Shown: one piece after another, positions 1 through 32,000 of the stretch | How the letters are laid out: each line of letters begins with the position of its first letter | Position numbering within the stretch: position 1 is the first letter of the stretch | Source: Telmatocola sphagniphila | GTDB lineage: Bacteria > Planctomycetota > Planctomycetia > Gemmatales > Gemmataceae | Reading direction: 5' to 3' | Length of the DNA: 32,000 nt | Assembly (NCBI RefSeq): GCF_018398935.1 | Contig: NZ_CP074694.1 | Coordinates: 2,580,001 to 2,612,000, forward strand | The notes under the pieces: model-generated | What the model saw: the letters and a program-made list of their open reading frames with translations, nothing else | What the model was told of the DNA's origin: nothing | Database searches by the model: none | Program-made: the position numbers and the translations under genes

Positions 1-544
1 CCATCAGCCAGACTATTCGGCGGTTTTCCGCCTGGCGATGGACAGCTTGCGTTTTTATTGGCGAAGCATCCGGGACAAATCCGAGGTTGGCCGTCTCATT
101 TCCTCTAGTCAATTCCTCCAGCATGCGCCGGGCTTCCCGATGCCTGCGGTTCGCCTTCATTATCTCTCGAATTTGTTTGGCATACATGGGATTCGCAAAA
201 CGAATTCCCGGAAGCCCCATAAATTGAACTTCCTCGTAAGCTATTAAGCATTCGACCCCATCAATTTTTACAGTATCGACCTCTCCTTCTGAACGAGTAG
301 AAGTGTAGATTCCTCTCGCAAAATCGGAACTGAGGCCCCAGGATTCCATCTCGGCTTCGATTTCGCGCTGCGAAAAGCCTTGATACATCCGAACCAGAAT
401 GTAGAGCCGAAGATCTTCGATTGCTGCGGGTTCCGCTTGACCAGCGGAGACGGTAGATTCCAGGTGATCGACCAATTCCTCAAAGTTACGCGCGGGAGGC
501 GCATGAAAGTCTTCTTCCCGCCATTCGGAATCAGAAGTCGACAA
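1..544 (-). CDS. hypothetical protein, N-terminal part (gene runs off the left edge)
   Basis: The minus-strand frame is open from the in-frame stop at 575-577 down to position 1. It is absent from the ORF track because it has no stop inside the window. Candidate starts are TTG 544-542 (purine-rich AGGTGAGAG just upstream) or ATG 388 or ATG 220. The translation reads ...STSDSEWREEDFHAPPARNFEELVDHLE...DLRLYILVRMYQGFSQREIEAEMESWGLSSDF...MGLPGIRFANPMYAKQIREIMKANRRHREARRMLEEL... The composition is protein-like but I recognise no family. Tracked ORFs 38-247(+) and 268-552(-) overlap it and look like shadow ORFs. Confidence 0.45.
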   Translation of the reverse strand, partial: MSTSDSEWREEDFHAPPARNFEELVDHLESTVSAGQAEPAAIEDLRLYILVRMYQGFSQREIEAEMESWGLSSDFARGIYTSTRSEGEVDTVKIDGVECLIAYEEVQFMGLPGIRFANPMYAKQIREIMKANRRHREARRMLEELTRGNETANLGFVPDASPIKTQAVHRQAENRRIVWLM

Positions 545-639
545 GCTCTCACCTGCCCTCAAAAGCCTGGACAACTACAGACAATCTTCTCCAACTACAG
601 CTTATATTAAATTCTCAGCCCATCTTCCGCTGAGGCAAA

Positions 640-2826
640 TTAGGATTTTTTACTGGATCGCCTTCTCCAGGCCAGGACTCCTCCGATCGCCGATCCCAGA
701 ACCAATAAACTTGCAGGTTCCGGCACCGGAGAAAAGGCGATCAGGACATCGTTGCCTCCGTATGTTGCGTTCGTACTGGAATTGCCGTAGTAGGTGATAT
801 AAGCCGTAAACGAATGGCCGGTGTTAGGATTGGTCAAACTGAAGAAGGAATCGTTCGGCAGACCGGAGAATGTTCCAGTAATTGAGTTGTTTGGTTGATT
901 TACCAGAATATAAAGTTTGTCGGTTACACTTGGATCGTAGCCCAAGGAGATATTCAACAGGGCATTTGCCAGATTGATTGCGTTTGAAGAACCCGTGATA
1001 GTGATGCGATCGTATTGGCTCCCTGAAGTATTGCCGTTGAGTTTCACATTGACCGTTGTTGAAACATTTAGCGTGAAATTGCCCGTGATTGTCAGATTAC
1101 CCGTCGTGCTGGAAGGACTTGTTTGTAGCAGATTATTCGTACCCGTGAATCCCACATTGCCGACAATCGTCCCGACCCCTTGAACAGTCCCCCCCGAAGT
1201 ATTTACGGCTCCGGTGAATGTACTATTGGCTCCTACTTCCAAGGTGCCATTGTTGGTGAAGGTTCCGCCGCTAACCGTGAAGTTCCGACTATTCGTAATC
1301 TTGAAGTTACCCGAACTCGCGGTCAAGGTGTTGATGGCTGCGAATACCGAATTACTACCATCCAGGGTGACCGATGTTCCGGCCCCCAGGGTAGAGATTG
1401 TTCGACCATTAAAATTCATTGTGGAGGAACCCTGAACGACGTAGCTTCCTCCCGTGAGGGTTCCGGATGCTAGATTTGTTAAGGTGGTGCCGGAAACCAG
1501 ATTGATCGTTCCGCCATTCGAGGCTACTAAGGTACCATTATTGGTGAATGATCCCGTAGGATTTATATTAATTTGCGAGCCAGAGTTGCTTGCCTGAATG
1601 AGGGCGGCACTCGTCAGATTCCCTGTGCCATTGAAATTGTAATAGTTCCCCACATTACCTGTCGTACTTGCTGACTGGATAATTACTACGTTGCCGCCCA
1701 GACTCGCATTCGTATTCCCTTCCACCGCCACATAACTGTTCGAACCCAACGTAATCGAAACATTGTCCACCACACCCGACTGACCTATCCCCAAACCCGC
1801 CGAGGAACCTATCGTCAAACTCGAACCTGAGGAAAAAGTGGAACCGTTCGTCAAACGGACATAATTGTTCGATCCTGACAAATTCAGCGTCCCTGAAATC
1901 GCGACACCACTCAACTGATTGTTGGAACTCGTCGACGCATTCAGACTTGACCCCCCCGAAGATGTAAACGTACCCCCGGATATCGTCCCGGCATTGAGCG
2001 TCAACGATCCCGTCGTTGCCGTCAACGCCAACGGGCCCCCCACCGTATTGTCCAACGTGCCCGTGATGTTGATCGTACCCCCCGCATTCAAACGAGTGAT
2101 ACCACCCAGATTCAAACCCGCCGTCGTAAACCTACCCCCCAAATTCAACACCCCATTCGAATCCACCATAAACTGACCGCTGTTCGACCACGTCGGACTC
2201 GTCGAACCCACGCCATTCCCGGTCGGATTGATGTTGATCGTGCCACCACCCGTCGTCGAGCCTGCCAATAATGTACCCGTGTTCGTGAACGTCCCCGTCG
2301 GGTTGATGTTGATCACCGAGCTCGTATTGATCGCCTGAATCTTGCCACCATTTGTCAGATTCCCCGTACCACTGAAGTTGTAGTTGTTCCCGACTTGACC
2401 CGTCGTATTCGCCGACTGCGAGATCAACACATTACTGCCCAGACTTGCATTCGTATTCCCTTCCACCGCCACATAACTGTTCGAACCCAACGTAATCGAA
2501 ACATTGTCCAGCACACTGGTCTGACCTATCCCCAAACCCGCCGAAGTACCTATCGTCACACTCGAACCCGAGGAAAAAGTGGAACCATTCGTCAAACGCA
2601 CGTAATTGTTCGATCCTGACAAATTCAACGTCCCTGAAATCGCGACGCCACTCAACTGATTGTTGGAACTCGTCGACGCATTCAGACTTGACCCCCCCGA
2701 AGATGTAAACGTACCCCCGGATATCGTCCCGGCATTGAGCGTCAACGATCCCGTCGTTGCCGTCAACGCCAACGGGCCCCCACCGTATTGTCCAACGTGC
2801 CCGTGATGTTGATCGTACCCCCGCAT
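640..2826 (-). CDS. repeat surface protein, C-terminal fragment (modules 4-5, unique beta-strand region, PEP-CTERM sorting signal)
   Basis: 728-aa ORF. The first ~15 residues (MRGYDQHHGHVGQYG) are an out-of-frame reading of INITGTLDNTV. It is in frame from GGPLALTATTGS onward and ends in VPEP + TM + RRRSSKKS. Confidence 0.8.
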   Translation of the reverse strand: MRGYDQHHGHVGQYGGGPLALTATTGSLTLNAGTISGGTFTSSGGSSLNASTSSNNQLSGVAISGTLNLSGSNNYVRLTNGSTFSSGSSVTIGTSAGLGIGQTSVLDNVSITLGSNSYVAVEGNTNASLGSNVLISQSANTTGQVGNNYNFSGTGNLTNGGKIQAINTSSVININPTGTFTNTGTLLAGSTTGGGTININPTGNGVGSTSPTWSNSGQFMVDSNGVLNLGGRFTTAGLNLGGITRLNAGGTINITGTLDNTVGGPLALTATTGSLTLNAGTISGGTFTSSGGSSLNASTSSNNQLSGVAISGTLNLSGSNNYVRLTNGSTFSSGSSLTIGSSAGLGIGQSGVVDNVSITLGSNSYVAVEGNTNASLGGNVVIIQSASTTGNVGNYYNFNGTGNLTSAALIQASNSGSQININPTGSFTNNGTLVASNGGTINLVSGTTLTNLASGTLTGGSYVVQGSSTMNFNGRTISTLGAGTSVTLDGSNSVFAAINTLTASSGNFKITNSRNFTVSGGTFTNNGTLEVGANSTFTGAVNTSGGTVQGVGTIVGNVGFTGTNNLLQTSPSSTTGNLTITGNFTLNVSTTVNVKLNGNTSGSQYDRITITGSSNAINLANALLNISLGYDPSVTDKLYILVNQPNNSITGTFSGLPNDSFFSLTNPNTGHSFTAYITYYGNSSTNATYGGNDVLIAFSPVPEPASLLVLGSAIGGVLAWRRRSSKKS

Positions 2827-4870
2827 TCAAACGAGTGATACCACCCAGATTCAAACCCGCTGTCGTAAACCTACCCCCAAATTCAACACCCCATTCGAAT
2901 CCACCATAAACTGACCGCTGTTCGACCACGTCGGACTCGTCGAACCCACGCCATTCCCGGTCGGATTGATGTTGATCGTGCCACCACCCGTCGTCGAGCC
3001 TGCCAATAATGTACCCGTGTTCGTGAACGTCCCCGTCGGGTTGATGTTGATCACCGAGCTCGTATTGATCGCCTGAATCTTGCCACCATTTGTCAGATTC
3101 CCCGTACCACTGAAGTTGTAGTTGTTCCCGACTTGACCCGTCGTATTCGCCGACTGCGAGATCAACACATTACTGCCCAGACTTGCATTCGTATTCCCTT
3201 CCACCGCCACATAACTGTTCGAACCCAACGTAATCGAAACATTGTCCAGCACACTGGTCTGACCTATCCCCAAACCCGCCGAAGTACCTATCGTCACACT
3301 CGAACCCGAGGAAAAAGTGGAACCATTCGTCAAACGCACGTAATTGTTCGATCCTGACAAATTCAACGTCCCTGAAATCGCGACGCCACTCAACTGATTG
3401 TTGGAACTCGTCGACGCATTCAGACTTGACCCCCCCGAAGATGTAAACGTACCCCCGGATATCGTCCCGGCATTGAGCGTCAACGATCCCGTCGTTGCCG
3501 TCAACGCCAACGGGCCCCCCACCGTATTGTCCAACGTGCCCGTGATGTTGATCGTACCCCCCGCATTCAAACGAGTGATACCACCCAGATTCAAACCCGC
3601 CGTCGTAAACCTACCCCCAAATTCAACACCCCATTCGAATCCACCATAAACTGACCGCTGTTCGACCACGTCGGACTCGTCGAACCCACGCCATTCCCGG
3701 TCGGATTGATGTTGATCGTGCCACCACCCGTCGTCGAGCCTGCCAATAATGTACCCGTGTTCGTGAACGTCCCCGTCGGGTTGATGTTGATCACCGAGCT
3801 CGTATTGATCGCCTGAATCTTGCCACCATTTGTCAGATTCCCCGTACCACTGAAGTTGTAGTTGTTCCCAACCTGACCCGTTGTACTCGCCGACTGCGAG
3901 ATCAACACATTACTGCCCAGACTCGCATTCGTATTCCCTTCCACCGCCACATAACTGTTCGAACCCAACGTAATCGAAACATTGTCCAGCACACCGGTCT
4001 GACCTATCCCCAAGCCCGCCGAGGAACCTATCGTCACACTCGAACCCGAGGAAAAAGTGGAACCATTCGTCAAACGCACGTAATTGTTCGATCCTGACAA
4101 ATTCAGCGTCCCCGAAATCGCGACACCACTCAACTGATTGTTGGAACTCGTCGACGCATTCAGACTTGACCCCCCCGAAGATGTAAACGTACCCCCGGAT
4201 ATCGTCCCGGCATTGAGCGTCAACGATCCCGTCGTTGCCGTCAACGCCAACGGGCCCCCCACCGTATTGTCCAACGTGCCCGTGATGTTGATCGTACCCC
4301 CCGCATTCAAACGAGTGATACCACCCAGATTCAAACCCGCTGTCGTAAACCTACCCCCCAAATTCAACACCCCATTCGAATCCACCATAAACTGACCGCT
4401 GTTCGACCACGTCGGACTCGTCGAACCCACGCCATTCCCGGTCGGATTGATGTTGATCGTGCCACCACCCCCTACTGAACCCGCCAACAACGTACCTGTG
4501 TTCGTGAACGTACCCGTCGGGTTGATGTTGATCACCGAGCTCGTATTGATCGCCTGAATCTTGCCACCATTTGTCAGATTCCCCGTACCACTGAAGTTGT
4601 AACTGTTCCCGACTTGACCCGTTGTACTCGCCGACTGCGAGATCAACACATTACTGCCCAGACTTGCATTCGTATTCCCTTCCACCGCCACATAACTGTT
4701 CGAACCCAACGTAATCGAAACATTGTCCACCACACTGGTCTGACCTATTCCCAAACCCGCCGAAGAACCTATCGTCACACTCGAACCCGAGGAAAAGGTG
4801 GTACCGTTCACAAGTCGAACATAACTGCTCGCTGTCGATAAATTCAACGCGCCCGAAATCGCAACACCAT
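1500..4870. repeat. intragenic tandem repeat, 741-bp (247-codon) unit, ~4.5 copies
   Basis: The landmark TCAACTGATT recurs at 1911, 2652, 3390 and 4130, with spacings of 741, 738 and 740 bp. The shortfalls equal the 3 and 1 homopolymer deletions. Copies between ~2160 and ~4400 are almost base-identical; the outer copies (1500-1700, 4800-4870) are diverged. The array boundaries are approximate. Confidence 0.9.
2851..3669 (-). CDS. repeat surface protein, middle fragment (module 3)
   Basis: 272-aa ORF. After about 17 out-of-frame residues it reads GGRFTTAGLNLGGITRLNAGGTINITGTLDNTVGGPLALTATTGS..., identical to the neighbouring modules. It ends the same way (NLG|VGLRQRV*) at the G5 tract 2874-2878. 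Confidence 0.6.
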   Translation of the reverse strand: MVEQRSVYGGFEWGVEFGGRFTTAGLNLGGITRLNAGGTINITGTLDNTVGGPLALTATTGSLTLNAGTISGGTFTSSGGSSLNASTSSNNQLSGVAISGTLNLSGSNNYVRLTNGSTFSSGSSVTIGTSAGLGIGQTSVLDNVSITLGSNSYVAVEGNTNASLGSNVLISQSANTTGQVGNNYNFSGTGNLTNGGKIQAINTSSVININPTGTFTNTGTLLAGSTTGGGTININPTGNGVGSTSPTWSNSGQFMVDSNGVLNLGVGLRQRV

Positions 4871-5342
4871 CGAGAGTATTCGATGAACTTGAATTAAATT
4901 GTAATTGCCCCGAACCACTGATAACCCAGGTACCGCCGCGAATTGTTGCCCCGTTCACGGAATAAGTACCGGCGGAAATCGTCGCATTCGTCGTCTGAAA
5001 TACAGAACCGGATGTTTGAGACAGCGTGGCGTAACTGGAACTGAGCGTAAATGAGTTCACCGTGTAACTGTTATCCATCGTCACGGTATAGGCAGTGTTT
5101 CCATTATTCCCATCAAGGTAGACGTTGTAGTTAGTGCCAGCTGGCACGCCATTGTTAGGAACCGCCCCGTTACTCCAGCTGGCCGCGGAGTTCCAGTCAC
5201 CTGTACCAGCGGACCAGTGAGCGTTCACCTGCGCGTTCGCCCGATTTTGCACGAGGAGGCAAATGGCCGCTACAGCGGGATAGGTGAAGCGACTGGCAAA
5301 AAAGCTTGAGTATTTACGAACAGACTTGGACGCTTGAGACAT
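3591..5342 (-). CDS. repeat surface protein, N-terminal fragment (signal peptide, unique N-domain, repeat modules 1-2)
   Basis: 583-aa ORF starting at ATG 5342. It has a signal peptide and then modules ending ...GQFMVDSNGVLNLG. At that point the frame is lost at the G5 tract 3614-3618, giving the out-of-frame tail VGLRRRV*. Confidence 0.8.
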   Translation of the reverse strand: MSQASKSVRKYSSFFASRFTYPAVAAICLLVQNRANAQVNAHWSAGTGDWNSAASWSNGAVPNNGVPAGTNYNVYLDGNNGNTAYTVTMDNSYTVNSFTLSSSYATLSQTSGSVFQTTNATISAGTYSVNGATIRGGTWVISGSGQLQFNSSSSNTLDGVAISGALNLSTASSYVRLVNGTTFSSGSSVTIGSSAGLGIGQTSVVDNVSITLGSNSYVAVEGNTNASLGSNVLISQSASTTGQVGNSYNFSGTGNLTNGGKIQAINTSSVININPTGTFTNTGTLLAGSVGGGGTININPTGNGVGSTSPTWSNSGQFMVDSNGVLNLGGRFTTAGLNLGGITRLNAGGTINITGTLDNTVGGPLALTATTGSLTLNAGTISGGTFTSSGGSSLNASTSSNNQLSGVAISGTLNLSGSNNYVRLTNGSTFSSGSSVTIGSSAGLGIGQTGVLDNVSITLGSNSYVAVEGNTNASLGSNVLISQSASTTGQVGNNYNFSGTGNLTNGGKIQAINTSSVININPTGTFTNTGTLLAGSTTGGGTININPTGNGVGSTSPTWSNSGQFMVDSNGVLNLGVGLRRRV

Positions 5343-5399
5343 GGATTAGGGCCTCTTAAATTGGGCATCCTACCCAGTTCAAACAATCATTAGCGATAG

Positions 5400-5427
5400 A
5401 TTATCTTCAACCGTGAACAGTTTGCAA
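5400..5427 (-). promoter_or_regulatory. possible sigma70-type promoter of the repeat surface protein gene
   Basis: On the minus strand: TTGCAA (5427-5422), a 16-nt spacer, then GATAAT (5405-5400), 58 nt upstream of ATG 5342. This is a consensus match only, and planctomycete promoters are poorly defined. Confidence 0.2.
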
Positions 5428-6010
5428 CTATATTCCACCTTGAAAATAAAGAAATGAAGAGTTTTGGCCGCGTCTCGTAAAAGAAAAGCCTTACAAAAAG
5501 CAAAAAAAAACGGGAATTAATAAATTAAATTATATAATATCACATATAATTATTTTTATCTTATTTAAAAATGCCGAACTGTGAACGCAAGATCGGCTAA
5601 CACTTGCCAAATGCACTTCAATCGAGTTGGCCGACCCACTGGGAGTTTGCACTCACGGGAGTTCGGCCACAAACTGATCTTCGAGAAGTTTTCCTGCCCC
5701 GCAAGCAGATACAGCTCGCAAAAAATTCCGGTATGTAGAGTGTTGAGCATGAGAAGCCACTTGAGCTACCTTCCTCCATAAATCCGCAAACGGCTATCGC
5801 CGAAATATTCGCTGTCCGGAAGATTTGCTCTCTTCAACGGCCCCGATTTCGTCCCAAATTATTTCTTTGAAACCCTCGCAAGTTCCAAAATGAAATTCGT
5901 TTTCATTACAATAATCAAGTTCGGAGATTCTCGTAAAACGATTGCGATTGGGCGTTTTACAAGCTTCTCCTGAACTTGAAACTCTCCGATTTACATCCTG
6001 AGGCTTGAAC

Positions 6011-7066
6011 ATGATTACGACTCTCCGACTATGGCCGAATGTTACTAATACAGCTTCCCGACGAAGCCCACACACCCACGCCCGATTGAATCTCGAAACC
6101 CTGGAATCTCGCGACGTCCCGGCGGCGATAACCGATAACGGGATAGCCATCGCCACCTATAACGGCCAAGTCGATTCCACTGCTAATCTCTACGATGCCC
6201 TGACTACCGCGGAACGAATTCCGACCGTTACCCCCTTCCCGGGCTATCGAGGCGCACTGGTTACCGCGGCGGGAGATGTGAATGGCGATGGCGTAACCGA
6301 CCTGATTGTGGCCGCGCAAAATTCGTCCGGTCATGTGAAAGTTTTCGACGGGAAAACCGGCGCCCTCCTTCAAAGCTTTCTGGCATTTCCCGGATTTATG
6401 GGAACTGTGAATCTCGGTACGGCCGACGTCAATGGCGATGGCGATCAGGACATTCTCATTTCCGCAAATGGTTGCAATGGGGCCGTCAAAGCCATCAGCG
6501 GACAAAATGGATCGACACTCGCCAGCTTCTTAGCTTTCCCCGGCTTCCTCGGCAATGTCTCGGTGAGTGGGGCAAACTTTGCGGGAGGCGCGGACGATCA
6601 GATTATCGTTGGGGCGGGTGGGGTCGGCATCAACGGACGAGTGGCAATCTTCAATGCCAACGGCACGGTTTATAACCCAGGCTTTTTTGCTTTCCCAGGT
6701 TTCAACGGGGCGATTTCCGTCGCAGGCGGCGATGTGAATGGCGATGGCATTTCAGACATCGTGGTTGGCGCTGGCCCCGGCGCCCCGGGAGGAGCTGTCA
6801 AAGCATTCAGTGGGAAAGACTTTTCCACTATCGATAGCTTCCTGCCCTATGTATCCACCGTCACCAACGGCGTAAATGTTCGGGTAGCCGATGGCAATGC
6901 CGACGGAGTGAGAGATATCTTTGTCTGGCTGCAAGGCGGCGGCTACGCCAGCCTCGTAGGGTTTAATGGCAAAACGGGCCAATTGCTCGCTCAGGGTGGC
7001 GGTGGTGAAGGCACCAACTCGGGTGGAGACTCGGGATCGTCCGGGGATTCGGGCGGCGGCTCTTGA
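6011..7066 (+). CDS. FG-GAP/VCBS-repeat (integrin-alpha-like beta-propeller) protein with Gly/Ser-rich C-terminal tail
   Basis: Repeated FP/AFPGF...G(D/A)(V/G)NGDG(V/I)xD(L/I)(I/V)V calcium-loop motifs: GDVNGDGVTDLIV, ADVNGDGDQDILI, GDVNGDGISDIVV, ADGNADGVRDIFV. The tracked ORF starts at TTG 6005; I prefer ATG 6011. The N-terminus carries LNLETLESRDVPA and has no hydrophobic signal peptide. Confidence 0.85.
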   Translation: MITTLRLWPNVTNTASRRSPHTHARLNLETLESRDVPAAITDNGIAIATYNGQVDSTANLYDALTTAERIPTVTPFPGYRGALVTAAGDVNGDGVTDLIVAAQNSSGHVKVFDGKTGALLQSFLAFPGFMGTVNLGTADVNGDGDQDILISANGCNGAVKAISGQNGSTLASFLAFPGFLGNVSVSGANFAGGADDQIIVGAGGVGINGRVAIFNANGTVYNPGFFAFPGFNGAISVAGGDVNGDGISDIVVGAGPGAPGGAVKAFSGKDFSTIDSFLPYVSTVTNGVNVRVADGNADGVRDIFVWLQGGGYASLVGFNGKTGQLLAQGGGGEGTNSGGDSGSSGDSGGGS

Positions 7067-7278
7067 TGCCTCGATCGTTTCGCTTCAATCCATCGCTTGT
7101 CGGGACCAAGCCGTCTCGGCGGGCGGCTGGGTTGCACGAGTGGCAGCAGATCGAGTTAGTGCTAACCTGAATCTCAGCAGCCGAGAATCATCGAGCTTTC
7201 AAAACAGCCCGGTCTTGCCGGTTGATTGTGTTTGAATAACCCAAGCAATTATAGCCTCGCTACCTCGATAGCTTGAAT

Positions 7279-8157
7279 TTACTTGTTAGCATTTCCCACC
7301 GGCTTGAACATGGTTCGAAAAGCAATCAAACAGGCCGGGTGAAAAATCGTGGCGTGCGTCTCGGACTTGAATTCCTGCGAATGCCAATCGAACCCTTTGG
7401 GGGCAGACTTACGGAGATTCTCTTTGAGCTCTTCTACCAAGGGCGCGAGGGAGGATTCTCCACTATTGGCGAAAAAAAGGTGTTTACCCGAGGGTAGTTT
7501 GGGAAGATATTCTACCCCAGATTTTTTGAGCATCTGTTGATCATTCCACCAAAGGCTGGGATCGAAGGCAATGTAGGTGTCGAACAGGTCCGGCTCCAGG
7601 AAAAGGGTTTCGATAACGAATAAACCCGCCAGCGACTCTCCGACAATCGCTTTTTCCGCAGTTGTTCGATACCGTTTTGACACCTCTGGCATCAGTTCCT
7701 CTCGAAGGAATCTCCGAAATTCCGCGGAGCCTCCAACATGGGGTGCAATCGTCTTATCCTTGGCATTCGCTGTCGGCCCCGTGAGATCCCTTCTCCGTTC
7801 CGTATTTTGGATGCCGACGAGAATGAAGGGACGCATCGTACCGTTGCCCGATCCGACTTGCACCAAACCCGCCACATGCAGAAAATCCTCCGCAAGTCCG
7901 CCATCGGGCATGTAAAGAACCGGCAGACGCATGTCTGTCGATTCAGAATAGCCGGGAGGAAAATAGACGTTGATGACTCGTTTTTCACTAAGAATCTGTG
8001 AGTTAATTGAAAATGTATCGCCTATTACCAGCCCGCCGGATTTAAATTCACTGACCAAAGCTTCGTTGGTCTGGATCGCCGTCCGGTAAGCAAAGCCCAT
8101 ACCGAAGCCAACGCCCCAAAAGAGCGCTATCCAGGACGCGATTCTCAAATTTCTCAT
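7279..8157 (-). CDS. alpha/beta hydrolase, putative esterase family (enterochelin-esterase-like)
   Basis: Nucleophile elbow GESLAG (GxSxG), N-terminal signal/TM (IASWIALFWGVGFGMGFA), and the pattern ...VYFPPGY...LPVLYMPDG... typical of the 'putative esterase' family. The tracked start at 8163 is TTG; ATG 8157 is preferred. Confidence 0.85.
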   Translation of the reverse strand: MRNLRIASWIALFWGVGFGMGFAYRTAIQTNEALVSEFKSGGLVIGDTFSINSQILSEKRVINVYFPPGYSESTDMRLPVLYMPDGGLAEDFLHVAGLVQVGSGNGTMRPFILVGIQNTERRRDLTGPTANAKDKTIAPHVGGSAEFRRFLREELMPEVSKRYRTTAEKAIVGESLAGLFVIETLFLEPDLFDTYIAFDPSLWWNDQQMLKKSGVEYLPKLPSGKHLFFANSGESSLAPLVEELKENLRKSAPKGFDWHSQEFKSETHATIFHPACLIAFRTMFKPVGNANK

Positions 8158-8251
8158 TCCCAATCTCTCCGTCCTACGAAACTATTACTCTTTTTCAGGA
8201 CAATTTATCGATAGGGAAACGGAGCTGACGAGCGATGGTTGCAAAAATTCT

Positions 8252-10543
8252 TTACGGGGAATTCAGTTCGGCCACCACCATGGAATGAATCATCAACTTG
8301 GGCACGATGACCGATACTCCCTCAGCTGTTTCCAGCTTCTCTAACTCGATTCCCTCGGGCTCCAGCCGAATCTTGCCGAGTTTGTAATCTTTCCGGAAGC
8401 GAACCTCAATATCGTGGATAGGTAGCACCTCTTCTCTTAGCGGCACATCGTCATTCGGGAAGGCTTTACCCCCGGTCGTGTTGACATCGTTGTAAAGGTG
8501 AACGATCAGCCGATTCTGCATCGGATGGGTCTGCCGCATCACTGTGGACTGAACGCAAAGGGGAGCTTTCACCACCACCGGCTGAGCAATTTGCCCAGCA
8601 GCCCAGCGAATCGCATTTCCCAAAAGCAAACGTTGATAGGGATAGGAATAAAGATAGTATCCCGCGTCGATTCCCGCCGGGAAGTAGACCACTCTCCCCT
8701 TCCCATATTCGCGGCTGATAATTGCAGGGAACGGCTCGGGCCGGGGATCGTCTTTGACTTGTAAAGTTGCCAGAATTTTCGTACCCGAGTGCGGCTTCAC
8801 CCGCACGGCCGGGCCTTTGAAGGTCACCGGTTCGTTATCCAGATATTGCGTCAGCTGCCCCGACATCAGCCAGGAATCCAGAATTCGAAAATCGAAGATA
8901 TTTTTGCGTTTTTCCCAATAATCCGACCCGATGCCTTGAGCGAAATTGACATCCAGCTCAACCTTGGGGGCTTTAGATGTTGGAAGCCCCAGATAATCCA
9001 CTCCCAGTAAATTACCCAGAGCAAACCTGGCTCGCGGATCGCCATATTCATCGAAGAGGGAAGTATCCAGACTCGCGACGAGCCCGCCCCCCTGCTTCAC
9101 ATATTCGTCCAAAGCCTTCACCTGCTTGTCATCCAAACTCGCCGTATTGGGCAGTATCACCACGGCGTATTTCTTCAATTCTTCCAGAGTGAGATTCCAG
9201 TCGTTAACGACTGTTGTCGGCAGATGCTCTTCCAGCGTGGCCCGAAAGGTTCCAAAGACACTCGACATATAGCGTTCTTCCACCCGGCCTGCCTGCCGTC
9301 CGTAGAAAGTCCGAGTGTTGTCGCTCATGATGAGGGCCGCCCAGGGCTCCGGCGATTTATGAGTCAGCCAGGGCTTGCGCTTCTGTACCTCATCGAGACA
9401 ACGATCCACTTCAGCCCGCAATCGCTTCGGCTGGCCCACCGCGATGCTCGGCCCAGCGCCGTGCGTCAAAGCCAGCATCATGCGTCGTTCAATTTCATGT
9501 CCCGGAAAACTATCTTTCCCGTACGGATTGCCATGACTCATCAAATAGGGTTCGCTGAAGGCCACGCGATGATTGGTCACGGCCCAGGCATAAGCGTTGG
9601 CAAAGGCCGGCACCACAGTGAGGCCGCGATTGCTTTCATCGGCCCAGAATTCCTGATCGGGAGCGTCGAATAGCAAATTCATGCGCGTCGACATGTTGCG
9701 CGGCAGACTGAGAAAATGGCCGTAGCGACCGGCGTTTGTCGTCCAGGTGACTAAAGCCACCTCGGGCTTAATGGACTTCAGTCTTTGTTGGGCTTTCGCG
9801 ACAACCGCTTCGAGTTTGCGATCGACCCAGTGTTGGTACCGACGAAAGTCCGGATCGTTCAGATCGGGCTTCGGGGGCAGTGGCTTACCGGTATCTGCGA
9901 GGTAGTTTTTACGACAGTGTTCGCAGTAGCAGAAGCCGCCGTGATGCAGACCATCGAAGCTGAAAGCATCGACTTCGGGATGTTTCTCCAAAATCTCGGC
10001 GAGAACATCGATAAAGAAATCGCCGTACGGCCCGAGCAGGCAAAGCATGCCGCCATAGGGGGCCGCTTTCATATCGACCTGAGGAATGGTCCTCGTATCG
10101 GAAGTGATTCGCCGCCAGTCGGGGTGTTTTTCATAGACTTCGCCCTGCAAGGTCGGCGGATAGACCCCGAGAATGCGGATTCCCAGCTTCTTATACTCCG
10201 CAATCTCATTTTGGATGCGGTCCAGCGGCACGTGAGGACTGCGTTTGAGAAGCAATTTGCTGTCGTAATAAGGATAAAAAGGATCGACAAAATTCATCTC
10301 GCTAATCGTGACGCCGTGACGGACGGCAGCCGTTCGACCGGTGGTGTCCATGCCAGAGAGGGTGTAGCCGACGCCGGTAGTCCCTTGCACCCAATCGGGA
10401 ATTTTAATCGGTCGAAAAGGAGTTTTGTCGAAGGGTTGATGGGGCAATGGCGATTCAAAATAGTTGTTCTCCGGTTTCTCTGCAAGAAGGGGGAGGCCCA
10501 GCACCAGAGCCAGGAGGAAAGTCAGAGGAATTTTGAAACCCAT
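8252..10543 (-). CDS. secreted GH42-like glycoside hydrolase (TIM-barrel part with CxCxxC motif plus beta-galactosidase-trimerisation-like domain)
   Basis: 763-aa ORF with ATG 10543 and GGAG upstream. It has a signal peptide (MGFKIPLTFLLALVLGLPLLA). FSFDGLHHGGFCYCEHCRKNY resembles the Zn-Cys cluster region of GH42. AVVILPNTASLDDKQVKALDEYVKQGGGLVAS resembles the GATase-like trimerisation domain. The specific substrate is unknown. Confidence 0.75.
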   Translation of the reverse strand: MGFKIPLTFLLALVLGLPLLAEKPENNYFESPLPHQPFDKTPFRPIKIPDWVQGTTGVGYTLSGMDTTGRTAAVRHGVTISEMNFVDPFYPYYDSKLLLKRSPHVPLDRIQNEIAEYKKLGIRILGVYPPTLQGEVYEKHPDWRRITSDTRTIPQVDMKAAPYGGMLCLLGPYGDFFIDVLAEILEKHPEVDAFSFDGLHHGGFCYCEHCRKNYLADTGKPLPPKPDLNDPDFRRYQHWVDRKLEAVVAKAQQRLKSIKPEVALVTWTTNAGRYGHFLSLPRNMSTRMNLLFDAPDQEFWADESNRGLTVVPAFANAYAWAVTNHRVAFSEPYLMSHGNPYGKDSFPGHEIERRMMLALTHGAGPSIAVGQPKRLRAEVDRCLDEVQKRKPWLTHKSPEPWAALIMSDNTRTFYGRQAGRVEERYMSSVFGTFRATLEEHLPTTVVNDWNLTLEELKKYAVVILPNTASLDDKQVKALDEYVKQGGGLVASLDTSLFDEYGDPRARFALGNLLGVDYLGLPTSKAPKVELDVNFAQGIGSDYWEKRKNIFDFRILDSWLMSGQLTQYLDNEPVTFKGPAVRVKPHSGTKILATLQVKDDPRPEPFPAIISREYGKGRVVYFPAGIDAGYYLYSYPYQRLLLGNAIRWAAGQIAQPVVVKAPLCVQSTVMRQTHPMQNRLIVHLYNDVNTTGGKAFPNDDVPLREEVLPIHDIEVRFRKDYKLGKIRLEPEGIELEKLETAEGVSVIVPKLMIHSMVVAELNSP

Positions 10544-10640
10544 AGAGGCTCCGGAGTGCGATTTCTACGGACGATATCCCCTGATACTAGCATTAATGCA
10601 AAGGAACTCCTGCAAATTAATTTCGCTTGGTAGAACTTTC

Positions 10641-11180
10641 TCATAGCCCCTTCAGCCCATCGATACTCGAATGGTTTTTCTGAGCTTGATACGCTCGAAT
10701 CCCTTCCTCCCCTTTGGTTTTCGCCCAGTCGGTCAACTGCGTCCGTTCGTCGATATATTCAAAACGCGGCACACCGAAGCCACAGGAATCGGCTATCCTT
10801 TCGATATCGAGAACTATAACTGCCCGCGCACTGGGATAATTGGGAAACCCGGCAATTAGCGCGATCCCTTCCGCACTCGATGGGAGAACTGCCCGGCCCC
10901 GGCCATAGAGCCTCAAAATTCGCGGACGGCCTTCGAACGCACAGAACATGATTGTCAGACGCCCGTTTTCCTGAAGATGTGCGATAGTCTCCACGCCGCT
11001 GCCGGTGAGATCGAGATAGGCCACCTGGGTAGGCCCCAGCACGCGAAAACTATCGAGCCCCTTCGGCGACAAATTGACATGCCCTTCCGCTGATAACGGG
11101 GCCGTCGCGACGAAAAACAGATGTTGCTTCGCAATGAAGCTATGCAGATCGTCGTCAATCGAAGTAAAAAGTTTCCCCAT
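10641..11180 (-). CDS. pyridoxamine 5'-phosphate oxidase family (FMN-binding split-barrel) protein
   Basis: The sequence ...FIAKQHLFFVATAPLSAEGHVNLSPKG...VAYLDLTGSGVETIAHLQENGRLTIMFCAFEGRPRILRLYGRG... is typical of PNPOx-like proteins of ~180 aa. The tracked start 11195 is GTG; ATG 11180 (MGKLF...) is preferred. Confidence 0.85.
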   Translation of the reverse strand: MGKLFTSIDDDLHSFIAKQHLFFVATAPLSAEGHVNLSPKGLDSFRVLGPTQVAYLDLTGSGVETIAHLQENGRLTIMFCAFEGRPRILRLYGRGRAVLPSSAEGIALIAGFPNYPSARAVIVLDIERIADSCGFGVPRFEYIDERTQLTDWAKTKGEEGIRAYQAQKNHSSIDGLKGL

Positions 11181-11330
11181 GTCGCATTCCTTCACGGAAA
11201 CATCGAAAAATCCCCAGGGTTAAAATAGCGGCCGCGATCCTTTTCGGCTTGGTAGCAGGAATACTGCTCGGCTATGATCAAGTGATTGAGCGTGGATAAG
11301 TTCACGATTTTTTTTTGGCAGTAATCACCC

Positions 11331-11534
11331 ATGAACTTGCCGACTTCTCCTCAGCCCTCGCATCTAACGGTCATTGATCTGATCTTTAACTACGCCCTAT
11401 TCTGCGGTGTCGGTTACCTGATCTGGGGTAAGTATGGAGCACTCGGGGGTTTCGGCATCATATCAGCCCGTTACGTACAACTTATCTGGATAGCCAGCCT
11501 GCCGGAGAATTCGCGGTCGTTAGATAGGCCGTGA
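11331..11534 (+). CDS. possible small membrane protein (hypothetical)
   Basis: 67-aa ORF with an ATG start and one hydrophobic stretch (LIFNYALFCGVGYLIWGKYGALGGFGII). There is no other support. Confidence 0.3.
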   Translation: MNLPTSPQPSHLTVIDLIFNYALFCGVGYLIWGKYGALGGFGIISARYVQLIWIASLPENSRSLDRP

Positions 11535-11824
11535 CAATCCTGTCTGCCGGGGATGGACCTCCGCAGTAGCGTTTCACTTACGAATATCACGTTATCATTC
11601 TCCGCGCCCCGATGCGGTTCAATGATCCCAGGAACACGTTCAGCCCTTTTTACTCCCCTCATCGACCTCCGCTATCAGATTGCGTTTGTGAATGGGAATT
11701 TCTGATCGGCTCAATTTGAAGGTTTGTTGACTTTGAAAACGGACATCTTATATCCCGCTATCATTTATAGTTTCAAGTGGCCTAATCTTTTTATCCGTGT
11801 TGAGATATCCCCTGGAAACAATCT

Positions 11825-12175
11825 TCACGAAACGTTCTTTTTCGGCTGAGGGAGTGTCCCTTTGATTCCATAATTCAGACTTCCCCAGTCGCACAACTGC
11901 TGCATCAGAGGAATAAGTGCCCGGCCTTCCTCGGAGAGTGAATAATCCACTCGCAGCGGTTTCAATTCTCGCACGGTACGGACAATGATTTTGTCCGATT
12001 CGAGTTGTTTTAATTGCTCGATCAGCACTTTTTCCGAAACGTCCTTTAGCTTACGCCGGAGTCGAGCGAAGCCATAGTCCTCGAAAGACAGATACCAGAC
12101 GATTCGAACTTTCCACTTCCCGGCAATCGCATTAATTGTCGCTTGCACGGGGCAGTTGAAGTGCGGTTTACGCAT
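11825..12175 (-). CDS. HxlR-family winged-helix transcriptional regulator
   Basis: CPVQATINAIAGKWKVRIVWYL...LRRKLKDVSEKVLIEQLKQLESDKIIVR...VDYSLSEEGRALIPLMQQLCDWG is the canonical HxlR pattern. The tracked start 12223 is TTG; ATG 12175 (MRKPHFNCPV) gives the usual length. Confidence 0.9.
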   Translation of the reverse strand: MRKPHFNCPVQATINAIAGKWKVRIVWYLSFEDYGFARLRRKLKDVSEKVLIEQLKQLESDKIIVRTVRELKPLRVDYSLSEEGRALIPLMQQLCDWGSLNYGIKGTLPQPKKNVS

Positions 12176-12224
12176 CGATAGGGACCTTACAAAAAAGTGC
12201 GTTATTGTCTGAATATTTTCCAAC

Positions 12225-12241
12225 TGCTATTTTTCATAGCA
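12225..12241. promoter_or_regulatory. candidate operator: perfect palindrome TGCTAT-N5-ATAGCA in the HxlR / NmrA-like divergent intergenic region
   Basis: TGCTATttttcATAGCA, with 6-bp perfect arms, lies between the divergent starts at 12175(-) and 12279(+). HxlR regulators typically bind palindromes between themselves and a divergent oxidoreductase gene. There is no direct evidence for binding here. Confidence 0.25.
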
Positions 12242-12278
12242 AGTAATAGGATCCGAAAATCCAAAGGAAAGGTCCAAC

Positions 12279-13142
12279 ATGATTCTCTTTTCAGGCGCAA
12301 CCGGGTTAGTGGGTGGGGCTGTTGTGCAGGAATTGCTTCAACTCAAGACGAAAAACGTTCGTGCTTTATGCCGAAACAGCAAAGATGCCTCCAAAATTCC
12401 CACTGGCGCCGAAGTGGTTTACGGAGATTTTTCAGATCTTGAAAGTTTGGAAAAGGCTCTTTCCGGAATCGATTCCGCCTATCTGGTCTGTGCCGCTATA
12501 CCCGATTTAGTTGAGCTGGAATCCAATTTCCTTCAAGCTTGCAAGAAGCTAGGCACCAGACATGTCGTAATTCAATCGGCACTGGGTGCAGCGGATTTTC
12601 CCAAATCATTTCCCTCCTGGCATCGCCAAGTCGAGGATATAGCCAGAACCTTGAAAGTACCTCATACGATTCTTCGGCCCAATGGTTTCTTGCAAAATAT
12701 TGGCACTTACTTCGCTCCGAGTATTCGGACCCAGGATTGTTTCTACGGCATGATCGGGGAATCCCGAATCAGTCTGGTCGATATTCGCGATATTGCTCTC
12801 GCCGCGGCCCTGTTGTTATCTCTTGGTTCCCCACGGAATCAGATTTTCGAACTGTTCGGACCAGAAGCACTCTCCAACCAGGAGATTGCTCAACGGATTT
12901 CGAATGTGACCGGCCGGAACGTGACTTACATAAACCTGAGCGAAGAACAAATCCTTCAAGGCATGGTGGGAGCCGGGATCCCCGGATGGCGTGCCCGGGC
13001 AATTGCCGAACTCGACGAATATTACCTTTCGGGTAAAGGCGCGGGATCGGACGATGTTCTTCAAAAACTGATCGGCCGATCACCACGGACTCTGGATGCT
13101 TACCTCGCTGAAAATGTCTCCGTTTTCGATCAACCCAAATGA
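12279..13142 (+). CDS. NmrA-like / atypical SDR NAD(P)H-binding oxidoreductase
   Basis: N-terminal Rossmann motif MILFSGATGLVGGAVVQELL. It is 287 aa long and has an AAAGGAAAGG ribosome-binding-like site upstream of ATG 12279. It is divergent from the HxlR regulator, a classic pairing. Confidence 0.9.
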   Translation: MILFSGATGLVGGAVVQELLQLKTKNVRALCRNSKDASKIPTGAEVVYGDFSDLESLEKALSGIDSAYLVCAAIPDLVELESNFLQACKKLGTRHVVIQSALGAADFPKSFPSWHRQVEDIARTLKVPHTILRPNGFLQNIGTYFAPSIRTQDCFYGMIGESRISLVDIRDIALAAALLLSLGSPRNQIFELFGPEALSNQEIAQRISNVTGRNVTYINLSEEQILQGMVGAGIPGWRARAIAELDEYYLSGKGAGSDDVLQKLIGRSPRTLDAYLAENVSVFDQPK

Positions 13143-13151
13143 GGCACTCCC

Positions 13152-13547
13152 ATGAATTCGATAACCGGGTTTACGCTCGAGGAAATGAAGCAATTCGTTC
13201 GGGATCATTTCGAGCAATTCGTTAATCAGAAAAATATCGCCATTGGCAAAGTCAACTTCGCTGCGGATTTTGTGGATCATGGAGCGGGTGTTCCAGTCGG
13301 TTTGCCGCCCGGTCCGGAAGGGGCGATGCAATATGTCGCCGGCGCGCTCCGAAAATTCCCCGATATGAGAGTGACCATTGAAGATCTTATCACCGAAGCC
13401 GATAAAGTGGTTGTCCGCAACCGCTGGACGGCCACCGACCCAAACACTAATCAGAAATTCGCTTTTCGAGGAATTGTCATCTGGCGGATTTCCAACCGAC
13501 AACTGGCCGAGCGCTGGGCCTTTCTCGAACCAGCGAAAGCGGTTTAA
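13152..13547 (+). CDS. SnoaL-like ester cyclase (NTF2-fold) protein
   Basis: 131 aa. ...FAADFVDHGAG...GPEGAMQYVAGALRKFPDMRVTIEDLITEADKVVVRNRWTATD...FRGIVIWRISNRQLAERWAFLE matches the ester-cyclase/SnoaL pattern. It starts 10 nt after the NmrA-like gene, so the two are probably co-transcribed. Confidence 0.85.
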   Translation: MNSITGFTLEEMKQFVRDHFEQFVNQKNIAIGKVNFAADFVDHGAGVPVGLPPGPEGAMQYVAGALRKFPDMRVTIEDLITEADKVVVRNRWTATDPNTNQKFAFRGIVIWRISNRQLAERWAFLEPAKAV

Positions 13548-13743
13548 GTTGAACGCAAAAGAAGAATCCAATCTCACTGACATTGCCTTCTAGAGAACCC
13601 CGGCCCCGCTTTCGCTAAAAAAACGTCTCTATTCCCATTGAAGAAGCAGATCGCCGACTAAAACCCGCACAATTCGATTGCTGAATTCCACTTTTATTTA
13701 AATAAGTGAGCGCGCCCAGCCCTGATTTTGCACATTACTCTAT

Positions 13744-16700
13744 ATGAAAAGGTCGCTACCCTCTGATCCCGAAGTACGCAGTCGTAAAAATCCGACTTCC
13801 AGTACACTTCAGCAAGCCATTCAAAAATTGGCTCCGGTCACGGATGCCAAACTCTTGGGTCGTTTTGTTGAAGAGGCGGACGCCACCGCTTTCGAAGAAA
13901 TCGTTCGTCGTTACGGCCCGATGGTCATGGGTGTTGCACGGCGCGCTCGCCTACAAAATCAAGATCAAGAAGATGTCTTTCAAGCGACTTTCTGGCTTTT
14001 GTCGCGCGATGGTCGCAAGATTCGCGAACGGGATCGACTGGCCGGTTGGCTGTATCAGGTGGCCCGCCGGATGTCCAAAAAATGCATACGATCCTACAAC
14101 AATAACCTGCTCGAAGCGGTTGCGGATCCGAGGACCGAAAATGATCCCGCTATTTCTGCTGGTTGGCGGGAATTCGCAGATGTGCTCGATGCGGAAATTC
14201 TGCGCTTGCCCACCGAACTCCGTTCGCCTCTGGTGATTTGCCTGCTGGAAGGAGCTACTCAAGAGCAGGCGGCCCAACGCTTGGGATGTTCTTATACCAC
14301 GCTCCGTCGTCGTTTCGATCGCGGCCGAAGTCTGCTTCGACTTCGCTTGGAAAAACGGGGGGTCGGCCCTTTGGCCATTGCCGTGCTGGCCCTTCCGCCA
14401 TCCCTGGCGCTTGGATCTGTGCCCCCGAGTCTTCTGCAATCCGTCTTTTTATTTGCATCGAAATCAACAAGCATCGCCCAAATCCCCGCTTCTGTCACGG
14501 CCCTCGTCTCCGTTAAGGTGATCAGCATGAAAACCGCTATTTTTGCAAGCCTATTCGCTCTAGGTATCAGCCTCTTTGCTTACTCTGTGACACCGGCCAG
14601 TTCTGCAGCCGCAAATGCATCTCCTGATACTGCGATCGAGTCGAACGAATCCGATCATAATCAGGAGGCGAAAAAAGAGAATCCCAAGCCCGGAACAAGT
14701 GAAATGACCTTCAAAGTTCTGGATGAATCTGGCAAGCCTCTCGCGGGAGCGGAACTCGAATTCAGCGTCTGGGCGGGTGAAGGAGAAAAAATTCCGAAAT
14801 GTAAAACGAATAGTGATGGCGTGGCTGTGATTCGAAGGCCAAACGAAATACAAACTCTTCGGGTCTGGTGCTCTGCTACTGGGTATGCAACGCTGTTTAG
14901 AGGCTGGGAAACGGGGACCACGGATCAAAATAACCCGCTGCCAGAAACATTCACATTTCCGATGAAAAAAGGAATTTCTATAGGTGGGAGAGTAGTTGAT
15001 CCAAAGGAAAACGGAATCGCTAATGTTCGAATAGAAGCGATCTGCGAGAAATATGCACCTCACAAATTTCCGAATAATACTCATTACGGCAATTCCTTAT
15101 CTTTAGTGAATAATGGCGTGCAGACAGACAAGGACGGCCATTGGAGCATCGATACTGTTCCTGAACCAGTGGAGGAAATCAGTCTTCGATTCCATAGTGA
15201 GGATTTCGCTTCGGATCTCTCCCTACCTTTCAGCATAATTCAAAAAGATCAAAATATCACGTTGAGTCAACTCAAGTCGAAAACCGCAGTGGCAAAGTTG
15301 AATTACGGATCTCGATTGCACGGCTTGATCACCGATCCCCAGGGTAAGCCGATCCCAAAAGCAGTGGTCATATTTCATGAAAACCCCTTTATGAACACGG
15401 GAACTCAGGTCGTTGCCGACGAAAATGGCAAATACAAAATGCCGGCTCTTCGGGAAGGAACGGAATCAATTACAGTTGTGGCCCCAGGATATTCTCCGCT
15501 ACTTAAAAACGTAAAAATGTTGCGCGGTCTGCAAGAGCAGAATTTCCAACTGGAAGTCGGTCATCCCCTGCGCTTGAAGGTAATCGATGAGGCAGGCCAT
15601 CCGGTCAAAGTTCACTTTGTACTCCAAGAATGGCGATCAAGAAGATCCCTTTATACAAGTCGTCTTCCAGACATGATTGACTTGCAAATCCCACGCTTTT
15701 CAAATGCGGAGGGAATATACGAATGGCTATGGGCACCTGCGGACGAAGTCAAATTCGAAATCATTGCGGAGAAGGAAATATTTCAAAGGCAAAGGATCGC
15801 CGTAAAAGCGGATGAGCCGCTGAAAACCATAGTCATGAAAAAACCGGCGTTTTTATCTGGAAATGTAAAGGATGCAGTAACTGGTAAACCGATTCCTAAA
15901 TTTCGGGTTTATCAGATAATCGAATTTTCTTCCGGATGGCTGTATTTGGAAAGAAATCAAAATTTTGTAACAGGAGAAAACGGCCGGTTCAAAATTCCGC
16001 TACAGAGGCCTGTAGACGACTTAAGAGTATTAATTGAAGCAGAGGGTTACCGGAGCACGGTCAGCAAACATTCCCTAATAAAAAATCATATACGCGAACA
16101 GGACTTCGCTTTAGAACCAGCCCTCTCAATTAAAGGGCGCATACTGGATGCGGAGGGCCTGCCTCTTAAGGAAGCGATGGTATCTGTAGCAAATAGCTTC
16201 CAAGGATTCGAATTTCAACGAACAAAAAACAATTCCACCTACAAAACAGATGAGCGGGGATACTTCCAACTTCCAGCCCAACCGGAAGACTACACTTTGA
16301 TCGTTTCGCATGCGTCGGGATTCAAAAGATTGGATTGTCGCAAAAGCGAAAGTAATCTTAGAGATATCACCGTGGAAAAATGGGTGACGATTCGAGGAAA
16401 AGTTTGGCAGGACGGCAAAACAATCCCGAATCAATGGATCGAACTCTTTCCAATACCTGGGGGAGAGTATGACAAGCACCACATCAGACTAAATCAGGGC
16501 ACTCAAACCAATGAAAAGGGGGAATTCGAGCTGACTCAGGTGCCCGCGGAACCGCTTTGTATTGAGACCAGACTCAATGTTTGGCTGCAATCAGTGTTAT
16601 CGAGCAGCGAGACTCGTCCCTTGAATCCTGTTCCTGGCGAAAAAATTTATCTGGACTTGAATAAGAACGGAGTCAAATTAACTGGTAATATCCATCTTTC

Positions 16701-17490
16701 AGGCGATCTCTCCAAGCTTTCGGATTTAGAGTATTCTCGATTAACCCTTTATAGACAGACTCCGGACATCAAGCTCCCTAAACCTTGGAATCTCCATCCC
16801 ATAGATTTTTCGAGTAAAATTGCCAACCATCAATTGGAATCCAATAGTAGCTTCGTACACAACGTCTTCGTGCTGAAGCCCAAATTGAATGGTCAGTATC
16901 AAATACACGGCGTGCCACCCGGAGATTATCTGTTTTCTATTCGAGTCAACGAGAAACCCGATGGCAGCTGCTTGGATGCGCCTCTCATTGAAAAACTCGT
17001 TCCCATCACCATCTCCCCCGAGGATGTGACCAAGGGCGAACTGCGACTGCCCGATATCGAAATCAAAGTACCCCAACGACTAGTACCGGGAACAGCCGTT
17101 CCGACAGCGACGTTGAGGGATTCGGACGGGAAGGAGATTTCTCTTAAGCAACACGAGGGCAAGTACCTTCTCCTGCATTGCTGGGCCGGATGGTGCACCG
17201 TGTGCTCCCGCTCCTATCCCGATTTGCAGAAGCTGGCTAGTGATTTTCCCAAGGAGAAGCTGGCCATCGTGGGACTCAATCTCGACACTACTGTTCGAGA
17301 AGGTGTGGAGAGTACCAGCAAAAACAAATTCACCTGGCCGCAGGCTTATCTGGCTGCGGAGGGTGGTGAAAAAGTCATCCAAGATTGGCAAATCACTTCT
17401 ATTCCGCAGTTTCTGTTAGTATCTCCGGAAGGAAAACTCGTTCTTCGCACTTGGTCAATCGAGGAAGTCCTTAAGGTATTGAAGCAGTAG
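13744..17490 (+). CDS. membrane-tethered ECF-type sigma-70 factor fused to a large extracytoplasmic region (multiple carboxypeptidase-regulatory-like beta-sandwich domains) and a C-terminal TlpA-like thioredoxin domain
   Basis: The sigma70 region 2 has EDVFQATFWLL...WLYQVARRMSKK. Region 4 has LPTELRSPLVICLLEGATQEQAAQRLGCSYTTLRRRFDRGRSLLRLRL (nt ~13860-14360). A hydrophobic helix KTAIFASLFALGISLFAYSV lies at nt 14527-14589. At least 5 segments resemble G(R/K)(V/I)xDxxGxP...DxxGxFxxP. The C-terminal redoxin fold has WAGWCTVC (CxxC at 17194-17205) and ...IPQFLLVSPEGKL. There is no in-frame stop anywhere in the 1248 codons. Confidence 0.85.
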   Translation: MKRSLPSDPEVRSRKNPTSSTLQQAIQKLAPVTDAKLLGRFVEEADATAFEEIVRRYGPMVMGVARRARLQNQDQEDVFQATFWLLSRDGRKIRERDRLAGWLYQVARRMSKKCIRSYNNNLLEAVADPRTENDPAISAGWREFADVLDAEILRLPTELRSPLVICLLEGATQEQAAQRLGCSYTTLRRRFDRGRSLLRLRLEKRGVGPLAIAVLALPPSLALGSVPPSLLQSVFLFASKSTSIAQIPASVTALVSVKVISMKTAIFASLFALGISLFAYSVTPASSAAANASPDTAIESNESDHNQEAKKENPKPGTSEMTFKVLDESGKPLAGAELEFSVWAGEGEKIPKCKTNSDGVAVIRRPNEIQTLRVWCSATGYATLFRGWETGTTDQNNPLPETFTFPMKKGISIGGRVVDPKENGIANVRIEAICEKYAPHKFPNNTHYGNSLSLVNNGVQTDKDGHWSIDTVPEPVEEISLRFHSEDFASDLSLPFSIIQKDQNITLSQLKSKTAVAKLNYGSRLHGLITDPQGKPIPKAVVIFHENPFMNTGTQVVADENGKYKMPALREGTESITVVAPGYSPLLKNVKMLRGLQEQNFQLEVGHPLRLKVIDEAGHPVKVHFVLQEWRSRRSLYTSRLPDMIDLQIPRFSNAEGIYEWLWAPADEVKFEIIAEKEIFQRQRIAVKADEPLKTIVMKKPAFLSGNVKDAVTGKPIPKFRVYQIIEFSSGWLYLERNQNFVTGENGRFKIPLQRPVDDLRVLIEAEGYRSTVSKHSLIKNHIREQDFALEPALSIKGRILDAEGLPLKEAMVSVANSFQGFEFQRTKNNSTYKTDERGYFQLPAQPEDYTLIVSHASGFKRLDCRKSESNLRDITVEKWVTIRGKVWQDGKTIPNQWIELFPIPGGEYDKHHIRLNQGTQTNEKGEFELTQVPAEPLCIETRLNVWLQSVLSSSETRPLNPVPGEKIYLDLNKNGVKLTGNIHLSGDLSKLSDLEYSRLTLYRQTPDIKLPKPWNLHPIDFSSKIANHQLESNSSFVHNVFVLKPKLNGQYQIHGVPPGDYLFSIRVNEKPDGSCLDAPLIEKLVPITISPEDVTKGELRLPDIEIKVPQRLVPGTAVPTATLRDSDGKEISLKQHEGKYLLLHCWAGWCTVCSRSYPDLQKLASDFPKEKLAIVGLNLDTTVREGVESTSKNKFTWPQAYLAAEGGEKVIQDWQITSIPQFLLVSPEGKLVLRTWSIEEVLKVLKQ

Positions 17491-17537
17491 TCATCGTGAC
17501 TCCGGTGCTTTCTTCGAACCAATTGCACAACAAAGTT

Positions 17538-17580
17538 CATCTCAGAAGGAGGGCCGGCCTAAGGTCTTCCTCCTGAGATG
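17538..17580 (+). terminator. possible intrinsic terminator downstream of the sigma-fusion gene
   Basis: The stem CATCTCAG (17538-45) pairs with CTGAGATG (17573-80). After a 3-nt bulge it is extended by GAGG/CCTC. It is followed by the T-rich TTCTTCGTCTCT. It lies 48 nt after the stop at 17490. The U-tract is weak. Confidence 0.3.
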
Positions 17581-17759
17581 TTCTTCGTCTCTACCTGCAC
17601 CAGTTAAAGCAATCCTTAAGTTCCCGACGAAATATTCTTACATCTTGCCCAACATCAATCCGCTTTAGACTCAAACCCTCACGCGGCCCTAGACAGTTCA
17701 AGTGGAATGTGTTAAATTTTGCCTATTACTCTCCCCATTTCTTTTATTGGCATTCATTT

Positions 17760-18794
17760 ATGAGAAATTTTCCTCGAAAGCGAAAAGCATTCACACTGAT
17801 CGAACTATTGGTGGTGATCGCGATTATAGCCATCCTGATTGGTCTATTGCTCCCGGCCGTGCAAAAAGTCCGCGAAGCGGCTGCCCGAATGAAATGCAGT
17901 AACAATCTCAAACAACTGGCCCTGGCCTGTCACAACTACGCCTCCGCCAACGGCATCCTCCCCTATGGCCGAAAGTACGATATTTGGGATAGCTACACCT
18001 GGATCGAAAATATTCTACCCTACATTGAACAAAACAACATCTACGTCAACTTTTGGACACTCACTCAAACCGGTTACCCCGGCGGGTACCCAAACTATCC
18101 CTGTCCACTCGCTTCCTGGGGTCCCGATAGCCGTTTAATCACCGCGCGTACGGGCAACGTCGCGACCTTCCACTGCCCGAGCGATCCCGGTTACCCGTGG
18201 GATGAACTGGGCTCGGACTGGTTTTCGCGAATCCGAGGGAACTACGTCGGTTGCACCGGCACCGGCGACATGTACGGCACGGCCACCGATAGCACCACCG
18301 GTCCTTGGGGACTCGGCGTGTTCGGCGTCACGAACGGACAGAGTTTCGATACTAACCAGTCGCTGGGTATTTCCCTCATCGGTATCATTGATGGAACCTC
18401 GAACACCCTCATGATGTCGGAAGATCTGACCCCTTCCGTTCAGGGTTACGGTGGCCCGATCGGCGATATTCTAACCGGGAATATGGGCGGTGCTCTTTTT
18501 TCCGCTAGCCTGACCCCGAATTCCAGTGCCCCCGATCAACCTTATGGCCCCTGCCCGCAAGATCAGGGAGACACCCAGTATAATTCTCCCTGCAGCAGCG
18601 TAACCGGGGCTGGATTCGGCTGGGGCGTTCAAGGAGCAGCCGGCGCTCAGACCGCGGCCCGCAGCAAACACACCGGCGGAGTCAACGCGGCCATGGCCGA
18701 CGGCTCTGTTCGCTTCGTGGCGAATACCATCGACCTCTACAGCTGGCGTTCCATGGGTACTCGCAGCGGCGGCGAAGTTTTCAATCTGCCTTAA
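17760..18794 (+). CDS. DUF1559 / H-X9-DG protein with N-terminal prepilin-type cleavage/methylation domain (type II pseudopilin-like)
   Basis: KAFTLIELLVVIAIIAILIGLLLPAVQKVREAAARMKCSNNLKQLALACHNY is the canonical planctomycete DUF1559 N-terminus. The C-terminal HTGGVNAAMADG fits H-X9-DG exactly. ATG 17760 (MRNFPRKRKAFTLIELL) is preferred over the tracked start at 17709. Confidence 0.9.
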   Translation: MRNFPRKRKAFTLIELLVVIAIIAILIGLLLPAVQKVREAAARMKCSNNLKQLALACHNYASANGILPYGRKYDIWDSYTWIENILPYIEQNNIYVNFWTLTQTGYPGGYPNYPCPLASWGPDSRLITARTGNVATFHCPSDPGYPWDELGSDWFSRIRGNYVGCTGTGDMYGTATDSTTGPWGLGVFGVTNGQSFDTNQSLGISLIGIIDGTSNTLMMSEDLTPSVQGYGGPIGDILTGNMGGALFSASLTPNSSAPDQPYGPCPQDQGDTQYNSPCSSVTGAGFGWGVQGAAGAQTAARSKHTGGVNAAMADGSVRFVANTIDLYSWRSMGTRSGGEVFNLP

Positions 18795-18797
18795 AGG

Positions 18798-19253
18798 ATG
18801 TGGCACTTCATGATTCGCAAGAGTTTCTGGAAATTCCTCGGACTCCTGCTGCTCCCGATCCTTGTAATCGGGTGCGGCGGTTCGGACACGAGAATTTCCG
18901 GCACTGTCAGCTATGACGGGGAACCGATTTCCAAAGGGCAGATCGTATTCATGCCTGCCGATGGTAAAGGGACTCCCGAAGGCGGTGAAATTGTGGACGG
19001 GAAGTATACGGTGAAGGCTATTTCACCCGGCAAGAAAATCGTGCAGATCTCCGCAGCCAAGGAATCGGCCGCCCCGGTTCACAACCTGGAAGATATGGTC
19101 GGCAAAGGGAAGAACACGACGAAAATTTCAACGGCCCCCGTTATCCCCGCCCATGCGGAAGGCAATAATGCCACAATCGAGATTCTTCCCGGCAACAACA
19201 CCCAGAGTTTCGATTTGAAAAAACCGACCAAACCCGCGGGAAAGGCGAGGTAG
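18798..19253 (+). CDS. lipoprotein with carboxypeptidase-regulatory-like beta-sandwich domain (common DUF1559 partner)
   Basis: Signal peptide plus lipobox LPILVIG|CGG, followed by ISGTVSYDGEPISKGQIVFMPADGKG...GKYTV. It starts 4 nt after the DUF1559 stop; an alternative start is ATG 18810. Confidence 0.8.
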   Translation: MWHFMIRKSFWKFLGLLLLPILVIGCGGSDTRISGTVSYDGEPISKGQIVFMPADGKGTPEGGEIVDGKYTVKAISPGKKIVQISAAKESAAPVHNLEDMVGKGKNTTKISTAPVIPAHAEGNNATIEILPGNNTQSFDLKKPTKPAGKAR

Positions 19254-19331
19254 CTTTTCAAGTTGCAAAAGCCGGCACCACTTTTCACAAACCTTTCAAC
19301 AGCAATATCTTGCGTGGCATCAGGAAAAGTA

Positions 19332-19769
19332 TCACAACCGGGGAATTATTAAAATGTTCCCCGCTTCACTGGCCACTGAGGCTAAAAGCGCTTTGATCGA
19401 GGTAAAGCGGGCTTTGTCTGCCTCGTAGTCGTGAGCATTCAACTCGGGAATGACCACATTCCCCAGTATGCGAGAATCGATCCGAATCTGCACGGATAGT
19501 CCCAGTTCCTTGAGAATCAGAACGGGAATTCGGACAATACCCACTTCATGTTGTCGATCGACGTCAATCAATTTCAGTATCTCGGTTGGAGAGCTTAAAC
19601 ACGCGGCTCTATACAGACTGATCCCCTCAATATCAACATCCCGCCCTTTCGTTCGGGGCTCAAAGGCGTTAGGCGAGATAACAGGGATTTTTTCAGTCCG
19701 AAATCTCTCGATTCGCACTCTTCGCAGGAGCCATTCATCATCTGAGATTGGGGCGTTCTCGGGCTTCAT
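19332..19769 (-). CDS. hypothetical protein (second gene of an uncharacterised two-gene cassette)
   Basis: 145-aa ORF starting at ATG 19769: MKPENAPISDDEWLLRRVRIERF...ISPNAFEPRTKGRDVDIEGISLYRAA...GNVVIPELNAHDYEADKARFTSIKALLA. I recognise no family. It lies 33 nt downstream of the reconstructed ancestral stop (19803-19805) of the upstream gene. Confidence 0.6.
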   Translation of the reverse strand: MKPENAPISDDEWLLRRVRIERFRTEKIPVISPNAFEPRTKGRDVDIEGISLYRAACLSSPTEILKLIDVDRQHEVGIVRIPVLILKELGLSVQIRIDSRILGNVVIPELNAHDYEADKARFTSIKALLASVASEAGNILIIPRL

Positions 19770-19818
19770 TTCGATGGGCGGCTACGACCAGTAAGATGCA
19801 ATCTAAAGTGGGAGGGCA

Positions 19819-19826
19819 ATTTTCTT
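19819..19826. repeat. target-site duplication ATTTTCTT (left copy)
   Basis: This 8-mer directly abuts the left inverted repeat. The identical 8-mer occurs at 21251-21258, abutting the right inverted repeat. Confidence 0.85.
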
Positions 19827-19839
19827 GGCTCTTCCGTTT

Positions 19840-20352
19840 CTAGGTGTAGCATTCAGAGAAATACTTCTGGATCTGGTTGACGAAGCCGCGAATCTCCGCA
19901 ACGGTCGGCCCTAATTTTTTCGCAGCCCAATTCACGTCCAGGAGTATTCTCGTCCAGAGCGTAGTTAGACTCTGAATTCCATAACTCCGACGTAGCACTA
20001 CCCGAATCTTGGTATTGAGACCTTCCACCGGGCCGCTGCTTTTGCGTTCCTCGAAGTAGGCTAAGATCCCCTCCCAGTTATTCTTGAGCATCGTGATGAA
20101 CGGCTCCCAATCCATCTCGGTCTCGCGGGCCTGGACGATCCAATCTTCCAACAGTCGCGAGGCTTCGGCTCGGTTGGGGGCACTATCGAAGATCTTGGTC
20201 GCCTCCCAACGCAGATGGTAGATCGTTCCCAACGAAGGCACCTTCTCGAACAAATCCTCGAGGGCCTGGACCTGCTCCGGATTCAAATCCTCGGGACGAC
20301 GCCGGAAGTCGTGCATCTGAGAACGCAGCTTCTTGCGGGCTTCCCCGCTCAA
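19840..20352 (-). CDS. ISL3 transposase, C-terminal part
   Basis: The -1 frame continues as ...KKNYRAYKRSLSGEARKKLRSQMHDFRRRPEDLNPEQ...NWEGILAYFEERKSSGPVEGLNTKIRVVLRRSYGIQSLTTLWTRILLDVN. The tracked start is only a TTG inside this frame. The stop codon lies inside the left inverted repeat. Confidence 0.8.
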   Translation of the reverse strand: MSGEARKKLRSQMHDFRRRPEDLNPEQVQALEDLFEKVPSLGTIYHLRWEATKIFDSAPNRAEASRLLEDWIVQARETEMDWEPFITMLKNNWEGILAYFEERKSSGPVEGLNTKIRVVLRRSYGIQSLTTLWTRILLDVNWAAKKLGPTVAEIRGFVNQIQKYFSECYT

Positions 20353-21155
20353 ACTTCGCTTGTAGGCTCGATAGTTTTTTTTCGCAGATCGTCCGCCACC
20401 TCACCCAATTTCTTGGCGACGTGAAAGCGATCTATCACCGACTGGCTGTTGGGTAAATGCACGCCGCAAGCCTTCAAATACGCCGCGCTCATGTCCGTAT
20501 GATGCCAACGCACCGCCGACCGTTGCTGGGCCGACAAACGCTCCAAACACGCTCGCCCCGCTGCTTCGTCGCGACCCTTGGACAGAGCCAGAATCTCCGG
20601 ACGCTCCCCATTCGTCAGGTCCGTCAATATTGTCGCATATCCCTTATGCCCCTTACGCAGGCTGATCTCATCCAGACCCAAACGCTCGATCTTCCGCTGG
20701 GGATCGATCTGCTTCGCCTTGGCGTCCTCTATCCGGTTCTTGACGATTCGCTCCACCGTCTCCGCGGCAATCCCCAAACGCACCGCCACGTCTTCGGCTG
20801 TGCTCCCGATCAGACTGACCAGCACCTGCTCCTCGAAGCGAAACGTATATTTCACATCCCGACGCTTGAACGGCGGCAACAGCGATTGACGGTGACCGCA
20901 CGACGGGCAGCGGTGATACACCTCCTGGTACACGAAAAAGCTCGGCTTACCCCACAAATCCAGATCGCGGATGCTCAGAAACTTGTTCTTCTCCACCAAT
21001 TGAAGCCGAGACTCTCGCTGGCAAGTCTCGCAACAAAGATTGTCGGGCAACTCCCAACTCACGTGAAAGGCGTGGCCACCGTCGACGCGTTCGTATTCGC
21101 CAACGCTCACTCCGGCAGGGACGTCCATGTCTATGGCAATGGTAGTCGTCGTCAT
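20349..21155 (-). CDS. ISL3 transposase, N-terminal part (zinc-finger/HTH + first part of DDE domain)
   Basis: CCETCQRES...HRCPSCGHRQ zinc finger, followed by ...HTDMSAAYLKACGVHLPNSQSVIDRFHVAKKLGEVADDLRKK. The frame is lost in the A8 run (T8 at 20375-20382 on the + strand). ATG 21155 is preferred over the tracked TTG 21197. Confidence 0.8.
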   Translation of the reverse strand: MTTTTIAIDMDVPAGVSVGEYERVDGGHAFHVSWELPDNLCCETCQRESRLQLVEKNKFLSIRDLDLWGKPSFFVYQEVYHRCPSCGHRQSLLPPFKRRDVKYTFRFEEQVLVSLIGSTAEDVAVRLGIAAETVERIVKNRIEDAKAKQIDPQRKIERLGLDEISLRKGHKGYATILTDLTNGERPEILALSKGRDEAAGRACLERLSAQQRSAVRWHHTDMSAAYLKACGVHLPNSQSVIDRFHVAKKLGEVADDLRKKTIEPTSEV

Positions 21156-21198
21156 CGGCTCTTCCGTGATCCAGGTAAAGGGTACTCTAAATTGCAAT

Positions 21199-21639
21199 CT
21201 ATCCCAAAATGACCGATTCGCCGAGAGTTGCGCCTAAAAACGGAAGAACCATTTTCTTGGCTTCGGTCGTATTCGAACCTTTGTGGAAAATTCGGCATTC
21301 CGCCTCATTTGGGGAAACGACTTCGATCTCCCGATATTCCTGCGGCGCATGCCATTCGAAATAGATCGTCGAATTGACGCTGGGGTGAACTCGATCAGGA
21401 GCCAATTCCCCAATCGCTTGCAGTTTTTGGGTGAGACGGATCGCACCTTCAACTAATGCTGAAGCAGGCGCCAATGTTCCTTCGCCATCCCAATCATCCT
21501 GAAGGCCGAAAAGTAAAGCCACCTGATCCTGAATTGCTTTCCAATCCGAGTTAAATTTGGACGCCTCTGGCACCTCGGCATCATTCCCGGGTCGGGAAAA
21601 ATTTGAAGCGCCTGAAGTCGTGAGATTTAAAGTGCCCAT
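21199..21639 (-). CDS. hypothetical protein (first gene of the two-gene cassette), 3' end replaced by IS sequence
   Basis: 146-aa ORF starting at ATG 21639, containing ...LFGLQDDWDGEGTLAPASALVEGAIRLTQKL...VHPSVNSTIYFEWHAPQEYREIEVV... The residues after ...TTEAKK (MVLPFLGATLGESVILG*) are encoded by the IS right end. Removing the IS and one copy of the duplication gives ...TTEAKKIALPL* with its stop at 19803-19805. Confidence 0.6.
   Translation of the reverse strand: MGTLNLTTSGASNFSRPGNDAEVPEASKFNSDWKAIQDQVALLFGLQDDWDGEGTLAPASALVEGAIRLTQKLQAIGELAPDRVHPSVNSTIYFEWHAPQEYREIEVVSPNEAECRIFHKGSNTTEAKKMVLPFLGATLGESVILG
21251..21258. repeat. target-site duplication ATTTTCTT (right copy)
   Basis: See the left copy at 19819-19826. 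Confidence 0.85.
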
Positions 21640-21873
21640 TTACAAAGGCCTTTCAAGACGGATTTTCATTCTTACTATCATCTTGCCTAAAAAGACTCTG
21701 CAACTCAAGCCAGATATTGCACGGAAAGAGACCCGGAGGGAACAAAATTCAGGAACTGCCGAATGCGAGAACGTCTATGTCCATGAACAACCTCTCCACT
21801 TCTACCTAGTGCTCCGAACACCTTCCTGCTAATTTGCAATTAGAGGCCCACGCCGCAGAGGAGAAAACTTGTC

Positions 21874-22581
21874 ATGAAATCCACCGTAGAAGAAATCCGA
21901 CGACGCTTCGACTTGGATGTCGACCGCTTTTCCAACCTGGAGACCGGCCAATCCGCCACCATTGACGCCCCGCTTGCCATGGAACTCGTCGCCAGCGCGG
22001 CCGCAGCTGCCACGCCGAACGCCCGACACATCCTCGATGTAGGCTGTGGAGCCGGCAATTACACTTTGAAGGTTCTGCAATTGCTGCCCGAAATGGATGT
22101 CACGCTGATCGACCTCAGCCAGCCCATGCTGGAACGAGCCCGGGAACGGGTCAGCCGGGCGACCAGTGGCCGGATCAATTCGATTCAGGGGGACATTCGG
22201 GAAACCCAACTACACGATACCAAGTACGACATCATCATTGCCGCCGCCGTGCTGCATCACTTGCGAACGGACGGAGAATGGCACGAAGTTTTCTCGACCT
22301 TCTATCGCATTCTCCGGCCCGGCGGCTCGATCTGGATTTTCGACCTCATTGAGAGTTCGATTCCATCCGTGCAGCCGATCTTCTGGAAGAAATATGGAGA
22401 TTATCTCACTCAATTGAAGAATGAGATTTATCGCGACCACGTCTTCGATTACATCGCGAAGGAAGACACACCTAAACCATTGATGTACCAACTCGATTTA
22501 TTGAGGAACGTAGGGTTTTCGCAGGTAGAAATCCTTCACAAAAATCTCTGCTTCGCGGCGTTTGGAGCCATGAAAAGTTAA
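21874..22581 (+). CDS. class I SAM-dependent methyltransferase
   Basis: Motif I is ILDVGCGAGNYTLKVL, and the post-I acidic residue is in TLIDLS. ...IIIAAAVLHHL... and LRPGGSIWIFD are also present. A GAGGAG ribosome-binding site lies 10 nt upstream of ATG 21874. The substrate is unknown. Confidence 0.9.
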   Translation: MKSTVEEIRRRFDLDVDRFSNLETGQSATIDAPLAMELVASAAAAATPNARHILDVGCGAGNYTLKVLQLLPEMDVTLIDLSQPMLERARERVSRATSGRINSIQGDIRETQLHDTKYDIIIAAAVLHHLRTDGEWHEVFSTFYRILRPGGSIWIFDLIESSIPSVQPIFWKKYGDYLTQLKNEIYRDHVFDYIAKEDTPKPLMYQLDLLRNVGFSQVEILHKNLCFAAFGAMKS

Positions 22582-22833
22582 AGTTTCTGCCTCGCGCAAA
22601 TTGACGTTTCGACAAATCGCATCGGCGCAGGACGCTTTCGACTGGAGAAATTCTTGGCGATTTTATTTTTTCCGATCTAGTGAAAATCCGATGGATCTGT
22701 TATCGAATTGACATGTGATCGTGGAAGTATCGAGAATCGGAGCAGATGGATGACCGCAGCTTACCGGGGCAATGGCTGTGTAGATAATTTGCAGAATCTG
22801 CGGGAGTTAGAGAATCCCGCTCCTTTGTCCACC

Positions 22834-23607
22834 ATGAACGCAAATCTCAAAGGAAAGACGACTTCCGTCAGTTATTTTCGGCGTCTGGTCATCGACCTGA
22901 TGCACTTCAGCAAGAAAATTCCCAGCGTGACTCTTGAACGCCGGATGGAACTAGGCAAGTTGATGGCCGCGCGCAAGGCCTGTTCGCAATCGCCGACCTG
23001 GTCCTCGATCTTCACGAAAGCGTATGCCATCGTCTCTGCCCGGCACGAAGTTTTGCGAACCGCTTATTTAACCTTTCCCTGGACGCGGTTTTATACGCAC
23101 CCCAAGACCGTCGCGACGCTGGCCGTGGATCGGCAGCTGGATAACGAGAGAATCGTCATTTACGCCCACGTGGAAGACGCGGAAAAGAAGAGCCTGAAGG
23201 AACTCGATGCCATCATCGAAGAGCATCGCACGACACCAGTGAAAGAGATCTCTTCCTATCGCGTCTCCGTTCGACTGAGCCGGGTGCCCTGGCCGTTCCG
23301 AATGCTGGTTTGGATCTGGGGCCTGAATATGTACGGTTCCAGCCGCTGCAAGTATTTCGGTACGTTCGGGATGTCATCGGTCGGCTGCCACGGCGCGGGA
23401 ATTTTGCACCTGATTCCATTGCTGACTTCCACGCTTCATTACGGCATGTTCCAGCCTTCCGGGGCTTTGGACATGCGGTTGTCCTTCGATCATCGCGTCA
23501 TGGATGCCTCCACCGGCGCAATGGTGCTGGCCGAAATGGAAGAAGTGTTAATCAAACAGATTCTTCCAGAGTGCTTGGAGCAGACGCAGCTATCGGTCGC
23601 CGCCTGA
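22834..23607 (+). CDS. stand-alone 2-oxoacid-dehydrogenase-E2-like (CAT-fold) acyltransferase domain protein
   Basis: The C-terminal LSFDHRVMDASTGAMVLAEMEEVL resembles the DHRxxDG catalytic motif of E2 acyltransferases, with His and Asp retained and Gly replaced by Ala. There are no lipoyl or E3-binding domains. ATG 22834 (MNANLKGK...) is preferred over the tracked TTG 22708. Confidence 0.7.
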   Translation: MNANLKGKTTSVSYFRRLVIDLMHFSKKIPSVTLERRMELGKLMAARKACSQSPTWSSIFTKAYAIVSARHEVLRTAYLTFPWTRFYTHPKTVATLAVDRQLDNERIVIYAHVEDAEKKSLKELDAIIEEHRTTPVKEISSYRVSVRLSRVPWPFRMLVWIWGLNMYGSSRCKYFGTFGMSSVGCHGAGILHLIPLLTSTLHYGMFQPSGALDMRLSFDHRVMDASTGAMVLAEMEEVLIKQILPECLEQTQLSVAA

Positions 23608-23622
23608 TACCGCTTTCGAGCG

Positions 23623-24003
23623 TTGGGGAGAACTTTGGCCAAACATCATTTTTTGAATTACGAGAAGAAGACGCAACCGCTACTGAGCCGTCCTGAGTTC
23701 GCCCGGCGCGTCTTCCGCAATTTCGCCGCTTCCTCGCTCCTTATCGGCCTTTCTCTATTTGGCGGCATGCTCGGCTACCGCTGGCTGGAAGGCCTCGAGT
23801 GGATTGACGCCTTCGAGAACGCTTCCATGATTCTTTCCGGCATGGGCCCCGTCGCCACCATGCAAACCTGGGGTGGCAAGCTCTTCGCGGGCCTTTATGC
23901 CTTGTACAGTGGGCTAGCCTTAATCATGGCCGCGGGACTTCTCTTCGCTCCCATCGTGCACCGGTTATTGCATCGCTTTCACATCGAGGACGAGGGGGGA
24001 TGA
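23623..24003 (+). CDS. small integral membrane protein (2-3 TM), hypothetical
   Basis: 126-aa ORF with hydrophobic segments FAASSLLIGLSLFGGMLGY, ASMILSGMGPV and LFAGLYALYSGLALIMAAGLLFAPIV. The TTG start lies 16 nt after the acyltransferase stop, so the start is uncertain. Confidence 0.55.
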   Translation: MGRTLAKHHFLNYEKKTQPLLSRPEFARRVFRNFAASSLLIGLSLFGGMLGYRWLEGLEWIDAFENASMILSGMGPVATMQTWGGKLFAGLYALYSGLALIMAAGLLFAPIVHRLLHRFHIEDEGG

Positions 24004-24005
24004 GT

Positions 24006-24614
24006 TTAGGGGATATCTTCCCAATCAATTTTCGGTAATCCAACCAGTTCGCGGCCATAATCCACGCAGGCTCTGCTAATCGCCGTATGAGCGAACCTCT
24101 TGGATTCAAATTGAAAGATTTGGAAACCCTTTGGCATGCCAAATTTAATATGTCGTAGGATTTCCTCAGGAAGAAAGTGAAGATCAATTTTATAGCTCAG
24201 TTCGTACTGGATGCTGGAACGAGGGATTATTTGCGGCAACTCTGGAAACTCCTTATCCGCGTTAGTGAGGATTACCTCAGTGATAGGATGATACGAAAAA
24301 AGAAATTGAACCGCGATCAGAAAATCAGTCAAGGTACCACAAAACCTTGTTGCTTTACCGTTCGCTGGGAGTTTGAACAACCCATCAAGGTTAAGATCAG
24401 AAGTATTCGACGTGTTGTCAGAAAATCTCTCCAATTCGTCCAAATTGAACTCGATCAGAAGCTGCCCGCTCGCTCGCAATTCGTCGGCCTGCGCAACATG
24501 TCCTTGCTCTTCCAGCCAATCAGCGTAAATCGATCGCAAAGTCGAATCGAACGGATGTTCGCATATCCGGCGAAGGAAGATAGAAGAAATGTCGTCAAAA
24601 AATTCCGCTCTCAC
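24006..24614 (-). CDS. TIGR02996-like (planctomycete 'ADWLEE' repeat-companion) domain protein
   Basis: The N-terminus FLRRICEHPFDSTLRSIYADWLEEQGHVAQADELR matches the Gemmata-type FLxxIxxxPxDDxxRLVYADWLEExGDxxRAE motif (recalled from memory). The GTG start at 24614 is preceded by a strong GAAGGAGG site. The C-terminal 150 aa are unrecognised. Confidence 0.8.
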   Translation of the reverse strand: MRAEFFDDISSIFLRRICEHPFDSTLRSIYADWLEEQGHVAQADELRASGQLLIEFNLDELERFSDNTSNTSDLNLDGLFKLPANGKATRFCGTLTDFLIAVQFLFSYHPITEVILTNADKEFPELPQIIPRSSIQYELSYKIDLHFLPEEILRHIKFGMPKGFQIFQFESKRFAHTAISRACVDYGRELVGLPKIDWEDIP

Positions 24615-24793
24615 GCCCCCCTCCTTCTAGTTCCATAATACTATTTCCGTCGATCAGAAGTAGCGATGGGGCTCTAATTTAGTACTTGCTTCTGCTCTAA
24701 AGTATCCGCATTGGTCCCTTCCCAACAATGCAGTTATTCAACTCCCTCCCTATAATCACTCTCCAGAATTGTTTTCGTTTTTTTGAGACCTGC

Positions 24794-26608
24794 ATGACGC
24801 TACTGCTAACGGCCCGGGAGATTTCCAAGAGCTACGCCCACAAGTCGCTCTTCACTCACCTCAACATCGATCTGCGCGCCGGGGAAAAGATCGGACTCAT
24901 CGGCCCCAACGGAGCCGGGAAATCGACCCTGCTCAAGATCCTCGCGGGCCTGGAAACGGCCGATGAGGGCGAACGAACCCTCCGTCGGGGGTCTCGTGTT
25001 GGCTACCTCGCCCAGGACGATGTTTTCCCCCCCAACCAGACCTGCGAAGAAGTGGTGATCGCTGGCCTGGCCAACGATAATCTCGAAGAACACGAAAAAA
25101 GCACCCGGGCAGCCATCGCTCTTACGCAAGTTGGTTTCGCCGACACAGAACAAAAAGCGGAAACTCTCTCCGGCGGCTGGCGTAAACGGCTCTCCATGGC
25201 TCGCGAACTGGCCCGCCAACCCGATTTCCTGCTCATGGACGAACCGACCAACCACCTCGATCTGCCGGGGGTAATCTGGCTCGAAAAATTGCTCCGTTCA
25301 GCCTCCTTCGGCTATCTGGCCGCCACACACGACCGGGCTTTTCTGCGAGCCATTGCCGATGAGGTGATTGAAATCAATCGCAGCTATCCAGAAGGCGTTT
25401 TCCGGGTTGCAGGCTGCTACGACGATTTCGCCGAAAAAAAAGAAGCTTTTCTGGAAGCCCAGGAAAAGTTCCGCGACGCCGTAGCCAATCAAGTCCGCCG
25501 GGAAACCGACTGGCTCGGCCACAAAGCCCGGGCCCGGACTCGCAAAGCCAGCTCCCGAATTCAAGCAGCGGCCGACCGACGCGAACAACTCTCGGAACTC
25601 AACTATCGGACGGCCTCCCAACAATCGGCGGGTATCGATTTTGCCGCGACCGGCCGACAGACCAAAAAACTGCTGACCGCTACCGGAATATCCAAATCCC
25701 TGGGTGGGAAAAAGCTTTTCTCAAATTTGGATGTGATGTTGATTCCTGGTATGAAACTGGGACTCCTTGGGGCCAACGGCAGCGGCAAAAGCACGATCTT
25801 GAAGATCATTGCCGGGCAAATGGAATCGGATACCGGCACCGTGGTTCGGGCCGAAGGTCTTAGAACAGAAGTTTTTGAGCAAGGCCGATCTTCCCTCGAT
25901 CTTTCCCTTTCTCTACGAAAGTCACTCACTCCGAACAGCGACACCGTGATGTTTCGCGATCAGCCGGTGCATGTGGCGAGTTGGGCCCGACGGTTTTTGT
26001 TTTCCCCCGAACAGTTGGAACTGGAATTGAGTGCCTTTTCCGGCGGCGAGCAAGCCCGAGTCCGGCTGGCTCAGTTGATGCTCCGGCCCGCCGATATTCT
26101 GCTCCTGGATGAACCGACGAACGATCTCGATATCCCTGCACTGGAGATGCTCGAGGAAAATCTCGAAGAATTTCCGGGGGCGTTGGTCATGGTCAGCCAC
26201 GACCGGGATCTGCTCGACCGGATCTGCACGGAAGTGATCGGCCTGGATGGCCTGGGTAACGCGGCTGCCTACGGCAGTGTCGATCAATGGCTGAAAGTTT
26301 ATGAAAAAGCCCAATCTGCGATAAAAACGGAAGCAAACAAGGCGGCCAGCAAGGCTGCAAGTAGCTCCTCTTCGAGCAAAAGCAAAAAGCTGAGCTACAA
26401 GGAACAGCAGGAATTCGACGGTATTGAAGCGAAGATTCTGCAAGCGGAGCAGAATGTCGCCGTTCGCGAGGCCGAGGTGGAGAAAGCCTCCAATTCCGGC
26501 CATGCCGTATTGAATGACGCCTGCAAGCAATTGGAAGAAGCCCAACGAGCAGTGGAAAAGCTTTATGCCCGCTGGTCGGAGCTGGAAGCGAAGAAAAACT
26601 CGGGCTGA
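24794..26608 (+). CDS. uup: ABC-F family ATPase (two ABC domains, no TM), Uup-like with C-terminal coiled coil
   Basis: Two Walker A motifs (GPNGAGKST, GANGSGKST), two signature motifs (LSGGWRKR, FSGGEQAR) and two Walker B motifs (LLMDEPTNHLD, LLLDEPTNDLD). The C-terminal tail KSKKLSYKEQQEF...LYARWSELEAKKNSG parallels the E. coli Uup C-terminus. ATG 24794 is preferred over the tracked 24728. The symbol is by resemblance only. Confidence 0.9.
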   Translation: MTLLLTAREISKSYAHKSLFTHLNIDLRAGEKIGLIGPNGAGKSTLLKILAGLETADEGERTLRRGSRVGYLAQDDVFPPNQTCEEVVIAGLANDNLEEHEKSTRAAIALTQVGFADTEQKAETLSGGWRKRLSMARELARQPDFLLMDEPTNHLDLPGVIWLEKLLRSASFGYLAATHDRAFLRAIADEVIEINRSYPEGVFRVAGCYDDFAEKKEAFLEAQEKFRDAVANQVRRETDWLGHKARARTRKASSRIQAAADRREQLSELNYRTASQQSAGIDFAATGRQTKKLLTATGISKSLGGKKLFSNLDVMLIPGMKLGLLGANGSGKSTILKIIAGQMESDTGTVVRAEGLRTEVFEQGRSSLDLSLSLRKSLTPNSDTVMFRDQPVHVASWARRFLFSPEQLELELSAFSGGEQARVRLAQLMLRPADILLLDEPTNDLDIPALEMLEENLEEFPGALVMVSHDRDLLDRICTEVIGLDGLGNAAAYGSVDQWLKVYEKAQSAIKTEANKAASKAASSSSSSKSKKLSYKEQQEFDGIEAKILQAEQNVAVREAEVEKASNSGHAVLNDACKQLEEAQRAVEKLYARWSELEAKKNSG

Positions 26609-26646
26609 TGGGTTTGATGTTTTTTAGAAGTTTTTAGAAGTCATAT

Positions 26647-26732
26647 AACCGCAGAGCACGCCGAGGGCGCAGAGAATAACCGTTAGAGATTTTTTTTTCA
26701 CCACAGAGTACACCGAGAGCACTGAGAGTAAC
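26647..26732 (+). repeat. two isolated 9-nt-periodic CACNGAG-type modules (diverged partial unit preceding the array)
   Basis: The modules are aacCGCAGAGcacGCCGAGggcGCAGAGaataac (26647-26680) and caCCACAGAGtaCACCGAGagCACTGAGagtaac (26699-26732), separated by a T9 run (26690-26698). A direct repeat TTTTTAGAAG x2 at 26621-26640 precedes them. Confidence 0.8.
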
Positions 26733-26773
26733 TTCTCTTCGTTATATATTTGCTGCGTGATCAGCCGCTTCTC

Positions 26774-28085
26774 TGTTGAAAATGCTCTGCATTTTCAACG
26801 ACTTACAAGAACTATCCCCCAGCCACAGAATCCCCTCCGTGTTCTCCGTGCCCTCTGTGGTTAAAATCCTTCAATCACAACAACGTTAGAGACACGCATC
26901 GAAACCGGAACCACTCCCCCCTCCGTCCACTTTTTTCCTTCTCACCTCTGCGAACTCTGCGGCTTCAGTCTTTCTCAAAACTTTTACCACCGAGAGCACA
27001 GAGAGCACAGAGAGCACAGAGAGTCGCCTCGTTCCGCGGCCAGGCTTCCCACACTCTCAATGCCCTCTGTTGAAAATGCTCTGCATTTTCAACGACTTAC
27101 AAGAACTATTCCCCAATCACAGAATCCCCTCCGTGTTCTCCGTGCCCTCTGTGGTTAAAATCCTTCAATCACAACAACGTTAGAGACACGCATCGAAACC
27201 GGAACCACTCCCCCCTCCGTCCACTTTTTTCCTTCTCACCTCTGCGAACTCTGCGAACTCTGCGGTTTCAGTCTTTCTCAAAACTTTTACCACCGAGAGC
27301 ACAGAGAGTCGCCTCGTTTCGCGGCCGTGCTTCCCACACTCTCAATGCCCTCTGATGAAAATGCTCTGCATTTTCAACGACTTACAAAATCTATTCCCCA
27401 GCCACAGAACCCCTCACTGCTCTCGGTGCCCTCTGTGGTTAAAATCCTTCAATCCCAACAACGTTAGAGAAACGCATCGAAACCGGCGCCACTCCCCCCT
27501 CCGTCCACTTTTTTCCTTCTCACCTCTGCGAACTCTGCGAACTCTGCGGTTTCAGTCTTTCTCAAAACTTTTACCACCGAGAACACAGAGAGCACAGAGA
27601 GTCGCCTCGCTTCGCGGCCATGCGTCCCACACTCTCAATGCCCTCTGTTGAAAATGCTCTGCATTTTCAACGACTTACAAAATCTATTCCCCAATCACAG
27701 AATCCCCTCCGTGTTCTCCGTGCCCTCTGTGGTTAAAATCCTTCAATCCCAACAACGTTAGAGAAACGCATCGAAACCGGAACCACTCCCCCCTCCGTCC
27801 ACTTTTTTCCTTCTCACCTCTGCGAACTCTGCGAACTCTGCGGTTTCAGTCTTTCTCAAAACTTTTACCACCGAGAACACCGAGAGCACAGAGAGTCGCC
27901 TCGTTTCGCGGCCGTGCTTCCCACACTCTCAATGCCCTCTGTTGAAAATGCTCTGCATTTTCAACGACTTACAAAATCTATTCCCCAGCCACAGAACCCC
28001 TCACTGCTCTCGGTGCCCTCTGTGGTTAAAATCCTTCAATCCCAACAACGTTAGAGAAACGCATCGAAACCGGAACCAGTCCCCG
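26774..28085 (+). repeat. non-coding tandem array, ~294-bp unit x 4.5
   Basis: The unit start TGTTGAAAATGCTCTGCATTTTCAACGACTTACAA occurs at 26774, 27068, 27353 (TGATG variant), 27646 and 27940. The periods are 294, 285, 293 and 294 bp. The last unit is truncated near 28085, where similarity ends (ggaaccaCtcccccctcc versus ggaaccaGtccccggcgg). Confidence 0.92.
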
Positions 28086-28263
28086 GCGGATCGTCTTCTT
28101 CCTGCACTCCCAACGACCTCCGTGGTATCCGATTTGAGAAATACAGTTAACCGCCTTAAGTTCTCCTCTTTCTGTCTGCCTTTTGCTAACGAAGTTCCGT
28201 AAATTCTCAAAGGGGGCCGATTCCCGGAATTTATCTTGTATTCCTCGCCAAGAAAGGTCTGAA

Positions 28264-29910
28264 ATGCTAGTTTATCGTCGGTTAGCTCTACCCGTACTCT
28301 GCTTATGGGGGTTGTTCGCTTCCACCAGCAAACTCCCAGCACAAGAAGCCGCCAAAACTGGCCCCTTTTCCATCGACCGAATCAAAACCGATGTGAAATA
28401 TCTCTCCAGCGATCTCCTCCAGGGTCGCGGCGTCGGCACTCGCGGCGAAGAACTGGCCACCGATTATATTGCTGAGCAGTTCAAGAAGGCCGGCTTGAAG
28501 CCCATGGTTGGCAAAGCGTCCTATTTCCAGCCGGTGCCATTAGTTACCGTCACAACCACACCCACAACGACTCTCAGCTTCAGCAAGGGAAACGATATTA
28601 CTCTGCTGAAGCTCGAGGACGAATTTGCTGGGATGAGTTACAGCCAGAAAGATGAAGATTTCGAAGCCGAAGCTATTTTCGTCGGGCATGGGATTACTGC
28701 CCCGGAATTCGACTGGGATGATTACAAGGATGTCGATGTAAAAGGCAAAGTAGTGGTGCTGTTCACCAACGAACCACCTTCGGACGATCCCAAATTCTTC
28801 GCCGGCAAAGCCCTCACCTACTATGGCCGGTGGACTTACAAATACGAGGAAGCCACCCGCCGTGGTGCCAAAGCCGCCCTGATTATTCACACGGCCGAAA
28901 CCGCCGGTTACCCTTATGGCGTGGTGAAGAAACTGACCGGCGCCCAGATCCAGCACGAAGAAAATGCACCCGCCCTGGCCTTTGCCGGTTGGCTATCCTC
29001 GACTGCAGGCGACAAAGTTCTGGGTAGCATTGGCCTGAATGTCGACACGGCCTTGAAACAGGCCAATACCAAAGGTTTCAAAGCGAAAAGCCTGGGGATC
29101 ACGGTCAAGGGACACATCGCCAGCACCGTCAAGAAGGTCTCTTCCAAAAACGTGGTGGGTCTTGTCGAAGGCAGCGATCCCGAACTGAAATCGGAGATCG
29201 TTCTATTCACGGCCCACTGGGATCATCTCGGTGTGGGCAAATCCTCGGTCGGCGGCGAAGCGATCTTCAACGGAGCACTGGATAACGCTTCGGGTTGTGG
29301 CATCCTCATCGAAATGGCCCGTACCTGGGCCTCCCTGAATCCCAAACCGAAACGCTCGGCCCTGTTCCTGGCGACGACGGCCGAGGAAAGCGGATTGCTC
29401 GGGGCTTTATACTACTCCCAACATCCGCTTATTCCTCTGGGCCGCACGGCCATGAACTTCAATTTCGACACAGTCTCCCCTATTGGGGAACCCGAATCGA
29501 TTGTGCTCAGCGGCGCGGAAAGAACCACCAGCTGGTCGATCCTGCAAAATATCGCTGCTAAGCACCATCTGGAAATCGAACCCGACAAGCGCAGCCATCT
29601 GGGCTACTATTACCGGTCGGATCACTTCGCCATGGCTCGAGGGGGCGTACCGGCTTTCTCCGTGGGTCGTGGGGAGAAAATTAAAGGTAAGCCAGCCGAT
29701 TTCGCCAAGAAAGCCAGTGAAGATTTCATTGCGAACATTTATCACAGCCCGAACGACAAATACAAAGAAGAGTGGGATTTCACCGGCTACCCGGTGCTGA
29801 TGGGATTCGCTTTGGATGCCGCGAAGGAAATTGCCAACGCCAAGTCGATGCCGACCTGGAATCCGGGAGATGAGTTCCTGGAGGCTCGAATCAAGAGCGG
29901 CGTCAAATAA
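28264..29910 (+). CDS. secreted M28-family zinc aminopeptidase with PA (protease-associated) domain
   Basis: Signal peptide MLVYRRLALPVLCLWGLFASTSKLPAQEA. The PA-domain-like segment includes VKGKVVVLF. The M28 metal-ligand blocks are FTAHWDHLG, NGALDNASGCGILIEMAR, LATTAEESGLLGA and YHSPNDK. ATG 28264 is preferred over the tracked TTG 28183. Confidence 0.9.
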   Translation: MLVYRRLALPVLCLWGLFASTSKLPAQEAAKTGPFSIDRIKTDVKYLSSDLLQGRGVGTRGEELATDYIAEQFKKAGLKPMVGKASYFQPVPLVTVTTTPTTTLSFSKGNDITLLKLEDEFAGMSYSQKDEDFEAEAIFVGHGITAPEFDWDDYKDVDVKGKVVVLFTNEPPSDDPKFFAGKALTYYGRWTYKYEEATRRGAKAALIIHTAETAGYPYGVVKKLTGAQIQHEENAPALAFAGWLSSTAGDKVLGSIGLNVDTALKQANTKGFKAKSLGITVKGHIASTVKKVSSKNVVGLVEGSDPELKSEIVLFTAHWDHLGVGKSSVGGEAIFNGALDNASGCGILIEMARTWASLNPKPKRSALFLATTAEESGLLGALYYSQHPLIPLGRTAMNFNFDTVSPIGEPESIVLSGAERTTSWSILQNIAAKHHLEIEPDKRSHLGYYYRSDHFAMARGGVPAFSVGRGEKIKGKPADFAKKASEDFIANIYHSPNDKYKEEWDFTGYPVLMGFALDAAKEIANAKSMPTWNPGDEFLEARIKSGVK

Positions 29911-31143
29911 TCAGGAACCGAGGAAAGGCACTGGCAACAGGAAGGCGTGTTGTTCGTAGAGCGTAACAACACCATTCCAGCTGGTGTATTGCGAGAAGAA
30001 AACGACGAGAACGTAAACTCCAGCAATCGGTAAAAGCGGAATCCGCCCCGTCCAGCGGAAGAACCAGTGCCGGGGTTGCGTTCGCCGATTGGCCAATCCC
30101 ACCGCCCAACCCATGAAAAGCCTGGCCGGGAAGATGAAGAGCATGAAGATCAACGCCGGGAGCCAGCGGGTCTCACGCGGCAAGGCTTCCACTTTTAACA
30201 AATAAAGCGGCAACGCGAACAACAGGGTTAGAAAAAACGCCAAGGTGAAGGCCCACGGGGCGTTTCGATACGTTCGTCTAACGGCCCGCAATTCAAACAT
30301 CGCACTAAAGCGATTTTCTGAGGCCAGCCGCAATTGCAACAGGGGCAGATAGAGAATCACCAAGGCAAGTAACAACCCACCGACGACTCCGACAAAAGGA
30401 GCCGCTTTGAAATGGGCATGTCCCATGGCCAGCAGCGTGACCGGTATAAACAGCCAGACGAAGGCTCCGGCAAAGCCGCGCAGTCCCAGCCAGAAAAAGT
30501 ACGGCAGTCGGAGCGAAATGACAAAGTCCCAAGTGGCGTCACGTGCCCGGGCGTAGCTATCCCCCCGGCGAAGTTCTCGCATCACCGAGAGGAAATTGAA
30601 CGGCCAAAGAAAGTAACGCAGTTTGCCGCCGCGAGCAATGGCCATGGCGATGTGAACAGCGGTTAAGGCCGCGAGAAGATACACACCCATCCGCCAATCG
30701 GCTGCTTTACGACTCCCCGGATTGATAATCTCGGCACTAATCGCAATATCGCTCAAAAACCGGATCGGTAGCACCAGTAGCCAGCTAGCCGCTACCGCAA
30801 TCCCCAAACGACTGGCCAGACGAATACCGATAAAGCCATCGCGAATCCGGCCGCTACGACTGATGCGGGCCGCCGATTCAAGCATGTATCCGAGGCTCAA
30901 AAATTGCAGAATGGGAATCGCTGCCAGAAAGGCCAAGGCCACCAGCATGGAAACGAGGCCAAAAATCCACTGCACCCCATGGACGAATACCTTCAGAACC
31001 GAGCTAGGTGGGGAAGATTTTTTTTCGATAGGGTCTTCGAGAGTGACTTCCGGGGGCGAATCGAGCCAGACCATTCGAGAATCCAGCACAGGCGGCCGAG
31101 TGCCCGCAACGGAGGATTCAGGAATCGGTGGTCGGCTTTGCAT
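29911..31143 (-). CDS. polytopic inner-membrane protein (at least 8 hydrophobic helices), family not recognised
   Basis: Long hydrophobic segments include WIFGLVSMLVALAFLAAIPILQFL, GIAVAASWLLVLPI, VYLLAALTAVHIAMAIA, FAGAFVWLFIPVTLLAMG, VVGGLLLALVILYLPLL, FTLAFFLTLLFALPLYLL, LPALIFMLFIFPARLF and LLPIAGVYVLVVFF. I prefer ATG 31143 (MQSRPPIPE...) because the tracked start 31350 would overlap the divergent DUF1549 gene by ~90 nt. Confidence 0.75.
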   Translation of the reverse strand: MQSRPPIPESSVAGTRPPVLDSRMVWLDSPPEVTLEDPIEKKSSPPSSVLKVFVHGVQWIFGLVSMLVALAFLAAIPILQFLSLGYMLESAARISRSGRIRDGFIGIRLASRLGIAVAASWLLVLPIRFLSDIAISAEIINPGSRKAADWRMGVYLLAALTAVHIAMAIARGGKLRYFLWPFNFLSVMRELRRGDSYARARDATWDFVISLRLPYFFWLGLRGFAGAFVWLFIPVTLLAMGHAHFKAAPFVGVVGGLLLALVILYLPLLQLRLASENRFSAMFELRAVRRTYRNAPWAFTLAFFLTLLFALPLYLLKVEALPRETRWLPALIFMLFIFPARLFMGWAVGLANRRTQPRHWFFRWTGRIPLLPIAGVYVLVVFFSQYTSWNGVVTLYEQHAFLLPVPFLGS

Positions 31144-31261
31144 GAAAAATATTACCTTCGCTCCCGGCCGAGGTTTCAGAAAAACTAAATTCCGCGGAAC
31201 GAAACCGGAAGAGATTTTCAATGGTAGTATACTTTCAGACAACTCTGGGGAGGTGTTCCCG

Positions 31262-32000
31262 ATGTGGCTGAAGAATCTGTTATTTCTGGGCTTACTGGCG
31301 GGCGGCGGACTGACGCTGGCCGCTAATCTGCTGCCGCCCCGGCATGGCAAAGCGCTATCGAACTATCATCCGGAAGCCTATAAGACAGCCGATTTTCAAA
31401 ATACCGTTCACAACGTAGACGGTTCGTTTCGCAAGTTATGGGAAGCGGAGAAAATTCAACCGACTACTCCCGCGACCAATCTCGCTATCGCCCGCCGTTT
31501 ATCCCTCGGCCTGATGGGAACCCTTCCTTCCCTCGAAGAAATTCGCCAGTTCGAATCTCTGCCAACCGAAGAGCAGATTCCCTGGTGGATCGACCATATC
31601 CTGCAGGATCGCCGCTATGCCGACTATTTTGCGGAACGGTTGACCCGGGCGGTGGTCGGCACGGAGGATGGGCCTTTCATTTTCTTTCGCCGTCGCAAAT
31701 TCGTCTCCTGGCTCGCCGATGAGGTTTTTCAAAATCGCCCGTACGATCAAATCGTTCGGCAGTTGATCGCCAGCGAAGGCATCTGGACCGACAAACCAGC
31801 CACCAACTTCATCAGCGTCACCATTGAGCCGGAAAAACAGAATCAGCCGAACCCGGTGCGAATCGCCGGCCGAGTGACCCGCGCTTTCCTGGGAATTCGA
31901 CTCGATTGTGCCCAGTGCCATAACCATCCTTTCGCCGAATGGAAACAGGCCGATTTTGAGGGCTTTGCCGCCTTCTTCGGCCAGACCCATGTGAGTCTGC
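31262..32000 (+). CDS. DUF1549-type (planctomycete PSD1-like) protein, N-terminal part; runs off the right edge
   Basis: This ORF is not in the ORF track because it has no stop in the window. ATG 31262 is preceded by GGGGAGG. It has a signal/TM segment (MWLKNLLFLGLLAGGGLTLAA). It then has ARRLSLGLMGTLPSLEEIRQFE, ILQDRRYADYFAERLTRA and RLDCAQCHNHPFAEWKQADFEGFAAFFGQ, the hallmark DUF1549 blocks. Confidence 0.9.
   Translation, partial: MWLKNLLFLGLLAGGGLTLAANLLPPRHGKALSNYHPEAYKTADFQNTVHNVDGSFRKLWEAEKIQPTTPATNLAIARRLSLGLMGTLPSLEEIRQFESLPTEEQIPWWIDHILQDRRYADYFAERLTRAVVGTEDGPFIFFRRRKFVSWLADEVFQNRPYDQIVRQLIASEGIWTDKPATNFISVTIEPEKQNQPNPVRIAGRVTRAFLGIRLDCAQCHNHPFAEWKQADFEGFAAFFGQTHVSL

Follow-up and report, generated by a model that had tools for sequence, protein, structure and literature searches.

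A planctomycete ECF sigma factor joined through a predicted membrane helix to a TlpA-like thioredoxin domain

The Planctomycetota, to our knowledge, hold hundreds of extension-bearing ECF sigma factors, and we know of none that has been studied experimentally. Planctomycete ECF sigmas with long and highly diverse C-terminal extensions were described by Pinto et al. in 2020 (PMC7671368), who proposed a "fortuitous insertion" origin for these extensions; the WD40-type ECF57 is named in PMC8999054, and WD40-bearing ECFs of Gemmataceae are found in PMC8567305. Proteolytic activation of sigma/anti-sigma fusions has two precedents (PMC8999054): IutY of Pseudomonas putida, an ECF243 sigma/anti-sigma hybrid that is activated by Prc and RseP proteolysis, and SCO4117 of Streptomyces coelicolor (ECF52).

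The stretch of DNA analysed here (32,000 nt, hereafter the window) encodes a protein that belongs to the planctomycete class, composed of a sigma core, a conserved linker, one TM helix and a variable extracytoplasmic extension. Its sigma core is 35-51% identical to those of the extension-bearing planctomycete ECFs, which likewise display a linker and a single TM helix, have neither an anti-sigma neighbour nor a conserved context, and have had their extensions swapped independently. In contrast to the extension-bearing ECFs of PMC7671368, PMC8999054 and PMC8567305, the extension of this protein ends in a TlpA-like CxxC thioredoxin. A preliminary description of this DNA had invoked a known class of long-extension planctomycete ECFs, which is indeed the one in PMC7671368, whose linker, TM helix and missing anti-sigma neighbour the protein shares. 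It had also said that it knew of no described sigma factor ending in a thiol-disulfide oxidoreductase domain, and this stands, since our literature search turned up no paper describing one; the word "thioredoxin" occurs zero times in the main text of the papers on planctomycete extension-bearing ECFs. The sigma-thioredoxin fusion is a real, undescribed form within the known planctomycete sigma class, real because the same outer module is also present on BlaR1-type transducers and alone in related bacteria.

Architecture of the fusion protein

The protein is encoded by a single ORF, along which the following features were recognized.

13744..17490, + strand: complete ORF of 1248 aa (ECF sigma, linker, TM helix, beta-sandwich array, TlpA-like thioredoxin)
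13900..14094, + strand: Sigma-70 region 2, residues 53-117 (Pfam PF04542, 30.4 bits, cut-off 24)
14185..14334, + strand: Sigma-70 region 4.2 (Sigma70_r4_2), residues 148-197 (Pfam PF08281, 26.4 bits, cut-off 25.7)
14359..14517, + strand: cytoplasmic juxtamembrane linker, residues 206-258 (~55 aa), motif G..VPxxL...SxxVxxL..M
14518..14598, + strand: single TM helix, residues 259-285, predicted N-in/C-out (hydropathy; long helix 249-281 in the AF2 model)
14599..14694, + strand: low-complexity periplasmic spacer, residues 286-317 (pLDDT <50)
14695..17070, + strand: array of about eight CarboxypepD_reg / prealbumin-like beta-sandwich domains, residues 318-1109 (Pfam PF13620, 151.7 bits, 6 stretches)
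17089..17487, + strand: TlpA/ResA-like thioredoxin-fold domain, residues 1116-1248 (Pfam AhpC-TSA, PDB matches, fold)

The N-terminal part is a bona fide ECF (group 4) sigma factor, with regions 2 and 4 both above family thresholds. With the NCBIfam sigma70-ECF model TIGR02937 the score is 56.3 (cut-off 42.9), while sigma regions 1 and 3 have zero Pfam matches in the 1248-aa protein and the NCBIfam equivalogs SigZ, SigM, SigE and Sig-70_gvs1 are all far under cut-off. Region 2 is helical in the AF2 model (pLDDT about 90), and the fold matches of the sigma part are the ECF sigmas SigW, sigmaE, AlgU and CnrH. This model, which covers residues 1-319, is nearer to compact, anti-sigma-bound ECF sigmas (rmsd 9-12 Å) than to holoenzyme-bound ones (about 28 Å), a modeled likeness that is a weak hint in favor of the tethered-sigma reading below.

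The segment that leads from sigma4 to the TM helix has no anti-sigma domain (ZAS, RskA or FecR) among Pfam/NCBIfam matches at E up to 1, and residues 206-258 are devoid of a Cys or His motif. Sigma factors whose extensions are unrelated (A1, A2) conserve this linker, which is modeled with short helices at 208-215 and 228-239 (pLDDT 67-80) and is a candidate for a minimal auto-inhibitory or tethering element. Because linker and TM helix are kept together in sigmas with unrelated extensions, the helix is part of the sigma module. The predicted topology is N-in/C-out, with stalk and thioredoxin domain facing outward, on the basis of hydropathy, of positive-inside counts for the whole family (KR 61 in vs 36 out; DE 17 in vs 37 out) and of homology to forms in which the module either has a signal peptide or comes behind the fourth TM of an M56 domain. 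The spacer sits between the TM helix and the first beta-sandwich domain, where the sigma chassis meets a portable module, and homology to the stand-alone and M56 forms begins at residue ~320.

Could the fusion be an artefact, with a missed frameshift or stop concealing two genes, or could residues 206-224 form a second TM helix that would leave stalk and thioredoxin domain in the cytoplasm? A frameshift inside sigma4 does split the gene of one relative (L021), in a MAG, but here the ORF runs from its ATG with zero internal stops, an identical ORF is present in the independent Logan assembly SRR14506984, the identical protein is on record in NCBI/UniRef, and the fusion is found in at least 15 independent clusters. 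Likewise, segment 206-224 is hydrophobic and uncharged (hydropathy 1.7), but prolines occur in it at three positions, most relatives have charged residues there, and the model shows two short helices. Moreover, homologous modules have a signal peptide or come after TM4 of BlaR1, and TlpA-type domains are extracytoplasmic. Both possibilities are largely refuted and, in our view, highly improbable.

A second product of the same gene has also to be weighed. An internal start at Met262, where GGTGATC stands in front of the codon and Lys and then the hydrophobic helix come after it, would yield a free, signal-anchored 987-aa module beside the full-length protein, which would be compatible with the explanation that we favor below. 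Even at 46% protein identity, the ortholog keeps the SD-like arrangement GGTGATC-NGC-ATG-AAA unchanged, the sigma-TM family as a whole conserves a Met with basic residues after it immediately ahead of the TM helix, and the predicted N terminus resembles a signal anchor. However, the SD-like bases also code for a conserved V-I-x-M-K peptide motif, K/R codons are purine-rich by nature, and an obvious SD is missing from many genes in the window. We consider such a start quite improbable.

As for the outer module, the stalk is all-beta in the AF2 model (pLDDT 84.9), and its fold matches are multi-Ig arrays. The terminal domain matches Pfam AhpC-TSA over residues 1116-1233 (55.3 bits vs a cut-off of 26, E 8e-15), with Redoxin and Thioredoxin_8 also above their cut-offs, and it resembles solved TlpA/ResA-type oxidoreductases both in sequence (E 7e-15; PDB matches including 2lrn, ResA and TlpA) and in fold (TM 0.80-0.86, rmsd about 2 Å). 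Its active site, WAGWCTVC (residues 1147-1154), and the SIPQ of TSIPQF, which holds the cis-Pro, line up with the family motifs, and the domain looks catalytically competent. With GPC or APC in most relatives, CTVC is an unusual dipeptide. About 88% of members keep WxxWCxxC and the cis-Pro; about 12% of relatives, the sigma-type P0017 among them, have lost both cysteines while keeping the fold, so that in some cases the thiol chemistry can be dispensed with.

These results bear out most of the preliminary description, which had read the locus as one uninterrupted polypeptide with a complete ECF sigma, a hydrophobic helix, about 800 aa of beta-sandwich domains and a terminal TlpA-like CxxC redoxin domain. 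HMMs and structure prediction confirm sigma regions 2 and 4, CarboxypepD_reg and AhpC-TSA/Redoxin; the helix placed at 14527-14589 falls inside residues 259-285; the CTVC placed at 17194-17205 is exactly C1151-C1154; and the stalk is refined by the AF2 model to about eight domains. It is also right that a DUF1559 protein comes next and that no anti-sigma gene is encoded there.

13704..13738, + strand: bipartite motif AAGTGAGC-N20-ACATTACT, stopping 4 nt short of the ATG
17709-18794, downstream of the sigma-thioredoxin ORF: gene for a DUF1559/N_methyl protein
18798-19253, downstream of the DUF1559 gene: gene for a 151-aa protein with zero Pfam matches, N terminus ...LVIGCGG

A neighbouring anti-sigma gene is absent from this locus and from the four homologous sigma-type loci inspected, the five sigma-type loci compared share no conserved gene neighbourhood, and the window has no gene for CcdA or DsbD, the type of electron transporter by which TlpA-like oxidoreductases are reduced. 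The bipartite motif is found with identical sequence, spacing and position upstream of the ortholog P0015 (L082 957-991), and is absent from the rest of the window and from four other family loci. It may serve as a promoter or as another regulatory element.

Relatives and chassis of the outer module

Relatives were collected by exhaustive search and clustered at 50% identity, and the chassis counts cover the best 150 matches. The ortholog P0015 is co-linear, with 46-47% identity over residues 20-1248 and a sigma core that is 67% identical, and at least 14 further clusters, mostly from Planctomycetota, have the sigma-to-thioredoxin architecture. Such fusions, for which a survey had been suggested, are thus common to at least 15 clusters counting this protein, and the architecture is not unique. 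Relatives 33-44% identical share the linker and TM helix and carry other extensions. Over 100 proteins of the sigma+CarboxypepD_reg and WD40 kinds come from Gemmataceae and Isosphaeraceae, and most database relatives have either a CarboxypepD_reg array lacking the thioredoxin domain or WD40.

The outer module begins at the same boundary in three types of chassis. An ECF sigma with its TM helix precedes it in 24 of the 150 best matches and a BlaR1-type M56 transducer in 62 (HExxH in 61 of these), while in 61 it stands alone with a signal peptide. In the M56-type relatives the module follows the fourth TM, and a BlaI/Penicillinase_R gene is directly upstream in all three loci inspected. The stand-alone forms, several of which are complete genes with signal peptides, are secreted or anchored and have no obviously linked regulator. 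In 77-100% of bootstraps, each sigma-type group has a module nearer to those of non-sigma proteins than to the modules of other sigma-type groups, and the sigma cores of sigma-thioredoxin proteins are no closer mutually than to sigmas with other extensions. Judged from these sequences, there have been repeated swaps of chassis, the sigma fusions are polyphyletic and arose several times, and sigma core and extension shuffle independently. Since the module stands alone about as often as it sits on a signalling chassis, and since sigma fusions arose several times, it is not specifically a sigma regulator.

Because 61 of the 150 relatives stand alone with no obviously linked regulator, the module may be an enzyme first: a stalked periplasmic TlpA-like reductase or isomerase, upstream of whose pre-existing gene a sigma2-sigma4 cassette would have been duplicated and inserted, with no tuned coupling and a sigma that would be permanently sequestered, weakly active or decaying. 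The affinity of sigma-type modules to non-sigma ones, the independent shuffling and the missing conserved neighbourhood all favor this scenario, which is exactly the "fortuitous insertion" origin proposed by Pinto et al. (PMC7671368); polyphyletic fusions and independent sigma cores fit that origin, so a tuned sensor is not necessarily implied. However, all sigma motifs score above curated thresholds, no fewer than 15 clusters retain this type of fusion, and the module recurs on the BlaR1/BlaI chassis, where the C-terminal domain is a sensor by paradigm. Furthermore, the whole fusion is co-linear in this protein and P0015 with the sigma core conserved best, which argues for selection on the sigma part. 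We hold this explanation to be somewhat unlikely.

A tethered sigma factor with a periplasmic input

The reading that we favor, at a probability of about 0.55, is a membrane-tethered ECF sigma for which the periplasmic module serves as signal input and which is probably released by regulated proteolysis. Membrane tethering would hold the sigma domain from RNA polymerase, possibly helped by packing of the conserved linker on sigma2/sigma4. A changed state of the periplasmic module would trigger release, by a periplasmic cut and then a site-2-protease cut in the TM helix, by analogy with IutY. The least certain step is the input: most likely, the CxxC domain would signal its redox state or its engagement with a substrate, or else the stalk would bind a ligand. 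Loss of the CxxC in about 12% of relatives leaves redox sensing by this domain plausible but unproven.

The trans-membrane device put forward in the preliminary description is therefore upheld in part: the position of the module on BlaR1-type M56 transducers downstream of BlaI indirectly favors a signalling role, whereas redox control through CxxC gains no such support, both cysteines being lost in some relatives. That the extension replaces an anti-sigma factor is not borne out by any recognisable anti-sigma domain, so the idea would have to draw on tethering and the short conserved linker. A more specific proposal is that stalk and TlpA-like domain are a dedicated, portable periplasmic sensor of thiols, redox state or oxidised proteins, wired to three outputs (ECF sigma, BlaR1/BlaI switch and free form), in which the CxxC redox state or a mixed disulfide would gate sigma release and a Met262 start might add a free copy. 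This we regard as distinctly unlikely.

The family is unusually testable, since the chemistry of its outer domain is defined and the CxxC can be mutated, oxidised or trapped, the module is also connected to BlaR1/BlaI, a second switch whose working is well understood, and natural cysteine-less and stand-alone variants allow comparison. If the CxxC state controlled sigma release, envelope thiol homeostasis would be tied directly to transcription in a single polypeptide and sensor modules would be exchanged between ECF and BlaR1 chassis; a portable redox sensor would be the first envelope thioredoxin-fold domain to act as input of transcription-factor release. If it did not, extensions can be captured enzymes, which would support the "fortuitous insertion" view.

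Comparison with known systems

TlpA, ResA, CcmG and Etrx share with this protein the thioredoxin fold, WCxxC, the cis-Pro loop, a membrane anchor and an outward orientation, but they are small (140-220 aa) and simply anchored, whereas here the domain tops an ~800-aa stalk covalently joined to a sigma factor. RsrA-sigmaR, RsiW (ZAS) and NrsF-sigmaF of Caulobacter, which has periplasmic cysteines, are thiol-based anti-sigma sensors. As in the role proposed here, cysteine chemistry in these systems governs the activity of an ECF sigma; however, they are separate anti-sigma proteins whose sensing cysteines belong to a zinc site or a short loop and not to a thioredoxin fold. IutY and SCO4117 resemble this protein in that a single chain runs from an N-terminal ECF sigma across the membrane to a C-terminal extracytoplasmic part, but they have recognisable anti-sigma domains (FecR-like or zinc-finger), in contrast to this protein, in which none is detectable, and their outer domains, for TonB-receptor signalling and carbohydrate binding, are unlike its own. 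BlaR1/MecR1 with BlaI/MecI differ in that this protein has no M56 match in Pfam and an outer part made of stalk and thioredoxin domain rather than a penicillin-binding domain. Yet in relatives of this protein the same outer module comes behind TM4 of an M56 domain, with a BlaI gene upstream, and in both chassis an outer C-terminal domain stands opposite a proteolysis-driven transcription switch, the proteolysis being presumed for the sigma form.

Architecture and predicted topology of the fusion protein

The preliminary description had recognised a single uninterrupted polypeptide in which ECF sigma regions 2 and 4 are followed by a hydrophobic helix (14527-14589), carboxypeptidase-regulatory-like repeats and a redoxin end with a CxxC motif, and had proposed HMM searches and structure prediction as checks. 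Its account of the architecture holds. The reading frame runs without a stop, an independent Logan assembly calls an identical protein, and an NCBI/UniRef record contains the same protein on a 6.59-Mb contig. The HMMs recover both sigma regions, the CarboxypepD_reg repeats and the terminal redoxin domain, all above cut-off.

Features of the fusion gene and its product (only models above their curated cut-offs)
13744-17490, + strand: fusion open reading frame, 1248 aa, ATG start, zero internal stops
Residues 53-117: Sigma70_r2, 30.4 bits (cut-off 24)
Residues 148-197: Sigma70_r4_2, 26.4 bits (cut-off 25.7)
Residues 49-201: NCBIfam sigma70-ECF TIGR02937, 56.3 bits (cut-off 42.9)
Residues about 320-900: CarboxypepD_reg, six stretches, 151.7 bits (cut-off 32.3)
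Residues 1116-1233: AhpC-TSA (Redoxin and Thioredoxin_8 also match), 55.3 bits (cut-off 26)

The cysteine motif (C1151-C1154, CTVC) lies exactly where it had been placed, at nt 17194-17205, and solved TlpA/ResA/Etrx-type oxidoreductases match the last 190 aa in a sequence search (best E 7e-15). The protein belongs to the ECF sigma family and to the planctomycete class with variable membrane-spanning extensions, and its terminal domain is, by both sequence and fold, of the TlpA/ResA oxidoreductase type.

The protein was modelled with AF2 in two pieces, which together display the sigma factor, the transmembrane (TM) helix, a stalk and a thioredoxin fold. In the first piece (residues 1-319, from 11 sequences, pLDDT 75), sigma2 (residues 34-125) and sigma4 (139-204) are followed by two short helices (208-215 and 228-239) and by one long helix, 249-281, which is the TM span. 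The best PDB matches of this model are compact anti-sigma-bound ECF sigmas (SigW/RsiW, sigmaE/RseA, AlgU/MucA and CnrH/CnrY), with an rmsd of 9-12 Å, versus about 28 Å for holoenzyme-bound sigmas; this gives no more than a hint that the sigma part, as modelled, is closed. The second piece (residues 291-1248, from 30 sequences, pLDDT 84.9) opens with a disordered spacer, continues through about eight beta-sandwich domains and closes with the thioredoxin fold, which can be superposed on structures of ResA, TlpA-like proteins and Etrx with TM scores of 0.80-0.86 and an rmsd of about 2 Å. A fold search with the stalk returned only generic multi-Ig proteins, at very low global TM scores.

Strongly hydrophobic 19-residue windows occur in only two stretches, residues 205-231 and 259-285, the second of which encloses the helix noted earlier. 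The first (residues 206-224) is rich in proline in the fusion protein; most relatives have charged residues there, so no TM helix is conserved at this position. Across 24 sigma-type relatives, the 15 residues N-terminal of the TM helix contain 61 K/R and 17 D/E and the 15 residues C-terminal of it 36 K/R and 37 D/E, which points to an N-in/C-out orientation. Moreover, homologs of the outer part carry cleavable-looking signal peptides or place it after the fourth TM of BlaR1-type domains. The predicted N-in/C-out topology is well supported by these two observations, if not proven, and they favour the extracytoplasmic thioredoxin that had been proposed. It is very unlikely that the fusion is an assembly artefact or that its topology is inverted. 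The protein is an ECF sigma factor tethered covalently, via one TM helix, to an outward stalk and a TlpA-like domain.

As had been noted, no anti-sigma gene follows among the downstream window ORFs searched with Pfam; a DUF1559/N_methyl gene is found there, together with a 151-aa ORF (N-terminus ...LVIGCGG) that has zero Pfam matches. Some 2.4 kb past the end of the fusion gene, an ISL3-family transposase (19840-21197, - strand) is broken up into ORFs 19840-20352 and 20349-21197, which overlap; a pseudogene with a frameshift, or else an error of assembly, is probable. GC3 is 0.43-0.56 in the NmrA, SnoaL and fusion genes (12279-17490), versus 0.58-0.66 in most other window genes, and this block could be acquired or weakly expressed; along the fusion gene, GC3 displays no sharp break between sigma and outer part that would mark a mosaic junction. 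Elsewhere in the window, a non-coding tandem array (26771-28084; 294-bp unit, about 4.5 copies, 92% matches) with strongly negative GC skew has an ABC-F gene on one side and a gene for an M28 peptidase on the other. Its unit starts with the hairpin-like TTGAAAATGCTCTGCATTTTCAA, and Rfam has zero matches in the window, this array included. Four large ORFs of 728, 272, 583 and 479 aa (640-5342 and 29911-31350, both - strand) have no Pfam match at E<=1e-5; GC skew is strong (-0.26 to -0.29) in the stretch that holds the first three, and AT skew is +0.36 in the stretch around the 479-aa ORF.

An outer module shared with a proteolytic signal transducer

Searched exhaustively with phmmer, 1.84 billion cluster representatives contain 2304 matches to residues 49-1248 at E<=1e-30. 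The best 150 were sorted, using local phmmer probes, by chassis, that is, the N-terminal part that carries the extracytoplasmic module.

Chassis among the best 150 of 2304 relatives
ECF sigma N-terminus: 24, of which 15 with thioredoxin domain (the fusion protein counted), the remainder mostly truncated-looking
BlaR1 peptidase M56 N-terminus: 62, of which 41 with thioredoxin domain
Module alone behind signal or anchor: 61, of which 45 with thioredoxin domain; some may be truncated calls, and several were checked as complete genes
Other chassis: 4, of which 3 with thioredoxin domain

The survey of ECF-thioredoxin fusions suggested in the preliminary description thus yields 15 members, the fusion protein counted, in this set. 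P0015, the closest relative, aligns co-linearly over residues 20-1248 at 46% identity, with a sigma core 67% identical, and is therefore an ortholog from a different metagenome. A profile scan of GTDB genomes found relatives chiefly in Gemmataceae, Isosphaeraceae and other Planctomycetota, and a small number in Verrucomicrobiota; a scan of the same genomes with the single protein sequence found no close relative, and a search with the C-terminal 299 aa returned two small thioredoxin proteins and nothing more. One full sigma-to-module relative, in an Isosphaeraceae MAG (locus L021, 7923-11398), has a frameshift inside sigma4 (ORFs 7923-8528 and 8417-11398), either a MAG sequencing error or a decaying copy.

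Homology to the stand-alone and most M56 forms begins at residue ~320, in the first beta-sandwich, so the module is a discrete unit with one boundary in all three chassis. The M56 forms match PF05569 with E of 1e-30 to 1e-33 and carry HExxH in 61 of 62 cases. A BlaI/Penicillinase_R repressor gene lies immediately upstream (overlapping or <=40 nt) at all three M56-type loci inspected, the gene order of the canonical blaI-blaR1 arrangement, in which the sensor is the C-terminal outer domain. The fusion protein therefore has its outer module in common with a proteolytic signal transducer. Some M56-type proteins are giants (P0016, P0018, P0031 and P0033; 2389-4092 aa) with two to three tandem stalk-module copies and, in some, an internal thioredoxin domain. 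An anti-sigma gene or a shared neighbour is found at none of five sigma-type loci, and no linked regulator of the stand-alone forms is evident. The closest stand-alone form (P0019, locus L087) has a sigma gene nearby that is unrelated to our sigma and hence not a split-off partner, and the ORF upstream of P0023, judged by reading its translation, has no likeness to the sigma module.

For the N-terminal 300 aa, which comprise sigma, linker and TM helix, there are relatives, 33-44% identical, with unrelated C-terminal parts, among which the linker motif and TM helix align; the tether is thus a conserved part of the sigma module. A profile search found over 100 proteins of ~930-1050 aa that combine a sigma with CarboxypepD_reg arrays and lack the thioredoxin, as well as fusions to WD40, Prc-peptidase and HlyD. 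Their database names are generic, mostly "sigma-70 family"; the Prc and HlyD fusions are named after the fused domain (C-terminal peptidase prc, membrane fusion protein). Same-clade sigma modules are found on a Prc/S41 C-terminal peptidase with PDZ (P0272), an HlyD-like membrane-fusion domain (P0279) and a DUF1559 domain (P0012), the first of note because IutY has Prc as its site-1 protease.

Sigma cores of other sigma-thioredoxin proteins (32-43% identity) are no closer to that of the fusion protein than those of sigmas with other extensions (35-51%). In a simple neighbour-joining distance tree built from 899 columns of the shared module in 92 sequences (chassis classes from the best 150 representatives), sigma, M56 and stand-alone forms are intermixed, and in 77-100% of 200 column bootstraps each of seven sigma-type groups lies nearer a non-sigma module than any of the other six. 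Together, these data indicate that chassis have been exchanged repeatedly, which fits the pattern of sigma2-sigma4 duplication and capture of neighbouring coding sequence described for planctomycete ECFs by Pinto et al. (PMC7671368).

Proposed mechanism and its alternatives

We propose that tethering, perhaps aided by the ~55-aa linker as a minimal anti-sigma-like element, would keep the sigma inactive until regulated proteolysis sets it free, a step modelled on what is shown for IutY and suggested for SCO4117. The input would be the redox state of the CxxC domain or its engagement with a substrate, or else a stalk ligand. We put this mechanism as a whole at slightly better than even (about 0.55), the redox step being its weakest part. 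The WxxWCxxC motif and cis-Pro are kept in about 88% of aligned domains, in all three chassis classes among the best 150 relatives, which favours real thiol-disulfide chemistry; about a dozen members, including the sigma-type P0017 (WKSISSTS), have lost both cysteines and kept the fold. The module might instead be an envelope oxidoreductase on a stalk, whose fusion to a sigma is an evolutionary capture with no tuned coupling. This is rather unlikely, considering that the entire fusion is conserved in the ortholog, with the sigma core as its most conserved part, and that sigma-to-thioredoxin fusion recurs in at least 15 clusters.

A free, signal-anchored module could also be made, besides the full-length product, from an internal translation start at Met262. 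An SD-like GGTGATC-NGC-ATG-AAA is identical in the fusion gene (14515-14532) and the ortholog (locus L082, around 1773), and a Met followed by basic residues ahead of the TM helix is conserved across the planctomycete sigma-TM family. However, the same bases also code for a conserved peptide motif, and we consider such a start, which would not exclude the tethered-release mechanism, improbable.

Upstream of the gene, the bipartite motif AAGTGAGC-N20-AC(A/G)TTACT (13704-13738; L082 957-991) ends 3-4 nt before the start codon. Among five sigma-type upstream regions it is common only to the fusion gene and its ortholog; four less closely related members of the family lack it. One possibility is a promoter that is autoregulated and yields a leaderless mRNA, another a regulatory site of a different kind; as the window contains no second copy, we propose no regulon. 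Consensus promoter and terminator scans gave hits at chance level.

Comparison with known systems

The model for the proposed mechanism is the sigma/anti-sigma hybrid IutY, for which regulated proteolysis with Prc as site-1 protease has been demonstrated; for SCO4117, proteolytic release has been suggested (PMC8999054). The fusion protein would work alike, yet it cannot be filed under the IutY/ECF52 hybrids because it lacks a recognisable anti-sigma domain. The preliminary description knew of no thiol-disulfide domain ending a sigma factor, and our full-text searches likewise turned up no publication in which a sigma or anti-sigma factor bears a thioredoxin-fold domain, or a BlaR1-type protein this module; "thioredoxin" is absent from the main text of two key ECF surveys, and databases give proteins of this family none but generic names. 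Planctomycete ECF sigmas whose fused extensions span the membrane and vary greatly are a known kind of protein. The thioredoxin-terminated variant, and the sharing of that module with the BlaR1/BlaI chassis, appear to be undescribed, and they offer a chemically tractable way into the control of such sigmas.

Follow-up and report, generated by a model that had tools for sequence, protein, structure and literature searches.

Locus and Flanking Genes

The locus described here lies in a 32-kb stretch of the Telmatocola sphagniphila genome (hereafter the window; positions are counted from its first nucleotide). The repeat array is intergenic and is placed between the stop of an ABC-F ATPase gene at 26608 and the start of an M28 peptidase gene at 28264, that is, in a gap of 1.65 kb. 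The coordinates of both genes agreed with those of the preliminary description. The same goes for its statement that no reading frame is conserved, as no frame is open across the units. The ORFs that span the units had neither a Pfam family nor a homologue, and a translated unit ORF found no match among 5.8 billion proteins. For the ABC-F protein, an exact-sequence look-up returned no entry.

The Pfam scan of the window ORFs likewise bore out the reported lack of an adjacent transposase, and no RAYT (Y1/HUH transposase) was present among the ORFs scanned. The nearest transposase is an ISL3 pseudogene located 5.4 kb upstream, which is also the only one in the 32-kb window. No candidate gene for a binding protein adjoins the array, and neither dnaA, parAB or a replication gene nor a skew switch was detected in the window. 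Inside the units, no sigma-70-like promoter or intrinsic terminator was identified, using a consensus from which planctomycete promoters may differ.

Structure of the Tandem Array

The TRF analysis showed a single array with a period of 294, 4.5 copies, 92% matches and a score of 2183, which confirms the head-to-tail copies of a unit of about 294 bp described earlier. The units, numbered U1 to U5, start at 26774, 27068, 27353, 27646 and 27940, and their alignment gave the same internal order in each of them. The modules M1, M2 and M3 are all present as described, with 2–4 nonamers each; the linker between M1 and M2, previously given as ~95 nt, is actually about 84–86 nt long. Heptamer blocks in the CRCNGAG orientation are referred to as F and those in the CTCNGYG orientation as R. 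M1 is the R(CAC) block CTCCGTGtt CTCCGTGcc CTCTGTG, with the variant CTCACTGCT CTCGGTGCC CTCTGTG in U3 and U5, and the palindrome copy of U3 carries one stem mismatch (GATG...). The CACNGAG/CTCNGTG modules gave 20 matches where 0.02 were expected and 25 where 0.27 were expected. Within the 32-kb window they are confined to the ABC-F/M28 gap, and no other copies occurred in the window or in 3.9 kb of further sequence. The positions of all features are presented in Table 1.

Table 1. Features of the ABC-F/M28 intergenic gap and its surroundings (positions in the window).
Feature	Position	Strand	Basis or remark
ABC-F ATPase gene, upstream flank	24728–26608	+	Context
Whole repeat-bearing part of the ABC-F/M28 gap	26641–28085	.	
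F(CGC) block CGCAGAGca CGCCGAGgg CGCAGAG, forming the outer left arm of the nested founder	26650–26674	+	
ttcac + F(CAC) block CACAGAGta CACCGAGag CACTGAG, forming the founder's inner left arm	26697–26726	+	
Tandem array, period 294, 4.5 copies	26771–28084	.	TRF and unit identities
Palindrome GTTGAAAATGC-TCT-GCATTTTCAAC, loop tip of element 1	26775–26799	.	Folds
Further palindrome copies	27069–27093, 27354–27378 (one mismatch), 27647–27671, 27941–27965		
Degenerate single F heptamer CACAGAA + M1 + terminus gttaa	26824–26864	+	
Further M1 copies	27129–27153, 27413–27437 (variant), 27707–27731, 28000–28024 (variant)		
M2, R(CGC) block CTCTGCGaa x2, forming the founder's outer right arm	26946–26961	+	
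Further M2 copies, x3 each	27240–27264, 27524–27548, 27818–27842		
tttac + M3, F(CAC) block, 4 nonamers	26983–27021 (nonamers from 26988)	+	
Further M3 copies	27291–27306 (x2), 27575–27599 (x3), 27869–27893 (x3)		
Complete family-type element, natural phase	27864–28029	.	tttac-F(CAC)x3 - 106-nt loop with palindrome - R(CAC)x3-gttaa
M28 peptidase gene, downstream flank	28264–29910	+	100% identical to a Telmatocola sphagniphila protein; context

Related Elements in Other Genomes

In four Gemmataceae relatives, synteny was not conserved, and neither an array nor the modules were present in 80 kb. The search of the unit linkers against IMG/VR gave no match. The scan of a genome collection with the 21-nt palindrome produced 15 matches in unrelated archaeal and bacterial MAGs that have the hairpin alone in common, with no Telmatocola locus among them. 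By a rough estimate these matches could be coincidental, since only some 12 nt are in effect fixed by a perfect hairpin. The scan of metagenomes with a unit-specific 22-mer returned two contigs only, both from another organism, and these led to a family of elements with heptamer-built arms.

The consensus of this family is ttYAC-(CRCNGAGn1-2)x2-3 - variable loop - (CTCNGYGn1-2)x2-3-GTKAA, where the left arm consists of 2–4 tandem heptamers with an 8–9-nt period and the loop sequence is arbitrary. A member was operationally defined by at least two CRCNGAG motifs on the left and at least two CTCNGYG motifs downstream (F-then-R), separated by a loop of 6–200 nt, by ttYAC/GTKAA termini, by an intergenic position and by many copies dispersed in the host genome. 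The Telmatocola array has the left arms, the right arms, the termini and the intergenic position of the family; dispersal was observed on Gemmatirosa megaplasmids, two replicons of which carry 26 and 33 copies. On each of these replicons there are dozens of near-identical copies with homologous loops. Moreover, a nested Gemmatirosa element with CGC blocks outside and CAC blocks inside has the same block order as positions 26650–26961 of the Telmatocola gap.

The module pattern matches at least 120 IMG/VR contigs, and the range of the family comprises Planctomycetota, Gemmatimonadota, Bacteroidota (including human-gut Bacteroides), probably Acidobacteriota, and many viral contigs. Neighbouring blocks are in the F-then-R order in 28 cases and in the R-then-F order in four, while the left terminus reads ..AC in 20 of 26 elements and the right one GT.. 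in 18 of 26. In Bacteroides, the family is found on plasmids and in the gmd–fcl gap of two species; a compact element occupies the folD–coaE gap of Acidobacteria-like soil contigs.

The heptamer blocks are kept at orthologous sites even where the loops of the species have diverged beyond recognition, which speaks for some constraint or continual regeneration rather than pure junk. Blocks of a single orientation are kept at orthologous sites as well, and one orthologue is devoid of the R arm.

At one locus, a PDDEXK_3 nuclease gene lies exactly between the arms. GxxExxY genes may commonly be flanked by such repeats. PDDEXK_3 was not supported as a general cargo, as the other cargo ORFs encode DUF551, an NrdR-like zinc ribbon or products of unknown nature. 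No description of the family was found in the literature searched with the sequence strings and with GxxExxY, PDDEXK_3 or REP combined with Planctomycetes or Bacteroides. The TIRs of TIRYT elements carry GGGGWSAS and are unrelated to the family. The preliminary description had not recognised the repeat as a described one; this holds insofar as the repeat belongs to no Rfam family, but its modules are common to a widespread intergenic family of several phyla.

Natural Element and Growth of the Array

The 294-bp unit phased from the palindrome, as first described, is not the natural element. On account of the F-then-R order and the ttYAC...GTKAA termini of the family, the natural element begins with M3, includes the palindrome and ends with the M1 of the following unit. 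The loops between each M3 and the M1 of the following unit are about 106 nt long, and the termini are found in every copy of the array, with M3 starting as tttac|CACCGAG and M1 ending as CTCTGTG|gttaa. By the same family architecture, M2 forms the outer arm in a nested element.

The region 26641–26773 had been taken for a diverged partial unit. It is diverged, but it is not simply a decayed copy, as it holds two blocks of the opposite, CRCNGAG orientation, at 26650–26674 and 26702–26726. Together with the first M1 and the first M2, these two blocks make up a complete nested inverted-repeat element. The F(CAC) block at 26697–26726 is the oldest and most diverged copy of M3.

The gap at first held one nested element of the form F(CGC)-F(CAC)-loop with the 11-bp palindrome-R(CAC)-R(CGC), at 26650–26961. 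Unequal recombination or replication slippage between the heptamer blocks presumably then reiterated the 294-bp segment [F(CAC)-loop-R(CAC)-linker-R(CGC)-linker]. The copy number of the blocks varies between the units, and the closest pairs are alternate units (U2–U4, 98.6%; U3–U5, 96.6%); the latest growth step duplicated a two-unit block, and the heptamer count per block drifts between 2 and 4. The large 294-bp unit, for which the searches returned no second locus, arose by local tandem duplication and does not represent a new family of large repeats. The largest comparable amplification in 1.35 Mb of module-bearing DNA reached 1.9 copies. An amplification to 4.5 copies is unusual and counts against our best explanation.

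On balance, we consider it somewhat more probable than not that local amplification of a single member of a widespread intergenic inverted-repeat family gave rise to the locus, which would be a cluster analogous to REP/BIME and not an array of genes. The 1.65-kb non-coding gap of Telmatocola is then explained by an amplified repeat cluster instead of a hidden gene, and the array probably does not represent a novel type of gene. The array as such is probably selfish DNA or close to neutral. Were it transcribed by read-through from the ABC-F gene, every element would fold into a long interrupted hairpin, and the chain of five hairpins could act in the manner of REP, BIME or Correia elements by blocking 3' exonucleases, by serving as a substrate of double-strand RNases or by insulating the two genes transcriptionally from each other.

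Beyond the locus, the analysis exposed a coherent hairpin family with heptamer-periodic arms and fixed termini, which is apparently unnamed and is absent from Rfam and the searched literature. The retention of its arms at orthologous sites whose loops decay makes it a candidate, open to testing, for a conserved signal at the post-transcriptional or DNA level. The folD–coaE orthologues, of which hundreds are available, allow a proper covariation test.

A further reading, which we put forward only tentatively, is that the heptamer-armed elements are undescribed cross-phylum intergenic signals whose CRCNGAG runs are read by a dedicated trans-acting factor. It agrees with the retention of blocks at orthologous sites whose loops have become random, and also with the lack of a description in Rfam and in the literature searched. 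The elements might then mark the boundaries of small inserted genes, e.g., those of PDDEXK_3 (GxxExxY) nucleases, or control translation through a GGAGG-like left arm and a CCUCC-like right arm. The Telmatocola array would in that case concentrate about 40 sites to an extreme and possibly functional degree.

Folding and Alternative Explanations

A related but rather unlikely explanation is that the blocks are arrays of sites for a DNA-acting protein provided in trans (nucleoid-associated, topoisomerase-recruiting, or involved in partition or replication), with the array as a platform of about 40 sites. The conserved trait is indeed the heptamer consensus and not the complementarity of the arms, blocks of one orientation persist at orthologous sites, and direct repeats spaced by 8–9 nt in inverted blocks with defined termini are typical of multi-site recognition. 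BIMEs bind gyrase and IHF, which was also counted in favour of protein binding. However, no candidate binding protein is encoded beside the array, and the genes and the skew switch expected of partition or replication are missing from the window. Moreover, family members in four phyla lie in unremarkable intergenic gaps next to housekeeping genes, so that one dedicated partner would need a very wide distribution.

Several specific DNA classes were rejected. A replication origin or DnaA-box cluster was dismissed, with no skew switch and no replication gene in the window; TGTGGTTAA differs by one mismatch from a DnaA box, but most family termini read TGTGGTGAA. A centromere was rejected as well. 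A CRISPR array does not apply either, because the whole 294-bp unit repeats and leaves no unique spacers, and no cas domains were found among the window ORFs.

The analysis of predicted folds agreed with the earlier proposal that M1 and M3 pair: blocks of the M1 and M3 types can form long interrupted helices. The z-scores ranged from -3.6 to -7.8, and the natural-phase element 27864–28029 folded with z = -6.8 on the plus strand and z = -7.8 on the minus strand. The minus strand folds better than the plus strand by 3–13 kcal/mol, because the plus-strand C.A mismatches become G.U pairs, and this would fit an antisense RNA. The duplex energies between arms do not separate the two possible phasings, since any M3 pairs with any M1.

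These folds speak for the array being a functional structured RNA, possibly of the minus strand, in the form of a multi-hairpin decoy (sponge) or a set of processed small RNAs. In addition, a decayed arm repeat, CATAGGG, of one acidobacterial orthologue still pairs on the coding strand with two wobbles. We nevertheless hold an RNA of this kind to be unlikely. Across 26 independent elements, the G.U strand bias is absent (20 vs. 18), and at variable positions the arms of the same element are hardly more complementary than the arms of different elements; judged from these comparisons, fine arm-to-arm pairing does not look like a selected feature. As the arm pairing is not finely compensated and blocks of a single orientation persist, a function through the hairpin only is doubtful. 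The loss of the R arm in one orthologue also argues against an RNA, while the array copies resemble one another too closely for independent covariation. The units have no promoter- or terminator-like signal of their own, which led us to reject a tandem array of sRNA genes (NsiR1-like) within the reach of a consensus that may not fit planctomycetes. The Rfam scan yielded no gathering-score match in the whole window and, at E<10, only chance-level hits in the gap, in line with the preliminary description; the scan of family members at other loci gave no match.

It is likewise unlikely that the elements are active non-autonomous MITE-like transposons, with the heptamers as subterminal transposase sites and the array built by repeated insertion into a hot spot. 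The defined ends and the strong F-then-R preference would suit such elements, and so would the near-identical Gemmatirosa copies, the spread over several phyla and viral contigs, and the nuclease gene found between the arms at one locus. However, the units are 94–99% identical including their linkers, which indicates tandem duplication and not independent insertions, and an element is present at the same site in six diverged relatives, which points to vertical inheritance. The cargo ORFs are heterogeneous. A target-site duplication is unreadable, because TTAAC/GTTAA and TTCAC/GTGAA are themselves inverted repeats. No matching transposase was found, the only one in the window being the ISL3 pseudogene 5.4 kb away, and no autonomous partner with the same ends was seen in the sequences examined. 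One PDDEXK_3 gene lies between arms, but the other cargo ORFs are unrelated to it.

An assembly artefact, in which one unit was spuriously expanded, is very improbable. Tandem repeats that exceed the length of short reads are prone to error, and an independent short-read assembly with k=31 (Logan SRR14506984) failed to cross the array. However, the unit copies differ at 4–16 positions and in the number of heptamers, and their differences alternate consistently along the array. The source is a finished contig of 6.59 Mb, and the short-read contig starts exactly at the array edge, at 28049, the first unique 31-mer past the array, as expected if the reads hold a true branching repeat. Short-read assemblies will accordingly break at this array.

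Comparison with Known Repeat Systems

The attC sites of integrons, like the elements, are imperfect inverted repeats that punctuate genes and vary in their centre, and some family termini (..TTAAC ... GTTAA..) are similar to the AAC/GTT cores of the attC R'' and R' boxes. However, most family members end in CAC/GTG and their arms are heptamer runs. No integrase is present and the flanks are housekeeping genes and not cassettes; attC sites were rejected.

Like the family, the TAACTGA heptamer repeats of Beggiatoaceae, Cyanobacteria and Bacteroidetes have a patchy multi-phylum spread and no known mechanism (PMC4679880). These repeats and the cyanobacterial STRR share with the elements tandem 7-nt motifs, 2–6 per set, in intergenic positions, often near start codons. 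Nevertheless, TAACTGA heptamers are contiguous and in direct orientation, with a single indirect case, whereas the heptamers of the family are spaced by 1–2 nt and usually form inverted pairs of blocks with defined termini.

Correia (Neisseria), ERIC (Yersinia) and BOX (pneumococcal) elements are likewise intergenic, 60–200 bp long and bounded by terminal inverted repeats, and BOX is modular, its internal modules varying in number. As in MITEs that act through RNA, a long hairpin is predicted when the element is co-transcribed. Co-transcribed hairpins of the Correia, ERIC and BOX type are RNase substrates. Unlike these, the heptamer-armed elements have inverted arms but no identifiable target-site duplication, their loops are unrelated between species and their arms are internally repetitive. 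To our knowledge, they have no cognate transposase.

The REP/BIME sequences and REPINs of Enterobacteria and Pseudomonas are, like the elements described here, short intergenic inverted modules of alternating orientation with fixed linkers. They occur as singletons, dimers and clusters, mostly between genes, and form hairpins if transcribed. A REP is defined as a 20–40-nt imperfect palindrome with a terminal GTAG or CGTC (PMC3733652). The REP/BIME arm is one such palindrome, whereas each arm here is built from 7-nt motifs in tandem with an 8–9-nt period and ends in CAC/GTG, and the GTAG/CGTC tag is absent. Further differences are the lack of a RAYT among the window ORFs scanned, the much larger reiterated unit of 294 bp and the spread of the family over at least four phyla. 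The Telmatocola array nevertheless shows a REP/BIME trait, the tandemly reiterated cluster of alternating modules with fixed linkers. The likeness to BIME/REP arrays drawn in the preliminary description is apt, and published REP clusters also reiterate their dimers in tandem along with the flanking DNA (PMC3733652).

Structure of the array

A single large tandem array lies in the gap between the ABC-F and M28 peptidase genes (table). The alignment of the five units phased from the palindrome (U1-U5, starting at 26774, 27068, 27353, 27646 and 27940) showed the same order in 5/5 units: palindrome, M1 (CTCNGTG nonamers), a linker of ~85 nt, M2 (CTCTGCGaa), a linker of 26 nt, M3 (CACNGAGag) and a linker of ~46 nt. 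The tandem composite unit of ~294 bp and its constant internal order, as given in the preliminary description, were thus confirmed; the M1-M2 linker is shorter than the ~95 nt reported there. Depending on the pattern definition, 20 nonamer modules were counted against 0.02 expected or 25 against 0.27, and none occurs in the rest of the 32-kb window outside the gap. As had been noted, no frame is conserved between units: none is open across them, and the unit-spanning ORFs matched no Pfam family and none of 5.8 billion proteins.

From copy to copy, 4-16 positions differ and the number of nonamers varies; alternate units are the most alike (U2-U4 98.6%, U3-U5 96.6%; neighbours 94-96%). An independently built short-read assembly of this organism (k=31; Logan SRR14506984) starts at 28049, exactly the first unique 31-mer past the array. 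A break at the array edge is the expected de Bruijn graph behaviour of a true repeat, so the array is real and its origin as an assembly artefact is very unlikely.

Features of the array and its neighbourhood (window coordinates; F, CRCNGAG-type block; R, CTCNGYG-type block; heptamer subtype in brackets)
Feature	Position	Strand	Remarks
1248-aa protein gene	13744-17490	+	N-terminal ECF sigma-70 regions 2 and 4, several CarboxypepD_reg, C-terminal AhpC/TSA thioredoxin-like
ISL3-family transposase	19840-21197	-	two overlapping ORFs (DDE_Tnp_ISL3 halves and HTH_Tnp_ISL3)
ABC-F gene	24728-26608	+	upstream flank
Perfect direct repeat	26621-26641	+	TTTTTAGAAG, x2.1 (TRF); after the ABC-F stop codon, before the first heptamer block
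F(CGC)	26650-26674		outer left arm
F(CAC)	26702-26726		inner left arm
Loop with palindrome	between F(CAC) and R(CAC)		
R(CAC) = M1	26835-26859		inner right arm
R(CGC) = M2	26946-26961		outer right arm
Tandem array	26771-28084		period 294, 4.5 copies, 92% matches, score 2183 (TRF)
Reiterated-segment starts	26697, 26983, 27286, 27570, 27864		first oldest; last truncated at 28085
M28 peptidase gene	28264-29910	+	downstream flank

A family of heptamer-armed elements

Two soil-metagenome contigs matched a 22-nt query taken from the unit (the M1 end and its flank); in them the 160-nt folD/coaE gap reads stop..TTAAC-CACAGAGaCACAGAG - 90 nt - CTCTGCGaCTCTGTGcCTCTGTG-GTGAA..ATG. An Acido-Lenti-1 RNA (Rfam RF01687, 50.9 bits) close to this compact element (17288-17333 (-) of soil contig L023) suggests that the contig group is acidobacterial. 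Scanning for three period-9 CACNGAG repeats gave at least 120 IMG/VR loci. Among the IMG/VR matches listed (1.1 Mb), neighbouring blocks stood in the order F (CACNGAG-type) then R (CTCNGTG-type) 28 times and R then F 4 times. Since a bare hairpin would be indifferent to such an order, the ends of the element are defined. The left arm is preceded by ..AC (TTCAC or TTAAC) in 20 of 26 elements and the right arm followed by GT.. (GTGAA or GTTAA) in 18 of 26. The loops measure 6 to ~180 nt and share no sequence; many are AT-rich and have a palindrome at the tip.

Gemmatirosa kalamazoonensis carries 26 and 33 copies on its two finished ~1-Mb replicons, and in Bacteroides ovatus and B. finegoldii an element lies in the gap between gmd and the GDP-fucose-synthase gene. 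Both Bacteroides loci (L153 and L154, 3001-3071) show the canonical form TTCAC-CACAGAGgaCGCAGAGgaCACGGAG - 12-13-nt loop - CTCTGTGccCTCCGTGtcCTCTGTG-GTGAA, with conserved arms and different loops. The family is coherent and cross-phylum, human-gut Bacteroides included; Rfam gave no match for its elements at the other loci examined. Shine-Dalgarno-like GGAGG/GAGGA is abundant in left arms, as is the complementary CCTCC in right arms (e.g., L149, 29967-30038, and L153, 3003-3066). Among viral contigs, blocks of the left-arm type are often found directly upstream of small ORFs or extend into them.

Inverted CGCCGAG and CTCGGCG heptamer arms exactly enclose a PDDEXK_3 (GxxExxY) nuclease gene (L023, 18816-19275; L027, 18645-19100), with the left arm abutting its start codon and its C-terminal ...DSAFSATSAVS encoded by the right arm. 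The gene is possibly a small selfish one housed in such an element. The other arm-enclosed ORFs are unrelated to it.

Natural phase and duplication history

In the Telmatocola array, tttac before every M3 and gttaa after every M1 are the family termini. Together with the F-then-R rule, they define the natural element as M3, linker, palindrome and the M1 that follows in the adjoining unit; its loop is ~106 nt long. The unit phased from the palindrome, as in the preliminary description, is not this natural element. In the natural phase the fold gave z-scores of -6.8 for the plus and -7.8 for the minus strand, whereas the palindrome-first phase was much weaker (-3.9 and -3.6). Arm-to-arm energies alone did not discriminate between the phases, since every M3 is able to pair with every M1.

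In one nested Gemmatirosa element, outer CGCAGAG...CTCTGCG arms enclose inner CACGGAG...CTCCGTG arms; the blocks at the left end of the Telmatocola locus follow this order. The region 26641-26773, formerly taken for a diverged partial unit, therefore contributes the two left arms of a nested founder element. The segment repeated in the array is [F(CAC)-loop-R(CAC)-linker-R(CGC)-linker]. Comparable duplications are rare and small elsewhere: across 1.35 Mb of DNA with modules, the best case, and the sole other larger-period tandem duplication with a heptamer block, has period 267, 1.9 copies and 92% matches (L037, 23-517). The extent of amplification in Telmatocola is therefore unusual.

Conservation of the arms

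For the folD-coaE gap, six related species were compared, whose FolD has ~90-94% identity to the query. The site of the element is constant in 6/6 and the loops are unrelated: two species have 2-3 heptamers per arm (L023, L027), two have one arm in decay (L028, L152), one has a minimal hairpin of 1-2 heptamers (L150) and one retains the F arm alone, having lost the loop and R arm (L151). The next gap, coaE-htrA, holds CGCNGAG blocks in a single orientation without inverted partner; 2-4 heptamers lie right behind the coaE stop codon (L023, 11748-11800; L027, L150, L151, L152). These are kept across five diverged relatives, so blocks in one orientation are retained even where no partner for a hairpin exists.

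At the variable positions (heptamer N and spacers) of 26 independent elements, Watson-Crick complementarity was 78/138 for arms of the same element and 62/123 for arms randomly paired between elements; G.U-compatible positions numbered 20 and 18, with no strand bias. What is maintained is thus the heptamer consensus and the arrangement of the blocks, not the fine pairing of the stem. This weakens a pure RNA-stem reading; protein recognition or continual regeneration may uphold the blocks. A DNA-level binding platform is unlikely as an account of the array, and a functional RNA, possibly antisense, is slightly less probable still.

Genomic neighbourhood and other identities

The M28 protein, encoded on a 6.59-Mb contig, is 100% identical to that of Telmatocola sphagniphila. 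The array has a typical planctomycete gene neighbourhood (PSCyt2/PSD1, DUF1501, DUF1559, ECF-sigma fusion), the 1248-aa ECF sigma fusion with CarboxypepD_reg and AhpC/TSA domains being unusual. No transposase adjoins the array, in line with the initial reading; the only one in the window is the split ISL3 copy 5.4 kb upstream, probably a frameshifted pseudogene. In 4/4 Gemmataceae relatives, including Zavarzinella, the M28 gene has another neighbourhood, and array, gap similarity and heptamer module are all absent from 80 kb of these four.

The Rfam scan proposed earlier was run and matched the array to no known RNA family. An array of sRNA genes was rejected (no sigma-70-like promoter or intrinsic terminator inside units), as were a replication origin (no skew switch, no replication or partition gene in the window), a CRISPR (no unique spacers, no cas genes) and an integron (no integrase). 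The 294-bp unit is probably not dispersed: its non-module parts lack exact relatives in genome, metagenome and viral collections. The exact 21-nt palindrome TGAAAATGC-TCT-GCATTTTCA has 15 matches in unrelated MAGs (L002-L016), with the hairpin alone in common, which is probably coincidence among hairpins and local repeat families. The hosts include Methanosarcinales (four contigs), Methanospirillum, Methanobacteriota and Opitutia (two each); there it is usually the tip of a longer non-conserved palindrome, in 2-3 copies per MAG with shared flanks, and these loci gave no Rfam match.

Interpretation and comparison with known systems

The array is most likely a REP/BIME-like amplified cluster of one nested member of the heptamer-armed family; its repetitive arms most likely recombined unequally or slipped. 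Its anatomy, its place in the family by architecture, its duplication history and the lack of gene-like signals are shown, whereas the way it was duplicated and any effect through RNA are inferred. In itself it is probably near-neutral, and probably not a functional novelty. Any transcription from the ABC-F side would yield a chain of long hairpins, and these could make transcripts more stable, promote their processing or act as insulators. Of the three biological alternatives, an active MITE hot spot is the least probable; neither a target-site duplication nor an autonomous partner, which would mark the element as a MITE, was found. The wider value of the array is that it exposes a directly testable, cross-phylum family reaching human-gut Bacteroides; a limited search of Rfam and the searchable literature, which is not proof of novelty, found no description of it.

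The closest known systems are REP/BIME clusters, MITEs (Correia, ERIC, BOX) and intergenic heptamer direct repeats such as TAACTGA (PMC4679880). The comparison with BIME/REP arrays suggested at first is apt for the cluster: REP/BIME clusters are described as dimers that, with flanking DNA, are reiterated in tandem (PMC3733652). The Telmatocola element itself lacks the defining GTAG or CGTC tag of REP, and no RAYT was seen in the window.
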